Shown here one piece after another: positions 1 through 64,000 of a stretch of DNA of 64,000 nt (position 1 is the first letter of the stretch; the number at the start of each line of letters is the position of its first letter). Source of the DNA: a virus. The notes beneath the pieces are model-generated. The model ran no database searches. It was given only the letters and a program-made list of their open reading frames with translations, and was not told the DNA's origin. The position numbers were made by a program, and so were the translations under genes. Location: positions 32,001-96,000 of the IMG/VR virus record IMGVR_UViG_3300008259_004660; one strand, given 5' to 3'.

Positions 1-195
1 TTTGATTTATTCTTATCGCGTGAAGATATTTCTAAAATAATGAAGTTTAAGAAAATCACCGACGATCAAAATCCAAATATGGTTGTATATCAGACAGAAG
101 GAACAGAAGAACATATTGTGTTTGGAATTAGTGAACAGGGTTGGAAAGGAGATTATGGCTTGACACATAACGATATGGTTGTTAGCATCCATTGA
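1..195 (+). CDS. 3' end of a hypothetical protein (partial, enters from left edge)
   Basis: Frame 1 open from base 1 to TGA 193-195. Confidence 0.6.
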   Translation, partial: FDLFLSREDISKIMKFKKITDDQNPNMVVYQTEGTEEHIVFGISEQGWKGDYGLTHNDMVVSIH

Positions 196-197
196 TT

Positions 198-923
198 ATG
201 AAAGTAAAATACTATATTAAAAACGTTGATGGAGTCATCGTACCAAAGCGAGCAAATGAAAGTGACGCTGGATATGATGTAATTGCAACCAGCGGACCAA
301 AGATAACGGGCGAAGTGTATTCTGGTCCATCATACAAGCGAATCGATTATATTGAATACGAAACAAATCTATACATCGCACCAGATTCAAAGTTTCATAC
401 GGATCTCAGAGCAAGAAGTAGTATCAGTAAATATAATCTTGTGCTTGCCAATTCTGTTGGATTAATTGATCGTGGATATAGAAATCAAGTCCTTGCCAGA
501 TTCAAGTATATTTGGAATCCAGAGGATTATTCCATATCAGATGGTGCGATTTTTGGAATACCTAATATTTCCAAGATATATCAAAAGGGAGACAAAATTT
601 GTCAATTGGTTCCTATGGAAACTCATGCGATTGACTTTACTTTAGTGAAAGACCTAGATGGCGAAGATCGCGGAGGCGGATTTGGAAGCACGGATAAACC
701 ATCACAGAGACCGATTAGTACTGAATTTCAACTGAAAGAAAGAACAACTGTTGGTAAATTCCTTGCAGGACAAAATCCAGCCAAGATTGAAATTGCAAAA
801 TCATATTATTCAAATTATCAAGGAGAATTGTATGTGTATGAAGAAAATGGAATGAGAGGGCTTTGTGTAATAGATGCATCTGGAGAAATACTCATAAAGA
901 CTCCAATTGAAAGAATTTCGTAA
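198..923 (+). CDS. dut: dUTPase with about 70-aa C-terminal extension
   Basis: Trimeric dUTPase motifs: SDAGYD, ARSS, GLIDRGYR, GDKICQLV, RGGGFGST; ATG at 198. Confidence 0.92.
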   Translation: MKVKYYIKNVDGVIVPKRANESDAGYDVIATSGPKITGEVYSGPSYKRIDYIEYETNLYIAPDSKFHTDLRARSSISKYNLVLANSVGLIDRGYRNQVLARFKYIWNPEDYSISDGAIFGIPNISKIYQKGDKICQLVPMETHAIDFTLVKDLDGEDRGGGFGSTDKPSQRPISTEFQLKERTTVGKFLAGQNPAKIEIAKSYYSNYQGELYVYEENGMRGLCVIDASGEILIKTPIERIS

Positions 924-927
924 AAAA

Positions 928-960
928 ACAAACCCACCAAATACGGTGGGTTTTTCTTTT
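928..960 (+). terminator. Intrinsic terminator (probably bidirectional)
   Basis: Stem aaacccacc/ggtgggttt, A-run before and T-run after, right after dut stop. Confidence 0.75.
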
Positions 961-997
961 GTGTCAAATATTTATATGTGGATATGCTAAAAAACAT

Positions 998-1153
998 ATG
1001 AGTAAAAAAAATGATAGATACAAGGAAGATTATTCCAACGTCGATATAGAAGAATTGGACGAAATTGAAACAGAAAAATTTGAAAAATTTCGTCCTAAAA
1101 AGAAGAAAAATAAAAAACCAATACACAAAGATACTCAACACGATGACGAATGA
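998..1153 (+). CDS. Small charged hypothetical protein
   Basis: ATG 998, MSKKNDRYKEDY... Confidence 0.6.
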   Translation: MSKKNDRYKEDYSNVDIEELDEIETEKFEKFRPKKKKNKKPIHKDTQHDDE

Positions 1154-1323
1154 GTGTCGATGACAAGTGTATAGATTATTTGGAAATGTTCCGAGATGGA
1201 AAATATCTTGAACTCTCTGAATGTTTGAAAAATGAAAACGCCGCTGTCGTAGCGGCGTTTTGTTATTACTTGTCAAAGTACGAGGGTGTCGTACATTTGG
1301 ATTTTGTTCGCAAGCTTCTTTAA
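1150..1323 (+). CDS. Hypothetical protein, 57 aa (not in ORF track)
   Basis: ATGA overlap with previous stop; MSVDDKCIDYLEMF...RKLL, TAA 1321-1323. Confidence 0.55.
   Translation: MSVDDKCIDYLEMFRDGKYLELSECLKNENAAVVAAFCYYLSKYEGVVHLDFVRKLL
1229..1261 (-). terminator. Intrinsic terminator for guaC
   Basis: 11-bp stem aaaacgccgct/agcggcgtttt with T-run on minus strand about 60 nt past guaC stop. Confidence 0.6.
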
Positions 1324-2318
1324 CGGCGTGGATAAACAACCCCCCAATCAGCCAAACGAATATCACCACCAGCATATGACATGCTGCTTTGTAGACTTTC
1401 TGTCATTTCGTTTAGCTTTTGGTGAACGAAAAACCCATTACATTCAAGAGAAACAAGTCTACCTTCAACGTGAACATTCTTTCCCTTGTTTATTGCAGAA
1501 GCGGAGCCAAAATATTGCTTATATTTTTTGTCTCCCTTTACAACTGTCTCAGCAGGTGAGTCTTCACAAGCAGCAAACACACTACCCACCATAACCATTG
1601 TACCACCAGCACGAATAGCCTTCGCAATATCTCCATTCATACGAATACCACCATCAGCGATAAGTGGTTTACGAGCGGCAGCAGAGCATTCAAGCATACA
1701 ACTAAACATTGGGAGACCGAACCCAGTTTGACCATATGTTGTGCATGCGTCGCCTTGAGCAATACCAACCTTTACAGCATCGGCACCCCAATTTTCAAGA
1801 TCAACAACAGCGGCAGGAGTAGCAACATTGCCGGCAATTATGAATGGCTTATCCAACGAGCAGTTCTTGCTACGATACATTGTAAGAATATATGAAAGCA
1901 TTTCTTTCATACGAATACTGTGAGCGTGGGCAATATCAATAGTGATATAATCAATACGAAGATTTTGTTTGATACAGTGGTCAATCAGATCCATATCTTC
2001 TTGTTTAACACCAAGACTGATACTGATAGTTTTCCACTTGTCTATATTTGCCTGTTCAATAAAGCGAATATTATCTGTATTTGGCGTGTCATAATGATTA
2101 GCATTAAAGCGATGCATTACGTAAAAGTAATCATTGTCGCTCATCCATAATGCCAACTTTTGATTTATGGTACATTTCATGTTTGCCGGAATTACAGGCA
2201 TTCTGAACTTTCTATTACCTAATTCGACCGAAACATCCGCTTCAGATCTCGAATGATATTTTGAGTATTGCGGTTTTAGGAATACATCTTGATACGATAG
2301 ATATTGTGCTTTTTGCAT
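1320..2318 (-). CDS. guaC: GMP reductase
   Basis: PVIPANM, ITIDIAHAHS, IAGNVATP, KVGIAQGDACTT (catalytic Cys loop), IADGGIR, YFGSAS. Confidence 0.9.
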   Translation of the reverse strand: MQKAQYLSYQDVFLKPQYSKYHSRSEADVSVELGNRKFRMPVIPANMKCTINQKLALWMSDNDYFYVMHRFNANHYDTPNTDNIRFIEQANIDKWKTISISLGVKQEDMDLIDHCIKQNLRIDYITIDIAHAHSIRMKEMLSYILTMYRSKNCSLDKPFIIAGNVATPAAVVDLENWGADAVKVGIAQGDACTTYGQTGFGLPMFSCMLECSAAARKPLIADGGIRMNGDIAKAIRAGGTMVMVGSVFAACEDSPAETVVKGDKKYKQYFGSASAINKGKNVHVEGRLVSLECNGFFVHQKLNEMTESLQSSMSYAGGDIRLADWGVVYPRR

Positions 2319-2403
2319 ATATGTTTTTAATTGAACCGTGATATACTCTACCAAATATTACTAAATCGTCAATTTAAATAAAGTCGTATATATTTATTAA
2401 TGT

Positions 2404-2829
2404 ATGAACGCCAAATTAGTCATGGTAAAAGGATGCCCCGAACTTGATGAGTTCGAGCTAAAACTTATTGCCAAGTATGTAAAATACTGCATAGAGCAGT
2501 TAGGTTTGGAAAAACAAGACATCAAGATCAGATTGCTTGGTAAAAATCCAAATGAACCTATTACAACTGGCTGCTATAACCCATCAGACAAAACAATATC
2601 AAGTATAGCTGGCGGCAGACATATGATTGATTATTGTCGTACAATTGCTCATGAACTTGCTCATATGAAACAAGACGTTGATGGTAGAATAAATGGAAAG
2701 CAGGAAGAGATTGGCGGCGAGATAGAAGATGAAGCCAACGTTTTGAGTGGTAGATATACCAAACACTTTATCAAGAACATACTGACGGCAGAAGAAAAAC
2801 AAAAACTTGGATTGGGTTCATACAAATAA
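2404..2829 (+). CDS. Hypothetical protein with HExxH zinc-peptidase-like motif
   Basis: RTIAHELAH followed by EDEAN. Confidence 0.6.
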   Translation: MNAKLVMVKGCPELDEFELKLIAKYVKYCIEQLGLEKQDIKIRLLGKNPNEPITTGCYNPSDKTISSIAGGRHMIDYCRTIAHELAHMKQDVDGRINGKQEEIGGEIEDEANVLSGRYTKHFIKNILTAEEKQKLGLGSYK

Positions 2830-2976
2830 TGTTTGATAAGTTTGTAAAAGTAGCAAAGAACACACTTACTGTTATATTGCTTGTATTATTATTGGTGATG
2901 TTCTTCGGTGCGGTAATGTGATATATAAAAAGATGTATTAGTTGATCTGGTTTATATTTATATAAAGACCATATAT

Positions 2977-3288
2977 ATGAACGAAAATTGGAGCACAATG
3001 AACATGGATGCATTTTATCCTCGCGGAAAAAGCAAGGATGAAGTAAGTATGAATGACATCAACAATCTTCTTAAAGGTCGTTCGTATACCCAAGAACCAC
3101 TGGCATATAATCAAATACAGGAACACGATCCAAACGATATAAGAGAACTTGAAGAATATTGCCAAAAGCGTGGTATACTTGGTGTAAATTTTGGCGGAAG
3201 AAACCCAAAAGCCGTGCTGCAAATGCTAAAAGCAAGAATGGGTGAACGCAGCGAGCCAACAATCAAAAGAGGAATACTAAATGGATAA
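2977..3288 (+). CDS. Hypothetical protein
   Basis: 103-aa ORF overlapping next start. Confidence 0.65.
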   Translation: MNENWSTMNMDAFYPRGKSKDEVSMNDINNLLKGRSYTQEPLAYNQIQEHDPNDIRELEEYCQKRGILGVNFGGRNPKAVLQMLKARMGERSEPTIKRGILNG

Positions 3289-4141
3289 ATCAATTGCAGA
3301 ATATTTTGTTGGACAATCTGGTGGATATGGCGGCGGAGCTATGACAGGCGGTGCGGTAGCTCCAACAAATTGGGCTGGAACATTTTCGAGTAATCAAACA
3401 TCTCGTCGTTTGAATGACTATCCAGCAAGTCGTCGCTACACATATATGCAAGGCAACACTGTGATTGGTAGTTCGCTATATGATACCATAACAAGCGACG
3501 ATCTTAAACATCCAAGATTTTCTCCACAAGAAATATTCACGGGACTTAGAAAAGAAATGAGCAGAATGGAATATCCAGACAAGGATGTGGCAAAACAAAC
3601 TGTGTTGAAAAATCTGGACTCAGACCCAAAATATTACAGCGATCTACACATGTATTTTAATTCAGATAAAGAAGGAAGCACTATTATGGAAAACATTGAT
3701 CAAAATGAACTAAAAATTGGTATTCAAGTTGAAAAAGAACATACTCAAGATGAAGCATTGGCAACCAAAATTGCTATGGATCATTTAAAAGAGGATCCAA
3801 AATATTACACTAAACTCAAAGCAGCTGGACTTGAAGAATATGGTAATATGGACATTGGAAATGTGTCACCAATTGCACCATCAATTGCCGTGGTAAAATT
3901 GGCAGCACCTGTTATTGGCGCGGTAATGGGTGGGAACGATGATCAAGAAAAATTGACCAGTTCTGGTTTGGGATCTTCCGGAGTTCCAAAGCCTCTTAAG
4001 AGTGATAAGTTAGAGGCACCCGAGGAAAGCAATAAAGTTGGTCCGAACAGTGTCGCCGTATCAAAGACACCTCCTATTGGTGGTCAAGCTATGTGCGATC
4101 CGTTGGATCACTATGGTGCGCAGATGAATGAAAAATGGTAA
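3281..4141 (+). CDS. DUF5661-like protein with two copies of the domain
   Basis: GIQVEKEHT..A.KIAMDHLKEDPKYYTKL plus a degenerate upstream copy (..KNLDSDPKYYSDL). Confidence 0.65.
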   Translation: MDKSIAEYFVGQSGGYGGGAMTGGAVAPTNWAGTFSSNQTSRRLNDYPASRRYTYMQGNTVIGSSLYDTITSDDLKHPRFSPQEIFTGLRKEMSRMEYPDKDVAKQTVLKNLDSDPKYYSDLHMYFNSDKEGSTIMENIDQNELKIGIQVEKEHTQDEALATKIAMDHLKEDPKYYTKLKAAGLEEYGNMDIGNVSPIAPSIAVVKLAAPVIGAVMGGNDDQEKLTSSGLGSSGVPKPLKSDKLEAPEESNKVGPNSVAVSKTPPIGGQAMCDPLDHYGAQMNEKW

Positions 4142-4494
4142 ACTTGGACCCAATTGATCATTATTGCTCCTTTATTCAAAAAATAACTGAAGGAGGAGCA
4201 AAATTGACCACACCGCGTGGACACGAGGGTCTGACTACAGACATGAAAGGTAGATGGACAATTGGCACGTTTGATACATCAAAGAAAAACAAGAAAGAAA
4301 CACCTCCAATGAAAGAAGCAGTTTACGCTAACAACGCAGGAATAATGGAAGTATTCAAATTTTTTGAAGTGGCATCGGATGATCAAAAAACTCAATTTGA
4401 TAATCTTGTAAGCAGCGGAAATCACAAATTGGCATTGCAGTTGGTTGAAAAAGTTTTAGGAATAAAATTTCAAGGAGATTTAACTTCTCAATAA
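4135..4494 (+). CDS. Hypothetical protein
   Basis: 119-aa ORF coupled to previous gene. Confidence 0.6.
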   Translation: MVNLDPIDHYCSFIQKITEGGAKLTTPRGHEGLTTDMKGRWTIGTFDTSKKNKKETPPMKEAVYANNAGIMEVFKFFEVASDDQKTQFDNLVSSGNHKLALQLVEKVLGIKFQGDLTSQ

Positions 4495-4520
4495 AGGTCA
4501 CATAAACAAATGAATAAAAA

Positions 4521-4781
4521 ATGATTAATCCTATTTTGCGCCACGAAGAATCATCAAAAACGGTTCATATTTGCGCGTGGTGCGATGATAGCGGTGTACT
4601 AACCAAAGAATATAAAGATCAGGGATACTATACAACACACGGAGCTTGCAAATTTCACTTTGAGCAAGTAATCGACGAAACAATTAAATTTTATGAAAAA
4701 AACGGTTTTAGTATTGGTAATGACGATATACACGCTGATGTTTCTTCCAGCGTGCAACACGATCCAAAATTTCCTATATAA
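4521..4781 (+). CDS. Small putative Zn-binding protein
   Basis: CAWC ... HGACKFH motif. Confidence 0.55.
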   Translation: MINPILRHEESSKTVHICAWCDDSGVLTKEYKDQGYYTTHGACKFHFEQVIDETIKFYEKNGFSIGNDDIHADVSSSVQHDPKFPI

Positions 4782-5763
4782 CAACGGCTATACAAAAAGA
4801 TCTGATGTTGAAAATCAAATCAAATCTTTGGAAGAAAAACATAAGAAGGAAGTTTCCGAAAAAGTAAAAGATGTTCAAACCAAGCTTGAGAAAACAATAG
4901 AATCTCAAGACAACCAACTTCAAGAAGGTGCCAATAAACTTTACGGTGCCAATGAAGCATTTAAATTTTACAAAAATCCAGAAAGACTGGACCTTATCAT
5001 AAACAACAGAGTAACAGAGGCACAAGCTGCAATAGGAAAACAACCAACATACAAAGCCGTACAAGAAGAGAATGAGCGACTCAAAAAAGAATTGGATGAA
5101 AAACTTACATCACTAGACGATCTTAGAAAGAAACATAATGAAGTAATAGCGGAAAATGTGAAATTATCTGAGGCAACATCAACTGCAAAGAAGGAAGTCG
5201 AAATAGCAAAAGCAGAATGGTTAAAGATTGAGCAAAAATACATATCGGACTCAACACTTCTACAAAGCAAGTTGAAGGAGGCAAATGATAGGATCATACA
5301 AATGGAAAAAGAGAAGGGAGATAATGCGGCGGCAATTGAAAGAATGAAAACCAAACTCATGATTGGATGTGGAATAGCAGCGGCAATATGTGTGATTGGA
5401 ACAATATATTCTCCTGTTGGCAAAGGTTCATTGGCAATAGCCGCTGCTGTATTTGGCGGAGCAGCCGCTGCCATACCATTCATAGAAGGTTGGATGATAT
5501 TGATTGGTGTACTTGCAGTTGCACTAATCATTACCGCTATATTCTTATACAAACATCATGTGGCGGATAAAACAAGTGACAATCTTATCAATCACATACA
5601 AGACATGAAAGAAAATCCAAACATATCTGATGATGTGAAGAAAATGTTAAAGGAAAGTCTTACACAATGGAACAGCAAATATATTGATGGTAAATCAACA
5701 ACCACGGATATATCGGTGGAAAACTATATAAAATCAAAGCTCAAGACTCATGGAAGGCTTTGA
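4693..5763 (+). CDS. Lipoprotein with long coiled coil and three C-terminal TM helices (envelope-spanning, u-spanin-like topology)
   Basis: MKK + hydrophobic + lipobox LPAC; about 200-aa E/K-rich helix; three hydrophobic segments. Confidence 0.6.
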   Translation: MKKTVLVLVMTIYTLMFLPACNTIQNFLYNNGYTKRSDVENQIKSLEEKHKKEVSEKVKDVQTKLEKTIESQDNQLQEGANKLYGANEAFKFYKNPERLDLIINNRVTEAQAAIGKQPTYKAVQEENERLKKELDEKLTSLDDLRKKHNEVIAENVKLSEATSTAKKEVEIAKAEWLKIEQKYISDSTLLQSKLKEANDRIIQMEKEKGDNAAAIERMKTKLMIGCGIAAAICVIGTIYSPVGKGSLAIAAAVFGGAAAAIPFIEGWMILIGVLAVALIITAIFLYKHHVADKTSDNLINHIQDMKENPNISDDVKKMLKESLTQWNSKYIDGKSTTTDISVENYIKSKLKTHGRL

Positions 5764-5791
5764 GTTATTATGAATTGACACAATCACACTT

Positions 5792-6349
5792 ATGTTGGAT
5801 ACTATATCCATCATGAGTAATATTTTAAACAAGACTACATGTACAGTTATTGGTCCCATGCAATATGCGGATGGAAGATCCATTCGTAGTTATTTGACCG
5901 AAGAACTTGGAAAACATGGCATCACTGTATATGATCACTATCACAAGCCGTTCGTTCAGTCGGTTGATGAGGATGAAAACATAAGAGCCCAATTCAAAGT
6001 GTGGTTGGAAAATGAACAGTATGATAAATTGTCTGACCAAAAAAACATTCGCACGTTTGACCTCAAGCTTATTGATATATCTGATTTTATTATAGTGATG
6101 TTTGATCCTACAGTGCTTACTGTTGGTACATGGGAAGAATTTTTCTGGGCAAATCGCTTAAAAAAGCCTATCTTTTTTGTAAATACAAAAGGAAAGAAAA
6201 CAACTCCATATTGGATTTTTTGGACTATTCCACACAAATACATTTATTCTTCAGTAGAAGATTTGCTAAAAACAATAAATGACATAAATAGCGGAAAACA
6301 TCCATTGGACAACGATAGATGGAAACTGCTGAAACCAGAGTTTCGTTGA
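5792..6349 (+). CDS. Nucleoside 2-deoxyribosyltransferase-like protein
   Basis: VIGPM, DLKLIDISDFIIV, GTWEEFFWANRLKKPIFF pattern. Confidence 0.7.
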   Translation: MLDTISIMSNILNKTTCTVIGPMQYADGRSIRSYLTEELGKHGITVYDHYHKPFVQSVDEDENIRAQFKVWLENEQYDKLSDQKNIRTFDLKLIDISDFIIVMFDPTVLTVGTWEEFFWANRLKKPIFFVNTKGKKTTPYWIFWTIPHKYIYSSVEDLLKTINDINSGKHPLDNDRWKLLKPEFR

Positions 6350-6362
6350 TATTTATATCATT

Positions 6363-6518
6363 ATGTATACTGGACAAATATATTACAAGGGAGAGCCAAT
6401 AACCGTTCAACAAGCCGTTGATTTGAAACTAGTCACCGTTGATGAAAATGGCGACATTTGGTTGTACAATGACACGGCACACTTGATAAGAATTACAGGC
6501 GATCTCAATTTAGGTTAA
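6363..6518 (+). CDS. Hypothetical protein, 51 aa (not in ORF track)
   Basis: ATG 6363 to TAA 6516-6518 fills the gap. Confidence 0.5.
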   Translation: MYTGQIYYKGEPITVQQAVDLKLVTVDENGDIWLYNDTAHLIRITGDLNLG

Positions 6519-6534
6519 AAAACAAAAAGGTTAT

Positions 6535-6852
6535 ATGTCAAAATATTATATTGTGGACTCTACTAAAAAGCAGGGTGGAAAAAATCCTGTTCTCATTTTT
6601 GAAAGTGTTGATGGCGTTGTTAAATATTTGGAGGGTATGTGCCTTCGAAGTTTTGGAAAGACACGTGCCCAATATATGAATGAAGCAGAAAGTATTGGAT
6701 ATGGGGCGGATGAGGCAAGTGGTCGTGCGTTCTATGATCAAATGGAACAATACTTCAATATCGGAGTAATTCGTAGAGATTCAACTCCAGTAAAAACAAA
6801 TATCTTTGAGGCCGCTGCATTCCTCAAAGGAAAAGATGTTCACGGCGATTGA
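6535..6852 (+). CDS. Hypothetical protein
   Basis: 105-aa ORF, stop overlaps helicase start. Confidence 0.65.
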   Translation: MSKYYIVDSTKKQGGKNPVLIFESVDGVVKYLEGMCLRSFGKTRAQYMNEAESIGYGADEASGRAFYDQMEQYFNIGVIRRDSTPVKTNIFEAAAFLKGKDVHGD

Positions 6853-8495
6853 TGGAAGGCGGATCAAAACTGTTTATCAATTGGTCTGAGCCTTCTAAGG
6901 TCAACACCAAATATGGTCCAAAGTGGATGCGTTGGTGGGTTATACCCACAGAATACCTTGAAGGATTCTTTGTGTTTTGGAACAGCAGCAAAGTCAAATT
7001 AAAAGCACAAGGATACAGTGTTGGAAAAAACAAACTTGGGCAATGGTCATTGTATGAATGGCAAACATACAAAGCGGATTTTCGCGAGGACTTTGGTCGA
7101 GATAATAAAGTTGCTCCACTAAAAATACAACAAGAAAGCACTCTTCAAGAATATACGGTTAAAAACAAAAATGGATTAAGAGAGTTTCAAGTTCCAAATG
7201 TCAGTAAACTATGCGCTGCAATATTGAAAAACAAAGCAGCACTTGATGGTTCCGACACTGGTGCCGGTAAGACATACACAGCAGTTGGAGTGGCAAGAGA
7301 ATTGGAAATGAACATTGCTGTTGTATGCCCAAAAGCAGTGATATCATCTTGGAACAAGGTTATTAAAGATCATTTCAAAATGAAGCCTATATTTGTATTG
7401 AATTATGAGTCTGTAAAGACTGGTAAATACAAGGAAATTGGTGTATGGAAAAAGATTAGTCGCACAAGTAATCGTGAATATTTTCAATGGAATATTCCAA
7501 AAAACACACTGCTTGTATTTGATGAAAGTCATAGATTAAAAGGACACGGTACACAAAACAGTGAAATTGCCATGCAAGCAAAGAAGCAAGGATACACCAT
7601 TCTTTGCTGTTCTGCCACAAATGCCATCAATCCAATTGAACTAAAAACTGTTGGGTTTATCACAGGATTGTACAAGAGTGGTAAATGGACAAATTTCTTG
7701 CGTGAACATGGTTGTGAACAAGGTAGATTTGGTTGGGAATTTAGCGGAGACAAAGATGTGTTGAAAAAATTACACGCGGATCTCTTTTTAGATAGAGGAG
7801 TAAGAGTTAGACGCGAAGATATTAAAGGATTTCCAGACAGTGAAGTTATTGCTGAAGCATATAACATAGATGAGCAGTCCGAAAAAGAACTAAAGAAAAT
7901 CTATGAAGAAATGGACAGAGAACTTACCAATCTTAAAGCTATATGCAAGAATACTAAGGAATATAAAATTAATGCCATGACAATCATGCTGCGTGCAAGA
8001 CAACAAGCTGAACTTATCAAGGTTCCATTGTTTGTTGAGATGGCAGAAGATGCAATTGAAAATGGTATGAGTGTTGTGTTGTTTGTGAATTTCAGCGAGA
8101 CTGTGCGAGCATTATCAAAGCGGTTGGAAACAAACTGTGTTGTGTGGGGAGAAAATAAAGGAAACGAAAGAGAAAAACACATTGCGGATTTTCAGGCAGA
8201 CAAAAAGCGTGTTATCATTGTTAACATCAAAGCGGGTGGCGCGGGATTAAGTTTGCACGACCTCAATGGAAATTATCCTCGCATAGCTTTAATATCTCCA
8301 ACACCTTCTGCTGTTGACTTACGCCAAGCACTTGGTAGAGTATGGAGAGATGGAGGCAAAACTAAATCACTTCAAAAAATTATTTTCGCGGCAAATACCG
8401 TGGAGGAAGAGGTGTGCGAAAAAGTAAAATTAAAATTAACCAGTTTGGACACTATAAATGACGGAGATGTGTCGATTGGAACCGAATTTGACTAA
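6852..8495 (+). CDS. SNF2/SF2-type helicase-like ATPase (paralog 1)
   Basis: GSDTGAGKT (motif I), LVFDESH (II), SATNA (III), GGAGLSL (V), QALGRVWR (VI). Confidence 0.9.
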   Translation: MEGGSKLFINWSEPSKVNTKYGPKWMRWWVIPTEYLEGFFVFWNSSKVKLKAQGYSVGKNKLGQWSLYEWQTYKADFREDFGRDNKVAPLKIQQESTLQEYTVKNKNGLREFQVPNVSKLCAAILKNKAALDGSDTGAGKTYTAVGVARELEMNIAVVCPKAVISSWNKVIKDHFKMKPIFVLNYESVKTGKYKEIGVWKKISRTSNREYFQWNIPKNTLLVFDESHRLKGHGTQNSEIAMQAKKQGYTILCCSATNAINPIELKTVGFITGLYKSGKWTNFLREHGCEQGRFGWEFSGDKDVLKKLHADLFLDRGVRVRREDIKGFPDSEVIAEAYNIDEQSEKELKKIYEEMDRELTNLKAICKNTKEYKINAMTIMLRARQQAELIKVPLFVEMAEDAIENGMSVVLFVNFSETVRALSKRLETNCVVWGENKGNEREKHIADFQADKKRVIIVNIKAGGAGLSLHDLNGNYPRIALISPTPSAVDLRQALGRVWRDGGKTKSLQKIIFAANTVEEEVCEKVKLKLTSLDTINDGDVSIGTEFD

Positions 8496-8504
8496 TATAT
8501 ATAC

Positions 8505-8849
8505 ATGAGCAGTTCAATGAATAAAACAAAGATGATGAGTTTTTATGTCGAAGGACCAGATTGGGGACATACCGTCTCAATCGATCCAGAATTATTTGAT
8601 AATGAGCGTGCTCAAATCATGGAAGCTGCGAGTTCTGGTGTTGAAAAACAAATTGACTCCGACGAATTTAATCTTGGCGCAATTGTTATTGTGAAAAAAA
8701 ACAAATCCTCCAAGAAAGAAGCACTTGTTAATGCTTATCTATGTCTTGTCAACATAGGAAAATACAAAATGGCAGAGGATCTTCGTGCCAATTTCAAAAA
8801 GAGTTCTGGCCAAGATCTGGCAGAAGATAAAACAGGATACTCATTCTGA
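8505..8849 (+). CDS. Hypothetical protein
   Basis: 114-aa ORF. Confidence 0.65.
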   Translation: MSSSMNKTKMMSFYVEGPDWGHTVSIDPELFDNERAQIMEAASSGVEKQIDSDEFNLGAIVIVKKNKSSKKEALVNAYLCLVNIGKYKMAEDLRANFKKSSGQDLAEDKTGYSF

Positions 8850-8850
8850 T

Positions 8851-9111
8851 ATGACACGCAATCAGGCACAATCATTAATGGAAGATATTGAAAAGTCATT
8901 GACCAAGTCTGATTATTGCGAGGACATATATCTTAGCATACGAGATATTGGAACGAAAGTTTTCAAGAAGTGTGCGTATCATGAGGTTGAAGGATACACC
9001 TTCATATGGACGGTAAAAGAAAGATATCTTATCAGCAGAAAAGAAATTGGCGATTATGTTGTGATACCGTATGATGCTGCTATACAAATAACACTAAAAA
9101 AGGTTACATGA
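8851..9111 (+). CDS. Hypothetical protein
   Basis: ATG 8851 (MTRNQAQ...) directly after previous stop. Confidence 0.6.
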   Translation: MTRNQAQSLMEDIEKSLTKSDYCEDIYLSIRDIGTKVFKKCAYHEVEGYTFIWTVKERYLISRKEIGDYVVIPYDAAIQITLKKVT

Positions 9112-9114
9112 TTT

Positions 9115-9729
9115 ATGTTGTACAATAACGGAAGACCAAAAAGAATGCTCCTTGAGAGCGAAATAATGGCGGCTCAGAGTATCAGCAAAACAGAAGCCGA
9201 GGCATCTCGCAAACTTGGTGTGTCTTTCATGACATACAGAAAATATGCAAAAATGTATGGACTATATGGCAGAGTAGCAAATGCCGCTGGAAAAGGAATT
9301 TCAAAAGCAATCAAGAATGAGGACAGTGGAAAATATCCATTGAACAAGATTTTGGAAGGAAAGTATCCAAACTATAGCACAAATAGATTGAAGGTAAGAA
9401 TGATTCGTGGGAAAAGAATAGAAGAAAAATGCAATAAATGCAATTTCTCAGAACGAAGAATATCAGACAATATCATGCCGCTGCTATTGAATTATATTGA
9501 TGGGAACATCAAGAACAAAAAGCGCGAGAATCTGGAACTACTTTGCTATAATTGTTATTTTCTATATGTAAATAACCCATTTGGATGCAGAAAAACATTC
9601 AAGGTTTCAAATTCTGATACACAAATTGAAACCAACATAGAAGAACTTTCCGCCGAAGAAATAGAAAACATAAAGATTGAAGTGCAGGAAGAAATCAAAA
9701 ATGAAATTCAACCGCCACAAATATCATGA
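9115..9729 (+). CDS. HTH plus degenerate HNH/Zn-finger protein
   Basis: EAEASRKLGVSFMTYRKYAK helix-turn-helix; CNKC ... NYIDGN..NKKRENLELLCYNCY. Confidence 0.65.
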   Translation: MLYNNGRPKRMLLESEIMAAQSISKTEAEASRKLGVSFMTYRKYAKMYGLYGRVANAAGKGISKAIKNEDSGKYPLNKILEGKYPNYSTNRLKVRMIRGKRIEEKCNKCNFSERRISDNIMPLLLNYIDGNIKNKKRENLELLCYNCYFLYVNNPFGCRKTFKVSNSDTQIETNIEELSAEEIENIKIEVQEEIKNEIQPPQIS

Positions 9730-10055
9730 GCGAAGAAAATCTACAAACTGAACAAGTAAGAATAGATCCAAATGAAGAAATCACGGATCAAAAGAAAGTA
9801 ATTTTGCTGAATCAATGGAAAGACAAAGTGCAAAACGAGATTGATGAGTATAATTCTGAAAAAGACAAAGTATATCAGGAATACAAAAAGCAAAAAGAAA
9901 AGTATGACAAGGTACTTGGTGTAAAACTCAAGAAAATGAAAAAAATTGATGGATTGATGAACAATCGAAAAAAGGTATTGGTAGATATTACCAAGGAAAT
10001 AACCAACCTTCAATCAACCATATCTCCAACGCAGAAATCAGATATTATTACATGA
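9726..10055 (+). CDS. Coiled-coil hypothetical protein
   Basis: K/E/Q-rich 109-aa ORF. Confidence 0.6.
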   Translation: MSEENLQTEQVRIDPNEEITDQKKVILLNQWKDKVQNEIDEYNSEKDKVYQEYKKQKEKYDKVLGVKLKKMKKIDGLMNNRKKVLVDITKEITNLQSTISPTQKSDIIT

Positions 10056-10112
10056 TTTGCGCTATCATGTAGGTGATTAAAGCATACTCATGTTTATATT
10101 TATTATATATAC

Positions 10113-11465
10113 ATGAGATTACTGCCATTAACAGGTCAAGTAGAACTGGAAGAATCTAATCCAGAGAAGCTAATTAAAGCTTCAAAAGGTGACTATTTTT
10201 ATAGAAAAGGAAATGATTTGTTTTATGTTGTAGGAAAGGATGGAGAAAGACGAAGAATATATATTCCTAGAAAAAGTTTCGCACTTAAATATAGAAATCA
10301 GCCTTGGTATTTGTCTATTTCGGACCATCTGATAATATTTCAAAATTCATATGAGGTTTGGATAAAAGTTGGAAGTGGATATAATTCTGTTGGATGGCAG
10401 CTTTTGAGTTATAAGTCTTTGGATTCTATTAATCCGGCAACACCTACACCAACACCAACGACTACACCTACACCAACTCCAACGGCTACACCTACACCAA
10501 CTCCAACAGGAGCGCCTACATCAACTCCTACACCAACACCCTCGCCTGCTCCTACAGCAACCCCATCGCCCACACCAGCACCAACGGCTACCCCAACTCC
10601 AGCACCGACAGCAACACCAACACCAACTCCGACTGATACACCAACTCCAGCACCAACTTCAACGCCAACACCAACGCCAACAGCAACACCAACACCTGCG
10701 CCAACAGCAACGGCTACACCAGCACCAACTGCAACACCAACCCCAGCAGCACCGACTGATACGCCAACACCAACACCTGCGGCAACTGCAACACCAACAC
10801 CTGCGCCAACTGCAACGGCTACACCTGCGCCAACAGCAACACCAACACCTGCGCCAACTGCAACGGCTACACCAACGCCTGAACCAACGGATACACCAAC
10901 ACCAACCCCAGAACCTTCTTCAACACCGACACCAACGCCTGAACCAACGGATACGCCAACGCCGACACCAGAGCCAACGGATACGCCAACACCAACGCCT
11001 GAGCCAACGGATACACCAACACCAACGCCTGAACCAACGGATACTCCAACGCCGACACCAGAGCCAACGGATACGCCAACACCAACCCCAGAACCTTCTT
11101 CAACACCGACACCAACGCCTGAACCAACGGATACTCCAACGCCAACACCAGAGCCAACGGATACGCCAACACCAACGCCTGAACCAACGGATACACCAAC
11201 GCCGACCCCTGAACCTACCAACACTCCAACGCCGACACCAGAGCCAACGGATACGCCAACACCAACCCCTGAACCTACCAACACTCCAACGCCGACACCA
11301 GAGCCAACGGATACACCAACGCCGACCCCTGAACCAACCAACACTCCGGTTCCAACAGACACTCCATCACCAACCAATACACCAGAACCAACACCAACGC
11401 CAACGCCTACAATATATGTTGGATTTGCAAGAAGTCCTATTAGTGGCAGCGAACTATTCCCGTAA
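10113..11465 (+). CDS. Pro/Thr-stalk protein 1 (probable virion decoration/fibre)
   Basis: About 105-aa globular N-domain, about 330 aa of PT/PTD/PTE repeats, short C-tail. Confidence 0.8.
10870..11345 (+). repeat. In-frame 30-bp tandem repeat ([10 protein letters not shown]) with 180-bp higher-order unit
   Basis: gaaccttcttcaacaccgacaccaacgcctgaacc recurs 180 bp apart (about 10911 and 11091). Confidence 0.85.
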
Positions 11466-11502
11466 AATTAATCACACAGTTTTCAATCAAGTTTGAAATA
11501 AA

Positions 11503-12216
11503 ATGATCAAAATATATTTAACCAGTTCAAATCCAAATGGTGTCGTACAAGGAAACTTGGGTGATACATTTTACAGAGAAGGAAATAATTTTTATTTGCT
11601 CAATGCAGCAAAAGTGTTAAGTTCTTTATCAATTTCTAAAAAAGCATTTGCTTTTCAGTTATTAAGATCTTCAGCAAATCAATACAAAGAGAATGAAATA
11701 GCGTTCAGACAGCCGAGGGAAGTTTGGATTAAGAAAACAAGAACCAGAGACAACAGACAAGGTTGGACATTTGTAAAAAACGCAACTCCGTTGGCGCAAA
11801 TGATGCCAACACCGACACCAACTCCTACTCCAAATCCTACATACACACCTACACCAACTCCAACGGTTGCACCAACAAGCACTCCTACCCCCACACCAAC
11901 TCCAACAAATGCAGTAACAAACACACCAACCCCTACACCAACTCCTACACTTACAGCAACGCCAACAGCAACACCTGCGCCAACGAATACTCCTACACCA
12001 ACAGCAACACCAGCACCAACAGCCACACCAACGGCAACGCCAGTGCCTACAGCTACGCCAACACCAACACCCACATTGGCTCCAACGGCAACACCAACGC
12101 CAACATCTACACCAGCACCAACAGCAACTCCCGCTCCAACAAGCACACCAACTCCAACACCAACTCCGACACCAATACCGCCGGGATCTGGAGTTGTATT
12201 TGTTAGATATATTTAA
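11503..12216 (+). CDS. Pro/Thr-stalk protein 2
   Basis: N-domain paralogous to 10113 (NPNG..G..GDTFYR.GN.FY ... W.K ... GW), PT repeats, tail FVRYI. Confidence 0.8.
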
Positions 12217-12221
12217 AAATT

Positions 12222-14516
12222 ATGAACGCTGAAAACATAGACATTGCAAAAAAAGAAATAGAGCGATTAATAGTTGATAATCCATATGATGCATATGAAA
12301 TTGCAATAGGATGCAAATCTACAGGTGGAACATATACAGAAGAAAAGGTAATACGATTTGGCGTAGAACAAAAACTTCCCTTGGATCAGATACCAACCGA
12401 AAAATTAATTCCAAAAACAATTAGTATAGATGGGGTAGAATATAAAACGGATGTATACGTGGCTCCAACAGAAGTATACACCGCAGCAGCTATAAGAAAA
12501 ATAGACGATGTCGATTCGCAAGATTTAATACGTGTAATGGCAGTATCATATTGCAACCCTATAGGAGACAATAGTGTTCCTCCTGTAGTTTCTACGCCTG
12601 TTAGTTATAACAGAGCAACAACAAGACCATTGAGAGGTGGAGTATCAATGGCAGCGCCGCCGCCGACTGGATATGTTAATGCAGGAACTTTGGGATTGAT
12701 GGTGGTAGATAGCATGGATAGCAAATTGGTTGGACTAACAAATAATCATGTGTGTGGAAATCCCGGCGGATCAATTAACAAATCCAAATTTTTCGCAAAC
12801 GATGAATCATCTGCAAGTTTTGGGTATTACAATACTATAAACATATATCAGCAAAGTTCGTGGGATAGTGGCGTAGTAAACAAAGCATCGGACAATATAG
12901 GATTTGCAAAAAGACAATTTCCATTATCCACCAATTTCATTAATTACATTGATGCGGGAATAGTAAATTTGACTGCGTCTATTGTAGACAGCGGTAGTTG
13001 GAATGCAGTTGGATCAAGTTTTGTATCATCTCCACCTTTTGCAACGACTGCGGAAATAGATTCTATTACATCCAGTAATCTCGTATTCAAATCTGGAAGA
13101 ACAACGGGACCAATAGGACCAGATAATTACAGTGGGTGCGTTATTCAAATTACAAACACATCAACGGCATTATATGTTTCTGGATATACACCAAGCGGTC
13201 CCGCATTGCTTTTCGGAGATTGTTTGAAAATTGAAAGCACGGGTACAGTTGTCGGAATTGGTGGAGATTCTGGATCGGTGGTATATGCGAAAATAGGAGG
13301 AGTTTGGAAGGTAGTGGGATTGTTTTTTGCAGGAAACGGTGATGGTAGTGCGGGATATGCATGTAGAATAGATAGGGTTTCAAATTTATTAAAAATAAAT
13401 GCATATGATGGTGGATCATATTCCGCAGATCCGGGAACAAGAACTTATGTCACCGCAAGTCTTGCAGAGTTTGGAGGAAAAGCCAGCGCATCTTTTAATG
13501 GAGAAATTTATTGGCAGGTTGGAAAATATGAAATTTCCGATGGACCAACCCCGACTCCAACGCCTACACCTACGTTGACGCCTACGCCTACGCCAACATT
13601 AACATCTACGCCGACACCAACCCCAACACCAACCCCAGTTCCAAATACACAAAAAGCAATTTTTGGATATGGTTACAATGGATCTATATATTTGTCTCTT
13701 ACCAATCTTGTAAATAATACTGGCGTAGTTGCGACGGATACGACAGGTGTAGGTACAGCGAGAATGGATCTTGCGGCTGCTGGATATGGAACAGATAAAG
13801 CCATTTTTGGATATGGTACTGGTGGAGGTGGTGTGGTTTCACTTACAAATCTTGTAAGCAATACTGGCGTGGTAGCCACTAACACCACTGGTGTTGGAAC
13901 TGCCAGATCTACTTTGGCAGCGGCAGGTTATGGTGGAGACAAAGCCATTTTTGGATATGGATATACATCAGGTGCAGTCAATGTTTCACTTACAAATCTT
14001 GTAAGTAATACTGGTGTGGTGGCAACAGACACCACTGGTGTTGGAACTGCTAGACACTTTTTGGCAGCATCTGGATATGGCAGTGACAAATCTATATTTG
14101 GATATGGAAATGGTACTGGAGGATACCTTTCTCTTACAAATCTTGTGAGCAACACTGGAGTTGTGTCTGGAGATACATCAGGTGTTGGTACTGGAAGAGA
14201 ATATCTTGCAGCGGCTGGCTATGGTACAGATAAAGCAATCTTTGGCTATGGTACCACAATAAACGCTCTTTCTATGACAAACCTTGTAAGTAATACTGGT
14301 GTGGTGGCAACAGACACCACTGGTGTTGGAACATCAAGACTTGCCCTAGCAGCCGCAGGTTATGGAAATGATAAGGCAATATTTGGCTATGGACGAGACT
14401 TTGGATATTTCTCAACAACAAATCTTGTAAGTAATACTGGAGTTGTTGCGACAGATACAACTGGAGTTGGCACGAGTAGAATGGGACTAGCCGCCGCTGG
14501 ATATTCCTTGTCATGA
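12222..14516 (+). CDS. Trypsin-like (Nal1-like) serine protease + PT linker + six-repeat beta-propeller-like domain
   Basis: Triad TNNHV / IDAG / GDSGS; six 47-49-aa repeats KAIFGYG..SLTNLVSNTGVVATDTTGVGTAR..LAAAGYG. Confidence 0.75.
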   Translation: MNAENIDIAKKEIERLIVDNPYDAYEIAIGCKSTGGTYTEEKVIRFGVEQKLPLDQIPTEKLIPKTISIDGVEYKTDVYVAPTEVYTAAAIRKIDDVDSQDLIRVMAVSYCNPIGDNSVPPVVSTPVSYNRATTRPLRGGVSMAAPPPTGYVNAGTLGLMVVDSMDSKLVGLTNNHVCGNPGGSINKSKFFANDESSASFGYYNTINIYQQSSWDSGVVNKASDNIGFAKRQFPLSTNFINYIDAGIVNLTASIVDSGSWNAVGSSFVSSPPFATTAEIDSITSSNLVFKSGRTTGPIGPDNYSGCVIQITNTSTALYVSGYTPSGPALLFGDCLKIESTGTVVGIGGDSGSVVYAKIGGVWKVVGLFFAGNGDGSAGYACRIDRVSNLLKINAYDGGSYSADPGTRTYVTASLAEFGGKASASFNGEIYWQVGKYEISDGPTPTPTPTPTLTPTPTPTLTSTPTPTPTPTPVPNTQKAIFGYGYNGSIYLSLTNLVNNTGVVATDTTGVGTARMDLAAAGYGTDKAIFGYGTGGGGVVSLTNLVSNTGVVATNTTGVGTARSTLAAAGYGGDKAIFGYGYTSGAVNVSLTNLVSNTGVVATDTTGVGTARHFLAASGYGSDKSIFGYGNGTGGYLSLTNLVSNTGVVSGDTSGVGTGREYLAAAGYGTDKAIFGYGTTINALSMTNLVSNTGVVATDTTGVGTSRLALAAAGYGNDKAIFGYGRDFGYFSTTNLVSNTGVVATDTTGVGTSRMGLAAAGYSLS
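13653..14513 (+). repeat. Six in-frame repeats of about 141-147 bp
   Basis: acaaatcttgtaagtaatactgg and gcaatttttggatatgg variants recur with codon-conserving changes. Confidence 0.85.
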
Positions 14517-14560
14517 TATTCTTGGTAGATTTAAAAAATATTTGATACTTATATACAAAT

Positions 14561-15430
14561 ATGACATACGTGCCACATCAGTTGGAAGAATCTAGTCCAG
14601 AAAACATTGTTTCTGCGCCAATCGGAAGCATGTTTTTAAGAGACAATAATAATTTTTTTCTTCTTAGTAATGGCAAGTTAGAGTCTTTGCAAATTTTAAA
14701 ATCATCATTTGCCATACACTACAGAAACAAAATATGGTTTCATACTTTGAAAGAAGAAACCATAACCTTTAAAAATGAAAAAGAGTTGTGGATAAAGAAA
14801 ACTGGACAAGGAAAAACAGGATGGGAATTTGTAAGCAACAAGAGCATAGAAGCGGAACAATATGAGTCCCCAGTTGCAACAGCAACACCAACACCAACGC
14901 CAGCACCTACATCTACTCCAACGCCAACGCCAACTGATACACCAACACCAACGCCAGCACCTACATCTACGCCAACACCAACGCCAGCGCCAACTGATAC
15001 ACCAACACCAACGCCAGCACCTACATCTACGCCAACACCAACGCCAGCGCCAACGGCAACACCAACGCCGACTCCTACGGCAACTCCTTCTGGCCCAATG
15101 GCGGCTGGATCTGGCAGCATGACATGGGCAGCGGTTGGTAATTGGACAATAAATTATACAAACGGAGTATATTCGTCGGGAACTTGGACATTTGAATTTT
15201 CAAACACAACTTCAAATGTAGGAGGATCATTTGAAACCACGGTGACATACTATTATACTGGTGGTCCTACTACAATAACCGTAGGATTTAATCCTTCATA
15301 CAACACAAATCCTGCATACTTGAATGTAAGCACAGTAACATATCCTGATTTGTACAAGATAGTAATGACTCCAAGACAGTCTCTAATAGACGCGGGCGCA
15401 GCTGGATCGATAACCATAGATATTACATAA
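14561..15430 (+). CDS. Pro/Thr-stalk protein 3 with beta-rich C-terminal domain
   Basis: [18 protein letters not shown]-domain like 10113; 60-bp tandem repeat about 14890-15060. Confidence 0.8.
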
Positions 15431-15436
15431 TAATTC

Positions 15437-15697
15437 ATGAAAAAAGATAACGAGTTACATTTGACATGCTCGTGTCATACACACGAACTTCATTTTGAAA
15501 AAGATCACGACATGGATATGTGGTATATTTCATTTTGGCAGCGTGGATACGTTGAACAAACATCGTGGAAATATAGATTAAGATATATTTGGCATATACT
15601 CAAAAACGGTAGACCATATGGTGATGAGGTTGTTCTTGAAAAGAAAGATCTTGAAGAGTTGAAAGATTATATTGACGAACAAGTAAAAAATACTTGA
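15437..15697 (+). CDS. Hypothetical protein
   Basis: 86-aa ORF with CSCHTH motif. Confidence 0.6.
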   Translation: MKKDNELHLTCSCHTHELHFEKDHDMDMWYISFWQRGYVEQTSWKYRLRYIWHILKNGRPYGDEVVLEKKDLEELKDYIDEQVKNT

Positions 15698-15720
15698 CAT
15701 TCTATAAAATGTAACTCAAT

Positions 15721-16572
15721 GTGTGGGCTGTGAATAACGGTCCACACATTTCCATTTTCAGCAAGGCACTGTATAGTAATTGGTGCCATTATCCTACTTA
15801 TAATCTATTATTCGATTGTGGCGAAGGGTGTGCTACTCATATTGGAAATCACCTCGCGGGTATTGACAGCATTTTTCTCACACATGATCATGGTGATCAT
15901 ACCCTCGGTATTCCAAGTGTAGTTGGATGTCGTAATGCTGGCAGAGGAATGAGTCGCAATAAAGACACAATGGAAAATAACAAACCGTTGTATGTATATT
16001 ATCCCGATGACAATTTCTTGATGAATGATCTTATCAAGTTTGTGCAATCTCGCACAGATGGATGGCTTCGTTATGACATGAAGTTTATTCCTATCTCTGC
16101 TGGTTTTGAAAAACAACTTGGTAAGAATGTATTTCTGCGTGCTTTCAATATGCAGCATCAAAAGAACAAAAGCACTCTGGGTTATGTTATTTACGAAAAT
16201 CGCACAAGACTCAAGAAAGAATATCAAGGGAAAGATATTCCAACTCTGATCAAGCATGGTGTTGACGGTAAAACTCTCAATGAGAATTATCGTGCCAACT
16301 TGTTCGCATATTGCTTGGATGCATATGCTATTCCAGATTATAATCAACTCATTGAGTGCAAAGATGTTATAATGGACTGCACATTTATCAACGCCGATGA
16401 TCGTGATGATCCTACGCACTTTACACTTGACGAAGCATATAAATTTTGTCAGTGTATCGGAATCAAAAACATAATTGCCGCACATCTGTCTGGTCGCTAC
16501 AATTATAATGAAGTATCCAAAGATTATCCCAGTATTAAATTCATCAATCCATATAAAGTAAACGAATTATGA
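15721..16572 (+). CDS. Metallo-beta-lactamase-fold nuclease, RNase Z-like
   Basis: LLFDCGEG, THDHGDH, MQHQ..STLGY, MDCTF, HFT, AAHLSGRY. Confidence 0.8.
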   Translation: MWAVNNGPHISIFSKALYSNWCHYPTYNLLFDCGEGCATHIGNHLAGIDSIFLTHDHGDHTLGIPSVVGCRNAGRGMSRNKDTMENNKPLYVYYPDDNFLMNDLIKFVQSRTDGWLRYDMKFIPISAGFEKQLGKNVFLRAFNMQHQKNKSTLGYVIYENRTRLKKEYQGKDIPTLIKHGVDGKTLNENYRANLFAYCLDAYAIPDYNQLIECKDVIMDCTFINADDRDDPTHFTLDEAYKFCQCIGIKNIIAAHLSGRYNYNEVSKDYPSIKFINPYKVNEL

Positions 16573-17438
16573 GTATCGAACATTCCATCAGGTCAGTAAA
16601 AATGCCAGATGAGCCACATCTACTCCGCAAAAAGTGGTGGGAGTTCTGTTGGTGGTGTGAAGAAAACAATCCATTCACTAAGTTTATATATGTAAATAGT
16701 GCCGAGGAATATATGAATATGCCTCGCAAAGATCGTACATATCTTTATTTTTGGTACAATCACGCCATTATCAATGGCGGAAAGCGAATACTTGGTAGCA
16801 AAGCTGACCGAGACGCTATTGATACATTTCTAAAGTATAAGTTTCCTATTCAATATTGGATTCGCGAGAACGGTTTCAAATTGAAAGTCAAATCATCTTT
16901 GATGTGGGACAAGGTACGTTGCGCAATCAACCCTCGCCAAAAATGGTTGATTAAACAGATTCCAAACGAATGGAACGATAAAGTTACACTTATCAAAGAT
17001 ATTAACTTTGCCATGATTGTTCATTTCATTGAAGGCGAGAAGTGTTTTGAAAATACTGATTATGAAGGCAGCAGTGAAGGTCATGCCAAGTTTGCCAAGG
17101 AACTTATAGAGTGCTATAACTACATAAAGAATGAAAGACCAAACTTGGACAACGCGATGATTGCGGCTGGAGGTAATGATAATACGAAACAGTGGAAAGC
17201 ACACTCTCTTGAGGAGTTTGTAGAAATTTTTGCTCAAAATGGAATTAGAGCGGTCCATATGCCAGAAAAACATATGGACGCGATTGAGATCATTTGGAAG
17301 GATCCAAGAAACAACAATATCCCACTTACCCCGCCAAATCAGCCATATAGTCCACCGAAAAAAAAGCAACTATTATGTGACTCAATGGACAAAGGTGAAA
17401 GTGATTGTGAGTTTGATGGTGATGATGTGGGTAGATAA
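16569..17438 (+). CDS. Hypothetical protein
   Basis: 289-aa ORF, ATGA overlap. Confidence 0.65.
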   Translation: MSIEHSIRSVKMPDEPHLLRKKWWEFCWWCEENNPFTKFIYVNSAEEYMNMPRKDRTYLYFWYNHAIINGGKRILGSKADRDAIDTFLKYKFPIQYWIRENGFKLKVKSSLMWDKVRCAINPRQKWLIKQIPNEWNDKVTLIKDINFAMIVHFIEGEKCFENTDYEGSSEGHAKFAKELIECYNYIKNERPNLDNAMIAAGGNDNTKQWKAHSLEEFVEIFAQNGIRAVHMPEKHMDAIEIIWKDPRNNNIPLTPPNQPYSPPKKKQLLCDSMDKGESDCEFDGDDVGR

Positions 17439-17813
17439 ATGAAACATATCATCCACATGGATGAAATTCATGTTAGCAGCTATGCTAACTTGGTTTTGCT
17501 CAATAAAACTTATGCTTCTATGGAGAGCAAGAGATGGAATAGAGCAAGGCGATTATTTTTGAGTGAACAAAGGAAAAAAGGTTCACTCAAGTGCTTTTAT
17601 TGCAAAAAAGATAATTTGAAATTAAGATCATTGGCAAGGAAAGACCAAGCCACCGTAGATCACTATGTACCTAAATCTGGTGGGGGAGATAAATTTAGCT
17701 CATCTAATTTTGTTGTATGTTGTCATAGTTGCAATCAAAGAAAAGGAAACATGACGCCGTATGAATTTTTGAACAGTTCTTACATTAAAAAGAAGACATT
17801 TGAAAAAATTTAG
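17439..17813 (+). CDS. HNH endonuclease
   Basis: CFYC ... TVDHYVPKSGGG ... NFVVCCHSCNQRKG. Confidence 0.85.
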   Translation: MKHIIHMDEIHVSSYANLVLLNKTYASMESKRWNRARRLFLSEQRKKGSLKCFYCKKDNLKLRSLARKDQATVDHYVPKSGGGDKFSSSNFVVCCHSCNQRKGNMTPYEFLNSSYIKKKTFEKI

Positions 17814-17825
17814 GTACCCCCACCT

Positions 17826-18698
17826 ATGAAAACTCTCGTGTTCTCAGACATACACCACAAGCATAAGACTGTCCAGAAAATAATTAATTCTGTAAAACAT
17901 GACAATGTGATATTGTTGGGTGACTACTTTGACGCATTTCATGATAGAGTAGAAGAGGCGATTGAAACTGCCGCATGGCTCAAGGAACATGTGCTACATA
18001 ATCCAAATATCGTAGCATTGATTGGAAATCACGATGCATCGTATATTTGGAAAGACAATCATTATCTACGTTGCAGTGGATATAGTGATGAAAAAAGTTC
18101 CGCTATCAACAATATACTGAATGACAGTGACATTTTAAAATTTAAGCCATACCATATTGAACACGGTTATGTGTTTAGTCACGCCGGATTATCAAATGCA
18201 TGGTGGAAAGTTTTTTCCGAGAAAAGCACACAAAATGAAAATGAAAACAAACTACAGTATTTTGATCGCGTAATGAAATATTACATCGACGTAGATATTG
18301 AAAAAGCCAAAAACAACAATGACGCACCACTATTTAATGCAGGATGGGATCGCGGCGGCATACAAAAAGATGGTGGAATTAATTGGGTAGATTGGGAAAA
18401 TTTTGCACCTATTAAGGGAGTAAATCAAATACTTGGTCATACCACTCATTTGTGTCCACAGATATGTATCCAGAAAGTTGGAGGCGGATTACAGAAAAAA
18501 GATATATCTGAATATTACATTACTGAATTGGATAAAAATGAAACTTATTTAAGTCTAAGTTATGGATTGGATACTTGTTTAAGACACTATGCTTTGATCG
18601 AGGACGGCGATATCAATATATTTCATATTGACACAAATACAAATCTCAAGGATGTAAGAAAAATATATTTACCAGACAATCCTATGAGTGGATTGTAA
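17826..18698 (+). CDS. Calcineurin-like metallophosphoesterase
   Basis: SDIHH, LGDYFD, IGNHD, FSHAG, ILGHT. Confidence 0.85.
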   Translation: MKTLVFSDIHHKHKTVQKIINSVKHDNVILLGDYFDAFHDRVEEAIETAAWLKEHVLHNPNIVALIGNHDASYIWKDNHYLRCSGYSDEKSSAINNILNDSDILKFKPYHIEHGYVFSHAGLSNAWWKVFSEKSTQNENENKLQYFDRVMKYYIDVDIEKAKNNNDAPLFNAGWDRGGIQKDGGINWVDWENFAPIKGVNQILGHTTHLCPQICIQKVGGGLQKKDISEYYITELDKNETYLSLSYGLDTCLRHYALIEDGDINIFHIDTNTNLKDVRKIYLPDNPMSGL

Positions 18699-18702
18699 TT
18701 TT

Positions 18703-19338
18703 TTATTTTGAGCAATCGCTCAACTCTTTCAAACAAAGATCTATCACATTTTCAATTCCTGTAGGGAATCCTACTCCGTGTTTTTCATCGTCGTCAAGGT
18801 ATACAACGCAGTGTTTTTCATTTTCCATCCAAACCGCATATTTGTCGTGCCAAAGGTTCAAGTGAAGTTCCAGTTGATTTAACTGATCTGCCACACCTTC
18901 ACCAAATTTATCACGAATACATTTTACACTGTTGATTTTGAATTCTTTGTCCTCTTTCAACCACTTCAACATTTCCGTGTTAACAATTTTCATTGAGTTC
19001 ATTGTTGTACCACGAATGACAGAATGCATATCTCTCTCATGTTCATCCATCAATTCATAATGATCGCAAATAAATGATTGAAAACTTATTGATGTTGGTA
19101 AACTCATTTTGAGCCTTTCACTCATTGTTGAAACCAGTCTGCGAAGAAGTTTATTTTGCATTACAAATAAATTACCACTTTCAACGAGCAATCCTTTCAA
19201 CGTCTCCAATTTCTTTATACGATCCTTTTGAACTTGTCGCTTAGATTGAAAATAATCCCATCCATACTTGGCAAAAAAGCCAAAAATAGATGCTAAACCC
19301 GTACCAATCATTTCACTTATCCAAGATGCCATTGCCAT
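18703..19338 (-). CDS. Hypothetical protein with N-terminal TM helix
   Basis: 211-aa minus-strand ORF filling a gap with no plus-strand ORF. Confidence 0.65.
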   Translation of the reverse strand: MAMASWISEMIGTGLASIFGFFAKYGWDYFQSKRQVQKDRIKKLETLKGLLVESGNLFVMQNKLLRRLVSTMSERLKMSLPTSISFQSFICDHYELMDEHERDMHSVIRGTTMNSMKIVNTEMLKWLKEDKEFKINSVKCIRDKFGEGVADQLNQLELHLNLWHDKYAVWMENEKHCVVYLDDDEKHGVGFPTGIENVIDLCLKELSDCSK

Positions 19339-19406
19339 ATAGTATAAGTATCAAATATATGAGTGAAAAATCTTGACTTACACATAAAACGCGGCAAAAT
19401 TTAACT

Positions 19407-19817
19407 ATGAAAATGAAATCTAGATACAAAATCATTCCTCTTGAAAAGAAGAGTATTATCCAAATTACTACATACAAAACTGGGGACTCTACTCACATGA
19501 GTGAAGGAGATAAAATTGCAACCCGAGAGGATACATATCGTTGGGGATATGCTGTGGTAGAAGCAAATAAGAAAGATTTGCCCAAAGATGGTGAGATCAT
19601 TGTGTCCGACTATGAGTTGATTGAAAATGATTATCAAGATGGTGTCGCGGTATTTTGGGATTGTTCTGATAATGTAACTGAAGAAGAACTGGAAGTCATC
19701 GAAAACGCATATAATGAAGATGGTGATGATGGCTTGACCAAACTTGGTTGGCATTATTTTGACAGTGAAGATAAAATTCTTGGTCCATTTAAGATAGAAA
19801 AACAAAAACAAAAATAA
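19407..19817 (+). CDS. Hypothetical protein
   Basis: TTGACT promoter at 19373; 136 aa. Confidence 0.7.
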   Translation: MKMKSRYKIIPLEKKSIIQITTYKTGDSTHMSEGDKIATREDTYRWGYAVVEANKKDLPKDGEIIVSDYELIENDYQDGVAVFWDCSDNVTEEELEVIENAYNEDGDDGLTKLGWHYFDSEDKILGPFKIEKQKQK

Positions 19818-19818
19818 T

Positions 19819-20214
19819 ATGAAAATACGAGTAATGTATGGTGAGTCATTCGTCACAATTTGTGGATATGAAGATTATATCGTAGATCTGGACAAGTTTC
19901 CAGAACTACAAGGCAAGAGCGAGGAAGAAATCACTGAATGGTTGTATAAGAATAGCGATAATCTTTATATCAATGATTCTTATGAAGATCCAAATCCTCG
20001 CGAAGAGATGGGTGGTGCATATGAAATTGTTCCCGAAGGAGAAGGCGAATATACTTTGGCTGATACTGTTGGAAACAATGGTGTCACTTGGGACAAGATC
20101 AAAAATGAAGAGCATTATTTCGTTTATGTAGGCGAAGAAGAGGAAGAAGCAGAGGAAACAGAAAGCGAAGAAGAAAATGGTGAAGAAGAGGGCGAGGAAA
20201 AAGAAAGTTCTTGA
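19819..20214 (+). CDS. Acidic hypothetical protein
   Basis: Poly-Glu tail; stop lies in next -35 box. Confidence 0.7.
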   Translation: MKIRVMYGESFVTICGYEDYIVDLDKFPELQGKSEEEITEWLYKNSDNLYINDSYEDPNPREEMGGAYEIVPEGEGEYTLADTVGNNGVTWDKIKNEEHYFVYVGEEEEEAEETESEEENGEEEGEEKESS

Positions 20215-20247
20215 TTTTCTATAAACTTTGCTTAAAGTGTCTTCATT

Positions 20248-20457
20248 ATGGATGAAGTCACATATTACAACCTACACGCAAGTGCTGTTGGTGCTGGACA
20301 CGAAGCCAACAGAAACGCAAAAAAGTATGCTGAAGATTTGATGATCATTCATCTGCATCTTGAGCACAAGATGGGAGTGCGTGAACTTGCCAAGCGATTC
20401 AATCGCAAGATGGTCGAAATCAAGAATGTTATTCACCCAAGTGAAATCAACGCTTGA
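20248..20457 (+). CDS. Hypothetical protein (possible HTH)
   Basis: Own promoter; MGVRELAKRFNR. Confidence 0.6.
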   Translation: MDEVTYYNLHASAVGAGHEANRNAKKYAEDLMIIHLHLEHKMGVRELAKRFNRKMVEIKNVIHPSEINA

Positions 20458-20492
20458 CTTTTTATAATCCATCACTACTCTAAAGATCTATT

Positions 20493-20819
20493 ATGAAAGA
20501 TCCACTTCGTTACTTCATTGATGAAGGCTTTGGCTGCGTTTTCGCCTACCGTGTTGGTGAAAATGATTATGCTGGAGAAATCATCTTCAACAAACTCAAC
20601 ACCGATTTTGCTCCGTCGTACTTGAACTATGATGGCAAAAAAATTGTTTATTTTGGCTGTAAGAATCGTGATAAGAAGTATGTTGTTGATCGTGAATTCT
20701 TTGAGAAGTATGCGGTAATTTTTGATAACAGAGATGATGCCGTTGATGCTGTGATGAAATATGCCGCTGAATGCGATGAAATTGCCAAGTTTGTTGCTGA
20801 ATCCACGCATCTTGCTTGA
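20493..20819 (+). CDS. Hypothetical protein
   Basis: Own promoter at 20454. Confidence 0.65.
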   Translation: MKDPLRYFIDEGFGCVFAYRVGENDYAGEIIFNKLNTDFAPSYLNYDGKKIVYFGCKNRDKKYVVDREFFEKYAVIFDNRDDAVDAVMKYAAECDEIAKFVAESTHLA

Positions 20820-20850
20820 CTTTCTATAAAGTATCTATACTCTATACCGT

Positions 20851-21999
20851 ATGAAATATCTTCCTACTCTGTTCTCTCGCACTTCAACCGGAGCAGTCCA
20901 GCAATGGACCGTTCAGATTGATGGCGACAAGTTTCGCGTCGAGTCTGGACAGACCGATGGCAAGAAGGTTATCAGTGAATGGACTGTGTGCGAACCCAAG
21001 AATGTTGGGCGTGCCAATGCTACAACTGCTGAACAACAAGCTGACAGTGAAGCACAAAGCAAGTGGGACAAGAAGGTCAAACTTGGTTATACAACCGATG
21101 TAACCAAGATTGATACTTCCACATCGTTCATTGAGCCTATGCTTGCCAAGGACTTTGATGACTATCGTGCTAAGATGGATTGGAAGAGTGGCTTGATTGT
21201 TCAGAACAAGTATAACGGTGTTCGTTGCGTTGCTACATTTGATGGTGAGCGTGTTGTTCTAAAGAGTCGCAAGGGTGAGGAATGGATTAGCGTTCCTCAT
21301 ATCAACAAGGACTTGGAAAAGTTCTTTGAGCAATATCCCGATGCTGTGCTTGACGGTGAACTGTACAATTACGATCTGCGTCAGAAACTCAATGAACTGA
21401 CCAAACTTGTTCGCAAGACCAAGAATATCAGTGATGCTGATCTGAATAAGAGTGAAGATATGGTTCGCTACTACATCTATGATGGTTATGACTTTGGTAC
21501 TGCCACCGATGTCTGTGTGAAGTATAGTTCTCGCAAGGCTAAGATTGATGAACTGCTGCCAAAGTATAGCAAGTATTATCGCAAGGTAGATGATGCGGCT
21601 GTATATTCGCAGGAAGAACTTGATAAGATTTACAACAAGTATCTTGATGATGGTGAAGAAGGTGCGATTATTCGTGTTCCTTATGCTCCTTATGAACATA
21701 AGCGTAGCAAGACACTGCTCAAGTATAAGCCCGAAAACGATGATGAGGCTGTTATTGTTGATATCATTGAGGGAACTGGCAACTGGGCTGGAACTGCCAA
21801 GACCTGTACGCTGAAGTGGAATGGCAAGGAGTTTGATGCTACCTTCAAGGGTACATTTGAGCAGGGTGTTGACCGTCTCAAGAATAAGAATGATTGGGTT
21901 GGCAAGACTGTTACATTCCTTTATACAGGCTTGACTGGTCTTGGTGTTCCAAACTATGCTCGCATTGATCCAGACAATTGCTTCAAGGGAGATCGCTGA
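20851..21999 (+). CDS. ATP-dependent DNA ligase
   Basis: PMLAK, QNKYNGVRC (motif I), LDGELY, YYIYD, EGAIIR, LLKYKP, OB-fold tail. Confidence 0.92.
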   Translation: MKYLPTLFSRTSTGAVQQWTVQIDGDKFRVESGQTDGKKVISEWTVCEPKNVGRANATTAEQQADSEAQSKWDKKVKLGYTTDVTKIDTSTSFIEPMLAKDFDDYRAKMDWKSGLIVQNKYNGVRCVATFDGERVVLKSRKGEEWISVPHINKDLEKFFEQYPDAVLDGELYNYDLRQKLNELTKLVRKTKNISDADLNKSEDMVRYYIYDGYDFGTATDVCVKYSSRKAKIDELLPKYSKYYRKVDDAAVYSQEELDKIYNKYLDDGEEGAIIRVPYAPYEHKRSKTLLKYKPENDDEAVIVDIIEGTGNWAGTAKTCTLKWNGKEFDATFKGTFEQGVDRLKNKNDWVGKTVTFLYTGLTGLGVPNYARIDPDNCFKGDR

Positions 22000-22039
22000 T
22001 GCTTGACATTCTATAATCTTCTGCTATTCTATAACCATT

Positions 22040-22678
22040 ATGAGTAAAACTCCAAGAACAGATGAACAAGCAGGGGCGTTAATAGACGCCGAAGAAGTAG
22101 TTCCGGCAGATTTTGCTCGTGAGCTTGAGATTGAGCTAAATGAACAAGTATTGCTCAATGGCAAGGGTAGTGAGCGTGAATATTCTCTGCTTGGAAAGAT
22201 TGAGCGACTTGAGCGTGAAAACTCCGCACTAACACAAAAAAATTCAGAATGGGAATCAGAGCGACTACAGTTTGCTAACCGCTCAAAAAAATTGCACAGA
22301 CTGGAAGAAGAGAATACTGAGTTAAAAGCAGCAATCAAAGATATGCTTCACGCTGCCGACGATCTTGGAATATATCCCGCCGCCACTATTCAACCTGATG
22401 GTACAGAAGTAAAAAGAACACCGCAACAAGAAGGTTATAACGAAGCAGTTATGACACTTGGATCAGCATTGGATCTTATTGCTGCTAAATATAAGATTGA
22501 AGTAGATGAAAATCGCGAAGATCCTTGGTGTTGGTCAAAACCGTTGGCAAATCTGCAAAATCTTATTGAGCAACTTAAGCGTGAGAAGTTGGAACTGTTG
22601 AGCAATAATCAAACTGAAGAATATATCTGCGTGGACAGAGAACACGGTCTGTGGAAACGAAAGGACAAAACTTTATGA
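22040..22678 (+). CDS. Coiled-coil hypothetical protein
   Basis: TTGACA promoter at 22003; 212 aa. Confidence 0.65.
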   Translation: MSKTPRTDEQAGALIDAEEVVPADFARELEIELNEQVLLNGKGSEREYSLLGKIERLERENSALTQKNSEWESERLQFANRSKKLHRLEEENTELKAAIKDMLHAADDLGIYPAATIQPDGTEVKRTPQQEGYNEAVMTLGSALDLIAAKYKIEVDENREDPWCWSKPLANLQNLIEQLKREKLELLSNNQTEEYICVDREHGLWKRKDKTL

Positions 22679-22956
22679 AAGCATACTTTGTATTCTTTTT
22701 ACCAAAAGGCATTCCTGCTCACCCGATTGCAATTTATTTTGACAAGAAGAAAGCATACGAGCATATGAAGACTGCCAACAGAGAATATGTTCAGTTGCGT
22801 CTTTGTGATTGGAAAGATGGAATATTACCTTGTTGGTCAGAAACAAGTTTTGTTGACGTTCCTGTGCCAAAGCCTAAGAAAAAGAAGTTGACAACTGAAC
22901 CTGTTTTGAGTAAGGTTTCAGAAAATGAAAGCAACAATAGAATTCCAGTTACCTGA
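22675..22956 (+). CDS. Hypothetical protein
   Basis: ATGA overlap. Confidence 0.55.
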   Translation: MKAYFVFFLPKGIPAHPIAIYFDKKKAYEHMKTANREYVQLRLCDWKDGILPCWSETSFVDVPVPKPKKKKLTTEPVLSKVSENESNNRIPVT

Positions 22957-23137
22957 AGATAGGCACGAACATCTACGAGCCATTTACGCCACCGAGGCTT
23001 GGTCTGTATTGTATGATATTGACAATACACTTCGTAATGTATTGAAACACGGCGATTACAGATACAAGACTGTAGAGGATCTTGCTACCGCCATTCGAGA
23101 ACAAGCAAGAATCGCGTTGGACAAGATTGATGAATAA
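22925..23137 (+). CDS. Hypothetical protein
   Basis: MKATIEFQLPEDRHEH.RAI, familiar small phage ORF type. Confidence 0.65.
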   Translation: MKATIEFQLPEDRHEHLRAIYATEAWSVLYDIDNTLRNVLKHGDYRYKTVEDLATAIREQARIALDKIDE

Positions 23138-23512
23138 ATGAAAAGAAAAAAGAAACCACAAATTTCTGAACAAGATGCCAATCTATTGTCTTGCTTCATT
23201 GACACTCCAAGTGAGCTTGTGTTTTGGAGTTTCAGATACTTTATTGGTCGCATGACCATTGCCACTTGCTGCTTTGCTGATGGTTTGGCGAAAGGTTGGG
23301 TACATCTTAATCCTCGTATTCAAGAACTTATCAAACGTGAACTTGAAAGAGAGTTTGAGCGTGATGACGAAGCAAGAAAAGACAGAGTTGAAAATCCAGA
23401 AAGCATATTCAAATATTCTCTTCCACTTGGTCACGACTGTGATCGTGAAGCTTGGCAGAAAGTAAGAGATGCCTACACACATGAAGAAAAAAATAAAGAG
23501 TTTCAGAGTTAG
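23138..23512 (+). CDS. Hypothetical protein
   Basis: 124-aa ORF abutting previous stop. Confidence 0.6.
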   Translation: MKRKKKPQISEQDANLLSCFIDTPSELVFWSFRYFIGRMTIATCCFADGLAKGWVHLNPRIQELIKRELEREFERDDEARKDRVENPESIFKYSLPLGHDCDREAWQKVRDAYTHEEKNKEFQS

Positions 23513-23807
23513 CAGGAAATATCTAACTAGCGTTGATGATACACGGACGATAACATTATTTTATCCATCTGGCCAAAAGGTGGAAGGAACGGCGGTTGGC
23601 ACAAAAGATCATCCCAAATTTACAGAGTTCAGAAACAAACTAGAGAAACTTGGTTATATTCAAACAGAAAGAAATTGGATAAATGGAGACAGAGTGTTGA
23701 AGTCATTCATATTAAATGGAATGAAACTAAAAAAGGGTGACAAGTTTGTATGTGCTTGTGCTCTTGAAATTCAAATCAGGGTTTATAAAAATTATGAAAA
23801 AAAGTAA
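23481..23807 (+). CDS. Hypothetical protein
   Basis: ATG 23481. Confidence 0.55.
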   Translation: MKKKIKSFRVSRKYLTSVDDTRTITLFYPSGQKVEGTAVGTKDHPKFTEFRNKLEKLGYIQTERNWINGDRVLKSFILNGMKLKKGDKFVCACALEIQIRVYKNYEKK

Positions 23808-23982
23808 AATATTAGCAATACTTGGAACGGTGATTGGATTAATTATTATAATCATAGGGTTTTTTATGAAAAATACTTGGCAAGTTTGTGCTGGAACATA
23901 TATGATTCTATGGGTGTATGAAGTATATCAAAACCATAAACTCATGCAGCATCTAACAAGTATGCTTGCTAGCAAATCTTAG
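23794..23982 (+). CDS. Small membrane protein
   Basis: Two hydrophobic segments. Confidence 0.55.
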   Translation: MKKSKILAILGTVIGLIIIIIGFFMKNTWQVCAGTYMILWVYEVYQNHKLMQHLTSMLASKS

Positions 23983-24029
23983 TAAATATAAAAAGTTTTA
24001 TATTATATCTCCATATATTTATATAATAT

Positions 24030-24215
24030 ATGGAAAATACTAAATATCCTATCACATTTTTAGATTATACAATAATAGTTCCGATGCCCGGTATAATAAT
24101 GTTTGACGAGGAAATAAATCCCGATGCACTCTGTGTAAGAGATGGCGATACATTTAAAGTTGTTATAGATGAAGGTAGGATAAGATTTGTAGGTGTCAGC
24201 AGAAAGCCGCAATAA
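24030..24215 (+). CDS. Hypothetical protein
   Basis: 61-aa ORF. Confidence 0.45.
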   Translation: MENTKYPITFLDYTIIVPMPGIIMFDEEINPDALCVRDGDTFKVVIDEGRIRFVGVSRKPQ

Positions 24216-24321
24216 ATCAAAAATAAAAGGTTCTAAAATTGAAGTTGATAGTTTGTGGTAACAAAATATTTAACAAGAACTGCTTGACACAAACACACTT
24301 CCAAAGTAATATACTTGGAAT

Positions 24322-24573
24322 ATGATTCAAATAATGGCGATTTATTTTGCTACACTGATCGTGGCGTGTGCGGTAAATTTTCAATATCGCAATGCTATCA
24401 AAGGTGACTATTTTGCCATAGCACTTACATCATGCTTGATTGGGTCGCTCAATTTGTTTATGCTCAAAACAATTCCACATGTAACTCAATTTGGAGAGGG
24501 GCTTGCTTATATTCTTGGTGGAGCATGTGGTGCAATCGGAGCAAATTATTTACACAAAAGATTTTTCAAATGA
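24322..24573 (+). CDS. Small three-TM membrane protein
   Basis: Three hydrophobic segments; TTGACA at about 24284. Confidence 0.6.
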   Translation: MIQIMAIYFATLIVACAVNFQYRNAIKGDYFAIALTSCLIGSLNLFMLKTIPHVTQFGEGLAYILGGACGAIGANYLHKRFFK

Positions 24574-25247
24574 CAAAACTAGTAGCAATTTCAGATACAC
24601 ATGGAAGCCATTGGAATGTGAAAGTTCCAGACGGTGATATTCTTGTACATGCTGGTGACTTTTGTTCTCATGGAAGTATGCCAGATGCATTGGACTTTTT
24701 GAAATGGTTCAACGTACATCCTCATAAGCACAAGATTATGATCGCGGGAAATCATGATTGGATTTGTGAGAGAGATCCAAATCTGTTTACACTCTTGTTG
24801 AACAATTTTCCAGACATAAAATACTTGGAAGATAACGCCTGTAAAATTGGGAATTTAAAGTTTTATGGCTCACCACAAACTCCTCGCTTTTTCAATTGGG
24901 CGTTCAATCGTGATCGTGGTGAAGACATCAAACAATATTGGGACGTTATACCAGATGATACTGATGTATTAATCACTCACGGTCCTCCACATGGCATTTG
25001 CGATGAAGCATACCGTGTTGGATTTAATACCACAGAGCATACTGGATGCAAGGATTTGCTTGACGCTACACTACGTATTGCTCCCAAGCTACATCTTTTT
25101 GGTCACATTCACTATTCTGGTCAAACATCTTATGTTGCTCCAAAAACAACATATGCCAATGTATCTATGCTCAACGAAGCATATTTGGTTTGGGGTAAAC
25201 CAATGATATTTGATATTGACAACAACAAAAATGTGAGCATAATCTAA
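24570..25247 (+). CDS. Calcineurin-like metallophosphoesterase (MPPED-like)
   Basis: ISDTHG, HAGDF, AGNHD, ITHGPP, FGHIH; ATG 24570. Confidence 0.88.
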   Translation: MTKLVAISDTHGSHWNVKVPDGDILVHAGDFCSHGSMPDALDFLKWFNVHPHKHKIMIAGNHDWICERDPNLFTLLLNNFPDIKYLEDNACKIGNLKFYGSPQTPRFFNWAFNRDRGEDIKQYWDVIPDDTDVLITHGPPHGICDEAYRVGFNTTEHTGCKDLLDATLRIAPKLHLFGHIHYSGQTSYVAPKTTYANVSMLNEAYLVWGKPMIFDIDNNKNVSII

Positions 25248-25255
25248 AAAAGTAT

Positions 25256-25573
25256 ATGAAAAAATCTTCACTATCTGTGTTTGGTCTAACGTGTGGTATT
25301 ATTGCAACTGTGATGAGTGGAATATTATTTCCACTTGCGTTGATAACAAATTCATCAGCGGGTATTATATTTTTGGGATTCGTTGCTATATTCATCACTT
25401 TCATAGGTATGGTTGGAATTATTACTTCTACGATAAAACTTCTTATCACTGGAAATGAAATCGTGGTGGATCAGGAAAATAGAATTATAGCAAAACGAGG
25501 ACTTTGGTTTTCTCTAGTTCCTACTATCTTTTGGATTTTTACCTTTATCATGATCATTGGATCTATCAAATAA
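25256..25573 (+). CDS. Membrane protein
   Basis: Three hydrophobic segments. Confidence 0.6.
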   Translation: MKKSSLSVFGLTCGIIATVMSGILFPLALITNSSAGIIFLGFVAIFITFIGMVGIITSTIKLLITGNEIVVDQENRIIAKRGLWFSLVPTIFWIFTFIMIIGSIK

Positions 25574-25582
25574 TAAAATAAT

Positions 25583-26128
25583 ATGAGTACACTAAGAGAA
25601 CTTACATCAGAGAATCACAAAAGAGCAGAAAACACATTGTTTATGCGCTTGTTTATGTCTAGAGGTCTTACAGAAGAAGAGTATATGGAATATATCACTC
25701 AACTATCTGTAATCTATACAGCACTTGAGTTTGCAGCTGAAAAGGTTGGCATTCTACAAGAACTTCAAGGTATTGAACGAGCAGCAAAAGTTCGTGCTGA
25801 TGTGGCTGAACTTAACAAGAAGCTTGGCAAACAGTCCCAACTCAATTGGGAAACGATGGCGTATTACAACCAAATCATACGAATGACTGACAAGAAAGAA
25901 ATTCTCGCTCATTTTTATGTTCGTTATGCTGGAGATATGTTTGGCGGTCAAATGCTCAAGTCTATTTCTCATGGTAGCGGAACAATGTATGAATTTGGAG
26001 ATAATCTTCCTGTTCTTCGCCAGAAAATGCGTGAACTTGCTACACCAGACTTGGCAGAGTATGCGAATGATGCATACAGTAAGAATATTCAAATATTAAA
26101 CGATATTATGAAGGTAAATAGTTTCTGA
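25583..26128 (+). CDS. Heme oxygenase (HemO/Ho1 family)
   Basis: LRELTSENHKRAE (proximal His), AHFYVRYAGDMFGGQ distal helix. Confidence 0.88.
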   Translation: MSTLRELTSENHKRAENTLFMRLFMSRGLTEEEYMEYITQLSVIYTALEFAAEKVGILQELQGIERAAKVRADVAELNKKLGKQSQLNWETMAYYNQIIRMTDKKEILAHFYVRYAGDMFGGQMLKSISHGSGTMYEFGDNLPVLRQKMRELATPDLAEYANDAYSKNIQILNDIMKVNSF

Positions 26129-26129
26129 T

Positions 26130-26807
26130 ATGAGCGTCATATTCGACAAGATGAAAGTACTAGCAAGTGAACTCTATATAGAGATTGCTTCTGGTAATAG
26201 AGAAATTGAAAACTCCGATTTGGCAAAATATGCGTGGACAAACCGCATATTTCGCGGAGATAGATTTCGCCGTGGTCATCTTGAAGTACTAGATACCACA
26301 GAATCAAAGAAGATGTGGATAATGCATATCTGCATCTTTCCTCATCTTGATGATAGTTCTCCTATATTTGGATTTGATGTAATCTGCGGTGCCAACAAGA
26401 TCACAGGAGTATTCCTTGATTTTAGTATGGCTGATGAAAATCATCCTATGAATATTTGGTTCAAGGAAAGAACCAAAAATCTTGTATGGAAAAAAGATAG
26501 AGAATTGCCTGATTGGGGTAAGCGCATTTTTAGTCCAAACATGATTGCCGCTGGACAAGTTAATACTGATGAAGAACTAAATCAAATCATCGATGTGGCA
26601 AAAGATTGCTTGCATTTTTACGTAAACAATGTAGGATTAACCATCAGCAATGTTAGCAGTGTACTTGCGCACAATCATTATTGCGTTAATCAAAAACAGA
26701 ATGTTCATACACAAAGATTCCTTGTGAATTGTGGTTATGATCTGAAAGATGTAAACACATTCATTGACAAACATTTGTTCCCAGAAATTGAACCAAACTA
26801 TCCATGA
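26130..26807 (+). CDS. Ferredoxin-dependent bilin reductase (PcyA/PcyX family)
   Basis: FRRGHLE, IMHICIFP, PIFGFDVICG, FLDFS, LPDWGKRIFS, HYC.NQKQN.HT; adjacent to heme oxygenase. Confidence 0.85.
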   Translation: MSVIFDKMKVLASELYIEIASGNREIENSDLAKYAWTNRIFRGDRFRRGHLEVLDTTESKKMWIMHICIFPHLDDSSPIFGFDVICGANKITGVFLDFSMADENHPMNIWFKERTKNLVWKKDRELPDWGKRIFSPNMIAAGQVNTDEELNQIIDVAKDCLHFYVNNVGLTISNVSSVLAHNHYCVNQKQNVHTQRFLVNCGYDLKDVNTFIDKHLFPEIEPNYP

Positions 26808-27388
26808 GTCCATCACTCGACAAACAACTCTGCGAAAAATATCCAAATATATTCTTGACTCAAGAATTGGGTACCTCATTTGGATTTGAGTGTGGAGACG
26901 GATGGTACAAAGTAATTGATATGCTTTGTATGGCTGCATCAAATACATACAGTACAGGTCTAAGAATAGACAAAGAGGATGCTGCCAAGTATGGCATTGA
27001 AAGTCCAGACGACGAGGCGGGCGAAAGATATTATTTCACTGTAGAATCTCCGCAAATTGTAGCTTCACAAGTGAAAGAAAAGTTTGGTTCACTCCGTTTC
27101 TATTACCGATTGGACTTTGACCCAAGAGTGACTGAACTTATCAAGACAGAAAAGTACCCAGAACTACAAAAGATCGTGGATAATTTTCATTTTTACTTCG
27201 ACGGTATTGTTTATATGGCAGAAATATTGTCTATCAATACCTGTGAAATTACCGGCAGAGAAGGTGAAATGCATGTAAGCAATGGTGGAAAAAACGGATG
27301 GTATAAAACTCTAAATCGTGAATATGCCAAATCTGAAGAGTTTTATGTAAGCCGAAATTATGTTCCATTTAAAGATATACCAAAATAA
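26804..27388 (+). CDS. Conserved phage hypothetical protein
   Basis: FECGDGW ... QVKEKFGSLRFY ... CEITG pattern. Confidence 0.7.
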   Translation: MSPSLDKQLCEKYPNIFLTQELGTSFGFECGDGWYKVIDMLCMAASNTYSTGLRIDKEDAAKYGIESPDDEAGERYYFTVESPQIVASQVKEKFGSLRFYYRLDFDPRVTELIKTEKYPELQKIVDNFHFYFDGIVYMAEILSINTCEITGREGEMHVSNGGKNGWYKTLNREYAKSEEFYVSRNYVPFKDIPK

Positions 27389-27393
27389 GAAAT

Positions 27394-27552
27394 ATGAGCC
27401 AAAACGGAAAAGGAAGCAAACCACGACCATACAGCGTGAAATATTCTCAGTATTGTGAGAATTGGGAAGTAATATTCAACAAAAATAAAACCAAGGATCA
27501 AAATGATAACGATAGACACAAAATTCAAAAAAGACATACAAAGAATTCGTGA
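27394..27552 (+). CDS. Small conserved phage peptide (GKGS.PRP type; not in ORF track)
   Basis: MSQNGKGSKPRPYSV..Y.ENWEVIF. Confidence 0.55.
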   Translation: MSQNGKGSKPRPYSVKYSQYCENWEVIFNKNKTKDQNDNDRHKIQKRHTKNS

Positions 27553-27706
27553 TGCTCATAAAGCTCACAATGACATGATTGATTATTTCATCAAAAAAGT
27601 TGGAGAGCGTGCTGGACTAAAGACAGTAGAAGAACATGAAACGTTGTGGGATCATGTACTAAATGAAAGTAGTTGGACCGTTGAATATAAGAAAGGAAAC
27701 AAATGA
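27503..27706 (+). CDS. Hypothetical protein
   Basis: 67-aa ORF. Confidence 0.55.
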   Translation: MITIDTKFKKDIQRIRDAHKAHNDMIDYFIKKVGERAGLKTVEEHETLWDHVLNESSWTVEYKKGNK

Positions 27707-27879
27707 AAATTCAAATTCAAATTAATGATGAAATCACCGACAGGATTATTCGCGCTGAACTGAAATGGCATAGAGACAATACCAAAGACATTGGTGATAT
27801 GTGCAAAGAGGACAAGAAGTATTTCAAAAAGCTTGCTCCTGCTTTGGATATTGTGAATGAGCGAAGAAGATGCATATGA
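27703..27879 (+). CDS. Hypothetical protein, 58 aa (not in ORF track)
   Basis: ATG overlapping previous stop; TGA 27877-27879. Confidence 0.5.
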   Translation: MKIQIQINDEITDRIIRAELKWHRDNTKDIGDMCKEDKKYFKKLAPALDIVNERRRCI

Positions 27880-27952
27880 ATATTTTGATTTCAACATTGA
27901 ATGCGCTTATGTCGGAGAAAAAACACCAGTTTATCTGAATACAATATCATGA
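27857..27952 (+). pseudogene. C-terminal remnant of a common small phage protein
   Basis: MSEEDAYEYFDFNIECAYVGEKTPVYL; N-terminal half absent. Confidence 0.45.
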
Positions 27953-28374
27953 AAATTGCAATCAATGCAGCACACGGATCATTTGGATTATCTCCAGATG
28001 CAATTAGATTATACTGCAAGAAAACTGGAACACCATGTTACTTCTTTGATCTTACATTTAAAAACAAGGAAAACAATTACGAGGTTATATTCATGCCGAC
28101 TGATACTCCTGTAGGAATGCTACGTTGGTCTGCTTATACAATTCCAAATCCTTCCGAAGTAAAAGACCCGCACAAATACCGCTTCAATGATAATTTCAGA
28201 GATGATCGTGCTAACAAATATCTAATCGAAACAATTGAGGAACTTGGATCCAAAGTTGCAAGTGGACCATTTTCTAAATTGAAGATCGTGGAAGTACCAG
28301 ATGATGTCAAATGGCATATCGCTGAATTTGATGGATGGGAATGGGTGGCGGAAGATCATAGAACTTGGGAATAA
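27949..28374 (+). CDS. Conserved phage hypothetical protein
   Basis: MKIAIN..HGSFGLS ... LKIVEVPDDVKWHIAEFDGWEWVAEDHRTW. Confidence 0.7.
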   Translation: MKIAINAAHGSFGLSPDAIRLYCKKTGTPCYFFDLTFKNKENNYEVIFMPTDTPVGMLRWSAYTIPNPSEVKDPHKYRFNDNFRDDRANKYLIETIEELGSKVASGPFSKLKIVEVPDDVKWHIAEFDGWEWVAEDHRTWE

Positions 28375-28380
28375 AAACTT

Positions 28381-28596
28381 ATGAAACTAGAAGTAGATGA
28401 AAATATGTTGGATGGTATTATTGTTGCCTCATTGACTGACAGCATCAATTGTATTGAATATGAGATCAAACGGTTGAAGAAAATAAAGAAAAGAAAAGAA
28501 TATCAAGAACGTGATTTAGGAGATTGTTTCATTCATCTTGACGCATTGAAACTTACTCGCTATTATTATGGTGGCGCAAAATATTTGCCTAAATAA
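28381..28596 (+). CDS. Hypothetical protein
   Basis: 71-aa ORF. Confidence 0.6.
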   Translation: MKLEVDENMLDGIIVASLTDSINCIEYEIKRLKKIKKRKEYQERDLGDCFIHLDALKLTRYYYGGAKYLPK

Positions 28597-28616
28597 TATT
28601 TAGGTACCCTCCCCCT

Positions 28617-29015
28617 ATGGAATTACATGAAAAAATAGACACCATAGTAAAGGAATATGCGGATGCTATACTCAATCGTGTAAAAAGTATATCACCCAAT
28701 ATCCCCTTGGTATCTGATTTTGAACGAGGTCCAAGTGAAGATGGAAAATATTACGCCTCCGTTTGTGACATTCAAACGGAGTATGGATTTGTAACAATCT
28801 TTCCAGATTTCAACAAAGAAGGTGCCAAAGCTGCTATATTAAATAGAGGATTGGTAAGAGCAATGGATTTGGAAGGATTTAATGAAGATGAAATCAATCA
28901 AGCAAAAGTGTATGGTGACCTTATGCCTTTCACGGAAGAATCGGTGGATATAATTGTGTTGGTGCTCACAGAAGATCTTGGACTCCAACATCAAAAAAAT
29001 TTAGACGATGAATAA
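28617..29015 (+). CDS. Hypothetical protein
   Basis: 132-aa ORF preceded by TTTAGGTACCC motif. Confidence 0.6.
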   Translation: MELHEKIDTIVKEYADAILNRVKSISPNIPLVSDFERGPSEDGKYYASVCDIQTEYGFVTIFPDFNKEGAKAAILNRGLVRAMDLEGFNEDEINQAKVYGDLMPFTEESVDIIVLVLTEDLGLQHQKNLDDE

Positions 29016-29637
29016 CAATAATACTGTAGAATTAATTGGATATTATGGAAGCGATGAAATCCACGCTTGTTCGGCTTGGACTTCTACTAGCAGAGAGATC
29101 ACTGAAGAAAAACGTAATCGCATTCCATCTTTATTGAAGATGCTTGCAGATCATGGGCATCATACTCCGTTTGAAAAGTCAAGCCTTCATTTCCTTGTTG
29201 ATACAGATATTGCGTCACATATTCATATCATCAAGCACCGAATTGGTGTAAGTGTTAATGGTGAAAGCGCACGATATAAAGAAATCAAGCAAGACAAGTT
29301 TCTAATTCCAAATGATTGGCCAACGGAGTGGAAGGAATTGCTACAAGCATATACTGAAAAAGGAAATGAATTGTATCACAAGTGCGTTGCCGATCTTGTT
29401 AACAAGGGATACGACAAGAAACGTGTAAAGGAAAGCGCCCGATTCTTCAAGACATACAACAGCCAAATTTGCGCCGACGTAATGTTTAATTGGAGGTCAT
29501 TCTATCATTTCTTGGCACTGAGAAACAAGCCAGACGCTCAAAAAGAAATCAGAGAAGTTGCCGCCGAAATGCTTAATCTTGTTAAGAACATTGAAGGTAA
29601 TCCATTCAAGCACACAATCGACGCATTCAATCTATGA
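29008..29637 (+). CDS. thyX: FAD-dependent thymidylate synthase
   Basis: HHTPFE, KHR..SVNGESARY, NWRSFYHFLALR...AQKEIR. Confidence 0.92.
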   Translation: MNNNNTVELIGYYGSDEIHACSAWTSTSREITEEKRNRIPSLLKMLADHGHHTPFEKSSLHFLVDTDIASHIHIIKHRIGVSVNGESARYKEIKQDKFLIPNDWPTEWKELLQAYTEKGNELYHKCVADLVNKGYDKKRVKESARFFKTYNSQICADVMFNWRSFYHFLALRNKPDAQKEIREVAAEMLNLVKNIEGNPFKHTIDAFNL

Positions 29638-30146
29638 AATCATTAGACTGCAATACACCAAGGGGTCAAATTTATATAGGCACACAGCTTTCTTGTCATA
29701 CAAGAATAGAAGAAGCGTTGAACTGCGAGGTAATTTCCACAAATACAAAAAGTTCGTCTGACATAGATGCACTACTAGTGAGAAATAAGATATTAATTGG
29801 TCTTGGTGAAGTAAAATCCAGAGAGATGTCATTTGATTTAATTTCCAAAAAATTAATGTATAACGGAAGAGGATACGATTCATATTTAATCACACACGAG
29901 AAGCTTGAAAAGCTAAGAAACCTATGTAAGATATTTAATGTATCTGGATTTCTTTTTGTATCTCTTCTATTGGATGGAAAAATAGCGGTGTGGAAAATAT
30001 GCGACGCTAATGGAAATTTTTGCGTTGAAATGAAAAAAGAAAAAACAAAAACTCAAGCTACTTGTAATGGAGGAACTGCTTTTAGAGAAAACGCATACTT
30101 ATCATTAAACTCAATGCAAATATTGAAAGAGAAAGTTTTGACTTGA
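29634..30146 (+). CDS. PD-(D/E)xK nuclease-like protein
   Basis: DIDALL ... GEVKSR. Confidence 0.55.
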   Translation: MKSLDCNTPRGQIYIGTQLSCHTRIEEALNCEVISTNTKSSSDIDALLVRNKILIGLGEVKSREMSFDLISKKLMYNGRGYDSYLITHEKLEKLRNLCKIFNVSGFLFVSLLLDGKIAVWKICDANGNFCVEMKKEKTKTQATCNGGTAFRENAYLSLNSMQILKEKVLT

Positions 30147-30172
30147 TATATATAAGATAAAAAGGATTACTT

Positions 30173-30733
30173 ATGGGAATGTTCGATTATATCTCTGTAG
30201 CTGATAAGCTTCCTACAAACGCGGAAATTGACGCCGCTGGATTGGATCTTTATAAAGAACCATTTCAAACAAAAGACTTGGATAATGTTCTAGCCACGTA
30301 CTATATCCAAGGTGGTAGATTGTTTGTTGAAAAATATAGATCTTCAACTTGGGTTGCAGATGCAGATGCATTTGCCGGTGGATATCTCGACCGAGAAGAA
30401 CCTTATCAAGAAGAACTAGTAGATTTTCACGGCAAGATCAACTTCTATCATCTTATTGATAAAGATGACAAAGATCATTGGGTTGAGTATAATGCCTTCT
30501 TTACTCACGGTAAGCTAGACAAGATTGAACTGTTTAAATACAGTGTGGAGTCAAATGTTGAACGCAAACAAAGCCTCAAGGAAATATTTGCCAAGAGTGA
30601 AGAGCGTAATAGGATTTGGTATAACAAATATATCTTTCACACAAAAGTATGGAGAAAAGTCCGTAGGGTTATGTTCAGATCTCTTTCTTTGGTGGAAAGC
30701 AGCATCAGTTACATCAAGTACAGATTGCCTTGA
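30173..30733 (+). CDS. Hypothetical protein
   Basis: MGMFDYI ... FQTKDL, common phage family pattern. Confidence 0.65.
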   Translation: MGMFDYISVADKLPTNAEIDAAGLDLYKEPFQTKDLDNVLATYYIQGGRLFVEKYRSSTWVADADAFAGGYLDREEPYQEELVDFHGKINFYHLIDKDDKDHWVEYNAFFTHGKLDKIELFKYSVESNVERKQSLKEIFAKSEERNRIWYNKYIFHTKVWRKVRRVMFRSLSLVESSISYIKYRLP

Positions 30734-30737
30734 TGAC

Positions 30738-31505
30738 TTATTCAAGTTTTACATCAAAAGCTTTTTCAAATGCCTTTGGTGCTTCTTTATAGCTTTCTTG
30801 AGTTTCATCTTTTGGATCATTCAAGTATTGCCAATTAAAACTTAATTCATTTGGAACTTTGAACCCAAAGAACTTCAAAACGTTCTTTTGTGTTTCCAAA
30901 ACTTGCTCACCGTTCCAATTTTGACCAATAAACACAATACCTGCATCTTTATCTTTAATAATGTTATCTTCGTTCAAAGTGCTGTGTCTGTTTTCAAGCC
31001 AAGTCAAACGTTCGATCAATCTTTGATATACTCCGTTTGTTTGTCCCCATCTTACACTGCCAAAAAATACAACTGCGTCTGACTCAAACAATACTTTGCT
31101 GATCTTCCATAACTCATCGTCTTTGTTGTTGTAGCTGCACCAACAACGATGATCTCCTGTAGGATTCTTGGTTTTGTCTTTTAGTGCTGCTTCTTTTACT
31201 CCACAATTATTTCCTTCGTTCTTACTGACGTTACCTTCACAATCATATATCTTCAATTTTGATACATCGATAACTTCAGCGTTTCCAATTTCGTTTGCAA
31301 CATATTCAGCTAGTACACTGCTCTTTGGTTTTTGTTTGTCACCAACCCAACGATTGCTCGTAGTAAGAATCAGCACTTTTTTCTTTTGTTTCAGGCTATT
31401 GATCAATTTGTCCAACTTGCCTTCATACTCTGCATTCTCATTCAACTGAAAATGCTCGTTCAGAAGCTTACGATGCTTTAAAAATGTTTGTTCGAAATTG
31501 GACAT
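30738..31505 (-). CDS. Flavodoxin-like / NADPH-dependent FMN reductase family protein with Cys cluster
   Basis: VLILTTSNR, KSSVLAE, CEG..C..CWC, SDAVVFFGSVRWG..NGVYQRLIERL. Confidence 0.75.
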   Translation of the reverse strand: MSNFEQTFLKHRKLLNEHFQLNENAEYEGKLDKLINSLKQKKKVLILTTSNRWVGDKQKPKSSVLAEYVANEIGNAEVIDVSKLKIYDCEGNVSKNEGNNCGVKEAALKDKTKNPTGDHRCWCSYNNKDDELWKISKVLFESDAVVFFGSVRWGQTNGVYQRLIERLTWLENRHSTLNEDNIIKDKDAGIVFIGQNWNGEQVLETQKNVLKFFGFKVPNELSFNWQYLNDPKDETQESYKEAPKAFEKAFDVKLE

Positions 31506-31563
31506 ATATATAAATATTATCATTTATTATTTTAACATAGATTATTTGATATTTATCTACTGT

Positions 31564-33084
31564 ATGAAAAACTCAAATGTATTGAGTATAAGCGTTGAAA
31601 ATGCATGGAAGCCGTTGCCAGTTTCAGAGTGGAATGAAGAAAATGCACGGCATCTATTAAACAGAGCAGGATGGACAGCGACACCAGAAATGTTGAAGCT
31701 TGCTGTTTCAGAAGGATTGGGAAAAACACTTAATAGACTTTTTTCTTTGGGAGCAATGTCAAAGGGAATTATAAAACCGCCTTCTGTAGTAAGATTTGAA
31801 AATGAGGAGAAAGAGCTTCAAGCATCATTAAGAGGAGCAACTTCACCAGAAGAGCGTGCAAAAATTCGCAGAGAAATACAAAACAAGGAAAGAAACGGAA
31901 TAAATGATTTGGCGATGCAATGGATTAAAGATGCCGCCGAAATTGAAAATTCTGCATTTTACAAGTGGGTGTTGTTTTTAAGCGATGTGTATGTAGTTGG
32001 CGCGGACAAAGTGAGAAACCCAACATTCATACATCAACACTTCCAAATCATAGCAAAGAACGCATATATAACTGCACCATCTCTAACCAAAGAAATATCT
32101 CGTTCACCTGCTATGATTCAATACTTGGATCTAAATAGAAGCGACAAAAAAGCTCCAAATGAAAATTTTGCCAGAGAACTTTTTGAACTGTTTGTGCTTG
32201 GAGAGGGAAATTACAACGAGAATGATATCAAAGAATCGGCCAAAGCGTTCACTGGATATAGAACAAAAGGTGGAGACTTTTTCATCAACAATCAACAGCG
32301 CGACATGGGAATAAAAAGCATTTTTGAAAACACAGGAAGATTCAGCGGTGATGATGTAATAGATATTGCATATAAACAACCATCCGCAGGAAGATTCTTG
32401 CCGCAAGAAATGATAAAGTTCTACCTTACGGACACAGAAATTCCAATACAATATTTGGACGAGATAGCTAAGATATGGAGAAGCAAAAATTACAGTCTGA
32501 GGACTTTGCTTGGATTGTTTTTTGGAAGCAATATCTTTTACTCCAAGGAATACAAAAGAAACTATATCAAGAGTCCTATTCATTTTTACTGTGGTCTTGT
32601 ACAGGATATGGGAATAAAAGTTTCGCCGCTTCAAAGATTGGTTACACAACCATTAAGATCAATGGGTCAAATGCCATTTTATCCACCAAACGTTCGTGGT
32701 TGGGTTGGTGGAACCAATTGGATAAATTCATCAACCATACAAGCAAGAAGACAAACCGTTGAAAATCTTTTCGCCACAATAGATGAAAAGACATTAAATG
32801 CCGATGAACAAAAACAATTATCATTGGCAAAGGAAAATGGAACATATGAATTTGTGTTCAACGAAAAATCGTTAGCCGAACTATCAAAGCTATCAAACAA
32901 GGAAGCATCTTTTGTTTTATGCCATAGATTCATAAACAATCCTTCAAGAGAAATTCTTTATGGGATTGAGAGATTTTTAGGTACCCCCACCCTCAAAGGA
33001 AAAAAAGACAGCGGCACTCCCACCACAAGATTGAAAAGAGCAATTGTTACGATACTACAATCGCCAGAATATCAACTATGTTAA
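31564..33084 (+). CDS. DUF1800 family protein
   Basis: ARHLLNRAG, PAMIQYLD, PNENFARELFELFVLG, PPNVRGW, SPEYQLC. Confidence 0.9.
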   Translation: MKNSNVLSISVENAWKPLPVSEWNEENARHLLNRAGWTATPEMLKLAVSEGLGKTLNRLFSLGAMSKGIIKPPSVVRFENEEKELQASLRGATSPEERAKIRREIQNKERNGINDLAMQWIKDAAEIENSAFYKWVLFLSDVYVVGADKVRNPTFIHQHFQIIAKNAYITAPSLTKEISRSPAMIQYLDLNRSDKKAPNENFARELFELFVLGEGNYNENDIKESAKAFTGYRTKGGDFFINNQQRDMGIKSIFENTGRFSGDDVIDIAYKQPSAGRFLPQEMIKFYLTDTEIPIQYLDEIAKIWRSKNYSLRTLLGLFFGSNIFYSKEYKRNYIKSPIHFYCGLVQDMGIKVSPLQRLVTQPLRSMGQMPFYPPNVRGWVGGTNWINSSTIQARRQTVENLFATIDEKTLNADEQKQLSLAKENGTYEFVFNEKSLAELSKLSNKEASFVLCHRFINNPSREILYGIERFLGTPTLKGKKDSGTPTTRLKRAIVTILQSPEYQLC

Positions 33085-33088
33085 TACC

Positions 33089-34324
33089 ATGAAAAATCTA
33101 CCACACACACGCAGAGAATTTCTAAAAGTATCATCCACGGGAATTGGACTAATATCACTTGGTCAATTTGCACCGGAATTTCTGGTGCAATCGGCAATGG
33201 CGTCAACTCCGTTGCCAGAAAAAGATAAAAGTATACTTGTAATTGTTCAATTGGCAGGTGGAAATGACGGTCTTAATACTCTTATACCATACGAGGACAG
33301 CAATTATTACAAACTACGTCCGAAAATAGGTATCAAGAAAAAAGATGCAATTGTTATCAATAACACACACGCTCTACATCCTTCAATGGCAAAATTCAAT
33401 CAATTGTTCATTGAAGGAAAAGCTGGCATCATTCAAAATGTTGGTTATCCAAATCCAAACCGCAGCCATTTCAGATCGACTGAAATATGGGAAACCGCCG
33501 TTGACAGCGACAGAACATCAACAACTGGTTGGGTTGGAAGATTCATGGACAATCAATGTTCTGGTGTGCCAATAAATTCAACTGATCCATTGGCTGTGCA
33601 TATGACAAACAACACGCCACAATCTTTTGGAGGAAAAAAACCACATTCAACATTTGGATTTGTCAATAGAATAAACCGAAGAGACAACGAAGACACCAGA
33701 AAAGTATTAGAAACAACATATTTAAATACCAATGGTGAAAATGACAATAGTACATTTCTGAAACAAACACTCATGAACACTTTGCTTACTGAAAGAAAAG
33801 TGCAGCAAAAATTGGATGAATATAAACCATCGCACAATTATCCAAACAGTAATCTTGCTACATCATTGAAGAATGTTGCCGCCATGATAAGAGCAGGATT
33901 TCCAACCAGAGTATATTTCGTATCAATTGGTGGGTTCGACACACACAGCAATCAATTGATAAATCATTCAAACCTTTTGACACAGTTGTCTGATGCACTC
34001 CACGCATTTCAAAAAGACCTTGAAGGTCATAAACTAGACAAACAGGTCACCACAATGACATTCAGCGAGTTTGGTCGCCGCCCAAATGAAAATGAAAGTG
34101 CTGGTACAGATCATGGAACAGCCGCTCCCCTCTTCGTAATTGGATCAAATGTAAAAGGTGGAGTTTATGGCACTGCGCCAAATCTTAATCTGAAGAAAAA
34201 TCAAGATGTTGAATTCAGCACAGACTTCAGACAAGTATACAGTACTATGCTTGAGAAATGGATGAATTGTTCGTCTGAAAGTGTTCTTGGAAGAAAATAC
34301 AATGGTTTGGATATTATCGTTTGA
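33089..34324 (+). CDS. DUF1501 family protein with Tat signal peptide
   Basis: TRREFLK twin-Arg leader; VIVQLAGGNDGLNT, NRSHFRS, GGFDTH, FSEFGRR, GTDHG, DFRQVY. Confidence 0.9.
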   Translation: MKNLPHTRREFLKVSSTGIGLISLGQFAPEFLVQSAMASTPLPEKDKSILVIVQLAGGNDGLNTLIPYEDSNYYKLRPKIGIKKKDAIVINNTHALHPSMAKFNQLFIEGKAGIIQNVGYPNPNRSHFRSTEIWETAVDSDRTSTTGWVGRFMDNQCSGVPINSTDPLAVHMTNNTPQSFGGKKPHSTFGFVNRINRRDNEDTRKVLETTYLNTNGENDNSTFLKQTLMNTLLTERKVQQKLDEYKPSHNYPNSNLATSLKNVAAMIRAGFPTRVYFVSIGGFDTHSNQLINHSNLLTQLSDALHAFQKDLEGHKLDKQVTTMTFSEFGRRPNENESAGTDHGTAAPLFVIGSNVKGGVYGTAPNLNLKKNQDVEFSTDFRQVYSTMLEKWMNCSSESVLGRKYNGLDIIV

Positions 34325-34355
34325 CAATTAAGGTGAGTAGGAATAAATTCATGAT

Positions 34356-34670
34356 ATGATCATAATCAAAACGATATACAGTGCCGGTGGCGCTTGCCCA
34401 TATCAATTGGAAGCAAAAACAAATGATGGCCAATGGTTTTATCTTAGATATAGGAATGGAATGCTAAGATATGCGATTGCTCCTAGTTCAGAATCTTGGA
34501 TGAAGCGAAAAGGTGATAGCGTATATGATTATAGCAAGAAAATCGGAGATGATCTTGACGGATTTGCCAACCACAATACAATATATCCACACCTCAAAGA
34601 ACTTGTTAAGTTTCCAGAGGACTTTAAAATAGACTCCAACGAGATTATTGACCCACTTGAATTAAAGTGA
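34356..34670 (+). CDS. Hypothetical protein
   Basis: GACPYQ..FYLRYRNG pattern; TTGACA promoter at about 34321. Confidence 0.6.
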   Translation: MIIIKTIYSAGGACPYQLEAKTNDGQWFYLRYRNGMLRYAIAPSSESWMKRKGDSVYDYSKKIGDDLDGFANHNTIYPHLKELVKFPEDFKIDSNEIIDPLELK

Positions 34671-34856
34671 TCAAGGAAAATCTTTGCTTCCGCTACTAGG
34701 ATTTGTATATCCTTGATACTCATCAACATCATCTGTAGTGGATGGTGTACTTGGAGTAGGTTGAGGTGTAGGAACAGAATTACTGTTCTTTTTCTTTTTC
34801 AAGAAAAATACTGCTGCGCCGCCAACCAAAATTAATAGTATTATTATCAACATCAT
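34671..34856 (-). CDS. Small membrane-anchored protein
   Basis: Hydrophobic N-terminus, KKKK stop-transfer, P/T/S-rich tail. Confidence 0.55.
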   Translation of the reverse strand: MMLIIILLILVGGAAVFFLKKKKNSNSVPTPQPTPSTPSTTDDVDEYQGYTNPSSGSKDFP

Positions 34857-34921
34857 ATTCAATAAGTATGTAGATTTTTCTATAAAAGTATTGACTTTTG
34901 GTATAAAATAAGTCATAGTTT

Positions 34922-35977
34922 ATGACAATGAATACATTGTCCGTAACTGTAAATGTTGACCAAACTCTACTTAATGCTCTTGAGCCATTTGATTACAAAT
35001 TTGATGGCACAAGTACATTTAGTCTACCATCGTTTGATGCTCCTAAACGCGATGGTAGTTGGGCGATTGGATTGATTGTTGGTCCATCTGGCACAGGTAA
35101 GAGTCAACTTCTAAAAAAGCATTATGGTATTACCTCAGAGCCTATATGGGATGCCAGCAAAGCTATTGCTAGTCAGGTTCAATATCAAAAATTAAGTGCC
35201 GTGGGATTGAATAGTGTACCGTCTTGGTGTCGCCCATATCATGTGTTAAGCAATGGTGAACAATTTAGAGCAAGAATGGCTGCAATGCTTGACAGCAATA
35301 CATCATTCGACGAGTTTACTAGTGTGGTTGATCGTACCATAGCAAAAAGCTGTTCTCACGCTCTTCAACGTCAAATTAGAAATGATAAATTGAATGGTGT
35401 TGTATTTGCCACATGTCATTATGATGTCACCGAGTGGCTGCAACCTGATTGGGTTTTTGATACACTTACACAGTCATTGACTGTGGGGAGGTCTCTTTGG
35501 CGACGCCCCGATGTTCATCTTTCCATCGAACGATGCGACAGTAGTTGGTGGCAAGTTTTTAAAGACCATCACTATTTGAGTGAAAACATAAACAAAGCAT
35601 CGCGCTGCTATATTGCAAAGTGGAACGACAACCCAGTTGGATTTGTATCCGTTCTTCCCATGCCAAGTGGAACTCTCAAGAATGCTTGGCGCGAACATCG
35701 TGTTGTAATTCTTCCAGACTATCAAGGAATTGGCTTGGGAGTAAGACTGAGTGATGCAATTGGACAGATGTATGTTGACGACGGCAAACGCTATTATAGC
35801 AAAACCGCACACCCTCGCATGGGAGAATACAGAAATAAATCCAAAAATTGGAAACCTACCAGCAAAAATATGAAAAACAGACAAGATTATAAAGCTGGTC
35901 ATGATAGGAAATACAGCAGTCAAAAACATGCGGACAGAACTTGCTACAGTCACGAATATATCAACAAAAGTTGTTGA
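34922..35977 (+). CDS. ABC-type ATPase fused to GNAT (Mom-like) acetyltransferase
   Basis: GPSGTGKS, LSNGEQFRA, FDEFTS; HHYL, V.PDYQGIGLG acetyl-CoA motif. Confidence 0.82.
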   Translation: MTMNTLSVTVNVDQTLLNALEPFDYKFDGTSTFSLPSFDAPKRDGSWAIGLIVGPSGTGKSQLLKKHYGITSEPIWDASKAIASQVQYQKLSAVGLNSVPSWCRPYHVLSNGEQFRARMAAMLDSNTSFDEFTSVVDRTIAKSCSHALQRQIRNDKLNGVVFATCHYDVTEWLQPDWVFDTLTQSLTVGRSLWRRPDVHLSIERCDSSWWQVFKDHHYLSENINKASRCYIAKWNDNPVGFVSVLPMPSGTLKNAWREHRVVILPDYQGIGLGVRLSDAIGQMYVDDGKRYYSKTAHPRMGEYRNKSKNWKPTSKNMKNRQDYKAGHDRKYSSQKHADRTCYSHEYINKSC

Positions 35978-36035
35978 CAACCGTGAAAAAATCTGCATTA
36001 TGCGGCGAATAATTAAGTAATTTAAAATCTTCGCC

Positions 36036-37028
36036 ATGTCTGAACCAATTGATTTCATCAAAACAAACTTCGAATACAACAATCAATCATTGTATAATCG
36101 ACTTTCAACATGCAGTTTCAGAACATTACTCCTTAATGGAATATGGAGAACGATGAAATCAAACGGCGAACCAGAATATGTCTTGATTGAAGATATGGCA
36201 CCAGATCATATAGCTCGTTCTATCAAAAAAGCAAAAGCAGACAACAACTCTCTTATCATTGATATTCTTGCAAGTGAAGTTGAAAGAAGAAGCAAAAGAG
36301 GAGAAATGGCACTTTCCAAGTTAAACAATAGCAATAACAAAAACACAGAAAAAAACACAATGAGTACAAGCACAAGTAACAACATAGAAACAAACCAACA
36401 CGTTTTCAGATATGCCCTGAATGATGTTTTGCGAGTGGCGGGTAAAGACAACAAAGTACGCGATGTAATCGTTACATTTAGACAGGAAGCCTTGGCTGAA
36501 AATGGATATCGCGCTGCATATAGATACAAGGTAAAGGGAAGCAATGGAGATAACAGTGCATTGTACTCTCAGCGAGATATGATTGAAATGGAAAATCGTG
36601 CTGTTAAATTGGAAAAACGCCGTAGCAAAAAGGCGAGCAAAACAAAGACACAGCGTGATGTATCACAGAAGTTTGAAGTAAATAAGACGTATGGTAGATA
36701 TACCATTGTAAATCACGATGCTGTTATGCGATTTGGAAAGAGAAAAGACGGAACCCTCACGGTTTCAAACTCTGTCACCGGTCACAGATATGATGTTACT
36801 GTTGATGGAGGAAAGACGGTTGTTACATTCACTCAAACAGAACTATCCAAGGCAATTGAAAGAGAAGCAAAAGCAATTGATACAACAAATGCTATTGTGC
36901 AAAGCGAACTTGATTTCAATTCATCCGAAAATTCGCAACTTCGTGCAGAGAATAATGAATTAAAGAGAATGATTGCTGAAATTCACGAAAAGCTTAATAT
37001 GCGAGCGGCCACAACAACTATTCAATAA
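36036..37028 (+). CDS. Hypothetical protein (possibly two products; internal ATG at 36360)
   Basis: 330-aa ORF; low-complexity A/C-rich linker before Met109. Confidence 0.6.
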   Translation: MSEPIDFIKTNFEYNNQSLYNRLSTCSFRTLLLNGIWRTMKSNGEPEYVLIEDMAPDHIARSIKKAKADNNSLIIDILASEVERRSKRGEMALSKLNNSNNKNTEKNTMSTSTSNNIETNQHVFRYALNDVLRVAGKDNKVRDVIVTFRQEALAENGYRAAYRYKVKGSNGDNSALYSQRDMIEMENRAVKLEKRRSKKASKTKTQRDVSQKFEVNKTYGRYTIVNHDAVMRFGKRKDGTLTVSNSVTGHRYDVTVDGGKTVVTFTQTELSKAIEREAKAIDTTNAIVQSELDFNSSENSQLRAENNELKRMIAEIHEKLNMRAATTTIQ

Positions 37029-37033
37029 TCCTC

Positions 37034-37159
37034 ATGAGTATACTCGGCATTATTCTATGGACATTGGCAATAGTTTGGATAATTGGAATCGCAGTCTTTG
37101 TTTATGGAATAATGACCGCAGAGGACAATGATGACCCAGATGAATGGGAAGGAAAGTAA
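37034..37159 (+). CDS. Small single-TM protein (not in ORF track)
   Basis: MSILGIILWTLAIVWIIGIAVFVYGIM + acidic tail. Confidence 0.55.
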   Translation: MSILGIILWTLAIVWIIGIAVFVYGIMTAEDNDDPDEWEGK

Positions 37160-37165
37160 GAACAT

Positions 37166-37489
37166 ATGAAAAATATATTGACAAAGCTTTTTGGGAAAGA
37201 AGAGCCAAACAACAAGGAAATAATGCCGCCATCTTATATTCCAGAGGCATTATACAACCTTGGTTGGGAGATAAACATCAGTGGCTCCAAAAGAGTATCA
37301 TCTGAATGGCAAAGAGTGAATGAAAAAGATATCAACGAAGCCAAGGAATCGCTGAAGAATCAAGTAGAAGAAATGCACAAGATTCTTGAAAAGGCACATA
37401 CCCAAAAGAAAGAATTCGTTAATCTTGAAAGTAATGTGTTTAGACTAAATGATGTATCATCAGTTACATCATATTGCTACAAAATTTAG
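37166..37489 (+). CDS. Hypothetical protein
   Basis: 107 aa; TAG stop supplied by TTTAGGTACCC motif. Confidence 0.55.
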   Translation: MKNILTKLFGKEEPNNKEIMPPSYIPEALYNLGWEINISGSKRVSSEWQRVNEKDINEAKESLKNQVEEMHKILEKAHTQKKEFVNLESNVFRLNDVSSVTSYCYKI

Positions 37490-37514
37490 GTACCCTACCC
37501 CATTATATTCATAT

Positions 37515-37790
37515 ATGCTGCGCTTATCATTCAAAATTCAAAACATATTCTCCAAAGACATATGGTATGATATGTACACATATACCAAACAGCTATCACG
37601 TAACAAATACTTTGAAAGCCAAGTAATATATTCAGACCACAATATATTTGAATTCGTATTAGATCTATCTTGGAATGGTAGAGATCATGTTGGTCCAAAT
37701 ATTGAATTATCATTATTTGGTTACCATATTATTGTAGGAATATATGACAGCAGACATTGGGATTATAAAGAAGGAAAGTGGGCGAGTTAA
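37515..37790 (+). CDS. Hypothetical protein
   Basis: ATG 37515. Confidence 0.55.
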   Translation: MLRLSFKIQNIFSKDIWYDMYTYTKQLSRNKYFESQVIYSDHNIFEFVLDLSWNGRDHVGPNIELSLFGYHIIVGIYDSRHWDYKEGKWAS

Positions 37791-37892
37791 ATACAAAAAA
37801 TAACACAAAAAATATATATAAAAAATGATATATAGATATATGTAACCGTATATATAATATATATCATAGAACAATCAACGAAAGAATAATAT

Positions 37893-38303
37893 ATGGCAAC
37901 AAAGAAACCCAGTTCAAAGAAGGCTGCAAAGAAAAGCAGCAACACAACTAAAAGATCAACAAAGAAAAACAAAAATAACGCGGCAGAAATTATTAACGCT
38001 ACAGAAAATAAAGAGCTTCAAACGCTCGCCGCTCAAGTTGATATAACACCAGTTGTAGAAAATAATAATACAGCAGAAACAGTAGTAGCAGAAACAGCAC
38101 AAGTTGATACAACAGCATCAACAGAACAAACACCGGATACATCGTCATTAGCATCAAGTGCCGCCGCTATACATAAAGACGAAGTTGTTGTTGAAAACGC
38201 ATCATATAACAATATGGTAGTTCCACAAACAAAAGATAATACATATGCGTTTATTATTGGTGGATTTGTTCTACTTATTACTTTGATGTTGTTTTTCATA
38301 TAA
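37893..38303 (+). CDS. Basic N-terminus, C-terminal membrane anchor
   Basis: ATKKPSSKKAAKK ... YAFIIGGFVLLITLMLFFI. Confidence 0.65.
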   Translation: MATKKPSSKKAAKKSSNTTKRSTKKNKNNAAEIINATENKELQTLAAQVDITPVVENNNTAETVVAETAQVDTTASTEQTPDTSSLASSAAAIHKDEVVVENASYNNMVVPQTKDNTYAFIIGGFVLLITLMLFFI

Positions 38304-38329
38304 GAAATAACAAACATAAAAAGGTTATA

Positions 38330-38548
38330 ATGAGCAGAAAGAAAAAAGAAAACAAGGCATTATCCAAAGAAGATGATGCCTTTTTTACATATGAAGAAGA
38401 GAAAAAAGATTTAGGTACCCTATTGCCTAATAAAAATGATACTTCTAATACCAAAAATACCATATATGTGTTTAAAGATAAAAGTACAACAACTGTGTGC
38501 TATGATGGTAAAAATGTAAATTATATCACCGTACATATGAATTCTTGA
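38330..38548 (+). CDS. Hypothetical protein
   Basis: 72-aa ORF. Confidence 0.45.
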   Translation: MSRKKKENKALSKEDDAFFTYEEEKKDLGTLLPNKNDTSNTKNTIYVFKDKSTTTVCYDGKNVNYITVHMNS

Positions 38549-38553
38549 AATAT

Positions 38554-38721
38554 ATGAGTAACAATACTAATAACAATATATCAAATATCAAGTATGATAG
38601 TCTAGAAGCTATGAAGGTAGAATATAGCTATCTAAGCAAAGAAGAAAAAAAGAAGTATATGAATATGCTTACTGAGTGGTATATGCGAGAAAAAGATATT
38701 CTTAGAAATGTTACAAACTGA
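38554..38721 (+). CDS. Hypothetical protein, 55 aa (not in ORF track)
   Basis: ATG 38554 to TGA 38719-38721. Confidence 0.45.
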   Translation: MSNNTNNNISNIKYDSLEAMKVEYSYLSKEEKKKYMNMLTEWYMREKDILRNVTN

Positions 38722-38779
38722 AATATAAAGTTGGGGAAATATACCCATATATACCATCAAATCGTGTATATACAAAAAG

Positions 38780-38814
38780 GTGGGATAGTGTGGGGTGAAA
38801 TGGGGCAATGTGGT
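38780..38814 (+). promoter_or_regulatory. MraZ-type direct-repeat operator (4 boxes, 10-nt period)
   Basis: GTGGG 38780, GTGGG 38790, ATGGG 38800, GTGGT 38810 in intergenic DNA. Confidence 0.55.
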
Positions 38815-39119
38815 AACGTAATGATATAAAAAGGTATACTAGAGTATATACAAGAATAAAAAATATATTATACTATACGGAGTAGATAATAGTAGGTATA
38901 TTAGGAGTAGATAGATACTAATGCACGCCGCCCGCTGTCAAGCATTTTATTTTATGAGAAATTTCATATATATCTTGACAAAAAATTTAGGTACCCCCTA
39001 TAGCTAATTTATTCATATGTTGTCAAGATCAAAATTGTTCCACGTGGAACATCTTTTTTGTTGACCTATACAATATAGTATGCCAAGATATTCAACGTTA
39101 AATAAACAACACACAAAAA

Positions 39120-39470
39120 ATGGCTAAGATTGATAACAATACCAACACTAAGAAGAACAGCAATAATATGCCCAAGGGTACAATGCCCAAGGACAAGCTA
39201 ACACGCTTTAAGCTCAAGGGTAATATTGATGAGCCGGGCGAATATAAGCATCGCACAATTGCTGATGTTAAGACAGTTGCTAAGAGTGCGCGTGCTGTTC
39301 ATACGTATAGAATGTATGTTCATGGTTGCACTGAAAAGCGTCTGCCATCTAGTCTTCGTCGTACTGTTCATTATTTCCTTACTCCTATGAGTAGAATGGA
39401 TAGTGATAATAGTAAAGATCGTAAGCCAGTTATTGAAGTTGATAACACACCTGAAACAAATAACACATAA
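39120..39470 (+). CDS. Basic hypothetical protein
   Basis: 116 aa; TTGACC promoter about 39062. Confidence 0.6.
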   Translation: MAKIDNNTNTKKNSNNMPKGTMPKDKLTRFKLKGNIDEPGEYKHRTIADVKTVAKSARAVHTYRMYVHGCTEKRLPSSLRRTVHYFLTPMSRMDSDNSKDRKPVIEVDNTPETNNT

Positions 39471-39475
39471 ATTTT

Positions 39476-39667
39476 ATGATTAGCATTTTGGTTGTAATTT
39501 CTGTACTATTCTTCTTGATTGTTGCTGTTTCAATTATTGAAAGCCGCAAGCAAAAAATTGAAGTAGATAAAAATGAATTTGACAAAGCTAATTTAAATAA
39601 ATGTGGCTGCGGCAAAACAAATGATATTGATGGTAACTGCGATGGCAGTCATATGAGCAATAATTGA
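39476..39667 (+). CDS. Membrane-anchored CDGSH-type [2Fe-2S] protein (mitoNEET-like layout)
   Basis: N-terminal TM, C-terminal CGCGKTNDIDGNCDGSH. Confidence 0.7.
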   Translation: MISILVVISVLFFLIVAVSIIESRKQKIEVDKNEFDKANLNKCGCGKTNDIDGNCDGSHMSNN

Positions 39668-39700
39668 TAATAGTGTAAATTTAAACTATTATAGATTTTT

Positions 39701-39740
39701 ACCCATTATGGTTTTTCATAATTACCATAGTGGGTTTTTC
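39701..39740 (+). terminator. Intrinsic terminator
   Basis: acccattatggt/accatagtgggt stem followed by T-run. Confidence 0.65.
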
Positions 39741-39783
39741 ATTTATATACAATATTTAAATTTTAGGTACCCACCACATCTAA

Positions 39784-39864
39784 ATGATATTGATATTAAT
39801 GTTTAGCGCCTTGATAATTTTGATCATTGCTATTATGATGTATGAGGATCATAAAAAATTTTAG
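39784..39864 (+). CDS. 26-aa hydrophobic micro-peptide
   Basis: MILILMFSALIILIIAIMMYEDHKKF; bracketed by TTTAGGTACCC motifs. Confidence 0.4.
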   Translation: MILILMFSALIILIIAIMMYEDHKKF

Positions 39865-39875
39865 GTACCCCACCT

Positions 39876-39947
39876 ATGATAATATTTACACTATTGTTGA
39901 TTTTATTTTTGTGCTATATAGCATTATTGCATTATACAGAAGATTAA
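39876..39947 (+). CDS. 23-aa hydrophobic micro-peptide
   Basis: MIIFTLLLILFLCYIALLHYTED; bracketed by TTTAGGTACCC motifs. Confidence 0.4.
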   Translation: MIIFTLLLILFLCYIALLHYTED

Positions 39948-40087
39948 AAATTTAGGTACCCCCCCCCCCTTCTTATATACAACAAAATATTGACAGCTGG
40001 CTAAAAATGTATATAGTACCAAATATCTTAAGCACATAATGTGTTTAGGTATAACATAACGAAAACAAAAAGTAATACGATAAATAT

Positions 40088-40477
40088 ATGAATAATATAT
40101 CATTGGTAGGTAATGTAGTTAAGGATCCAACAACACGTTCTACACCCTCGGGTAAGAATGTATCAACACTGCGTCTTGCGGTCAACAATCCTCTTAATGA
40201 CAAAGAAGTTCTTTTCATTGATGTTGATAGTTGGGACAAGCAGGCAGAATTTGTTGGTAAACATGTTAAGAAGGGCAGCTTGGTCAGTGTAGCTGGCCGA
40301 CTCAAGATGGATGAATGGGTAAAAGATGGTGCAAAGCAAAGCAAGTATTTTGTTGTTGCTGATCGCATCAACTTTGTTGGTGGAAAAAAGAAGGAAGATG
40401 GTGGTGTTTCAAGTGATTCACAAAGTGATGAATTTGATGATGCTGCTTTTGCTGCTGCCGCAGGAATCAAGCAGTAA
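40088..40477 (+). CDS. ssb: Single-stranded DNA-binding protein
   Basis: MNNISLVGNVVKDP, LRLAVN, FIDVDSW..AE, KGSLVSVAGRL..W, acidic tail. Confidence 0.92.
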   Translation: MNNISLVGNVVKDPTTRSTPSGKNVSTLRLAVNNPLNDKEVLFIDVDSWDKQAEFVGKHVKKGSLVSVAGRLKMDEWVKDGAKQSKYFVVADRINFVGGKKKEDGGVSSDSQSDEFDDAAFAAAAGIKQ

Positions 40478-40489
40478 AATAAAATAAAA

Positions 40490-40565
40490 AATTGGGGAAA
40501 TTTCCCCAATTCATAAGTTCTTGAGTATCAATGAGTTACAAAGCACATAACTTGTTGATACTCAA
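40490..40565. repeat. Perfect 22-bp palindrome followed by an imperfect inverted repeat
   Basis: aattggggaaatttccccaatt (40490-40511); ttgagtatcaa...ttgatactcaa (40521-40565). Confidence 0.8.
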
Positions 40566-40856
40566 TTACTTACAATAAATTTATTTTTCCTAGCACCATT
40601 TTTTGTCTCGACTTTTTTTATTTTTTGTGCTATACTATTTGAGTCAGGGGGAGTCATTTTTTTTGACACAACCTTGGAATTTGGGTAGCCTTCGGTCCCC
40701 TACCCTTGGGTCACCCTCTCGGGATTCGCCCTGTCTCGGCTTTTCGGAATCTATCTCCTACTTCCACCGTGATACCATTATCGCAGAAATTAAAAAAAAT
40801 GGAAGCCCAACGAATTTTGTAACTCGTTGAGCTGTAACAACCGAACAAAAACCCCC

Positions 40857-41387
40857 TTAGTAGGGATTGTTGCTCTTGATCCATTCCTCAAGGTCAGCCT
40901 CGCTTGGAGGCGTTACGCCGAGCTTCATCACGTTATCCATTGAGGTATAGACCCTTGTGCCGTCCAATAGGCGCAACCCGATGCGATATGAGTTTGGGCG
41001 AAAGCTGTCCCTACCTTTCCAAACCACTTCACCCTTCGTTCCCTTGGCTACCTTGCGGCCCTTGACTACCTCAACCTCGCAGCCAACGTCGATAAACGCA
41101 CGGCGACCCATCAGCACGCTGTACGCCATCTTGGGGCCAACCTCACGGTTCCACCAAGCACGCGCCTTGGCTACCACTTCCTCCGTAGCGTCAGCGCGGT
41201 GATACTTGCTTGGGGCGTATGCGCGAGTGGTGCCGTCATCAATGGTGCGCACGCAACCCTGCTCTTCGTCCCAAACCGTCGCGTAGAAATCCGAGTCGTG
41301 ATAGCCGTTGCGCTCGCTGGTTCCAAGCACGCAACCCGTGAAATCACGGTCATAGTCACAAACCTTGGCTTCAATGATGGTACTCAT
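40857..41387 (-). CDS. Hypothetical protein with KOW/SH3-like segment
   Basis: GCEVEVVKGRKVAKGTKGEV; minus-strand promoter CTTTAC..CAAACT..GCACT-ATG. Confidence 0.7.
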   Translation of the reverse strand: MSTIIEAKVCDYDRDFTGCVLGTSERNGYHDSDFYATVWDEEQGCVRTIDDGTTRAYAPSKYHRADATEEVVAKARAWWNREVGPKMAYSVLMGRRAFIDVGCEVEVVKGRKVAKGTKGEVVWKGRDSFRPNSYRIGLRLLDGTRVYTSMDNVMKLGVTPPSEADLEEWIKSNNPY

Positions 41388-41665
41388 AGTGCAGCCAGTT
41401 TGATCAAATATTTTTAAAAGGTAAAGAAAAAAATGATGTACATTGAATTTTTCGCATCAACAAAATTTGTGTAGGAGTTGGTGCCCTACTCTTGGAGTTT
41501 CATCTCCTCATCTAGTCTCTTCGGGATCTTGCCCTACTCTCGACTACCAAAACAGTCTAGCAGAGTTTTTAAAAAATACCATCAAATAAACTTTTGTAAG
41601 TCGTTGATGAATTTTCTCAACTTTGTTCTTTACTTTTTTATTTTTTCCATCAAGATGTATGCACA

Positions 41666-41929
41666 ATGAAGACCACATACGGTTCAGCGGTTCCGATCTA
41701 CTGCTCCACCAGTTTTGATTGGAAGGGCAATGTTGGATGGGCGGACGAAAGCAAACTCATCAAACTTGACACATATCATTCTTCTCTTAATTACAATGGA
41801 GTTGGTATCAAAAGCATCAAAACTGGTGAAGTTAAATATTTCGAGCCCATCTATGATGAAGATGGTTATGATGGCGAGTATATGATGTTTGGCTGCGACA
41901 ATATAAGTGTGCAGATTTGGAACTATTAA
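41666..41929 (+). CDS. Hypothetical protein
   Basis: Own promoter, GCACA-ATG. Confidence 0.65.
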   Translation: MKTTYGSAVPIYCSTSFDWKGNVGWADESKLIKLDTYHSSLNYNGVGIKSIKTGEVKYFEPIYDEDGYDGEYMMFGCDNISVQIWNY

Positions 41930-41932
41930 AAA

Positions 41933-42115
41933 ATGAAACATTCTTTGGAACTTAATAAGAACCAACTAGTAGCTACATTGTGTGCGCTAGAATTGTTCTT
42001 GGAGGATTGTGAACGTGAAGAGCATCATGGCAGCAATCCTATTGACCCATCATTCAAGAAGGGTGTAGAACAGACCATCAAGAAGTTGAACAAAGAATAC
42101 AAGAAACTTTCTTGA
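41933..42115 (+). CDS. Hypothetical protein
   Basis: Stop in next -35 box. Confidence 0.6.
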   Translation: MKHSLELNKNQLVATLCALELFLEDCEREEHHGSNPIDPSFKKGVEQTIKKLNKEYKKLS

Positions 42116-42147
42116 CTTTTCATAAATCCTAGATCAACATCTGGACA

Positions 42148-43539
42148 ATGCAAATCGATACCACAGGTTTGCTTGAACCTCAATTCAAGCACGTGCAGAA
42201 GCTCGTAGACTCACTGTATCTTAATGGTCATGCCGTGGATATGAGTGAGACGGGCACCGGAAAGACTTATGCGGCAGCGGCGGTCATTCGCGAAATGAAT
42301 CGTCCATTCGCCGTGATTTGTCCCAAGAGTGTTATTCACCAATGGGAAAAGATTCTGGCCAGCTTCAAACTTAAAGCCACTACACTGATCAACTATGAAA
42401 AGCTTGGTCGTGGAAACACCAAGTATATGAAGTGGAAGAAGTTGCCGGATCCCGTGCGTCCTTATCAGGAGAATGCCACTGCCGAACTTCCTCAGTTCAA
42501 TTTCGATCCCAACACATTAATTGTGGTTGATGAGGGTCACAAGTGCAAAGGTAATAACACCAGCAACAGTTGGATGATGATTGCACTAAAGCTTCAAGGA
42601 TATCGTGTACTGGTATCTTCCGCCACTGTTGCAACGTCTCCTCTTGAGATGCGTGCGTTTGGGTTTTTGACCAATCTCCATGCTCTCTACAACTTCAGAG
42701 ATTTTTGCCGAGTGCATGGTGCGGAATTGCTTCCACAGTATGGCGCGATGAGTTTCAATCTTGCGAGCCAAGCTGCACGCGAGTCTATGCTGAGACTTAA
42801 TGAGTATCTTTTCGATACCAGCAAGTGCGCAAGTCGCATGAAGGTAGAGGATTTTGGCAAGCAGTTTCCAGAGTCCCATATTGTGGCGGAAGCATATGAC
42901 CTTGGGTCCAATGAAGCCAAGATTCAATCCGTTTACGATGATATGGACGCCGAGTTGGCCAAGCTTGAAGAGAAGGCTCAGAACTACAGCGAACACGTGT
43001 TTGCCGTGATGATGGAGGCTCGTCGCAAGGCAGAACTTTGCAAGGTGCCGCTATTCGTTGAAATGGCGGAAGATCTCTACGACGAAGGTAAGAGCGTTGC
43101 GTTGTTTCTCAACTTCACTGATACTGTGGATGCCGTCGTCAAGCGTCTTGAGAAGATGCCGAAATTCAAGGACCAAATTGGCTACATTGTCGGCGGACAA
43201 ACTGACAAGCAGCGCATTTCTGACATTGAGGCATTTCAATCCGACAAGAAGCGAGTGATGGTGATCAATATCGCTGCTGGCGGAACGGGTGTTTCATTGC
43301 ACGACCTCAATGGCAAATTTCCACGCGCCAGCATCATCAGCCCCAATTGGAGCGCATACAATATGCGCCAAGCATTGGGTCGAATCTGGCGCTTGGAAGG
43401 CAAGACCAAGAGTTATCAGCGCATTGTTTACGCTGCCAAGTGCATCGAGGAAAATATCTGCCATCGCGTTCAAGCCAAGTTGCAGTGCCTCGACACGCTC
43501 AACGACGGTGACCTCGCTGAGAGTTTGACTTTGGTGTAA
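42148..43539 (+). CDS. SNF2/SF2-type helicase-like ATPase (paralog 2)
   Basis: SETGTGKT, VVDEGH, SSATVAT, GGTGVSLHDLNG, QALGRIWR. Confidence 0.9.
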   Translation: MQIDTTGLLEPQFKHVQKLVDSLYLNGHAVDMSETGTGKTYAAAAVIREMNRPFAVICPKSVIHQWEKILASFKLKATTLINYEKLGRGNTKYMKWKKLPDPVRPYQENATAELPQFNFDPNTLIVVDEGHKCKGNNTSNSWMMIALKLQGYRVLVSSATVATSPLEMRAFGFLTNLHALYNFRDFCRVHGAELLPQYGAMSFNLASQAARESMLRLNEYLFDTSKCASRMKVEDFGKQFPESHIVAEAYDLGSNEAKIQSVYDDMDAELAKLEEKAQNYSEHVFAVMMEARRKAELCKVPLFVEMAEDLYDEGKSVALFLNFTDTVDAVVKRLEKMPKFKDQIGYIVGGQTDKQRISDIEAFQSDKKRVMVINIAAGGTGVSLHDLNGKFPRASIISPNWSAYNMRQALGRIWRLEGKTKSYQRIVYAAKCIEENICHRVQAKLQCLDTLNDGDLAESLTLV

Positions 43540-43549
43540 ACCATTGGAG

Positions 43550-43590
43550 TGGCGGGGGATGTGAGTGGTATCCATCCCTCGCCACTTTAT
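43550..43590 (+). terminator. Probable intrinsic terminator
   Basis: gtggcgggggat ... atccctcgccac followed by ttt. Confidence 0.5.
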
Positions 43591-43630
43591 TCTCGACTTT
43601 TTATAAAACATCAACCATACTGCTTGCACG

Positions 43631-43900
43631 ATGAACAACACCCTCACGTTTCACTCTGACGCTGGTCACGGTTGGCTGGAAGTCTCTGATCGCGATCTGG
43701 CTGATCTTCACGCCACTCCGAAGTACTTCTCTGGTTACAGCTATCGCAAGGGCAACCGCTACTTTCTTGAGGAAGACTGCGATGCGCCGAAGTTCATTGC
43801 CTTGTTCAAAGCTAAGTATGGTGAAAAGCCCACCATTGAAGAGCAGTATCACGATGGTGACTTTGTTGAGGACAACAATCTGAACAGCATCCGATTCTAA
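43631..43900 (+). CDS. Conserved MGE hypothetical protein
   Basis: FHSDAGHGWL ... YFLEEDCDA pattern. Confidence 0.7.
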   Translation: MNNTLTFHSDAGHGWLEVSDRDLADLHATPKYFSGYSYRKGNRYFLEEDCDAPKFIALFKAKYGEKPTIEEQYHDGDFVEDNNLNSIRF

Positions 43901-43901
43901 A

Positions 43902-44183
43902 ATGAAAACATCCACACTTCCTGTAAATTATGTGAACTGCCGATGCGTTACTATGAGCGCATTGGCAGGAATAAGTCGGGATGCTTCTGAAGCAATCAGC
44001 AGCCTGTATATTTCAGACATTGATCTGCATCTTGGACATAATGGAACTGGCACACTTATTTCCAATCGTGCTTTCATTGATCTGTTGGCAAAGGTTGTGC
44101 CAAACAAGCATCTTGGCTACGAGCAAATCATTCAAGCCATCAATGATCTTGACGACGACATTCACATCGACCTTGAGAATTAA
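43902..44183 (+). CDS. Hypothetical protein (paralog-like of 49786)
   Basis: TLISNRAFIDLL...DIHIDLEN vs RTLIDIPHFLRLL...EVYIDLEN. Confidence 0.6.
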   Translation: MKTSTLPVNYVNCRCVTMSALAGISRDASEAISSLYISDIDLHLGHNGTGTLISNRAFIDLLAKVVPNKHLGYEQIIQAINDLDDDIHIDLEN

Positions 44184-44223
44184 TCCTTGACTTTTTATAA
44201 ATTATCCCTAGACTGATTGGACG

Positions 44224-44424
44224 ATGAAAACCTACCGCATCTACACTCCTTGGGACAACATCACCATTGAAGCGAAGAACGCCAAGCAGGCTCGCATTGA
44301 AGCTGTGAAGCAACTGCTTTACGAGATTGAGACAGATTGCGGAGCTTCCCTCGACATTGAGGAAGTTGAAGAAGAGACGAATGGATTTGATGGCGTCGGT
44401 GCTGTTGACCAAACTGGCATTTAA
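44224..44424 (+). CDS. Hypothetical protein
   Basis: Promoter cassette at 44188. Confidence 0.65.
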   Translation: MKTYRIYTPWDNITIEAKNAKQARIEAVKQLLYEIETDCGASLDIEEVEEETNGFDGVGAVDQTGI

Positions 44425-44464
44425 TCCTTGACTTTTTATAATTCTCTGTTAGAGTATTACCACG

Positions 44465-44701
44465 ATGAAAAACGAACTCGCAATCAAGCTCGTCGCTGCT
44501 GCCGACAAGTATCGTGCAGTTGAGCGTAACTATGAGGGTGCTGCTGAAGTGGTCCAATCAGATTACGAAGACCTCATCAGCATTGCTGGTATGATTGAAA
44601 ACAACGAGAGTAAGAAATCCATATCCAATGCTATGTGGAATCTTGACACTCTTGTGCGCGATGTTATTCCTGATAAAGTTTATAACGCTTACAACCGATG
44701 A
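44465..44701 (+). CDS. Hypothetical protein
   Basis: Promoter cassette, CACG-ATG. Confidence 0.65.
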   Translation: MKNELAIKLVAAADKYRAVERNYEGAAEVVQSDYEDLISIAGMIENNESKKSISNAMWNLDTLVRDVIPDKVYNAYNR

Positions 44702-44862
44702 AAACATACACGGCTGAAGTTACTGTTCGTCTCAAGATCAACGCGAACAGTGAAGACGATGCGCGTTATGCGCTTCAAGAAATGGATTATTCGTTTGACT
44801 TTATTCAAGACCGCGCCGAAATTACTAGCTCCGAAATCACCGATCAACTCATCAAGGACTAA
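44698..44862 (+). CDS. Hypothetical protein, 54 aa (not in ORF track)
   Basis: ATGA overlap; MKTYTAEVTVRLKINANSEDDA. Confidence 0.6.
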   Translation: MKTYTAEVTVRLKINANSEDDARYALQEMDYSFDFIQDRAEITSSEITDQLIKD

Positions 44863-44864
44863 CA

Positions 44865-45269
44865 ATGGCTAACTATTACGAACAGGCTCGCACCAATTAT
44901 TTCAACGTCAAGGACGCTGCTGCATTCCAAAAGTTTATTGAGACATTCAGAGGTATTGATCTTGTTGTTCAAGAGCAGACTGGACAGTATGCTCTGCTTT
45001 TTGACGAGACTGGCATTCCTTGTTCTATCTACGACGAGGAGACTGATGACCACATTGATGTTGATTTTCCTTACGAAGTTTCACAACATCTGACCGATGA
45101 CAGCATTGCTGTTTTCGAAGCGATTGGTAGTGAAAAGATGCGCTATCTTTGCGGCTATGCCATTGCGGTCAATAGCAAGGGAGAGCGTGAGGACATTAAC
45201 ATCTCTGAAATCTATGCACGCGCCAAGGAAAAGTTTGGCGTGAAAGAAATTGGCGAGGCGAGTTATTGA
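44865..45269 (+). CDS. Hypothetical protein
   Basis: MANYY..ARTNYFNVKD pattern. Confidence 0.7.
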   Translation: MANYYEQARTNYFNVKDAAAFQKFIETFRGIDLVVQEQTGQYALLFDETGIPCSIYDEETDDHIDVDFPYEVSQHLTDDSIAVFEAIGSEKMRYLCGYAIAVNSKGEREDINISEIYARAKEKFGVKEIGEASY

Positions 45270-45309
45270 TCTTGACTTTTTATAAAATCTAACCAAACTA
45301 ACTAATACT

Positions 45310-45843
45310 ATGGGATACACAACTGACTTCAATGGTGACTTTGGTCTTGATAAGGTGCTCGCCCCCGAGCACAAAGCCTACTTGCAAAAGTTTGCTCAAA
45401 CGCGCAGAATGAAGCGCAAGGAAGAGCTTACGCTTGAACGCGAAGACCCTATCCGCGATGCTGCGGAACTTCCCGTCGGCTATGACGGTGCATATTTTGT
45501 CGGTGAATTGGGAGACTTTGGTCAAGGAATCGGACACAATCAAAAAGGCATTCCCGACCTTGTTGACTATAACAATCCTCCGTCTGGTCAGCCAAGTCTG
45601 TGGTGTCAATGGACTCCGAGCGATGATGGTTATTCAATCAAATGGGACGGTGGTGAGAAGTTCTATCATTATGTGGAGTGGATTGAGTATCTCATCGAAC
45701 ACTTCCTTAAGCCGTGGGGTTACACTCTTAACGGCGAGGTGGAGTGGTATGGCGAGGACGCCAATGATCGCGGCATGATTGTTATTGACAACAACGTTGT
45801 TAAGACCAAGATTGCTCGTATTGTTTACGAAGACGCCGAATAA
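45310..45843 (+). CDS. Conserved phage hypothetical protein
   Basis: MGYTTDFNG ... PSLWCQW ... WDGGEKFY.YVEWIEYLI..FL. Confidence 0.75.
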   Translation: MGYTTDFNGDFGLDKVLAPEHKAYLQKFAQTRRMKRKEELTLEREDPIRDAAELPVGYDGAYFVGELGDFGQGIGHNQKGIPDLVDYNNPPSGQPSLWCQWTPSDDGYSIKWDGGEKFYHYVEWIEYLIEHFLKPWGYTLNGEVEWYGEDANDRGMIVIDNNVVKTKIARIVYEDAE

Positions 45844-45844
45844 A

Positions 45845-46036
45845 ATGAGCAACAAGCAATACTATACAGACAACAAAGGTAGATGGATTGGTTCTGTCAC
45901 CACCGAAAGCAATGGTCGCAAGACCATTTTGGATAACAAAGGTGCTCTACTCGGTCGAGTGCACGATGGTAAGACACTTGACAACAAAGGAGCATTTTTT
46001 GGACGCGGAGATCAATCACAAAGACTGTTCAAGTAA
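45845..46036 (+). CDS. Small beta-repeat protein
   Basis: Three D-N-K-G repeats (YTDNKGRWIG, ILDNKGALLG, TLDNKGAFFG). Confidence 0.6.
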   Translation: MSNKQYYTDNKGRWIGSVTTESNGRKTILDNKGALLGRVHDGKTLDNKGAFFGRGDQSQRLFK

Positions 46037-46042
46037 AATTTG

Positions 46043-46315
46043 ATGACAAACAACGACACCGTAAAAATTCTTATCATTGATAGCGCCAAGACGCCGATTC
46101 ATACAGAGAAGTATGAATTCAATGCCACTGACGCTGATAAAATCAAAGAGACAATTCTTTCATCTCTTAATCGACTTGGCAAAGCAACACATGCATTAAT
46201 CAAGTACAAGAACGAGTATTTTATTGCAGATCATACTGCACAAGGTAAGAATATGTCTGAAACATATTATCGCCACAAGATCAAGTATCATCCGTTTATG
46301 AAGTATTTAGCATGA
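46043..46315 (+). CDS. Hypothetical protein
   Basis: ATG 46043. Confidence 0.55.
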   Translation: MTNNDTVKILIIDSAKTPIHTEKYEFNATDADKIKETILSSLNRLGKATHALIKYKNEYFIADHTAQGKNMSETYYRHKIKYHPFMKYLA

Positions 46316-46542
46316 ACATCTATCATCTAGACATCAAAGATAAAGAAGATCATCAGTTTGACATTGATTATCATTTTTCTCATCCTACAAAAGGTGCATC
46401 AAATCTGTATGATGATTTCTACACAGCATATGACAAGGTAAGTGAAAGTGAGAATGATTGGAACATTGTTGACATTTTAAATGAACTTGGTAATATGGGA
46501 TGGACAAAAGTAGATGTTCTAACGGTAGATGTCTTTTATTAA
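46312..46542 (+). CDS. Hypothetical protein
   Basis: ATGA overlap. Confidence 0.55.
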   Translation: MNIYHLDIKDKEDHQFDIDYHFSHPTKGASNLYDDFYTAYDKVSESENDWNIVDILNELGNMGWTKVDVLTVDVFY

Positions 46543-46821
46543 AAAATTAAAAAACCATCACTTTTTTCTCGACAAATAGAATATATATGCTAAAGTAGAA
46601 TTGTTCTTTAAATAACATAGATAGGTAAGCATCCCTTTGATGAACCTACGGTGCGCATATCGCGCCGCCAGAATAATACAAGCTACAGACAGAGATGAAA
46701 GAAGCAAGTAGAGATAATGGTGGAGAGAAAGCGACAAACAAACATAGACAAAGATCATTGCTTGGTTAAATCGTAGGCTGTGGATGGATGGAGAATCAGT
46801 CGGTTTGAAAAATAATTTTGT

Positions 46822-46896
46822 GGCAGGGTAGAGTATGCGGTAACTCGTCACGCTCATAATGTGAAGCAACGGATTCAAACGCCGTCCCTGCTCCCA
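46822..46896 (+). tRNA. Divergent tRNA with CAT anticodon (Met-like, non-canonical T-arm)
   Basis: GGCAGGG/CCCTGCT acceptor, GAGT/ACTC D-stem, TCACG-CTCATAA-TGTGA, T-loop TTCAAAC with A53:G61 mismatch, 3' CCCA. Confidence 0.6.
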
Positions 46897-46937
46897 ATTT
46901 TGTATGTGTCCTGCGACGGGGCATACAAGAAAAAAAG

Positions 46938-46971
46938 AAAAGACCACGCTCCCGAAGGCGTGGTCTTTTTT
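46938..46971 (+). terminator. Intrinsic terminator
   Basis: aaagaccacgc/gcgtggtcttt stem plus T-run. Confidence 0.75.
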
Positions 46972-47010
46972 CTTGACTTTTTTAAAAAAAGTCTCCAAGA
47001 TGTTCGCACG

Positions 47011-47157
47011 ATGAAACCCTGCGTCAAGGTTGGAAACAAACTCATTCCACGCAAAAACGTGGAGTTTATTGATATTGAAGAGTGTCCTCTTACTGGCAGA
47101 GATATCATCACGTTTGAATACAAAGGCAATATTCACAAGTCTTATCTCTTTATCTAA
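47011..47157 (+). CDS. Hypothetical protein, 48 aa
   Basis: Promoter cassette at 46974, CACG-ATG. Confidence 0.6.
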   Translation: MKPCVKVGNKLIPRKNVEFIDIEECPLTGRDIITFEYKGNIHKSYLFI

Positions 47158-47158
47158 A

Positions 47159-47497
47159 ATGAACATCGACTCTATTAGCATCAATGAGTATGATCTGCCC
47201 ATGATCATTCGCAACAATGTGCGAATTGATTGGGTCAATCTTGGTGAAGGAAATGATGGGGATTATGACCCAACTGACAAGTATGATGAAAACCTTCTTC
47301 GTTTTGATGTTTATCGCTTCGACGGCAAGGAGTGGGAAGCTATTGAAGATGGTAGCTATTGCACTCAAGTAGCTGCTGGTACAGACCAAAAGATTTTGAT
47401 TGAACATCTTCGTCACTTTATGGACACCATCTATGACGATGTTTCCACACACGGCAAAGCAAAGCGACTCTGCGAACAGCTTTCTTGGATTGAATAA
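47159..47497 (+). CDS. Hypothetical protein
   Basis: LGEGNDGDYDP..D.NLLRFDV ... SYCT pattern. Confidence 0.65.
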   Translation: MNIDSISINEYDLPMIIRNNVRIDWVNLGEGNDGDYDPTDKYDENLLRFDVYRFDGKEWEAIEDGSYCTQVAAGTDQKILIEHLRHFMDTIYDDVSTHGKAKRLCEQLSWIE

Positions 47498-47500
47498 TTC

Positions 47501-47537
47501 TTGACTTTTTATAAAATTAATGTAGGATGGTCGCACG
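47501..47537 (+). promoter_or_regulatory. Representative early-type promoter cassette (TTGACT-N16-YANNNT-N7-10-ATG), repeated dozens of times 15.7-59.6 kb
   Basis: TTGACT 47501, spacer ttttataaaattaatg, TAGGAT 47523, ggtcgcacg, ATG 47538; same layout at e.g. 20454, 20816, 22003, 42112, 44428, 45272, 46974, 49241, 49750, 52468, 54161, 55593, 58841, 59306. Confidence 0.85.
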
Positions 47538-48257
47538 ATGAACGAACTACTCCTCGCCAAACTCAAGAAGCTCCTCAATCTCAGCAAGTCCGCCAACATT
47601 CACGAGGCGGAGCTTGCTCTCCAAAAGGCTACGGCAATGGCGGCAGAAGCTGGTATCGACCTTGCGATGGTAACTGCCAAGGCTGACAGCGAGGCTGAGA
47701 AGCTGGAAATGGTGCAGGAGACTGCCTTCAATGGCAAGCGTCTGCCTAGCCTTCAGAAGTATGCCTCTTGGCTCCTAAACAAGCATTTCAATGTCCACGT
47801 GATTTATTCTGGCGGGCGCTACTTTGGTCGCAGCGTCAACATTCTCGGAGACAAGCGTGATGTCGAGTTTGCCAAGTTCGTCAACGAGTTTGTGCAGGAT
47901 GATATGCAGCGCCGTTGGGAGTATTACAAGAAGAGCAACGGTTTGAGCGTGCGCATGAAAGACACTTTCATGTACAACCTTTGGCGTGGGTTGGACAGCA
48001 AGCTGACCGAAGCCAAGGCGGCGGCGGAAACTGCCAAGTTCAACGCTATGCCGCAGGAGCAGGTGGCGGACACCAAAGCTCGTTATGGCATCGTGATTTC
48101 GGACAAGAAGGCGGCGGTGCAGCAGTTCGTCAGCAAGACTTATCCCCGCTTGTCAAGCACAAGAATTTCGGTTCGCAACTTTTCTAACTCGACAGTTGCG
48201 ACGGATGGGTATTCAGTTGGGCGTTCAATGAACATCAGCCGCCCAATCGCATGCTAA
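47538..48257 (+). CDS. DUF2786-like protein
   Basis: LLAKLKKLLNLSKSANIHEAELALQKA N-terminus. Confidence 0.7.
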   Translation: MNELLLAKLKKLLNLSKSANIHEAELALQKATAMAAEAGIDLAMVTAKADSEAEKLEMVQETAFNGKRLPSLQKYASWLLNKHFNVHVIYSGGRYFGRSVNILGDKRDVEFAKFVNEFVQDDMQRRWEYYKKSNGLSVRMKDTFMYNLWRGLDSKLTEAKAAAETAKFNAMPQEQVADTKARYGIVISDKKAAVQQFVSKTYPRLSSTRISVRNFSNSTVATDGYSVGRSMNISRPIAC

Positions 48258-48736
48258 CCTATCGCCAAAATATCACCCACTACCCACAGTTGGGAGCATA
48301 CAACTGTGGGCCTGTGGCCCTTTCCTGCCTCTTTGACACCTCGTTGGAGCAACTGGAGAAAATGGTGGAATGCGACAAAGACAAGGGCACGTACACCACC
48401 AAGGTGGTTGACGCAATGAAGCGTGAGAAAATTGAGTGCAGCCATATCTCCCTTAATGGTGACGGTGAAAACCATCTGTGGTGGTTGGAGCTTAACTCCT
48501 ACCGTTGGCCCATCTACCTTGGTTGTCACTTCATCGTGCAGGGCAAGCGTGGTCGCCCCAGCAACCACCATCACGCTGTGCTGCTCGCGAATGGTATGAT
48601 CTATGATGGCAACAGCCATCGTGAGGAGCCAATCGGTGCTGTCGCAGAGAAGTTCAACAAGAAGTTTGTTGTGAAAGATGCAATCATCTTCCATCATGAA
48701 TTGAAGGGTTGGAAACAAAATTTGGAAGCCGCATAA
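48251..48736 (+). CDS. Papain-fold peptidase (C39-like)
   Basis: Q..AYNCGPVAL ... HHAVLL..G.IYD. Confidence 0.65.
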   Translation: MLTYRQNITHYPQLGAYNCGPVALSCLFDTSLEQLEKMVECDKDKGTYTTKVVDAMKREKIECSHISLNGDGENHLWWLELNSYRWPIYLGCHFIVQGKRGRPSNHHHAVLLANGMIYDGNSHREEPIGAVAEKFNKKFVVKDAIIFHHELKGWKQNLEAA

Positions 48737-48968
48737 CTTTTTTCACGAAAAATTAAATTTTTTGTTGACTTTGTTTGGAAATAAAATATTTATCGGTGAT
48801 CCCTTTTTCTCCGATGAAGCTCATAATTTCCAGTGGTAAAATTTTAAAGGTCAATCACCCAAATCTTCCTATACCAGCCCCCACGCAATTACCCGCGCCA
48901 AGATTGGTCACAGAAAAAAAAGTGAAAAAGCCTTGACATTTTTTATTTTTTAATCATCCTAATTAGCA

Positions 48969-49142
48969 ATGAACACTTACAAAGTACCTGTTACTTGGAG
49001 AGAGTATGGTCATGTCTTTGTCAAGGCAGACAGTATTGAAGAAGCTATTCAAAAAGCCCACGATGAAGATTTGCCCCACGACAACAGCGAATATCTTGAA
49101 GGTAGTTTTGAAATTGATTACGAGGGCGTTCGCGCAATCTAA
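48969..49142 (+). CDS. Hypothetical protein, 57 aa (not in ORF track)
   Basis: TTGACA promoter about 48933; MNTYKVPVTW...VKADSIEEAI. Confidence 0.65.
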   Translation: MNTYKVPVTWREYGHVFVKADSIEEAIQKAHDEDLPHDNSEYLEGSFEIDYEGVRAI

Positions 49143-49148
49143 CCATAC

Positions 49149-49225
49149 GCGACCGTAGCTCAGTTGGATAGAGCAACAGATTTCTAATCTGTGGGTCGTG
49201 GGTTCGAATCCCACCGGTCGCGCCA
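49149..49225 (+). tRNA. tRNA-Arg(TCT)
   Basis: Canonical cloverleaf, ACAGA-TTTCTAA-TCTGT, GGTTCGAATCC, CCA. Confidence 0.95.
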
Positions 49226-49278
49226 TTCTAAAAATAATTCTTGACTTTTTATAAAAATCTGTCAACCTAATCAGCACT

Positions 49279-49746
49279 ATGGGACTAGATATGTATCTCA
49301 GCGCCGAGAAGTATATCTCGGGTTATGACCACGACAAGAATGAGAACTTCGGCAAAGTTCTTGATCTTTTTAATCTAAACGAGGATGATGTTCACAATTC
49401 TATCACGGTCAACATCACCGTTGGTTATTGGCGCAAGGCCAATGCCATTCATAATTGGTTCGTTCAAAATATACAGGATGGTAGGGATGATTGCCAACGC
49501 AGCTATGTTCGCCGCGAAAAACTACTTGAGTTGAAGAGTGAGTGTGAAGCTGCTCTTGCTGCCTACAACAATGGTGACAAGGATACGGCGGAAAACCTAA
49601 TTCCTCCTACTAGTGGATTTTTCTTTGGAAGCACCGAAGTTGATGATTGGTACAAGGCCGATTTGGTTGAAACCATCAAAATCATTAACACGTGTTTGAG
49701 TGATAAGTTAAATGGATTTGGATTTTACTACCAATCCAGTTGGTAA
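49279..49746 (+). CDS. Conserved phage hypothetical protein
   Basis: MGLDMYL ... YWRKANAIHNWF ... GFFFGS ... YQSSW. Confidence 0.75.
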   Translation: MGLDMYLSAEKYISGYDHDKNENFGKVLDLFNLNEDDVHNSITVNITVGYWRKANAIHNWFVQNIQDGRDDCQRSYVRREKLLELKSECEAALAAYNNGDKDTAENLIPPTSGFFFGSTEVDDWYKADLVETIKIINTCLSDKLNGFGFYYQSSW

Positions 49747-49785
49747 TACTTGACTTTTCTTAAAAAGTATCCACACTTCTACTCA

Positions 49786-50103
49786 ATGAACGCTACGAAC
49801 ATCGAACCTCAAACCTGCCACTACATCACTGCCAACACGTTGGCAAAGATGAGCAAGAATGCTGCCGAGGCTATTGATGCCTTGTTCAACTCTGATTTGG
49901 ATGTTAGCTTTGGCGATGCTAATCGCACTCTGATCGACATCCCTCATTTCCTACGCCTATTGGAGGATGGTATGGAGCAGCAGGGTATTTTTTGGGTTCC
50001 TCTTGGCCCCGATGATGACGAGACGCACCACGCTGGTTACGAGGAAATCAAGAACGCGCTTGACGAATACACTAACGAAGTTTACATTGATCTCGAAAAC
50101 TGA
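49786..50103 (+). CDS. Hypothetical protein
   Basis: ATG 49786 after promoter at 49750. Confidence 0.65.
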   Translation: MNATNIEPQTCHYITANTLAKMSKNAAEAIDALFNSDLDVSFGDANRTLIDIPHFLRLLEDGMEQQGIFWVPLGPDDDETHHAGYEEIKNALDEYTNEVYIDLEN

Positions 50104-50115
50104 AATAACACCACG

Positions 50116-50307
50116 ATGAAACTGACGCAATACATCCGCCAACTCCAAGAAATCGCCAAGAAGCAGCCTGACGCAGAAGTGATTTATGCGGCAGACGAAG
50201 AAGGTAATAGTTATTCTCCTGTTTTTTACGAGCCGTCTCTTGGTTATTTTGATGGAGACAGTTTTGACACCACGGCGAAGCCTGTCAACGCCATCTGTAT
50301 CAACTAA
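50116..50307 (+). CDS. Hypothetical protein
   Basis: CACG-ATG; V.YAADEEGNSY pattern. Confidence 0.65.
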   Translation: MKLTQYIRQLQEIAKKQPDAEVIYAADEEGNSYSPVFYEPSLGYFDGDSFDTTAKPVNAICIN

Positions 50308-50316
50308 TTTTAGCTC

Positions 50317-50392
50317 GGGCTGGTAGCTCAACGGTCAGAGCAGAGGACTCATAATCCTTTGGTTAGGGGTTCGAATCCCTTCCGGCCCACCA
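50317..50392 (+). tRNA. tRNA-Ile2 (CAT, lysidine type) most likely
   Basis: GGGCTGG/CCGGCCC acceptor, GAGGA-CTCATAA-TCCTT, CCA; resembles ileX-type rather than fMet. Confidence 0.88.
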
Positions 50393-50402
50393 CTTTTATC
50401 AT

Positions 50403-50588
50403 ATGAAAACAATAATCAACAAAATAAAGGAGAACTCCACACAACTTATTCAAGGACTGTTTCTTGGTCTTTTTCTAACAATGGGTATTTTCAACATCGT
50501 TGATGGCATTTTCTTTTCAAAGATTATGTGGCAGACGAACTGCGGAGTTAATCAGATCATCATCGGTGCAATCATGTCCAAGATTTAG
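50403..50588 (+). CDS. Small membrane protein
   Basis: Two hydrophobic segments. Confidence 0.5.
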   Translation: MKTIINKIKENSTQLIQGLFLGLFLTMGIFNIVDGIFFSKIMWQTNCGVNQIIIGAIMSKI

Positions 50589-50638
50589 TTCTTGACTTTT
50601 TATAAAGAACAAGTACTCTGTGTCTTGTTCTTTTCAAT

Positions 50639-50713
50639 GGTCTTGTAGCTCAATGGTAGAGCCGTTGACTTTTAATCAATTGGTTGTGGGTTCGAATCCC
50701 ACCGGGACCACCA
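50639..50713 (+). tRNA. tRNA-Lys(TTT)
   Basis: GTTGA-CTTTTAA-TCAAT, GGTTCGAATCC, CCA. Confidence 0.93.
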
Positions 50714-50717
50714 ATTT

Positions 50718-50792
50718 CGCGATGAACCCAAAGACAAGGAGGGGGTGGGCTCGGTTCCCACAATAGTGCGTGAAAGCTCGCACCATCGCACA
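50718..50792 (+). ncRNA. tRNA-like cloverleaf, CGG in anticodon position, non-canonical loops
   Basis: GCGATG/CATCGC, CCC/GGG, GTGGG-CTCGGTT-CCCAC, GTGCG-TGAAAGCT-CGCAC; no CCA. Confidence 0.55.
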
Positions 50793-50846
50793 ATTTTTAT
50801 TGACAATTTAGGTAGGTAAGTCATAGTTATCTTTGTTCTTTTTAAT

Positions 50847-50921
50847 GCCGAGTTAGCACAATGGCGGTGCAACTGTTTTGTAAACAGTAGGTTGTCGGTT
50901 CGAATCCGACACTCGGCTCCA
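50847..50921 (+). tRNA. tRNA-Thr(TGT)
   Basis: GCCGAGT/ACTCGGC, ACTGT-TTTGTAA-ACAGT, CCA. Confidence 0.93.
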
Positions 50922-51038
50922 TTTTTCAGACAGAGGTGCAAGTAAGTCGTCTACATCCTCTGGAGTACTGCATAAGGTGCTTGACAGCAGTAAATAACAG
51001 GGCTCATGATCCTGCCTCTTTATCTGAACATTTTTTAC

Positions 51039-51113
51039 GCCGCTATCGTCTAACGGTTAGGACGCCGGATTTTCATTCCGATAATCGGGGTTCGATTCCC
51101 CGTAGCGGTACCA
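51039..51113 (+). tRNA. tRNA-Glu(TTC)
   Basis: GCCGCTA/TAGCGGT, GTC/GAC D-stem, loop TTTTCAT, GGTTCGATTCC, CCA. Confidence 0.92.
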
Positions 51114-51118
51114 ATTTT

Positions 51119-51313
51119 ATGAACGATTCTCATTTACTTCCTCCTCAAGCAGACATTGACGCTGCACTTCAGATTGAAAAGAGTGTGAAGCCAAGTGAGC
51201 GTGAGCGTTATTTGGAGTACATGAACAATGTTCCTATGTCTGACCGCAAGACCGCAAGAGAATTGCGTGATGGATGTATCTTGAGCCAACTTTTCAATCG
51301 TTTTCGCAGTTAA
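51119..51313 (+). CDS. Hypothetical protein
   Basis: ATG 51119 just after tRNA-Glu. Confidence 0.55.
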   Translation: MNDSHLLPPQADIDAALQIEKSVKPSERERYLEYMNNVPMSDRKTARELRDGCILSQLFNRFRS

Positions 51314-51432
51314 AGTTCTTGACTTTTTTTAAAATCTGTTCATTCTATCTCTTGTCAATGAGGTTTGGAAGCCGTCAACTGCCTCATCATTAAATTCAGG
51401 TATTGCTGAATGGCGCGGCCCAATTTTTGTTC

Positions 51433-51539
51433 TTTGTGGCCACAAAAACCGGTGTCAGGGAGCCCACAGGGTTATCCCTTATTGTGGGGAACGCTAGTCC
51501 CACGGCTCCACGGGGAGTCTCCGGAAATCTAGCGCGCCA
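51433..51539 (+). ncRNA. Unassigned structured RNA candidate ending in GCCA
   Basis: GGAGCC/GGCTCC enclosing CCCACA/TGTGGG and AGGG/CCCT stems; 14-bp palindrome TTTGTGGCCACAAA at 5' end. Confidence 0.4.
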
Positions 51540-51589
51540 ATTTTCTCTTGACTTTTTTTAAAATCTGTTCATTCTCTTCTTTGTTCTTT

Positions 51590-51814
51590 GGTAGTATCAA
51601 GACAGATAAAAGTCGCCTTGCGCGATGGAATCAAAGTTGAACAGTGATGTGTTCAATGAAAGGGTTTGGATTTATCACCAAATACCTGAGATTTAACCGA
51701 CCAGCGCCACCATTAAAAGCAAAGCCACACGGCATTGATTCGTCGGAAAGAGCAGCTTGAAAGTGTGAAACTCTTGCGGAACAGCAGAATTCCGCTATCT
51801 GTCTTGATATTATC
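51590..51814 (+). ncRNA. Unassigned 225-nt multi-branched structured RNA candidate
   Basis: 19-bp closing stem 51590-51608/51796-51814 with two G-U pairs; internal hairpins TTGAACA/TGTTCAA, GTTTGG/CCAAAT, AAGAG/CTCTT, GCGGAA/TTCCGC; own promoter at 51548; no plus-strand ORF. Confidence 0.6.
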
Positions 51815-52000
51815 ATTGACTTTCTTTAATTTTTGTTCATTCTCTTCTTTGTTCTAGGGTGCATTGCCAATAGGAAGTACTCACGGAACTACAGTAAGCA
51901 ACAGTTAGTGCGGAACTCGTGACGAAGATTCTGATCAAATCCTAGTTAGCGTGATTATGGATCGGCTCCATCGCTGTTGCTGAAATCTTTTTTGTTCTTT

Positions 52001-52170
52001 TGATTTTCTCTCATTATTCCGCAACATTGTAAAAGGTGAAGCGCGTGTATCGAAAAATGTAATGGGAGAATATTTTTTGGCAGGTCGCTCTGCCGGAACT
52101 CTAAAATCTATGCCAAGCGCTAGTGACCCTTGCCGGTATCACACAGGTTGACCTCTGGATTTTAGAGAAT
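52001..52170 (+). ncRNA. Two further stem-enclosed RNA candidates
   Basis: attttctctcatta/taatgggagaatat stem; GGCAG/CTGCC hairpin; CTCTAAAATC/GATTTTAGAG stem. Confidence 0.4.
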
Positions 52171-52178
52171 ATTTTTAC

Positions 52179-52260
52179 GCAGTGTTGGTGTAGCTGTGCA
52201 ATAAACATAGTTGGCAATCCTGCCAAAAGTCGGGCAGCGCGTCCTGCTCACACTGCTCCA
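52179..52260 (+). ncRNA. tRNA-like RNA with perfect acceptor stem and CCA but non-canonical arms
   Basis: GCAGTGT/ACACTGC-T-CCA; CTGTG/CATAG; TTGGC-AATCCT-GCCAA; GGGCAG-CGCGTC-CTGCTC. Confidence 0.6.
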
Positions 52261-52305
52261 ATTTATCTTGACTTTTTTTAATTCTTCAACGACACTATCA
52301 GCAAG

Positions 52306-52470
52306 ATGAAACTTGAATGCTGCGATGTTGAGTTAGATTATGAGAGTGCTGGACGGCGTGACACCGAGACGATTGGTGGATACAGCGTCGAGTATTTTAT
52401 CTGTTCTGAATGCAAGCAGCGTTATGAACTTATCGGAAATAGTTTGTGTATGACTGAAGAAGAGCCTTGA
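52306..52470 (+). CDS. Small Zn-ribbon-like protein (not in ORF track)
   Basis: ECC ... CSEC; promoter at 52268. Confidence 0.55.
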   Translation: MKLECCDVELDYESAGRRDTETIGGYSVEYFICSECKQRYELIGNSLCMTEEEP

Positions 52471-52503
52471 CTTTCTTTAAATTTAGTTCAAACTGACTTC
52501 ACG

Positions 52504-52704
52504 ATGAAGCCCGAATATCGCATTCAGATTTACGACAAGCAGTACCTTGAATGGAATACTTTTCCTGATGGATGTTTTGATAGTAAAGAAAAGGCTATTG
52601 CTGAAGCGGTTAAGGTTCTTAAGGGGTGGGGTAAACGCAATCACAAGATTCGTTTGATTGAAGTGTGTGAGAAAGTTATTCGGCTTCCAAGCATCAAGAA
52701 ATAA
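52504..52704 (+). CDS. Hypothetical protein
   Basis: Promoter cassette, CACG-ATG. Confidence 0.65.
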   Translation: MKPEYRIQIYDKQYLEWNTFPDGCFDSKEKAIAEAVKVLKGWGKRNHKIRLIEVCEKVIRLPSIKK

Positions 52705-52709
52705 ATCAT

Positions 52710-52916
52710 ATGGAACACCCTCTATATTATGCCATTGATTATGATCTTAATGTGATCAAGTTGGGTTATTTTGACAACGATCATCTTGCTTGGCTTTATA
52801 CTGAAAAAAAGGAGATTGAGTTTATGAAAATTCTTAATCACGCTGAACTGATTACTCTTTACAACAACATTGATGCTGCCACATCAGATTCATTGGCTGG
52901 ACAACCTTTTGCTTGA
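52710..52916 (+). CDS. Hypothetical protein
   Basis: Stop in next -35 box. Confidence 0.55.
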   Translation: MEHPLYYAIDYDLNVIKLGYFDNDHLAWLYTEKKEIEFMKILNHAELITLYNNIDAATSDSLAGQPFA

Positions 52917-52950
52917 CTTTTTTTATTTAGGTCTCCATACTACTCCCATA

Positions 52951-53244
52951 ATGAAAATCAAACTGCAAGAAGCTCTTGACCTTATTCAAGCTGCTGATGT
53001 TGTTCGTGTAACTGATATGGATGGATTTATTGAGCCTATCATCTCATTCAGTGATATTGAAGGCAAGCCAGACAATGAGTTTATGTATATGAGTTGGGAT
53101 GATGAACATGATGAGTTTGGTGCCAGATTTCTTGAAGAAGGCAATGAAGAAGTAGAGCGTGATGGCAACAAGATTGCTATCACCGACAGCGAAGGCAGCG
53201 AGTTTGAGTTTAATCTGTTTCGCCTAGTGCCGATTCTAGCTTGA
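52951..53244 (+). CDS. Hypothetical protein
   Basis: ATG 52951 after promoter at 52913. Confidence 0.6.
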   Translation: MKIKLQEALDLIQAADVVRVTDMDGFIEPIISFSDIEGKPDNEFMYMSWDDEHDEFGARFLEEGNEEVERDGNKIAITDSEGSEFEFNLFRLVPILA

Positions 53245-53328
53245 CTTTTAATACATAGGCGCGTAACCTGACTGCCTATCAACGTGGAGCCAACCAAGCA
53301 CAACTCCACCAATCATTTTAAAAATCAA

Positions 53329-53691
53329 ATGCCTCGTCCAAAGAAGATCAAAGTTGAAGTTCCCAAAGGACCGCCCAAGAAACGTGGGCGCAAACCCAAG
53401 CCAAAGGTTTTGAGCATCAAAACTGAAGAAGGTTACACAGAAATTCCTTTGGATGGTTTGAAATTTCCTTGGACTGGTAATCCAGATTATTTCAAGAGCG
53501 AATCAACTCCATTAAGCATCAGCGAGATGACCAAGGAATCTTGTGCTTATCCCAATCGCTACCTTGATGATCAATGCTTTGGATGTTCCATCTATGATTC
53601 TTGTAGATGTTCTTTGAAGTACAACAAAGAAGATATGAAAAAGCCAGTTGAAAAGGTGAAGATTAAGAAGTTAAGTTCATTCGATTCATAA
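53329..53691 (+). CDS. AT-hook-like basic protein with C-terminal Cys cluster
   Basis: PKKRGRKPKP; CAYP...CFGCSIYDSCRC. Confidence 0.55.
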   Translation: MPRPKKIKVEVPKGPPKKRGRKPKPKVLSIKTEEGYTEIPLDGLKFPWTGNPDYFKSESTPLSISEMTKESCAYPNRYLDDQCFGCSIYDSCRCSLKYNKEDMKKPVEKVKIKKLSSFDS

Positions 53692-53778
53692 CTTATTTGA
53701 AATTAAAGTGTTAGAGGACGGGAGAAAAGGGTAAAAAGTTACAATTTTTCTTGATTTTTTTTAAAAATATGTCAGAGT

Positions 53779-54117
53779 ATGGCCAAGATGAACGCCACCA
53801 AGAAAGACACCGTCCAGTACGTCAAGAATCAACTCGCCACCAACAAGGTGTGGGCGCTGAAGGCTCTGATCCGCATCTATCAGGAGAACCAAACTGCCGA
53901 TGAGCAGGCGGCGAAGGTCACCAGTCACGACAACGGCATTGGTTTCAGCGGCTGTGATGCCGAGTTCCTTTCTAGTCTCGCGGAGCAGTATCTGCGCCGT
54001 GGTAACCTGAGCGACAAGCAAATGAGTTTCGTCCACCGCAAGATGCCGAAGTATGCTCGGCAGGTCATCGCGATGAGCGATGCATCCAAGTTGGACGCTA
54101 TGGTCGTAGCGGGGTAA
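53779..54117 (+). CDS. Conserved phage hypothetical protein
   Basis: KALIRIY..QTADEQ...NGIGFSG.DA.FLSSLA.Q ... LS.KQ ... MPKY. Confidence 0.75.
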   Translation: MAKMNATKKDTVQYVKNQLATNKVWALKALIRIYQENQTADEQAAKVTSHDNGIGFSGCDAEFLSSLAEQYLRRGNLSDKQMSFVHRKMPKYARQVIAMSDASKLDAMVVAG

Positions 54118-54197
54118 CCCCTGCTGTGGGGTGCGCACACAAATCACGCACAATAATTCTTGACTTTCTTTAATTTAAAATCCAAGATACTTGCACG

Positions 54198-54422
54198 ATG
54201 AAATACGGAAACATCAGCAACGTGATGGTATTCAAGACCGAGGAAACTTTCAACAAGGCGTTGGCCCTTCTCACGAAGAACGGTCACGGTTTCGAGATGA
54301 GTGGCTATCCTCTTGCTCTCAATTTCTATCCTGAACACCGCCACAGCTATGTTTATGCTCAGATCGATCTGGCGTTGGCTGGCATCAATGACGGAGAAGA
54401 TTATGGAATCAAGTATCGTTAA
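54198..54422 (+). CDS. Hypothetical protein
   Basis: Promoter cassette, CACG-ATG. Confidence 0.65.
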   Translation: MKYGNISNVMVFKTEETFNKALALLTKNGHGFEMSGYPLALNFYPEHRHSYVYAQIDLALAGINDGEDYGIKYR

Positions 54423-54464
54423 TTACTTGACTTGTTTTAAATTTAACACCAACATATCAGCACT

Positions 54465-54650
54465 ATGAACTACGCTTACTTGTCTGGATACCTTCAAAGC
54501 GCATTGGAAAATCTCGCTTATGATGACAAATTTCTTAAGATGAAAAGTGATGATCGTCGTAGGGATTATCTTCGAGAAATGGTTCGTGAGGCTCAACTCA
54601 AGGCAATTGAATTCGAGTCCGAAGTTAATTCCAAGATGATCAAGATCTGA
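54465..54650 (+). CDS. Hypothetical protein
   Basis: Promoter cassette, CACT-ATG. Confidence 0.6.
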   Translation: MNYAYLSGYLQSALENLAYDDKFLKMKSDDRRRDYLREMVREAQLKAIEFESEVNSKMIKI

Positions 54651-54656
54651 AAATTT

Positions 54657-54950
54657 ATGTCGAACAAAACCAAACGCATCAAGTACAACACGCCGCTGAC
54701 ATTTCCTCAGACATTTACTCTGAGGGAACTGCGAAAGGCAAACGCGAACAAGATGAAGCTGATTACCATCTACTCACGTGTGCAGAATGGAATTGAAAAT
54801 GGTACCATTGAAGAGGTTGGTATTCAACAGCCGTCTGTGTCTCGTCGTGGACGCAAGGAGATTGTCTACAAGATTGTGGAGGTGGTAGGTGCCCCTGCAT
54901 GCAACATTGCACCCATCACTGATGGCAACAGTTCAGACAATCCTTTTTGA
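54657..54950 (+). CDS. Hypothetical protein (possible winged helix)
   Basis: FTLRELRK ... RRGRKEIVY. Confidence 0.55.
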   Translation: MSNKTKRIKYNTPLTFPQTFTLRELRKANANKMKLITIYSRVQNGIENGTIEEVGIQQPSVSRRGRKEIVYKIVEVVGAPACNIAPITDGNSSDNPF

Positions 54951-54952
54951 AA

Positions 54953-55327
54953 ATGAAGTTAACTAATTTCCAAAAGTGGTATTACACTACACTTCCCAAG
55001 ATCTTTGAATCTGGTGACAATGTCGATGGATGGATCCGATTCGAAAGCAAATATCGAAAAATGGATGCATTTTACAATAAAAGATATGGCACAGTTGTGA
55101 AGCGTCCAAAGTTTATTATGGATAAGCGCACTCCGCTTTATTTGCGCGTACCCACAATCAATTTAGGTGATGGATGGGTTCTTCAGCCAATTGTGAAGAA
55201 AACCAATTTAAAGAAAGCTGTCAATGAAATCAAATCTGCACTCAAGAAGCACTCCGCTATTAATCCAGACATTCACGTTGGAAATGTTGGATGGTATGAA
55301 GGTAAACCATTGATGTTTGATTGGTGA
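54953..55327 (+). CDS. Miniature protein-kinase-like fold protein
   Basis: TVVKRP, WVLQP, DIHVGNVG, LMFDW. Confidence 0.45.
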   Translation: MKLTNFQKWYYTTLPKIFESGDNVDGWIRFESKYRKMDAFYNKRYGTVVKRPKFIMDKRTPLYLRVPTINLGDGWVLQPIVKKTNLKKAVNEIKSALKKHSAINPDIHVGNVGWYEGKPLMFDW

Positions 55328-55371
55328 AATTTTCTTGACTTTAAATAAAAATGAGGTCTTAATAACCCACG

Positions 55372-55596
55372 ATGAAATACGAATACGTTGCTGAAAAAAT
55401 TGCAGTGTTCATTACTGCATTGTGCGTTATTTTTTTGGGATCTTTGGTTCTTGCGCTTCCTTTGCTTTGGCTTTGGAACGCAACAATGCCTGAGTTATTT
55501 GGTCTAAAAGAAATTAGTTGGTGGATGGCTTGGAAGCTTATGCTACTCTCATCCATTCTGTTCAAGAATTTCTTCAGCACATCAAAAAGTTCTTGA
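55372..55596 (+). CDS. Small membrane protein
   Basis: LLWLWNATMPELFGLKEISWW pattern; CACG-ATG. Confidence 0.65.
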   Translation: MKYEYVAEKIAVFITALCVIFLGSLVLALPLLWLWNATMPELFGLKEISWWMAWKLMLLSSILFKNFFSTSKSS

Positions 55597-55630
55597 TTTT
55601 TATAAAAATTCTGCGATACTATTCAACATC

Positions 55631-55999
55631 ATGAGCAACACCACCATCGTTGAGAAGCTGAATCTGGATATGCCGCTCACGGATTTCATTCGTGGCGTGA
55701 ACAAGATCATCAATGATCATTGGACCAGTTCTGGGTTTGTCCACAACGATGCTCCGCTTGTGATGGTGGACAGTGTTGGACCCAAATATGCCAAGTTGGC
55801 GGTCTATGAGAAGCGTCCAGCTAAAACTGGTCCGCTTGTGGCGGAGCGGGTGTATTGCTTCTACAATCACACCAACGGCGACCTTCTCAAGGGAAGTTGG
55901 AAGGCTCCTGTGGCCAAGGGTGTGCGTGGCAATGTGAAGGAAACCAATGTGCTGGACAAGTTTGATTGGCACGGCCCCAAGTATCTGCGGGGTCTGTGA
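55631..55999 (+). CDS. Conserved phage hypothetical protein
   Basis: GPKYAKL ... NGDLLKGSWKAPVAKGVRGNV. Confidence 0.7.
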   Translation: MSNTTIVEKLNLDMPLTDFIRGVNKIINDHWTSSGFVHNDAPLVMVDSVGPKYAKLAVYEKRPAKTGPLVAERVYCFYNHTNGDLLKGSWKAPVAKGVRGNVKETNVLDKFDWHGPKYLRGL

Positions 56000-56044
56000 T
56001 TTTCTTCTTTACTTTTTATAAATCTGTGCTAGAGTATACGCACG

Positions 56045-56263
56045 ATGAACAACGAAACTTGGACCGAGTGCTTCAGTCAGTATCGCCTTCTTGGTGGTCT
56101 CACCCAAGCTATGCTGCGCAAGTGGGCGGCGGATTTCTTGGTAGAGCGTGGGTTTGACGAGATTGGATCCTCTGACATCAACCACAGCCTCTTTGATATG
56201 TGGGAGGCGGCGGGCGGCGATTGGCAGAAGGCGATCCTTAACGAGGTAGATGCTCGCAGTTAA
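56045..56263 (+). CDS. Hypothetical protein
   Basis: Promoter cassette, CACG-ATG. Confidence 0.65.
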   Translation: MNNETWTECFSQYRLLGGLTQAMLRKWAADFLVERGFDEIGSSDINHSLFDMWEAAGGDWQKAILNEVDARS

Positions 56264-56310
56264 AATAATTCTTGACTTTACTTAAAACATAAACCAACAT
56301 AAACACCGTT

Positions 56311-56607
56311 ATGATTAATCCTCCCAACACTGTTATCTTCCAATATGTCCGCAATCGGCGGCGGCAGAAGGTCGGCGTCGTTGCCGCTTTGAAGCGAAGC
56401 GACAACACGGTCGGTCTCGGTTATAGTCTTTGCGCTACCAATCGGGGCGACACTTTCAATCCTACCACCGCGCTAAACATCGCGCTTGGTCGGGCTGATA
56501 CCTTCCCCCATTTTGAGTGCAAGGAGATTCCGCAGAGCGTGGAGAAGGACTGGAGCGAGATCTATGATCGCGCCGTCCGCTACTTCAAGGGCTGCGAGAT
56601 CGGTTAA
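56311..56607 (+). CDS. Conserved phage hypothetical protein
   Basis: GLGYSLC..RGDTFN..ALNIALGRA. Confidence 0.65.
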   Translation: MINPPNTVIFQYVRNRRRQKVGVVAALKRSDNTVGLGYSLCATNRGDTFNPTTALNIALGRADTFPHFECKEIPQSVEKDWSEIYDRAVRYFKGCEIG

Positions 56608-56688
56608 AGTTTCCACGGTGGGGAGCGCATACCAGTTCACGCTCACTTTTTTCTTTACTTTTAATAAAAATCTGTCAGTGTTTGCACC

Positions 56689-56913
56689 ATGAACTCTGCC
56701 ACCATCTCCAACAACGAAGTTGCTGCTGTCTACTCTGCTCGCGATGGACGCGAGTATCTGACCATCGACATTCCCAATGGTTGGGATGATGTCAAGAAGC
56801 TGACCAAGAAGGTGCTGACCTACAACGGCAGCAAGTTCGTGTTCACGGGTTGGAACAGCGACACGCTCAAGTGCTACTTTGTTGGCACAAAGAATGTGGC
56901 GACGATTTCTTAA
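56689..56913 (+). CDS. Hypothetical protein
   Basis: Promoter cassette, CACC-ATG. Confidence 0.65.
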   Translation: MNSATISNNEVAAVYSARDGREYLTIDIPNGWDDVKKLTKKVLTYNGSKFVFTGWNSDTLKCYFVGTKNVATIS

Positions 56914-56956
56914 CTTTTTTCTTTACTTTTAATAAAAACCTGTCACTGTATTCACC

Positions 56957-57262
56957 ATGAACTCCACCATTACCTTCGCTGACGCTGGGCTGTTTGCTAT
57001 CGCCGTGACCGCCCTTGAGATGGATGCAACTCCTCCCTACACCGTGGACGAGGACACTCTCACCATCAACGCCGAGGACATTGATGGTGTGGTGGACATT
57101 CTCCACGACAACGGTATCTTCAACTTCATCTGCTATCGCGCCGATGGCGACACGGAGCACGATCAGTTCCGCAGTGATGCGGAGGCTGATGCCGATGCCC
57201 TCGCCTCTGCTGGATTCGGCACTGATGAGGACTATGGCTACTACGGTGGCGACGATGAGTAA
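56957..57262 (+). CDS. Acidic hypothetical protein
   Basis: CACC-ATG; DADALASAGFGTDEDYGYYG tail. Confidence 0.65.
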   Translation: MNSTITFADAGLFAIAVTALEMDATPPYTVDEDTLTINAEDIDGVVDILHDNGIFNFICYRADGDTEHDQFRSDAEADADALASAGFGTDEDYGYYGGDDE

Positions 57263-57458
57263 GATGGTTGGCCCCGCCAGCTTGGACGACATCCTTAATG
57301 GGCCTCGTCCAAGACTGGTGGGTCGGTTGGTGTTTGACCACAAGACCGCGCCGAGCTTGATGCTCCTCACAGAAGATCAAGCAAAAGCACATGACAAGGC
57401 AACACGCCGAGCAGGTTATGGCACTTGTTTAAAAAGAGTTTCGCCACACCGTTCTTGA
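57255..57458 (+). CDS. Hypothetical protein
   Basis: ATG 57255 overlapping previous stop. Confidence 0.5.
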   Translation: MSKMVGPASLDDILNGPRPRLVGRLVFDHKTAPSLMLLTEDQAKAHDKATRRAGYGTCLKRVSPHRS

Positions 57459-57491
57459 CTTTAATTAAAAAATAATCATCATTTCATCACA

Positions 57492-57788
57492 ATGAGCTAC
57501 AACATCTCTAGTTGCTTGATCAAGTCGTCTGCGATTACCAGCCATCCTAATGGTGAACTGACCACACGAGCTTTTGTTAATTATTTTGACAATCAGTTTG
57601 TTGGAAAGTTCAGTCCTGTCAAAGTGGAAAAGCTTGATATTACCAATTCAAATGGTGTAAGTTTTTTTAAGCGTGATGCTGATATCAGCGTTTCTGCTCT
57701 TCGCGCCATTGCTGCTGGTTTAATTGAAATTGCCGATAGTGCTGAACAGGCGCATGCTCGTATGGCTGAATTGAACAAGAAGGCTTGA
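57492..57788 (+). CDS. Hypothetical protein
   Basis: Promoter cassette at about 57456. Confidence 0.65.
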   Translation: MSYNISSCLIKSSAITSHPNGELTTRAFVNYFDNQFVGKFSPVKVEKLDITNSNGVSFFKRDADISVSALRAIAAGLIEIADSAEQAHARMAELNKKA

Positions 57789-57821
57789 CATTGGTTAAAA
57801 CAACATTCAATCTATCTACCT

Positions 57822-58511
57822 ATGCCTAATTGGTGCTCAAACACAATCGTTGTTAGTGGTGAAGCTGCTGATGTTGTCGAATTCAATGAGTGGCTTGGCG
57901 ATGGCAAGGCTCTGCTGTCCAAGATCAATCCTACGCCAACACAGTTGACTGAAACTACCGCTGGGTTTCACGGTGATCCTGAAAAGCAAAAAGAGCTTGA
58001 AAAGCAAGAGCAATCTAATCTTGAACAGTTTGGTCACAAGAACTGGTATGATTGGAACATTGCCAATTGGGGAACCAAGTGGGATGTTGATGCTGAAGTG
58101 GATGATGTCAGCAGCATTAATGAACAGATTATTTTTAGTTTTGAAAGTGCTTGGGCTCCACCGCAGCGTGCCATCTCTGCTATTGCTGAAAAGTTCAACA
58201 AGTTGACCATTCGTCATTCTTATCTTGAAGAGGGTGTTGGTTTCGTTGGATATGATTTGTATGAGAAGGGCGAGTTAGCCAACGAAGAATACAATGAGGA
58301 CTCTGATAGTGATGCTTGGAAGCAGCTTGCGCAGGATGAATTTGGTTGGGAGCCTTGGCCCGACGATGATACTGAACTGGAGCAGGTTGAAGTCACGGAA
58401 GTTCCAAAGCCTGCTGAAAAGCCTGCCAAGAAAAAGGTGAAGAAGACTGCTGTCAAAAAGACTTCCAAGAAAACGACAAAGAAAGTCGCAAAGAAGAAAA
58501 AGAAGAAGTAA
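57822..58511 (+). CDS. DUF1281/Api92-like protein with Lys-rich tail
   Basis: MPNWCSN ... WYDWNIANWGTKWD ... FESAWAPP ... YLEEG. Confidence 0.75.
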   Translation: MPNWCSNTIVVSGEAADVVEFNEWLGDGKALLSKINPTPTQLTETTAGFHGDPEKQKELEKQEQSNLEQFGHKNWYDWNIANWGTKWDVDAEVDDVSSINEQIIFSFESAWAPPQRAISAIAEKFNKLTIRHSYLEEGVGFVGYDLYEKGELANEEYNEDSDSDAWKQLAQDEFGWEPWPDDDTELEQVEVTEVPKPAEKPAKKKVKKTAVKKTSKKTTKKVAKKKKKK

Positions 58512-58537
58512 AATTTGGTGAGGTAGGTGTTCATAGT

Positions 58538-58571
58538 GGCGGGGGAGCGTAGTGGCTCCCCCGCCTTTTTT
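58538..58571 (+). terminator. Intrinsic terminator (copy 1)
   Basis: ggcgggggagc/gctcccccgcc stem plus T-run. Confidence 0.85.
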
Positions 58572-58610
58572 CTTGACTAACTTTAATTTTTAATCTTTAA
58601 TAAGAGCAAC

Positions 58611-58844
58611 ATGGACACCAAAGAATTTAATCGCGATCAATTGAAAAAATGCTTTCTTGATCTTTCAATACGAGCAAAAGAACTGAATGAACCCTACATC
58701 CAAAGTGTAGCAATGGTTCTTGCCGCATCAATTGCAGAAGAAAGTGATGCTGCTCTTGCTATTTGGGTAGGTGAGTTTGCCAAGATGAGAATTGATGACA
58801 TTGAAGATCAGATATTTGGTGAAGAAGATGAAAATGCGCCTTGA
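58611..58844 (+). CDS. Hypothetical protein
   Basis: Promoter cassette; stop in next -35 box. Confidence 0.6.
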   Translation: MDTKEFNRDQLKKCFLDLSIRAKELNEPYIQSVAMVLAASIAEESDAALAIWVGEFAKMRIDDIEDQIFGEEDENAP

Positions 58845-58878
58845 CTTTTGATAAAAAAGAATCATAGTTATCAGCACT

Positions 58879-59013
58879 ATGAAGATGAACACCACTATCA
58901 AGATTCGCAGCCAATTCACCTCTGGTCTTAATTTGGGTGGCTGCACCCACAAGACCAAGAAGGGCAAAGGCAGTTATTCTCGCAAAGCCAAGTATGGCAA
59001 TCGTTGGGAGTAA
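58879..59013 (+). CDS. arfA: ArfA-like alternative ribosome-rescue factor, 44 aa (not in ORF track)
   Basis: HKTKKGKGSYSRKAKYGNRWE matches the ArfA KKGKGSYxRKxK motif; own promoter and CACT-ATG. Confidence 0.65.
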   Translation: MKMNTTIKIRSQFTSGLNLGGCTHKTKKGKGSYSRKAKYGNRWE

Positions 59014-59033
59014 AATAAATTATTTCAAAGATT

Positions 59034-59309
59034 ATGAAACTGTACATCGCCAAATGGCCCAATGGAACCATCAGCATTCTTAATGCTTCAAGCAAAAAGG
59101 ATCTGTTCTTCAAATTGGACGAAGAAGGTGATCCTAATGAAGCTGAAATCACTTGTTTGAATTTTGAAGATAGCATTCATATCATCACAGAATTCAAAAA
59201 GAATGAAAATGGTATTGTTGAAATCGTGGATGATGTTCACCCAGAATTGAATTGGGATCTTGGTGAAACTAGTATTGATGCCGACGCAAAAATGATTTCA
59301 TTTGCTTGA
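59034..59309 (+). CDS. Hypothetical protein
   Basis: 91-aa ORF. Confidence 0.65.
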   Translation: MKLYIAKWPNGTISILNASSKKDLFFKLDEEGDPNEAEITCLNFEDSIHIITEFKKNENGIVEIVDDVHPELNWDLGETSIDADAKMISFA

Positions 59310-59343
59310 CTTTCATAAAAATTAGTTCAACCTTACCCAAGTT

Positions 59344-59631
59344 ATGAAAAACACCATCAAGTTCACCACGCCTGTTATATTTGGTTTGTCTACTGTTTTG
59401 GCCGACATCAACTCACTTGAATGTGCCATTGATGTTCAGAACAAGATCATCTACACTAATGATGTGGATGGATTCAAAACTGCATTTGATAATGGCGGTA
59501 TTGACCCCGAGGAATTTATTGTTGAGTCTGCCAACAAAGCAGATTACAACAAATTGATCAAGAAGCTTGAAGCTGAAAAGATCAAGGAAGAACAAGCTAA
59601 TGTAGCGTCTGATCTTGACATTTCAGAATAA
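59344..59631 (+). CDS. Hypothetical protein
   Basis: Promoter at 59306. Confidence 0.6.
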   Translation: MKNTIKFTTPVIFGLSTVLADINSLECAIDVQNKIIYTNDVDGFKTAFDNGGIDPEEFIVESANKADYNKLIKKLEAEKIKEEQANVASDLDISE

Positions 59632-59650
59632 AATATCATAGTTCAACAAT

Positions 59651-59995
59651 ATGAACATACTAGCACCCTCATTAATCAACAAGAATGCCGTGGTCAATGG
59701 ACCCAAGGTGGGTGATATTCTTTGCAGCACATATGGCTACGATGCTTGCATCGCCCATTTTGCCAAGGTAGTTGAAGTAACCAAGGCTAGTGTGAAGTTG
59801 GAACTGCTTGGTACCATTGATAATTACACAAGCCCAATGACTTGGGACAGCAAGCCAGACATTAATTCGTCTGGCGGCACTGTGGTAACGAAGCGATTCA
59901 AGGCCAATGGTGACAGCTATAAGGTCAAGGATACCAGCTGTGCCACGTTTTATCCTTGGTGCGGCAAGCCCATCAACTGCTACAACTATCATTAA
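59651..59995 (+). CDS. Hypothetical protein
   Basis: VGDILCSTYGYD...F.KVV pattern. Confidence 0.7.
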   Translation: MNILAPSLINKNAVVNGPKVGDILCSTYGYDACIAHFAKVVEVTKASVKLELLGTIDNYTSPMTWDSKPDINSSGGTVVTKRFKANGDSYKVKDTSCATFYPWCGKPINCYNYH

Positions 59996-60021
59996 AACAA
60001 TTGGTTAGGGTGTTCATGGAT

Positions 60022-60056
60022 GGCGGGGGAGCGTGGTGGCTCCCCCGCCTTTTTTT
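60022..60056 (+). terminator. Intrinsic terminator (copy 2)
   Basis: Same stem as 58538; loop differs by one base. Confidence 0.85.
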
Positions 60057-60102
60057 CAACTTTGTGCTTGAATTATTAAATTAATTTGGTCATAGTATTC
60101 TC

Positions 60103-60351
60103 ATGATGAACACCACCCTCACCGCCGATCAAGTCGCCCTCAATGCCTATCTCGCCGCCAAGAACGCGGAGTTTGAGGCTAAGTGCATTGCCGAGGGTGC
60201 AACGTTTTGGTGCGTCAGCGCCGTCACCGCCGCTGACCTTGCGGAGTATGGGGTATACACCGTTGAGCAATACAAGGTGTGGCGTGAGGAGCAGGATGCT
60301 CTGATTGACGCCAAGGAAGCTCGCAAAGCGAGCTATGGGTGGGGCGAGTAA
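60103..60351 (+). CDS. Hypothetical protein
   Basis: 82-aa ORF. Confidence 0.65.
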   Translation: MMNTTLTADQVALNAYLAAKNAEFEAKCIAEGATFWCVSAVTAADLAEYGVYTVEQYKVWREEQDALIDAKEARKASYGWGE

Positions 60352-60854
60352 GGTAACCCCCATACGGTAGGGGTGGGGGAGTGGGGGTCAAACGCGGCTT
60401 TACCCCCCACCCACCCCCCCGTTAGGTGGGGGTTTAGGTGTCTTCTAGGTGGGGTAAACCCCCCACCCCCCTACCGGGGCATATACGTTTTATTGTCGTG
60501 GTCAATTTTTCATATCCATTTTTCATATATACGTTTTATAGTTTTTTCGTATATTACTTTTTCGCCATATATCCTCTTTTTTCAAATTTTAAAATTTTTG
60601 AATTTTTTGTTGATGGATTTTTGTATATACCATAATTTGTATTATGTGCATATAATTGAACAATTGTTGTATATGTGTTTAATTGTTTGTTCAATTGTTG
60701 TTCTTTGATTTGGTTTTTATTGAATATGTCAAATAAGGTTTTACCTTTTTAAACTTTTTCAATCAGTATGTAAAAATTCAGAATTTGCACAGGCTAAAAA
60801 TTTAGTTAATGAATTTTTGTATATACTATAGAGGATTTATATTTATTATGATAT
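60352..60854. other. Non-coding G/C-tract hairpin cluster followed by T-skewed AT-rich tract (candidate origin or terminal region)
   Basis: cggtaggggtggggg 60365 pairs with cccccacccccctaccg ending 60476; nested hairpins; 13-bp direct repeat atatacgttttat at 60481 and 60527. Confidence 0.4.
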
Positions 60855-62882
60855 ATGCCTAGTATAGTAACCAGTAGTCTGCAATTATATCTTATAGCTT
60901 CAAATACTGGAAGCTATCCTACTTCTGGTTCTGTATGGACTGATTTAAGTCCTAATGGGTATAGTACAGATATTATTGGTGGCCCATCTTTTAATACTAC
61001 ACATTTTAGTTTTGATGGTAGCGTTGAATATGTTGATACCAATCAAAGTTTAAGTTCTGAAACATTCTCTGTTGGCGCGTGGTTTAGATCATCTGCGGGT
61101 GGTGTAAAGATGATATTGTCCAAAGAGACCACAGGTGGTTGGCCTTGGAATTATCGCATATGGTTGAATGGTGGAACGATTATTGGTGATATTGCTCTTT
61201 CTGGTGGTCAAAGTCAAACTATAAGCAGTACACTTACCAATTACAACAATGGGTCTTGGTATTATGTGATGTTTACCCGAGATGATTCCAATTTATATTT
61301 GTATGTAAATGGCGTCCAAATAAAGACACAAGCGGATACAATGGTGGGTAGCATAACAAATGCTCAAGAATTATGGATTGGTCGCAGCGCATTTACAGCC
61401 GGTGGTGTTAATCCAAATGGAAGTTATCAATATGTTGGTGATATTGCTGAAGTATTCATATATGATTCTATTTTGACATCGGGTGAAGTGTTGCAGAATT
61501 TTGACGCGACTAAACACACATATTATCCGCCAACTCCAACGCCCACACCAACTCCCACGGAAACGCCCACGCCATCACCCACAGCAACCGCCACGCCGCT
61601 TCCAACCGACACACCAACTCCAACACCAACGCCCACGCCATCACCCACAGCAACCGCCACGCCGCTTCCAACCGACACACCAACTCCAACACCAACGTTG
61701 ACAGAAACACCAACGCCCACGCCATCGGCAACTCCGACACCATTACCAACCGACACACCCACTCCCACTCCCACAAATACGGCAACTCCTACTCCTACAC
61801 CAACTCTTACCGCAACACCAACACCTACTCCTACGCCATACATACAACCAACTCCGGGGTGTCCACAAGTAACAAACAGTGGTAGCATATATTTCAATGG
61901 AACTTCATATGCTGAATTTCAATCCAGTAGTATATGGGCAGTAGGAAGAGGAGATTTTACCTTTGAGTGGTATATGAAAATCACAGGATCAGTTGCATCA
62001 CATCCTACTCAAAGTATATTTTACATGGGAGGACCGGGAGATACACTAGGACATCTTAGTGCAAGAATATATGATGGTGACACAATAAGATTTTCAATGA
62101 ATAATAGATATGTGGCAGAGGGGCATCCATTAAACATATATGATAAATGGACACATATGGCAATTTCTCATCGAAATGACAAATTGTATATTTTTCAAGA
62201 TGGTGTTCTGATTAGTGATTATACTTTGAATATAAATGCAAATGTTACCTCATCATTTCATCCGTTTAGTATTGGCGGCGCTTCAAATTTTGCATCAGTA
62301 TTGTATTATCAGGGATTGTTGACAAATTTTCATTACGTAAAAGGAGTTGGATTGTATGAAGGCGCTGGATACAGTATGGGTGACAAGGTTTTTCAAAAAC
62401 CAATGACGCCAATTCAGCCAGTAGAAGGAACAAAATTATTGTTGCTTGCTGATTATAGTTGCGTTCATCTATATAATTCTGCACCAGATACGCATATCAG
62501 TTCATCAAATCATGGCACGGCATATAACACAGCGCATCCTAATTTGAAAAAGTTCAACGTTCCAATCGGAGAATATTTCTTGGAGGGCGTGCCTAAAATG
62601 AATGATCAGAATTATTATTTGTTTGGGCTTGGAAAAGAAAAAGTGTATCCGCTTGAAGGTGGATTTGAATATGGTGAAAATATCGTGATGAACGCCACGG
62701 AAAAGAAATATAGTTTTGATTATTTTGAAATTCACTCTCCTATTACTGTTGTGAGTAGTGATATGTTCTATATTACAGCTTATGGATTTACCGCTTCGTA
62801 TGATCCAAGAACAGAAGTAAAAATGACTATAGATACTGATGTAAGTGGTAGCAACTCACCAATAATTGCCAGATATAGATAA
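60855..62882 (+). CDS. LamG/concanavalin-like domain + PT linker + second LamG-like domain (probable virion lectin-like protein)
   Basis: [45 protein letters not shown]; [24 protein letters not shown]. Confidence 0.78.
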
Positions 62883-62892
62883 TTATGTATAT

Positions 62893-63069
62893 ATGAATCC
62901 AAATATCAAAGAAATCGGACATGTTATCAAACAGATGCAAGTTTTGGGAGGGTCATCAAAAGCTCCCACTTTTAATCAAGCGGCAGCAAATATTGTGAAG
63001 CAGGGAATTGATCAAAAACGAGAAGAGCAAAAGCAAAATGTTCCACAGAATCATAAACCCCTAAACTGA
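62893..63069 (+). CDS. Hypothetical protein
   Basis: ATG 62893. Confidence 0.5.
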   Translation: MNPNIKEIGHVIKQMQVLGGSSKAPTFNQAAANIVKQGIDQKREEQKQNVPQNHKPLN

Positions 63070-63112
63070 TTATATTGATGGGGCGTCGTATATTTATATA
63101 TGCGACATTTTT

Positions 63113-64000
63113 ATGGTAAGAACAATTCCACTCAACGGCAATCCAAATGGCCAAGTTTTTGGCACAATTGGTTCATTGATTGAAATGTCGGATGGATTGA
63201 AGTATGTAAAAGTGTCTGACGACTCATTGAATATTGGTTGGGAATCATATAACGCAACTCCGACGCCAACACCAACACCAACTGTTACACCAACACCAAC
63301 TGTTACACCAACACCAACTCCAACTGTTACTCCGGTTTCAACCGCAACACCAACACCAACTCCAACAGGTGCTCCAACATCAACACCAACACCAACTCCA
63401 ACAGTGGGTGGCGGATCAAGAGTTTTGTCATCACTGACTCCTATACAATACGGAAAAAGTTCATGGGATCTTGACGTAGATGGTCCTCTTTATGTTTACA
63501 ACCCAACTCTTATTTTTAGCTCAAGTTTTTGCTATGCAAATTTTGAAATAAATGCGGCATATGGAGGAAATGGTGGAGATGATGATTTCCAAGGAGGACA
63601 AGGAAGCTTTGGAAACAGAATGATATTTGGTGTGATAATGAGTAATTCGGTAGTTTATTCAATATCAAATGGACAAGCTGGTGAAAGTGGCACAACGGGT
63701 ACGGCTAACACCGGCGGAGGGGGTGGAACTACTGGAGCGACTGGTAAAAACGGAGGAGATGGTGGAGATGCTGGACCAGATGGATTTTCGGGTGGAGGTG
63801 GAGGAGGTGGTGGAGCGACTATACTTTTTGGGAATGGGTCTCCGATTGCAATTGTAGGTGGAGGTGGAGGTGGAGGTGGAGGTGGGCAGTATTCACAGGG
63901 ACAAGATGCAAATTGGGGCGTACCATCTTGGAATCCATCTGGGATGGGAGGAACATATTATACTGGAAGTGATGGTGCAGATGCTACCGGAGACGGGGGT
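63113..64000 (+). CDS. Pro/Thr-stalk protein with Gly-rich C-terminal domain (partial, runs off right edge)
   Basis: MVRTIPLNGNPNGQVFGTIGS..YVKVS..NIGWE, PT repeats, GGGGGG-rich domain; frame open to 64000. Confidence 0.8.
   Translation, partial: MVRTIPLNGNPNGQVFGTIGSLIEMSDGLKYVKVSDDSLNIGWESYNATPTPTPTPTVTPTPTVTPTPTPTVTPVSTATPTPTPTGAPTSTPTPTPTVGGGSRVLSSLTPIQYGKSSWDLDVDGPLYVYNPTLIFSSSFCYANFEINAAYGGNGGDDDFQGGQGSFGNRMIFGVIMSNSVVYSISNGQAGESGTTGTANTGGGGGTTGATGKNGGDGGDAGPDGFSGGGGGGGGATILFGNGSPIAIVGGGGGGGGGGQYSQGQDANWGVPSWNPSGMGGTYYTGSDGADATGDGG

Follow-up and report, generated by a model that had tools for sequence, protein, structure and literature searches.

A host-derived DUF1800-DUF1501 gene pair encoding a predicted Tat-exported enzyme in large T4-like freshwater phages

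Introduction

The closest described counterpart of the locus reported here is the chromosomal operon of DUF1800 (PF08811) and DUF1501 (PF07394), which has been noted as co-transferred (PMC5122149) and is found in Opitutaceae and many other bacteria. The phage version matches the Opitutaceae operon in gene order, orientation, gene lengths, invariant residues, and the restriction of the twin-arginine translocation (Tat) signal to DUF1501. It differs in lying in a phage genome, in its phage-type promoter-like motif, 4-nt spacer and AT-rich codons, in the shorter n-region of its signal peptide, and in having neither alanine racemase nor tsaB-like neighbors. In Planctomycetes and Verrucomicrobia, DUF1501 also forms modules with PSCyt/PSD (DUF1549/DUF1553) proteins (Kamneva et al. 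2012, PMC3542564). These modules share with the phage pair the same catalytic family, a twin-arginine signal, and a large partner protein that is always paired with it; however, the phage partner, DUF1800, lacks both a signal peptide and a cytochrome-c motif, and Opitutales carry one or two DUF1800-DUF1501 pairs, not dozens.

At the level of fold, DUF1501 resembles nucleotide pyrophosphatase/phosphodiesterases (NPPs) and other members of the alkaline-phosphatase superfamily (Xanthomonas NPP, 2gsn/7mw8; ENPP1-7; LtaS, 2w8d; PbgA, 6xlp; choline sulfatase, 6fny): the predicted alpha/beta core is alike, with Asp/His motifs predicted to sit at the expected strand ends. It differs from them in showing no detectable profile relationship, in its different, poorly modeled cap, and in its obligate partner gene.

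Hydrogenase-2 (HybO/HybC) and DMSO reductase (DmsA/DmsB) are Tat "hitch-hiker" complexes; as in the phage pair, for which co-export of DUF1800 is a proposal, two proteins are encoded together and one of them carries the twin-arginine signal, but the pair has no evident redox cofactor. Among phage genes, cyanophage phoA and pstS are phosphate-acquisition auxiliary genes of known function that are tied to the host Pho regulon. They and the pair are alike as host-derived genes for periplasmic nutrient acquisition in T4-like phages of nutrient-poor waters, although for the pair a phosphate role is a guess and the protein families are different.

The DUF1501 family comprises >14,000 clusters at 50% identity, and the searchable literature holds no biochemical data for it or for DUF1800. 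Neither family is represented in NCBIfam or PHROGs, and we found no published account of a phage carrying the pair.

Results

Gene pair and phage context

The pair was found in an IMG/VR virus record of 184,824 bp (IMGVR_UViG_3300008259_004660) from an uncultured T4-like lake phage. Coordinates below refer to the window, the whole 64,000-nt stretch that was analyzed (positions 32,001 to 96,000 of that record). The DUF1800 gene (31564..33084, + strand) encodes a 506-residue, all-alpha protein without a signal peptide, which matches PF08811 over the full profile (E 1.1e-79; 269 bits against a cut-off of 26.1; positions 1-419 of 419). The co-directional DUF1501 gene begins 4 nt downstream (33089..34324, + strand) and encodes a predicted Tat-exported, alkaline-phosphatase-superfamily enzyme of 411 residues that matches PF07394 (E 2.9e-32; 112.7 bits against a cut-off of 27; positions 4-360 of 390). 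The preliminary description, which proposed an intact, full-length pair at 31564-34324, was thus correct on this point.

The record also encodes a T4-type portal, major head protein and baseplate wedge, as well as SbcCD. The gp20-type portal (phrog_213, E 3.7e-63), gp23-type major head protein (phrog_138, E 2.6e-73) and gp6-type wedge (phrog_219/6, E 5e-19) point to a T4-like (Straboviridae-type) myovirus. Upstream of the pair lie ThyX and a phage PDDEXK nuclease, and downstream lies a phrog_11143/GNAT gene; the flanks are phage DNA. The ORF-poor 40- to 64-kb part of the window consists of many small early genes; reading TAG as Q or TGA as W did not increase the number of long ORFs there.

The pair occupies a 3.4-kb accessory cassette (31524..34921), made up of DUF1800, DUF1501 and two small ORFs and bordered by a flavoprotein gene and the GNAT gene. 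The pair is absent from a close relative, IMG/VR contig L109, where only 71 bp separate the start codon of the flavoprotein gene from that of the GNAT gene; the flanks match at 82-87% identity. The flavoprotein gene, which is divergent from the pair (30738..31523, − strand; WrbA/FMN_red-like, Pfam FMN_red E 1.7e-5), is carried by at least 94 IMG/VR contigs and has the pair within 10 kb in one of the 80 contigs examined (that of L010); in L092 the two are 4.6 kb apart. We rejected a functional link because this is a widespread, independent phage gene that adjoins the pair in none of 80 cellular loci; it is not part of the captured unit.

Composition sets the pair apart from its cellular homologs. 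Its GC content is 0.377 and its GC3 0.30-0.31, against phage gene medians of 0.376 and 0.312, whereas the medians of 72 cellular homologs are 0.65 and 0.81. Codon use has been fully ameliorated to that of the AT-rich phage, in agreement with the recoding first suggested from the sequence.

Recurrence and selection in lake phages

The same pair, mostly intact and at 71-90% identity, is present in about 12 related contigs of lake phages; both genes are intact in L092, L093, L095 and L097. The arrangement recurs in independent contigs from different samples, and among the large lake phages of the pair-bearing clade are contigs 138, 185 and 186 kb long. Our IMG/VR scans used short, subfamily-specific peptide patterns, so a count of "two or three contigs" is not the total of phage DUF1501 genes. 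An INPHARED nucleotide search gave no match, and a protein search of the same collection returned two records only, at ∼31% identity: a record labeled UNVERIFIED_ORG and a fecal fragment of 6.9 kb. These matches are no evidence of a cultured phage that carries the pair.

For the pair, dN/dS was 0.013-0.14 in phages and 0.05-0.20 in cells; purifying selection on the phage copies is at least as strong as in bacteria, which bears out the earlier suggestion that the pair is maintained. With a location in a phage genome, nearest relatives in cells, and selective maintenance, these are host-derived auxiliary genes of a phage.

One could instead suppose that these are not working phage genes, being either host DNA in a chimeric assembly or a recent passenger in decay, since frameshifts break up the pair in L009 and a single one interrupts DUF1800 in L010. 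However, L009 is frameshifted in many unrelated genes, which marks its assembly as error-prone, and in L010 the reading frame is shifted by one base within a run of A. The arrangement shared by independent phage contigs, including the 186-kb one, together with phage-like composition and a dN/dS of 0.01-0.14, already contradicts this supposition, to which we assign next to no probability; the pair is phage-borne, as the preliminary description had it, not host flank or misassembly.

Origin of the pair

The best 80 species-level genome matches were all Opitutales, mostly labeled Opitutaceae, and the highest identities to cellular homologs were 64% (DUF1501) and 53% (DUF1800). Wherever a cellular locus extends far enough upstream, the gene immediately before DUF1501 is DUF1800, so the two families are indeed normally an adjacent chromosomal pair, as the preliminary description had it. 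The order tsaB-like gene, alanine racemase, DUF1800, DUF1501 is conserved across 44 loci, and UDP-glucose dehydrogenase is encoded near the pair in Opitutales. Each Opitutales genome has only one or two pairs. Opitutus terrae is among the bacteria that carry the chromosomal pair, and of 14 control genomes that of Caulobacter vibrioides alone had both families.

In DUF1501, DUF1800 and concatenated trees, the phage copies form a single clade (SH-aLRT 100) with the same Opitutaceae neighbors (L011, L013, L016 and L042); the rows nearest to it are P0016 and P0018. The two genes were taken up together, in a single capture, and the donor was a verrucomicrobial bacterium resembling Opitutaceae. The trees place the phage clade within Opitutaceae, a nesting with marginal support (AU p 0.26 with DUF1501 alone; with the concatenate under LG+G4, p 0.04). 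When four metagenome rows are left free, a phage-free clade of the 21 nearest Opitutaceae rows is compatible with the data (p 0.56), so that no exact sister lineage is singled out. An AU p of 0.0016 was discarded; it came from forcing four metagenome rows of uncertain origin out of the held group.

The nearest Opitutaceae loci have a GC content of 0.60-0.67 and the phage has one of 0.39, a gap so wide that donor and present host may differ. Of the Opitutaceae connection proposed earlier, the affinity is borne out and the present host is a prediction. Opitutaceae are the closest or donor lineage of the pair, which points to a likely phage host.

Transcription signals

The ATATTTAT(A) motif occurs as GATATTTAT 8-16 nt before the DUF1800 ATG (31548..31556, + strand), and this copy is a candidate late-type promoter. 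On the + strand of the record, 30 of the 44 copies of TATTTAT fall ≤60 nt upstream of + strand gene starts, and the genes behind such copies include those for the portal, a 1,300-residue head polyprotein, and a giant fiber. The copy before DUF1800 is conserved in L092, L093 and L097 and has one mismatch in L010 and L095. The ATATTTAT / ATATTTATA motif is the putative operon promoter; because the same promoter-like motif precedes virion genes, the pair is, by this one motif, probably made late. The T4 late promoter TATAAATA was also considered; it occurs in 6 + strand copies against 17 expected, the enriched motif being ATATTTAT(A), and from this rarity the phage does not use it.

A small ORF of 104 codons (34356..34670, + strand), with a weak PHROG hit only, may be cotranscribed with the pair; it follows DUF1501 in the window, L091 and L102, and is located elsewhere in L092. 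The nearest + strand terminator-like feature to this ORF, found by a pattern scan, is a hairpin with a T run (34770..34790, + strand), possibly the end of the transcription unit; the scan gave five sites of this kind over 5.2 kb, where 3.3 would be expected, so this hairpin is weak by itself.

DUF1501: Tat signal and fold

Residues 1-38 of DUF1501 (33089..33202, + strand), as read from the translation, form a predicted twin-arginine signal peptide: an n-region, the motif T7-R-R-E-F-L-K13, a hydrophobic h-region at 14-33, and a cleavage site at A36-M-A38|S39. The TRREFLK motif emphasized in the preliminary description is therefore kept, at residues 7-13. The pattern [ST]RRxF[LIM] occurs in 113 of 120 DUF1501 homologs, T7, R8 and F11 being invariant in a 51-sequence alignment, and RK replaces RR in a phage subclade made up of L010, L094, L095 and L096. 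Three Opitutales genomes encode TatC, which was not found in the phage record. Motif, h-region and cleavage site together predict that phage DUF1501 is a Tat substrate. To judge from Tat export, the system may also be cofactor-containing, as was proposed earlier.

DUF1501 retains all 25 columns that are invariant across 71 family representatives (33-52% identity), including D60, H127, D284, H286, D341 and H342; S126 and T64 are near-invariant. Together these residues would suit the metal-ligand and nucleophile pattern of the alkaline-phosphatase superfamily. Foldseek matches at the top of the list all belonged to the alkaline-phosphatase superfamily (LtaS 2w8d, E 3e-4, probability 0.99). With VIA-align, NPP phosphodiesterases aligned at Z 13-14 over ∼220 residues (rmsd ∼4 Å), and 465 superfamily chains reached Z ≥8 (best, 14.0) from a model with a mean pLDDT of 63. 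Residues 123-235, including the putative nucleophile S126, are modeled with pLDDT <50, so active-site geometry is read from the motifs alone. Both structure searches predict an alkaline-phosphatase-superfamily alpha/beta fold for the core. No PF01663 (Phosphodiest) match was found in 51 members even at E 5, and when the family profile was compared with an Opitutales NPP by hhalign, the probability was 0.1; we therefore do not class DUF1501 as an NPP, and the resemblance is one of fold only. Profile searches of PDB sequences gave no match, and relaxed scans found no second Pfam family in 51 DUF1501 homologs.

Since sulfatases are among the fold matches, the pair might be thought a formylglycine-type sulfatase system for the breakdown of sulfated polysaccharides, a speciality of Opitutaceae. 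We consider this very improbable: the C/S-x-P-x-R formylglycine motif is absent from DUF1501, where the matching stretch reads N-R-S-H-F-R-S; none of the 51 members matched Pfam Sulfatase (PF00884), even at E 5; and Opitutales have one or two pairs against many sulfatases.

The pair might also remodel the envelope, with DUF1501 acting on lipid or glycan in the manner of LtaS-, EptA- and PbgA/YejM-type transferases; the effect could be a change of receptor, giving superinfection exclusion and protecting progeny from debris, or a weakening of the envelope before lysis. LtaS and PbgA/YejM are the best Foldseek matches, the late-type promoter motif suits a role at the end of the cycle, and the Opitutales pair adjoins alanine racemase and lies near UDP-glucose dehydrogenase, both envelope-precursor genes. 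These cellular neighbors are housekeeping genes, however, and may reflect synteny only. DUF1501 lacks the membrane domains that anchor transferases of this type, VIA-align ranks soluble NPP phosphodiesterases first, and the invariant D-x-H plus D-H set suggests, as a motif, a two-metal hydrolase rather than a one-metal transferase. On balance, a role in envelope remodeling seems to us quite unlikely.

DUF1800: a partner with its own fold

The AlphaFold2 model of DUF1800 is helical (pLDDT 92). The whole 506-residue model has no credible relative in the PDB (best Foldseek E 0.2, best VIA Z 5.6), ESM Atlas matches were unnamed clusters only (0.88), and relaxed scans revealed no second Pfam family in 56 homologs. 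A hydrophobic N-terminal segment is absent in 117 of 120 homologs. Conserved features of the family are strongly kept surface-type motifs and an invariant C-terminal Cys. The motifs of DUF1800 include PNENFARE and PPNVRGW.

Given the same origin, DUF1800 could act as a cytoplasmic maturation or proof-reading chaperone, in the manner of TorD/DmsD, that holds DUF1501 until metal is loaded. In favor of this are its all-alpha structure and its lack of a signal peptide, the constant position of its gene immediately before that of the Tat substrate, and, in the phage, translational coupling to DUF1501 across the 4-nt gap. Known Tat chaperones are, however, far smaller than the ∼500-residue DUF1800, which counts against such a role, as does the failure of DUF1800 to match Tat chaperones or any other structure; its conserved surface-type motifs and C-terminal Cys suggest that it has a functional site of its own. 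Moreover, the alternative DUF1501 partners in planctomycetes are secreted proteins (PMC3542564), and DUF1800 proteins have been reported in the vesicle fraction of Entotheonella (PMC12981691). A chaperone role is thus unlikely in our view.

Discussion

Our overall explanation, to which we give a probability of roughly 0.55, is a host-derived auxiliary operon, expressed late, that encodes a Tat-exported DUF1501 hydrolase with a hitch-hiking DUF1800. A lineage of large T4-like freshwater phages acquired the chromosomal DUF1800-DUF1501 operon in one piece, as a 3.4-kb insertion with the flavoprotein gene on one side and the GNAT gene on the other; its codons have since adapted completely to the AT-rich phage, and purifying selection preserves the pair. 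DUF1501 would be a metal-dependent esterase, most likely a phosphoester hydrolase, whose Asp/His residues (D60; S126/H127; D284-x-H286; D341-H342) suggest a binuclear site. It would fold and take up metals in the cytoplasm and be exported to the periplasm by the host Tat system. DUF1800, translationally coupled and with its own fold, most likely associates with DUF1501 ahead of export and is carried along as a hitch-hiking subunit for substrate binding.

With such an enzyme, the phage would maintain or boost a host activity in the periplasm at a time when expression of the host's genes is failing. Our best guess is that organophosphates of the periplasm or envelope are broken down to supply phosphate or other building blocks to a phosphorus-hungry genome of 185 kb or more, although early expression would suit phosphate supply for DNA synthesis better than late expression.

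Of the genes at the chromosomal locus, the phage keeps only these two, under selection as strong as in cells. This speaks for the pair being functionally complete, acting in the periplasm and being useful during infection. To our knowledge, very few Verrucomicrobiota phages have been described; with all of its nearest relatives in Opitutales, the pair lets the host of an entire clade of large phages from lakes be predicted in a way that can be tested. It also adds a predicted Tat-exported enzyme to the catalog of freshwater phage auxiliary genes. The genes remain host-derived auxiliary genes, and we expect them to be a moderate surprise to specialists.

A bolder possibility, which we regard as doubtful, is that the pair represents a new type of two-subunit periplasmic enzyme, self-sufficient, in which a two-metal hydrolase of alkaline-phosphatase fold carries a signal-less partner, with an all-alpha fold not seen before and an invariant C-terminal Cys, through Tat, and that phages of PVC bacteria repeatedly capture DUF1501 because its activity would limit how many phages are produced (by way of phosphorus supply or late envelope turnover, for instance). 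If this were true, the minimal phage copies would offer the shortest route to a first function for two very large protein families.

Intact DUF1800 and DUF1501 genes in phage DNA

The DUF1800 gene (31564 to 33084, + strand) encodes a protein of 506 amino acids that matches the entire Pfam DUF1800 profile (E = 1.1e-79); after a spacer of 4 nt, the DUF1501 gene (33089 to 34324, + strand) encodes 411 amino acids with a Pfam DUF1501 match (E = 2.9e-32). NCBIfam and PHROGs searches returned no family for either protein. The DNA carrying the pair is phage DNA. The window represents bases 32001 to 96000 of a single 184,824-bp contig, labeled an IMG/VR virus, linear and ∼78% complete (CheckV). A simple ORF call placed 248 genes on the record, almost all in the same orientation and together occupying 94% of its length. 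Among their products are a T4-type portal (phrog_213, E = 4e-63), a gp23-type major head protein (phrog_138, E = 3e-73), a gp6-type baseplate wedge, and SbcCD. Neighbors of the pair encode ThyX, a phage PDDEXK nuclease, a divergent WrbA/FMN_red-like flavoprotein, and a phrog_11143/GNAT protein. The preliminary description had called the pair intact, full length, and phage-borne; the whole-length ORFs and the T4-type portal, head, and baseplate genes bear this out, and the flanks are neither host DNA nor misassembly, as phage genes flank the pair in an order common to related contigs.

Nearby, an 81-amino-acid ORF (34671 to 34916, − strand) with a single transmembrane helix and a tail rich in Pro, Thr, and Ser resembles PT-rich proteins elsewhere in the phage. 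Six tRNA genes (two Met, Arg, Lys, Thr, and Glu) lie at 46822 to 51113, in a mid-window region of higher GC (0.41 to 0.48 versus 0.36 around the pair).

Distribution among related phages

In a 5.8-billion-protein collection, DUF1501 matched 13 clusters at 79 to 90% identity, after which identity fell to ≤66% and all named matches were Opitutaceae or Opitutus; DUF1800 shows the same step (71 to 86%, then ≤53%). The high-identity group is phage. Scans of IMG/VR and metagenomes returned contigs L009 (138 kb), L010 (30.9 kb), and L095 (186 kb) and several short ones (L091 to L094, L096, L097, and L100 to L102). This survey of phage databases, which the preliminary description had proposed, recovered the same pair and neighbor order in several related contigs: ThyX, w30173, flavoprotein, pair, w39120, w40088, and w42148 (w numbers denote neighboring phage genes). 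Both DUF genes are unbroken in L092, L093, L095, and L097. In L009 (IMGVR_UViG_3300045125_000101, a viral contig), frameshifts interrupt both of them as well as ThyX, flavoprotein, w30173, and w39120; because so many unrelated genes are hit, the assembly is probably error-prone, and the genes broken in it should not be taken for pseudogenes. Relative to L095, L010 lacks a single A within an A run.

The flavoprotein gene upstream (30738 to 31523, − strand), WrbA/FMN_red-like with ∼60 extra N-terminal residues, is widespread in large uncultured phages. It occurs in at least 94 IMG/VR contigs, along an identity gradient from 91% to 54%, and of 80 such contigs examined with 10-kb flanks, only that of L010 has the pair. 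In the relative L109 (3942 to 5845), only 71 bp separate the starts of the flavoprotein (82% identity) and GNAT (87%) genes and the pair is absent, whereas the same interval in the window (30738 to 35977) holds 3.4 kb with the pair and two small ORFs: a clean presence/absence polymorphism of a 3.4-kb cassette. The pair is also absent from L107, a 297-kb relative, and in L092 it lies 4.6 kb from the flavoprotein gene. Given this presence/absence and differing position, the pair moves as a unit restricted to part of the phage group. A GenBank record, ON170345.1 ("Ralstonia phage YO375_1"; flagged UNVERIFIED_ORG, without annotation), has a DUF1800-DUF1501 pair at ∼31% identity and probably represents a bacterial sequence filed among phages.

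Origin of the pair

We scanned one genome for each of 185,579 species and obtained 587 relatives, the best 80 of which were all Opitutales (51 to 64% identity), mostly labeled Opitutaceae, Opitutus, or Lacunisphaera, with a few bins mislabeled; the closest matches are thus PVC bacteria. As the preliminary description had said of bacterial chromosomes, the genes are adjacent, DUF1800 lying immediately 5′ of DUF1501 in every cellular locus with enough upstream DNA. The order tsaB-like, alanine racemase, DUF1800, DUF1501 recurs in 44 species-level Opitutales loci, often followed on the opposite strand by UDP-glucose dehydrogenase and FtsH, and three large Opitutales genomes have 1 or 2 pairs each. 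Because the pair is widespread, syntenic, and low-copy in bacteria but patchy in one phage clade, transfer most likely went from cell to phage.

Maximum-likelihood trees of DUF1501 (95 rows), DUF1800 (87 rows), and the concatenate (41 rows) each gave one phage clade (support of 100) within Opitutaceae, beside the metagenome-assembled genomes (MAGs) L011, L013, L016, and L042; clades enclosing it received support of 95 to 100. Nesting is less firm by AU tests, in which groups were defined once the tree was known and the amino acid composition of the phage rows is deviant: a tree grouping the 21 nearest Opitutaceae rows without the phages was not rejected (p-AU = 0.56), and holding all 61 Opitutaceae-type rows together cost 22 log-likelihood units for DUF1501 alone (p = 0.26) and 47 for the concatenate under LG+G4 (p = 0.041). 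We therefore assign the donor to the Opitutales and, probably, the Opitutaceae, in keeping with the affinity suggested earlier; no exact sister of the phage was singled out among the tested rows. With a donor of this type, the host may likewise be an Opitutales/Opitutaceae-type bacterium. At 0.39, phage GC differs widely from the 0.60 to 0.67 of the nearest MAG loci.

The pair has a GC of 0.377 and a GC3 of 0.30 to 0.31, the phage median, versus medians of 0.65 and 0.81 in cellular homologues (n = 72), confirming recoding to the AT-rich phage style. Nei-Gojobori dN/dS among phages was 0.013 to 0.088 for DUF1501 in unsaturated pairs (dS, 0.08 to 0.15), 0.12 to 0.14 at a dS of ∼0.9, and 0.078 for DUF1800, so that the pair is indeed maintained; closely related bacterial pairs gave 0.05 to 0.20 (DUF1501) and 0.11 to 0.20 (DUF1800). 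From phage-like composition and low dN/dS together, we conclude that the capture is old and that the genes have been kept working.

Candidate promoter motifs

No word is more enriched upstream of genes in the whole record than ATATTTAT(A): 30 of 44 + strand copies lie ≤60 nt from a + strand start, mostly 12 to 30 nt before the ATG, and the 7-mer ATATTTAT is 11-fold over expectation. It precedes the portal gene (motif at genome 156863 to 156869), the gene for a 3407-amino-acid fiber (motif at genome 173814 to 173820), the gene for a 1300-amino-acid head polyprotein, and other large genes of the late region. Before DUF1800 it takes the form GATATTTAT (31548 to 31556), a copy kept in L092, L093, and L097 and, with one mismatch, in L010 and L095. 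By contrast, the record is depleted of the T4 late box, TATAAATA (6 + strand copies versus 17 expected). We regard ATATTTAT(A) as a candidate late-type promoter with very short leaders, which would make the pair late genes. A second box, CTTGACT(T), lies at a fixed distance of 35 to 47 nt before 18 gene starts, mostly of small ORFs at 42 to 60 kb of the window (42100 to 59400; genome 74 to 91 kb), and looks like an early σ70-type promoter with near-leaderless geometry.

Predicted properties of the proteins

The DUF1501 N terminus reads MKNLPH-TRREFLK, then a stretch of mild hydrophobicity and A-M-A|S. This is a textbook twin-arginine signal, in line with the Tat signal named in the preliminary description, and export is predicted from it. 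[ST]RRxF[LIM] occurs in 113 of 120 DUF1501 homologues; three Opitutales genomes encode TatC, and none was found in the phage record. A phage subclade (L010, positions 10001 to 10040; L094; L095; and L096) has TRKEFIK in place of TRREF(L/I/M)K, a natural RR-to-RK change in genes otherwise under strong purifying selection. An N-terminal hydrophobic segment is absent from phage DUF1800 and from 117 of 120 DUF1800 homologues. That only one of the two tightly coupled proteins carries a signal suggests that they assemble before Tat export or, alternatively, that DUF1800 is a cytoplasmic helper.

With 51 close sequences as input, AlphaFold2 gave a DUF1501 model of only middling quality (mean pLDDT, 63; signal peptide and residues 123 to 235, <50). 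In Foldseek its core matched only alkaline-phosphatase-superfamily structures: LtaS (2w8d; E = 3e-4), then PbgA/YejM, choline and carrageenan sulfatases, phosphonate monoester hydrolase, and autotaxin. VIA-align gave Z scores of 13 to 14 over ∼220 residues against NPP-type phosphodiesterases, with 465 chains at Z ≥ 8. Among 71 representatives at 33 to 52% identity, invariant columns include G57-G-N-D60, H127, D284-T-H286, S326-E-F-G-R330, and G339-T-D-H-G343, and S126 is near-invariant; the phage protein retains every invariant column. By analogy with the superfamily, one putative metal site would comprise D60, D341, and H342 and another D284 and H286, the candidate nucleophile being S126 or T64; this predicted arrangement suggests a two-metal phosphoryl-transfer enzyme. 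No formylglycine motif (C/S-x-P-x-R) is present, and sequence-profile comparisons gave no link to named families.

The DUF1800 model is confident (pLDDT, 92; pTM, 0.92) and nearly all helical, with no credible solved relative (best Foldseek E = 0.2; best VIA-wide Z only 5.6, on a helical hairpin). Its striking invariant motifs are A-P-N-E-N-F-A-R-E and P-P-N-V-R-G-W. Its C terminus (33070 to 33084) ends in P-E-Y-Q-L-C; because all 56 aligned homologues share both Y503 and the C-terminal Cys506, this Cys might serve as an active-site or metal ligand.

The searched literature mentioning DUF1800 or DUF1501 gives no function for either family. The pair has been described as an operon cotransferred with bacterial chitin synthase genes, its DUF1501 with a Tat signal (PMC5122149). 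In PVC bacteria, DUF1501 with PSCyt/PSD partners was proposed to be an exported, cofactor-bearing enzyme (PMC3542564), whereas the partner of phage DUF1501 is DUF1800. In the searched literature, one phage paper mentions DUF1501, with only a weak match in a 61-amino-acid protein. The observation in the preliminary description holds and its interpretation is supported overall, with the host link and biochemical mechanism only inferred; the evolutionary history of the phage pair is well supported. The pair is a host-derived auxiliary operon in a phage, a new cargo for an already known kind of phage gene.

Follow-up and report, generated by a model that had tools for sequence, protein, structure and literature searches.

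What are the folded RNAs that a large phage carries among its tRNA genes, and what might they do for it? Ever since work on T4, phage tRNA clusters have been known to include stable RNAs that are not tRNAs, and no explanation of their function is known. The locus considered here belongs to a large freshwater phage, as yet uncultured, with a 185-kb genome, and lies in its early region. We analysed a window of 64,000 nucleotides (positions 32,001 to 96,000 of IMG/VR record IMGVR_UViG_3300008259_004660); coordinates below are those of the window, and the RNA genes, their promoters and the tRNase Z gene described are on its plus strand. Between 50590 and 52265, this RNA island holds three tRNAs and nine structured units, A to I, together with a conserved ORF of 64 codons and five early promoters of the phage.

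Nine structured units among canonical tRNAs

The tRNAs that a sequence-only reading of the locus had named, tRNA-Lys(UUU) (50639-50713), tRNA-Thr(UGU) (50847-50921) and tRNA-Glu(UUC) (51039-51113), were all called by ARAGORN and Rfam, each with an encoded CCA; tRNA-Met and tRNA-Arg were called upstream of the island. Its single small ORF was likewise recovered. This 64-codon frame (51119-51313), the one credible ORF of the array, starts 5 nt past the CCA of tRNA-Glu, matches no family and is found again in relatives, where it lies downstream of tRNA-Glu or of unit C. Over about 40 related contigs the canonical tRNA set comprises Lys UUU, Thr UGU, Glu UUC, Arg UCU, Leu UAA, Ile UAU and Ala UGC, all with U34, and a canonical Gly tRNA was seen in none of these contigs.

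At least five further folded units had been proposed; we describe nine, six of which show compensatory changes. Rfam searches at the gathering threshold and at E ≤ 10 returned the tRNAs and chance matches only, with no family matching units A to I, and none of the nine was recognised as a tRNA by ARAGORN or by the Rfam tRNA model (RF00005, gathering threshold 29 bits, searched to E ≤ 10). A blastn search of positions 50200-52700 against 50,697 GenBank phage records matched the tRNA segments and nothing else, and the small ORFs overlapping units D, E and I belong to no PHROG family. The earlier description of some units as tRNA-shaped and of others as outside any known family is borne out in that A, B and I form cloverleaf-shaped four-way junctions. 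Single-linkage clustering of all array segments merged multi-unit segments and gave no usable family count.

Early promoters and a boxA-like leader

The near-identical promoters reported at 51319, 51548 and 51816 share an exact 28-nt word (first copy, 51319-51346), for which shuffles gave an expectation of none; a copy with three mismatches lies at 52467. A shorter core, CTTGACTTTYTTTAA, has 32 copies in the window where 0.8 would be expected, and almost all of them lie at 40-60 kb. Upstream of tRNA-Lys, an early promoter TTGACT-N16-TACTCT is followed by the boxA-like leader TTGTTCTTT (promoter and leader, 50592-50633; leader, 50625-50633). Additional promoter-like sites lie before tRNA-Thr, where TTGACA-N16-CATAGT again precedes a TTGTTCTTT leader (50800-50841; leader, 50833-50841), and possibly inside unit B (50981-51010). 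The second copy of the 28-nt word is followed by most of the TTGTTCTTT leader (51548-51588; the leader spans 51581-51589, its last base being the first base of unit E) and the third by the leader TTGTTCT (51816-51855). The promoter at 52268 had also been taken to lead to an RNA; it drives a near-leaderless ATG ORF (52306-52470) instead, and the RNA island ends with this promoter-ORF pair (52268-52470). Separate promotion of the units was only partly upheld: five promoters lie in the array and unit E has its own, but several units share one promoter, as in F-G-H-I. As we read them, the transcription units are Lys-A, Thr-B-Glu-ORF, C-D, E and F-G-H-I.

A boxA-like box follows four of the five RNA promoters and none of 40 ORF promoters. 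The plus strand of the 185-kb genome carries 12 copies of TGTTCTTT, with five in the 1.4-kb island and a sixth before an RNA upstream of tRNA-Met, and TTGTTCTTT also forms the spacer before units D (51427-51435) and G (51992-52000). The boxA consensus of gamma-proteobacteria is GYTCTTTAANA (PMC5725501), of which the leader core GTTCTTT fits positions 1-7 of 11 and not 8-11, although this gamma-proteobacterial consensus may not be that of the host. As in the boxA/Nus antitermination of rRNA operons and lambda nut sites, the U-rich GTTCTTT core starts untranslated transcripts and is missing from translated genes on the same promoters. It differs from those systems in that its fit stops at seven of the 11 consensus positions and no boxB or boxC was recognised. 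We put the odds that the leader acts in boxA-type antitermination at somewhat less than even.

Conservation of the units in related phages

Seven of the units (A, B, C, F', G, H and I) recur in related freshwater phage contigs, and all of these but C show compensatory changes. Over the roughly 40 contigs, unit order and presence vary between close relatives in the manner of mosaic cassettes, and the units occur across many lakes and rivers.

Unit A (50719-50793) is a tRNA-like cloverleaf whose four helices, all kept by covariation, are a closing stem of 6 bp, a D-like stem of 3 bp, an arm of 5 bp bearing a variable loop of 5-7 nt, and a T-like arm, also of 5 bp. Its T-like loop, UGAAAGCU, is conserved, and its 3' tail is ACAA, not CCA. 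Across 27 distinct variants 99.4% of 511 cells are paired and 12 of the 19 pairs have changed on both sides, whereas slid controls reached 30-53% pairing and 0 of 500 shuffles were equally good; RNAalifold recovered the same fold independently. An IMG/VR pattern scan for unit A found nothing beyond three relatives already known, and GTDB species genomes, searched with the pattern and then with a covariance model, contained no true member (best score 17.9 bits, against at least 39 for real members) and gave no lead to a cellular source or a host. Unit B (50925-51028), a four-way junction, consists of a 6-bp closing stem and three hairpins. Compensatory changes affect 8 of its 25 pairs, spread over all four helices, and its two large loops, one containing TTGACA, are invariant. 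The constancy of loops in A and B while their stems co-vary points to sequence-specific recognition.

Behind the third promoter copy, the 5' part of unit F (51857-51896) is variable, being swapped for other sequence in some relatives and missing from one, and is followed by the core F' (51897-51971; 10 variants). The 8-bp closing helix of F' is AGCAACAG/CTGTTGCT here and CATCAAAG/CTTTGATG in a second clade, with five of the eight positions swapped between clades; a GUGCGGAACUCGUG segment is conserved in the core, which further includes a hairpin whose loop is UCGGC. Unit G, which with its TTGTTCTTT spacer occupies 51992-52073, is a long irregular hairpin (folding z = -2.2) in which 3 of 18 pairs are compensatory. 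In unit H (52078-52170), a short hairpin precedes a 12-bp stem around a conserved core, and 4 of 28 pairs are compensatory, these coming from two sequences. Thermodynamic z-scores are unremarkable for B, C, D and F, and the support for B and F is purely comparative.

Unit C (51350-51422) comprises two hairpins and a conserved tail, GCGCGGCC. Variants were found in four related contigs, with a distant member in another. The unit is conserved in sequence and its helices are weakly supported: the two-hairpin reading was made by eye, and the RNAalifold consensus rests on invariant pairs, with a positive covariation term. The tail could possibly pair with a conserved loop segment, GCCG, as a pseudoknot. 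For units D and E identical copies alone were found, with no divergent homologues. Unit D (51436-51539; 51427-51539 with its TTGTTCTTT spacer) is a GC-rich multi-hairpin RNA ending in CCA that folds no better than shuffles (z = -1.25, not significant). Unit E (51589-51815) is a multibranch RNA, 227 nt long, that has a closing helix of 20 bp and extends up to the next -35 box; its folding is strong (z = -5.34, 0 of 200 shuffles as good), and two of its pairs are G-U, pairing on the plus strand only.

Three studies yielded metatranscriptome contigs over F', G, H and I, and a fourth yielded one over B (50892-51043); such contigs do not prove transcription, as carry-over of DNA is possible, and do not show RNA ends or abundance. 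Some of them start at 51897 in unit F' and others, in two studies, at 52079 and 52081, the 5' end of unit H. Three of the RNA-library runs have gaps over 51114-51850 and past 52298, and lack of cover there is not evidence.

Most units are thus retained in relatives, and a change on one side of their helices is matched by a change on the other, from which we conclude that the array units are very probably real, selected RNA genes. The claim that they are expressed functional RNAs and not decayed spacers gains from the covariation in A, B, F', G, H and I, the conservation of C, the lack of Rfam matches, the RNA-promoter leader and the RNA contigs over B and F' to I. It is weaker for D and E, for which context and, in the case of E, thermodynamics speak.

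Could such RNAs act in cis only, as processing punctuation, stabilisers or insulators that free the tRNAs and the near-leaderless ORF mRNA and have no function as free RNAs? The 64-codon ORF always begins a few bases past a structured unit, either tRNA-Glu or C, the junctions between units are uniformly U-rich, and closing stems would protect RNA ends. Yet the runs F-G-H-I, C-D and E contain no tRNA or ORF to free, unit E has a promoter of its own, and a purely structural role sits poorly with the invariant loops and co-varying stems of A and B. We consider it unlikely that this is all the structures do. The reading we prefer is in our view reasonably probable: the island would be modular and expressed early, and its stable RNAs, some of them tRNA mimics and others closed by stems, would be matured by the enzymes of tRNA processing.

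A tRNA-Gly-like unit

Unit I (52179-52260) is a tRNA-Gly-like mimic, a cloverleaf of 7, 4, 5 and 6 bp ending in U-CCA, in which covariation keeps all four helices (100% of 132 cells paired, 7 of 22 pairs compensatory). It alone among the three cloverleaf-like units has the acceptor features of a tRNA, a 7-bp stem, a discriminator base and a 3' CCA, which A and B do not show. Neither A nor I has the loop set of a canonical tRNA (a 7-nt anticodon loop with U33, the T loop UUCRANY and a D loop with GG). We regard a tRNA-derived mimicry as likely for A, B and I.

The E. coli glycyl-tRNA synthetase identity set consists of G1-C72, C2-G71, G3-C70, U73, C35 and C36. In unit I, G1-C72, C2-G71, U73, the CCA and a loop CC are invariant across all variants, the 3-70 pair is A-U or G-C, and the register of the CC is shifted in one clade that has a 7-nt loop. 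Unit I could probably be glycylated. Staphylococcal non-proteinogenic tRNA-Gly keeps the glycine acceptor identity and CCA with altered D and T loops, and unit I does the same; by analogy it could be charged yet decode poorly. It differs from the staphylococcal tRNA in its 6-nt loop, and the phage lacks a FemAB-type transferase.

These features also allow a different interpretation, in which unit I, and perhaps other tRNA-shaped units, is a decoding tRNA of aberrant structure, unit I being a tRNA-Gly(UCC) that reads GGA and completes the U34 set for A-ending codons. The all-U34 canonical set without a Gly tRNA leaves room for such a member, the glycine acceptor end is retained, and UCC is preceded by U in three of the four loop types. 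Against this, the "anticodon" loop has 6 nt, the T-like loop is CGYGNY where UUCRANY would be expected, and the D region is enlarged, variable and without GG, with an insert of about 70 nt in two relatives. Moreover, the clade with a 7-nt loop places CC out of the anticodon register, and both ARAGORN and the Rfam tRNA model reject the unit. A decoding role appears decidedly unlikely, and we continue to read unit I as a mimic.

Not all units have a tRNA shape, and E, G and H in particular do not. These could be trans-acting regulatory RNAs or sponges (for Hfq, CsrA or RNases, or sRNAs against host mRNAs) unrelated to tRNA biology, with the tRNA-like ends of other units serving as processing handles; conserved single-stranded loops could pair with targets, and unit A exposes a conserved purine-rich GGAG. 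We judge this quite improbable, as no target can be named and no repeats of a known sponge motif were seen. CGGAAC, a candidate for a motif common to the units, has four copies where 0.29 would be expected, an excess that is not significant once 4096 words are corrected for. The GGAG segment as an anti-Shine-Dalgarno sponge was dropped as a main reading of unit A because a second clade keeps GGAG alone. It is very improbable that the array consists of tRNA pseudogenes in decay and of junk spacers retained through their position between useful tRNAs, and for the six units with compensatory changes this is largely refuted. Several units have a tRNA-like outline with damaged loops, D lacks a significant fold and D and E lack divergent homologues, but six families keep their helices in full through many double substitutions, loops unlike those of tRNAs do not vary, RNA units have a leader motif specific to them, and the units are found across many lakes and rivers.

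Putative maturation and role of the RNAs

For a set of mimics matured by tRNA-processing enzymes, the phage itself encodes a candidate enzyme. A tRNase Z homologue of 283 aa with an HDHGDH motif (15721-16572) matches Thermotoga maritima tRNase Z (1WW1) over its full length (residues 11-262, E = 1.3e-36), fits the HxHxDH motif of these metallo-beta-lactamase-fold enzymes, and is kept in two relatives. Its score to TIGR02650 is 126.8 bits against a curated NCBIfam cut-off of 507, and its Pfam family also includes anti-Pycsar phosphodiesterases. The T. maritima enzyme, in work of Minagawa et al. from 2004, reportedly cleaves right behind an encoded CCA. It is the nearest solved relative of the phage enzyme, and an encoded CCA is the situation in the array; the phage protein differs in falling under the curated family cut-off. 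We take it to be the candidate 3'-end maturase for the array, and consider the chances evenly balanced that it matures these RNAs.

We propose the following sequence of events. Host sigma-70 RNA polymerase would transcribe the array from the early promoters that it shares with near-leaderless protein genes, and the RNA transcripts, which start with or are spaced by the boxA-like UUGUUCUUU, would recruit NusB/S10 and so render untranslated RNA Rho-resistant, as in rRNA operons. The precursors Lys-A, Thr-B-Glu-ORF, C-D, E and F-G-H-I would then be cut into stable RNAs, with RNase P cleaving at acceptor/T-like stacks, the Thermotoga-type phage tRNase Z, or RNase E, at (CCA)AUUUU junctions, and RNase III in long closing stems. 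The mature RNAs may work in trans as tRNA mimics and protein-binding RNAs, and their most likely role would be to titrate or divert host enzymes that read tRNA shape, such as tRNA-directed defence nucleases, synthetases and processing enzymes. The sequence names no target for a decoy role. A decoy, sequestration or counter-defence function is put forward as a tentative possibility, and the decoy, scaffold and anti-defence roles suggested in the sequence-only reading would be no firmer.

In its most far-reaching form, which we consider doubtful, this model would make the island an RNA arsenal for counter-defence and host takeover: a shuffling pool of at least eight tRNA-mimic families, whose high expression would depend on boxA/Nus antitermination and whose trimming would fall to the phage tRNase Z, each trapping a different host tRNA-recognising protein (anticodon nucleases, synthetases, modification and processing enzymes), with unit I as a chargeable glycine mimic. 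If the RNAs are indeed decoys for tRNA-directed immunity or translation factors, they would represent a new class of RNA-only phage weaponry.

Comparison with known RNAs

The closest precedent is the pair of stable RNAs from the T4 tRNA cluster, RNAC and RNAD (species 1 and 2), whose roles are unexplained (PMC3014915, PMC9697503). Both systems have small RNA genes inside a phage tRNA cluster that are presumably co-processed with the tRNAs. The array is distinct in packing nine units into 1.7 kb, drawn from a larger cassette pool, in having no sequence similarity to any GenBank phage outside its tRNAs, and in its place downstream of early promoters that have a leader motif for RNA units; RNAC and RNAD, in contrast, count as late RNAs (PMC9697503). 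GOLLD and ROOL are also structured phage RNAs of unexplained function, often beside tRNA genes; unlike the array units they are single elements of 500-800 nt with Rfam models, none of which matched the array. YrlA and Y RNA-like tRNA mimics resemble the array in being modular RNAs that combine a tRNA-like domain with a long stem that closes them, and two units of relatives, K and J, have a canonical T loop. In contrast to those systems, no Rfam match was obtained and no Ro/Rsr gene, identified by its TROVE domain, is present in four related phage records. RtcB, a class-II CCA-adding enzyme, FemAB and WhiB are absent from the same four records, and no partner protein encoded by the phage was found for the RNAs. 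The missing Ro/TROVE, RtcB and FemAB argue against Y-RNA, RNA-repair-partner and Fem-transferase ideas, and the absence of WhiB and the others gives no support for an actinobacterial host. A GNAT protein (34922-35977) was considered as a Fem-like enzyme and found no support.

The phage group adds several new RNA families for freshwater jumbo-type phages, where none is known to have been described, and supplies some ten families that are conserved, have clear secondary structures, vary naturally in presence or absence and come with a defined expression signal. Together with a candidate maturation enzyme and one member of readable identity, glycine, this opens the T4-era question to experiment. 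A further unit of the same kind lies outside the array (46569-46971), in which a promoter and TTGTTCTTT leader (46601) are followed by a structured RNA some 215 nt long (46605-46821), then by tRNA-Met (46822-46896) and, last, by an intrinsic terminator (46936-46971); the structured RNA is conserved, with 6 of its 22 pairs compensatory across eight relatives.

Structured RNA units between the tRNA genes

Our analysis shows that the island (50590-52265) is made up of structured RNA genes under selection, several having a tRNA shape; they form exchangeable cassettes downstream of early promoters. Three tRNA genes with encoded CCA are called by both ARAGORN and Rfam, tRNA-Lys (50639-50713), tRNA-Thr (50847-50921) and tRNA-Glu (51039-51113), which bears out the sequence-only reading, as does the sole credible ORF (51119-51313, 64 aa), also present in relatives. 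At least five further folded units had been proposed; the rest of the island resolves into nine, A-I, flanked by U-rich (C)CAAUUUU-type junctions and in many cases preceded by TTGTTCTTT. Searching 4227 Rfam families produced no match for any of the nine, even at E<=10, placing them outside these known families. The near-identical promoters noticed at 51319, 51548 and 51816 share an exact 28-nt word found in none of 100 shuffles, and there are two additional promoters, at 50592 and 50800. The promoter at 52268, thought to lead to an RNA, instead drives an ORF (52306-52470). That the units are separately promoted holds in part: promoters do stand before RNAs, but some units have none of their own and several share one transcription unit, the units being read as Lys-A, Thr-B-Glu-ORF, C-D, E and F-G-H-I.

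Mosaic arrays in related phages

Related arrays were collected using the helicase 8 kb upstream as a query, yielding three IMG/VR relatives, one of them a complete genome of 297 kb, and using a 97-aa protein encoded just downstream of the island (52951-53244), whose 33 homologues brought in their contigs. Together with a unit A pattern, which returned 70 metagenome stretches (true A copies in 28), these searches gave about 40 arrays. The arrays are mosaic, as the order and combination of units differ even where the units shared between phages are identical: one related contig (L030) lacks D and E, another (L035) lacks E, and a third (L073) is ordered H-F'-G-I-C-B-A, F' being the core of unit F. 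Unit types absent from this island include J, several in L031 and L035, and K, which has a 12-bp closing stem, a canonical T loop (UUCAAUG) and five compensatory pairs. Homing-endonuclease-like ORFs break up some of the relatives' arrays.

The relatives' tRNA genes are themselves unusual in places. ARAGORN assigns 4-base anticodons (gcca, ctgc), implying 8-nt anticodon loops, to tRNA-like genes adjoining unit K (L041:108-183, L073:938-1013, L046:1821-1896, L072:2065-2141). A tRNA-Thr of 86-87 nt and a tRNA-Ile(UAU) of 93 nt, both with long extra arms, replace 75-nt forms (L004:18300-18385, L035:453-538, L073:2427-2519), and a tRNA-Met (L031:1168-1276) is split at the anticodon loop by a ~33-nt insert, possibly an intron.

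Covariation supports most of the folds

Compensatory pairs in A, B, G, H and I, together with a closing helix of F' swapped between clades, confirm the array observation and support its interpretation as non-canonical structured RNAs, some of which, A and I, are indeed covarying cloverleaves. Unit A (50719-50793) has helices of 6/3/5/5 bp and a 3' tail ACAA. Across eight variants 151/151 cells are paired, with 7/19 pairs changed on both sides, and RNAalifold recovered the fold independently. Extending this to 27 distinct variants left 99.4% of 511 cells paired and 12 of the 19 pairs compensatory; none of 500 shuffles was as good, and sliding the partners by 1-3 columns gave 30-53% pairing. No variation is seen in the D-like segment (UGAACYCAAAG...GGAGRG) or the T-like loop (UGAAARCU), and the anticodon-like loop is variable, with 5-7 nt and differing sequences. 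Two A copies that differ in subtype occur in some arrays, and others hold a distant A-like copy (39 bits) whose variable arm is longer (L061:3-81 and 795-873; L047:163-240; L067:5121-5198), which suggests that the variable arm diversifies.

Unit I (52179-52260) forms a 7/4/5/6-bp cloverleaf with 132/132 cells paired and 7/22 pairs compensatory. Its invariants, G1-C72, C2-G71, U as discriminator, CCA and the CC of the anticodon-like loop, are presumably glycine identity elements, as known for E. coli GlyRS, and the RNA may be glycylated. The 6-nt loop reads N-N-U-C-C-N in four loop types; in one clade it is 7 nt long and contains ACC. A T-like loop of CGYGNY accompanies a D region without GG, where two relatives have a ~70-nt insert. 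The loops speak against a working tRNA-Gly(UCC) that would complete the set reading A-ending codons, a role we consider improbable. Unit B (50925-51028) is a four-way junction with two large invariant loops and 8/25 compensatory pairs spread across all four helices.

Among the remaining units, G (to 52073) shows 3/18 compensatory pairs and H (52078-52170) 4/28, the latter from just two sequences, and F' (51897-51971) keeps its 8-bp closing helix with 5/8 positions differing between two clades. Unit C (51350-51422) is represented in relatives by close variants and one distant member, and its conserved loop segment and 3' tail could form a pseudoknot. Support for its helices is weak: the pairs of the RNAalifold consensus are invariant, its covariation term is positive, and the two hairpins were assigned by eye. 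Units D (51436-51539) and E (51589-51815) were found as identical copies only; D folds unremarkably (z = -1.25), and the 227-nt E is closed by a 20-bp helix that includes two G-U pairs (z = -5.34). A further conserved structured RNA of ~215 nt (46605-46821), with six compensatory pairs in eight relatives, lies upstream of a tRNA-Met; it is preceded by the same TTGTTCTTT leader as in the island, and a classical terminator (46936-46971) follows. This RNA is purine-rich in the middle and has the word GATGAACC in common with unit A.

A shared leader and a candidate processing enzyme

TGTTCTTT has 12 + strand copies genome-wide, against a Markov expectation of 4.5 per strand; five of them fall within the 1.4-kb island and another precedes the RNA at 46.6 kb. 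Among promoter-like sites, the leader box follows 4/5 RNA promoters versus 0/40 promoters leading to an ATG-ORF (Fisher p ~3e-5, calculated from these counts). Its core GTTCTTT fits positions 1-7 of GYTCTTTAANA, the boxA consensus of gamma-proteobacteria (PMC5725501), which may not be that of the host; NusB-NusE reads eight boxA nucleotides (PMC3177189). We regard the leader motif as a putative boxA-like element.

The ORF at 15721-16572 encodes a metallo-beta-lactamase with an HDHGDH motif. Among solved structures its best match, spanning the full length, is T. maritima tRNase Z (1WW1, E = 1.3e-36); of the NCBIfam models, Thermotoga-type RNase Z ranks first, with a score far under the curated cut-off. 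Two relatives retain this homologue. In G001, a related phage record, it is broken by one in-frame TGA or split (G001:C1:56839-57662), which could reflect a sequencing error, a pseudogene or recoding. Thermotoga tRNase Z cleaves directly behind an encoded CCA, and the array has this layout.

Logan contigs from four metatranscriptome runs of four studies cover F' (51897-52000), G, H+I, B (50892-51043) and the small ORF, those of H+I starting at 52079 and 52081 and ending at 52251-52267. These RNA-library contigs, which may stem from DNA and whose ends need not be RNA ends, give a weak hint that the array is expressed.

Proposed mechanism and known systems

The boxA-like leader would shield the transcripts from Rho, and RNase P, tRNase Z or RNase E, and RNase III would cut them into stable RNAs that would act in trans, either by mimicking the shape of a tRNA or by binding proteins. 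The accompanying tRNAs form a U34 set (Lys, Thr, Glu, Arg, Leu, Ile). This company, the invariant non-tRNA loops on co-varying stems and the fast gain and loss of cassettes point to recognition by specific proteins and a role in phage-host conflict.

The nearest precedent is T4 RNAC and RNAD, two small tRNA-region RNAs that still lack an assigned role (PMC3014915, PMC9697503). Units A-I have no sequence relation to them, and the island stands apart in how many units it has, in their modularity and early timing, and in the architecture of its promoters and leaders. A large IMG/VR survey lists numerous predicted but uncharacterised tRNA-like candidate RNAs of phages (PMC10690425), and Y-RNA-type mimics are unlikely because a Ro gene is absent from four related phage records. 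We therefore rate the units as several new RNA families belonging to a long-known but unexplained group, the stable RNAs of phage tRNA clusters.

Genome setting

The IMG/VR virus record is 184,824 bp long (window, bases 32001-96000), and near-identical DNA was found in many freshwater, lake and river metagenomes of 16 studies. A dense early region occupies the window from ~40 kb. The promoter-like word CTTGACTTTYTTTAA has 32 copies in the window against 0.8 expected, mostly followed by a [C/T]AnnnT box; since the ATG comes just 9-10 nt further, these early genes appear to be near-leaderless one-gene cassettes. Between 40600 and 59300, about 30 early promoters (CTTGACTTTTTATAA...[C/T]AnnnT) have an ATG 36-40 nt downstream without a Shine-Dalgarno sequence, often in the start context GCACGATG. 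GC content is 36% in the first 40 kb, which holds adjacent DUF1800 and DUF1501 genes (31498-34324; families typical of Planctomycetes and Verrucomicrobia), and ~43% beyond. Outside the window, three tRNA-Leu genes lie at genome 754-2276, and ARAGORN finds a phage tmRNA at genome 8603-8996 whose long, basic tag ends in LAAA. Given this tmRNA, a 42-aa ORF in a relative (L038:6487-6615) deserves mention for its weak precomputed Pfam match to the alternative ribosome rescue factor ArfA.

Follow-up and report, generated by a model that had tools for sequence, protein, structure and literature searches.

The segment 51589-51815 is probably an orphan, lineage-specific non-coding unit that lies beside the tRNA genes of a phage. 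It is preceded by a putative promoter, it lacks a convincing ORF, its two ends pair in a long terminal helix, and part of it was recovered from one RNA library. The window, by which we mean the whole 64,000-base stretch of DNA that was analyzed, corresponds to bases 32001-96000 of a 184,824-base IMG/VR virus record with a completeness estimate of 78%. The features on which the description is built are the following.

51548-51575, + strand: putative promoter of the unit, with -35 TTGACT (51548-51553), a 16-nt spacer and -10 CATTCT (51570-51575)
51581-51589, + strand: TTGTTCTTT motif, directly 5' of the terminal helix
51589-51608, + strand: 5' arm of the terminal helix (inverted-repeat search, folding and genome helix scan)
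51609-51795, + strand: interior, with hairpins at 51636-51657, 51661-51687 and 51776-51795
51776-51795, + strand: hairpin GCGGAA/TTCCGC with an 8-nt loop, followed by a T-containing tail; weak terminator-like site
51796-51815, + strand: 3' arm of the terminal helix (inverted-repeat search, folding and genome helix scan)
51816-51860, + strand: next promoter cassette (unit C), the right-hand direct repeat that bounds the unit
51636-51801, no strand assigned: 166-nt RNA contig from the riverine metatranscriptome run X19, lying wholly inside the unit with zero differences

The terminal helix and the interior

The arms of the terminal helix are 20 nt each, 90% complementary and separated by 187 nt. 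They form 20 bp, of which 18 are Watson-Crick pairs and two are G-U pairs on the + strand. The initial annotation, made from the letters of the sequence, had described a 19-bp terminal stem with two G-U pairs; this stem was recovered in the same place, one pair longer (51589-51608/51796-51815). Its pairing probability is 0.99, both when the unit is folded alone and in read-through transcripts of 414 nt and 636 nt. With G-U pairs allowed and loops of 60-400, no other uninterrupted long-range helix in the 185-kb genome is as long. Helices of at least 19 bp number two on the + strand and none on the - strand of the genome, and Markov shuffles give 0.16 per genome-strand. Exact 13-mer inverted repeats with a spacing of 50-400 occur three times in the window, against 0.48 expected. 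A chance origin of the helix is unlikely, especially as it fills the gap between the promoter copies at 51548 and 51816 exactly. The annotated position of the unit, from a motif at its start to the next -35 box at its end, was likewise confirmed: TTGTTCTTT (51581-51589) adjoins the helix and the following TTGACT begins at 51816. The long-range helix that ranks second in length in the genome (39662-39680/39884-39902) has 19 bp, G-U pairs being on the + strand, and lies in an AT-rich intergenic region at 39662-40087. This region also contains three copies of TTTAGGTACCC at a spacing of about 95 nt, and these repeats may represent a second promoter type.

At the two pairs that are not Watson-Crick, G51591-T51813 and G51594-T51810, the + strand has G-U where the - strand would have C-A, and the fold of the - strand loses the outer five pairs of the helix. 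The initial annotation took these pairs as a sign of selection on RNA rather than DNA pairing. We do not follow it here, as the argument rests on two positions, and both would favor the + strand with a 1-in-4 chance. Over the whole fold, G-U pairs are nearly equal on the two strands (8/70 on + and 9/66 on -), so that the two in the helix are the only strand-specific signal.

The whole 225 nt folds at -71.5 kcal/mol, with z = -5.3 on the + strand and z = -4.1 on the - strand. When the interior is taken alone (51609-51795, 187 nt), z is -0.72 on + and -1.13 on -, and its fold is therefore no better than that of shuffled sequence. The MFE and centroid structures also differ over it. The proposed multi-branch interior was thus not borne out, and the expression "closed multi-branch" is an over-reading, because the closing helix alone exceeds chance. 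A second long-range pairing claimed inside the unit (51623-51634/51735-51745) does appear in the ensemble with P of 0.7-0.8, but without statistical weight. Local hairpins of the interior have probabilities of 0.86-0.95, and positions 51688-51734 are largely unpaired. The longest + strand ORF in the interior has 23 codons when counted from ATG and 38 from GTG.

The hairpin at 51776-51795 carries one of four clustered CGGAAC motifs, which are found on the + strand at 51777, 51884, 51911 and 52094, within 320 nt and in three adjacent RNA units. The 64-kb window holds nine + strand copies, an overall number that matches expectation; the cluster may be a shared binding or processing motif. Outside the window (window coordinates ~142,000-153,000), CGGAAC on the + strand and CTTGTTC on the - strand recur densely and periodically, at spacings that are multiples of 9 and 27 nt. 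This pattern points to a long and highly repetitive coding sequence close to the end of the record.

Promoter cassettes and the island behind the tRNA genes

Six tRNA genes, all on the + strand, were found between 46822 and 51113 by ARAGORN and the Rfam scan of the window. The last one is tRNA-Glu, and a 64-codon ORF (51119-51313) lies behind it. This ORF, which begins 6 nt past the tRNA-Glu CCA end, lacks its own promoter cassette. It matched no Pfam family, and no IMG/VR relatives were found with the protein query 51119-51310. After it, about 950 bases (51314-52267) are free of convincing ORFs. At least four promoter-driven non-coding units stand behind the tRNAs of this phage, and its relatives bear different sets.

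The promoter role of 51548-51575 is deduced from a layout that recurs throughout the region. TTGACTT occurs 34 times on the + strand and five times on the - strand, and most + strand copies are followed by a 16-nt spacer and a YANNNT hexamer. From 41000 to 60000 the layout is one gene, one promoter, without Shine-Dalgarno sequences. In the mRNA cassettes the ATG is fixed at +36 to +39, counted from the first T of the -35 box, which makes these mRNAs nearly leaderless; the host may be one that translates leaderless mRNAs. The geometry of the promoter at 51548 is that found before more than 25 ORFs and before tRNA-Lys. Near-identical copies at 51319, 51548 and 51816 (78-87% over 45 nt) share the -10 CATTCT, the copy at 51548 being 87% identical to the one at 51816 and 78% identical to the one at 51319. 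In place of an ORF start, these copies lead into CTT(C/G)TT..TTGTTCT. An ATG at +36 to +39 is missing from promoters 51548 and 51816, and the one at +39 of promoter 51319 opens a frame that stops after 11 codons.

Because the promoter geometry is fixed, transcription of the unit is predicted to start at G51583, within TTGTTCTTT and 35 nt downstream of the base with which the -35 box begins. Before tRNA-Lys the G of the same motif is also at +35 (promoter 50592, motif 50625), and the motif precedes tRNA-Thr as well. Five of the nine + strand copies of TTGTTCTTT in the whole genome fall within 50625-51992. The motif would thus be the first stretch transcribed from a promoter subtype of "RNA genes". 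A leaderless peptide beginning at its TTG was ruled out, as a stop follows directly after the same motif in unit C.

Two of the neighboring units are of interest for the island as a whole. Unit C (51858-51990; L002:18557-18637) has its own promoter, a long-range stem (51897-51905/51973-51981) followed by a T run, and from position 46 onward is 81% conserved in a relative (G001, see below). Unit D (52079-52251; L004:18818-19049; L002:18650-18728) is 85% identical in a second relative (G003), and its 3' part is also present in G001. In the comparison of unit D with G003, which involves two sequences, six pairs have both partners changed, including three adjacent ones in a single helix, as would be expected of a structured RNA. 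Judged by this comparison, unit D is better supported as a structured RNA than the unit at 51589-51815, and its compensatory changes indicate that the island contains real RNA genes.

Occurrence in genomes and RNA libraries

No nucleotide match to 51300-52300 was found among 50,697 records of isolated phages (blastn, distant mode), and tblastn with a 764-aa protein of the phage gave zero matches in the same records. Every sampled word of 51300-52300 is present in 14 DNA runs from 10 studies, dated 2019-2025 and labeled lake, freshwater and "fungus" metagenomes. Together, these results point to an uncultured but widespread phage of freshwater type. Two features of the genome at large may be recorded here. 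A DUF1800 gene and a DUF1501 gene lie side by side in the phage genome (31498-34324), a pair typical of Planctomycetota, Verrucomicrobiota and Bacteroidota genomes. There is also a composition anomaly at 10001-12000 (GC 0.46, GC skew -0.36, AT skew +0.33), which overlies a 450-codon ORF (10113-11465) without a Pfam family.

With the helicase as anchor, three related IMG/VR records were retrieved (G001, G002 and G003), with amino-acid identities of 88%, 87% and 64%. They have many small genes in common with the phage, at 45-83% identity, and all three show tRNA-Lys/Thr/Glu followed by promoter-driven small non-coding units. The unit itself was not found by BLAST in the whole records of the three relatives, nor by nhmmer or word-7 blastn. 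In G001, no more than 7 nt separate tRNA-Glu from the promoter of the unit C homolog. It follows that the 64-codon ORF, unit A and the unit described here are extra in our phage, with the breakpoint at a promoter; the ORF is missing in both G001 and G002. In G002 and G003 the same slot holds other small-RNA content. G001 (L002:18855-18915) and G002 (L003:20062-20120) have in common an RNA of about 55 nt that is promoter-driven and closed by GTTGGTTGAG/CTTGACCAAC, and another conserved non-coding segment (GCAATGAAC…GCGCGTGAAAGCTCGCGCC). Both segments are missing from the genome studied here.

Wider searches gave the same picture. A single-sequence covariance model run on the three whole relative records and 80 loci returned only hairpins of 38-50 nt with E >= 0.1, and no homolog was seen in these 80 further, more distant IMG/VR loci. 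In 0.93 Mb of related loci together with the phage's own genome, nhmmer, blastn and tblastx detected no relative. Exact patterns of both arms, a 21-mer and a 25-mer yielded no further copy in IMG/VR, and both arms and a 22-mer had no match in 185,579 prokaryote genomes. A 20-mer scan of JGI metagenomes returned six contigs, all of them chance matches of the word alone. Searching IMG/VR with the neighboring proteins 47538-48257 and 51119-51310 yielded nothing. The 185-kb genome harbors no paralog, the unit being single copy, and complementarity to putative antisense targets in this genome is not beyond chance. As these searches gave no homolog of the unit, covariation and signs of purifying selection are absent.

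Six metatranscriptome runs were found with 11-23% of the words in 51300-52300, and four of these runs, each from a different study, were compared with 50300-52700 as Logan contigs, which report presence in an RNA library and in which strand, ends and level are unreadable. Support for the unit comes from the contig of run X19, a single low-depth contig in one of the four RNA runs. RNA contigs from two studies contain unit C (51897-52000) with two changes, C51942A and T51943A, and with different flanking sequence on either side; the differing flanks indicate that unit C occurs in a different context in a relative. Unit D is covered by whole RNA-library contigs from three studies, which start at 52052, 52079 or 52081 and end at 52251, 52264 or 52267. 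The ORF stretches 51110-51590 and 52325-52700 are uncovered in the four runs, which we take as no evidence. These contigs give a hint that the units of the island exist as RNA.

Interpretation and comparison with known systems

We tentatively favor, as a plausible but still doubtful account, that the unit is an orphan cassette for a small RNA, with a terminal helix by which the RNA ends are clamped or processed out of read-through transcripts. A host sigma-70-type RNA polymerase would start at about G51583, at an early phage promoter of the "RNA-gene" type (TTGACT, 16 nt, CATTCT, TTGTTCTTT), and would read through into the next unit because no strong terminator follows. The 5' and 3' ends of the 225-nt segment would then pair in the 20-bp helix and so delimit the RNA within the longer transcript. 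The helix would most likely serve as an RNase III-type processing site, as an end clamp against exonucleases, or as both, and would leave a stable small RNA whose ends are paired. Such helices act in the processing of rRNA precursors and T7 early RNAs, and we infer RNase III cleavage and RNA stability purely by analogy with them. The product may be an accessory RNA for host takeover or counter-defense, a role suggested by its location among phage tRNAs and small RNAs and by its absence from close relatives. An extension of this account, in which the unit would represent a new class of phage small RNA, with a loose RNA of about 190 nt held by a 20-bp clamp, made early, acting in trans and swapped as a "moron", we regard as highly doubtful. 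Such an RNA might, for instance, act as a sponge or decoy, either of a host RNA-directed defense nuclease or of RNase III, and would be one of several RNA "morons", each with its own promoter, that this phage group exchanges in its tRNA island.

As the main alternative, the same arrangement might be produced by functionless filler between promoters duplicated by recombination, with the inverted repeat as the scar of a recent rearrangement and the transcript as a by-product. The unit is indeed bounded by 45-nt promoter direct repeats that are 87% identical, G001 runs from tRNA-Glu straight to the unit C promoter with the breakpoint at the promoter, the unit is an orphan without a fold signal in its interior, and promoter cassettes are documented as recombination modules in T4-type phages (PMC2839356). 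However, an 18/20 repeat that ends at the cassette boundaries, and in which both mismatches can pair as RNA, is not expected of a scar, and we consider this origin rather unlikely. The recovery of all sampled words in the 14 DNA runs of 10 studies from 2019-2025 also argues that the segment is stably kept, although such persistence may merely reflect a near-clonal phage population. Another possibility is that the helix, perhaps with the hairpin at 51776-51795, cuts or terminates the transcript and insulates unit C, the 187 nt between the arms being functionless. This would agree with the position of the helix end (51815) directly before the next -35 box, with the terminator-like hairpin and T-containing tail at 51776-51805, with an interior that is unstructured and unconserved and, as a weak coincidence, with the end of the RNA contig at 51801. 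A 20-bp hairpin with a short loop would nevertheless suffice for such punctuation, which makes 187 nt and a dedicated promoter unnecessary. Furthermore, terminator-like sites in the region are not significantly above shuffles (4 vs 1.8, sd 1.2), and other cassettes have short hairpins, such as that at 46933-46974. We hold a role confined to punctuation in cis to be improbable.

A mobile DNA element similar to a MITE, with the arms as terminal inverted repeats, would account for the 18/20 repeats around about 190 bp and for their absence from relatives. It is very improbable, since the element is single copy in the 185-kb genome, no copy was found in the relatives or in the collections scanned, including a both-arm scan of prokaryote genomes and IMG/VR, the flanks (…TTCTT / TTGAC…) show no target-site duplication, and the element sits precisely in a slot defined by promoters. 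A MITE-like inverted repeat had been named beforehand as a finding that would speak against an RNA, and the unit, with its one copy and unduplicated flanks, is not of this kind. It is scarcely credible that the segment encodes a small protein, whether in the - strand ORF of 61 codons (51816-51631) or in a + strand ORF of 19-38 codons. ORFs of these lengths do occur, but for the - strand ORF neither Pfam at E<=0.1 nor tblastx against 0.93 Mb of related loci and the phage's own genome gave a match, all genes and 34 of the 39 promoter motifs here are on the + strand, and no + strand ATG is present at +36 to +39.

The small-RNA cassette was also compared with known RNA classes. Among the 4227 models of Rfam 15, none matched 51590-51814 at its gathering score, a check that the initial annotation had proposed. 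With lax filters and E<=10, the element alone gave only chance-level snoRNA matches of 16-19 bits, against thresholds of 43-50; the one suggestive of a C/D-box-like RNA, SNORD72, had E = 7.6, which is chance level. The designation as an RNA of unknown class is compatible with a promoter of its own, the lack of an ORF and of an Rfam family, and one RNA contig, and it holds weakly. ARAGORN finds no tRNA or tRNA-like structure here and the tRNA covariance model is silent at E<=10. A degenerate tRNA, suggested by GCGCCACCA at 51706-51714, was discarded, as there is no cloverleaf and no model match. GOLLD and ROOL are structured phage ncRNAs often found beside tRNA genes. The remark that they are much longer was correct: the unit has 225 nt, several-fold fewer than their ~500-800 nt, its interior has no fold signal and neither family model matches. 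In Y RNA-like RNAs (YrlA) the ends pair in a long stem, and some are encoded by phages near tRNAs. The tRNA-like domain opposite the terminal stem is missing from the unit, and no TROVE/Ro60 (PF05731) was found in the record, which is 78% complete and in which positive controls worked. Retron msr-msd RNAs were rejected: inverted repeats are present, but RVT_1 is nowhere in the record, and the downstream neighbors of the unit are further RNA units and small ORFs. The unit resembles 6S RNA in its size of about 200 nt, in a closing stem formed from both ends and in a partly rod-like ensemble; no 6S model was hit at E<=10, and the fold lacks a two-sided central bubble between long helices.

Phage tRNA islands are increasingly seen as counter-defense loci, and we know of no function assigned to their non-tRNA small RNAs since T4 rnaC and rnaD were described decades ago. 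If functional, the units of this island would be a pool of swappable RNA accessory genes. Taken alone, the present unit adds little, being an orphan with one supported helix; its value lies in the island, to which neighboring unit D is the better-supported entry point. It may be regarded as a further phage small RNA beside tRNA genes, a feature that is real but modest.

Three known systems share parts of its organization. The stems of RNase III substrates (rRNA precursors and T7 early RNAs) are likewise helices of about 20 bp formed from the flanks of the mature RNA. A length of about two turns is reached here at 20 bp with P = 0.99, cleavage being predicted, while the enclosed RNA differs in having 187 nt and no known role. 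PeSL cassettes of T4-type phages (Arbiol et al. 2010, PMC2839356) have repeated strong early promoters, sigma-70-like in type, on either side of small accessory units, and these promoters mark the breakpoints at which related phages differ by gain and loss. Our unit resembles them in its near-identical flanking promoters and in a presence/absence pattern with a promoter breakpoint among three relatives. PeSLs, however, consist of a promoter and a short terminator stem-loop that flank ORFs, whereas here the unit is non-coding and the "stem" encloses all of it. T4 rnaC (139 nt) and rnaD (119 nt) are small stable RNAs directly after the tRNA cluster, next to tRNA-Arg; like the unit, they are non-coding, lie on the same strand as the tRNAs and have no assigned function. 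They share no sequence similarity with it, are shorter and lack the 20-bp terminal helix, and rnaC carries a tRNA T arm (GGGTTCGAATCCC) that the unit does not have. To our knowledge, they also have no promoter of their own inside the tRNA cluster. The literature on small RNAs of phage tRNA islands offered no closer precedent, and by context T4 rnaC and rnaD would be the closest analog of the unit.
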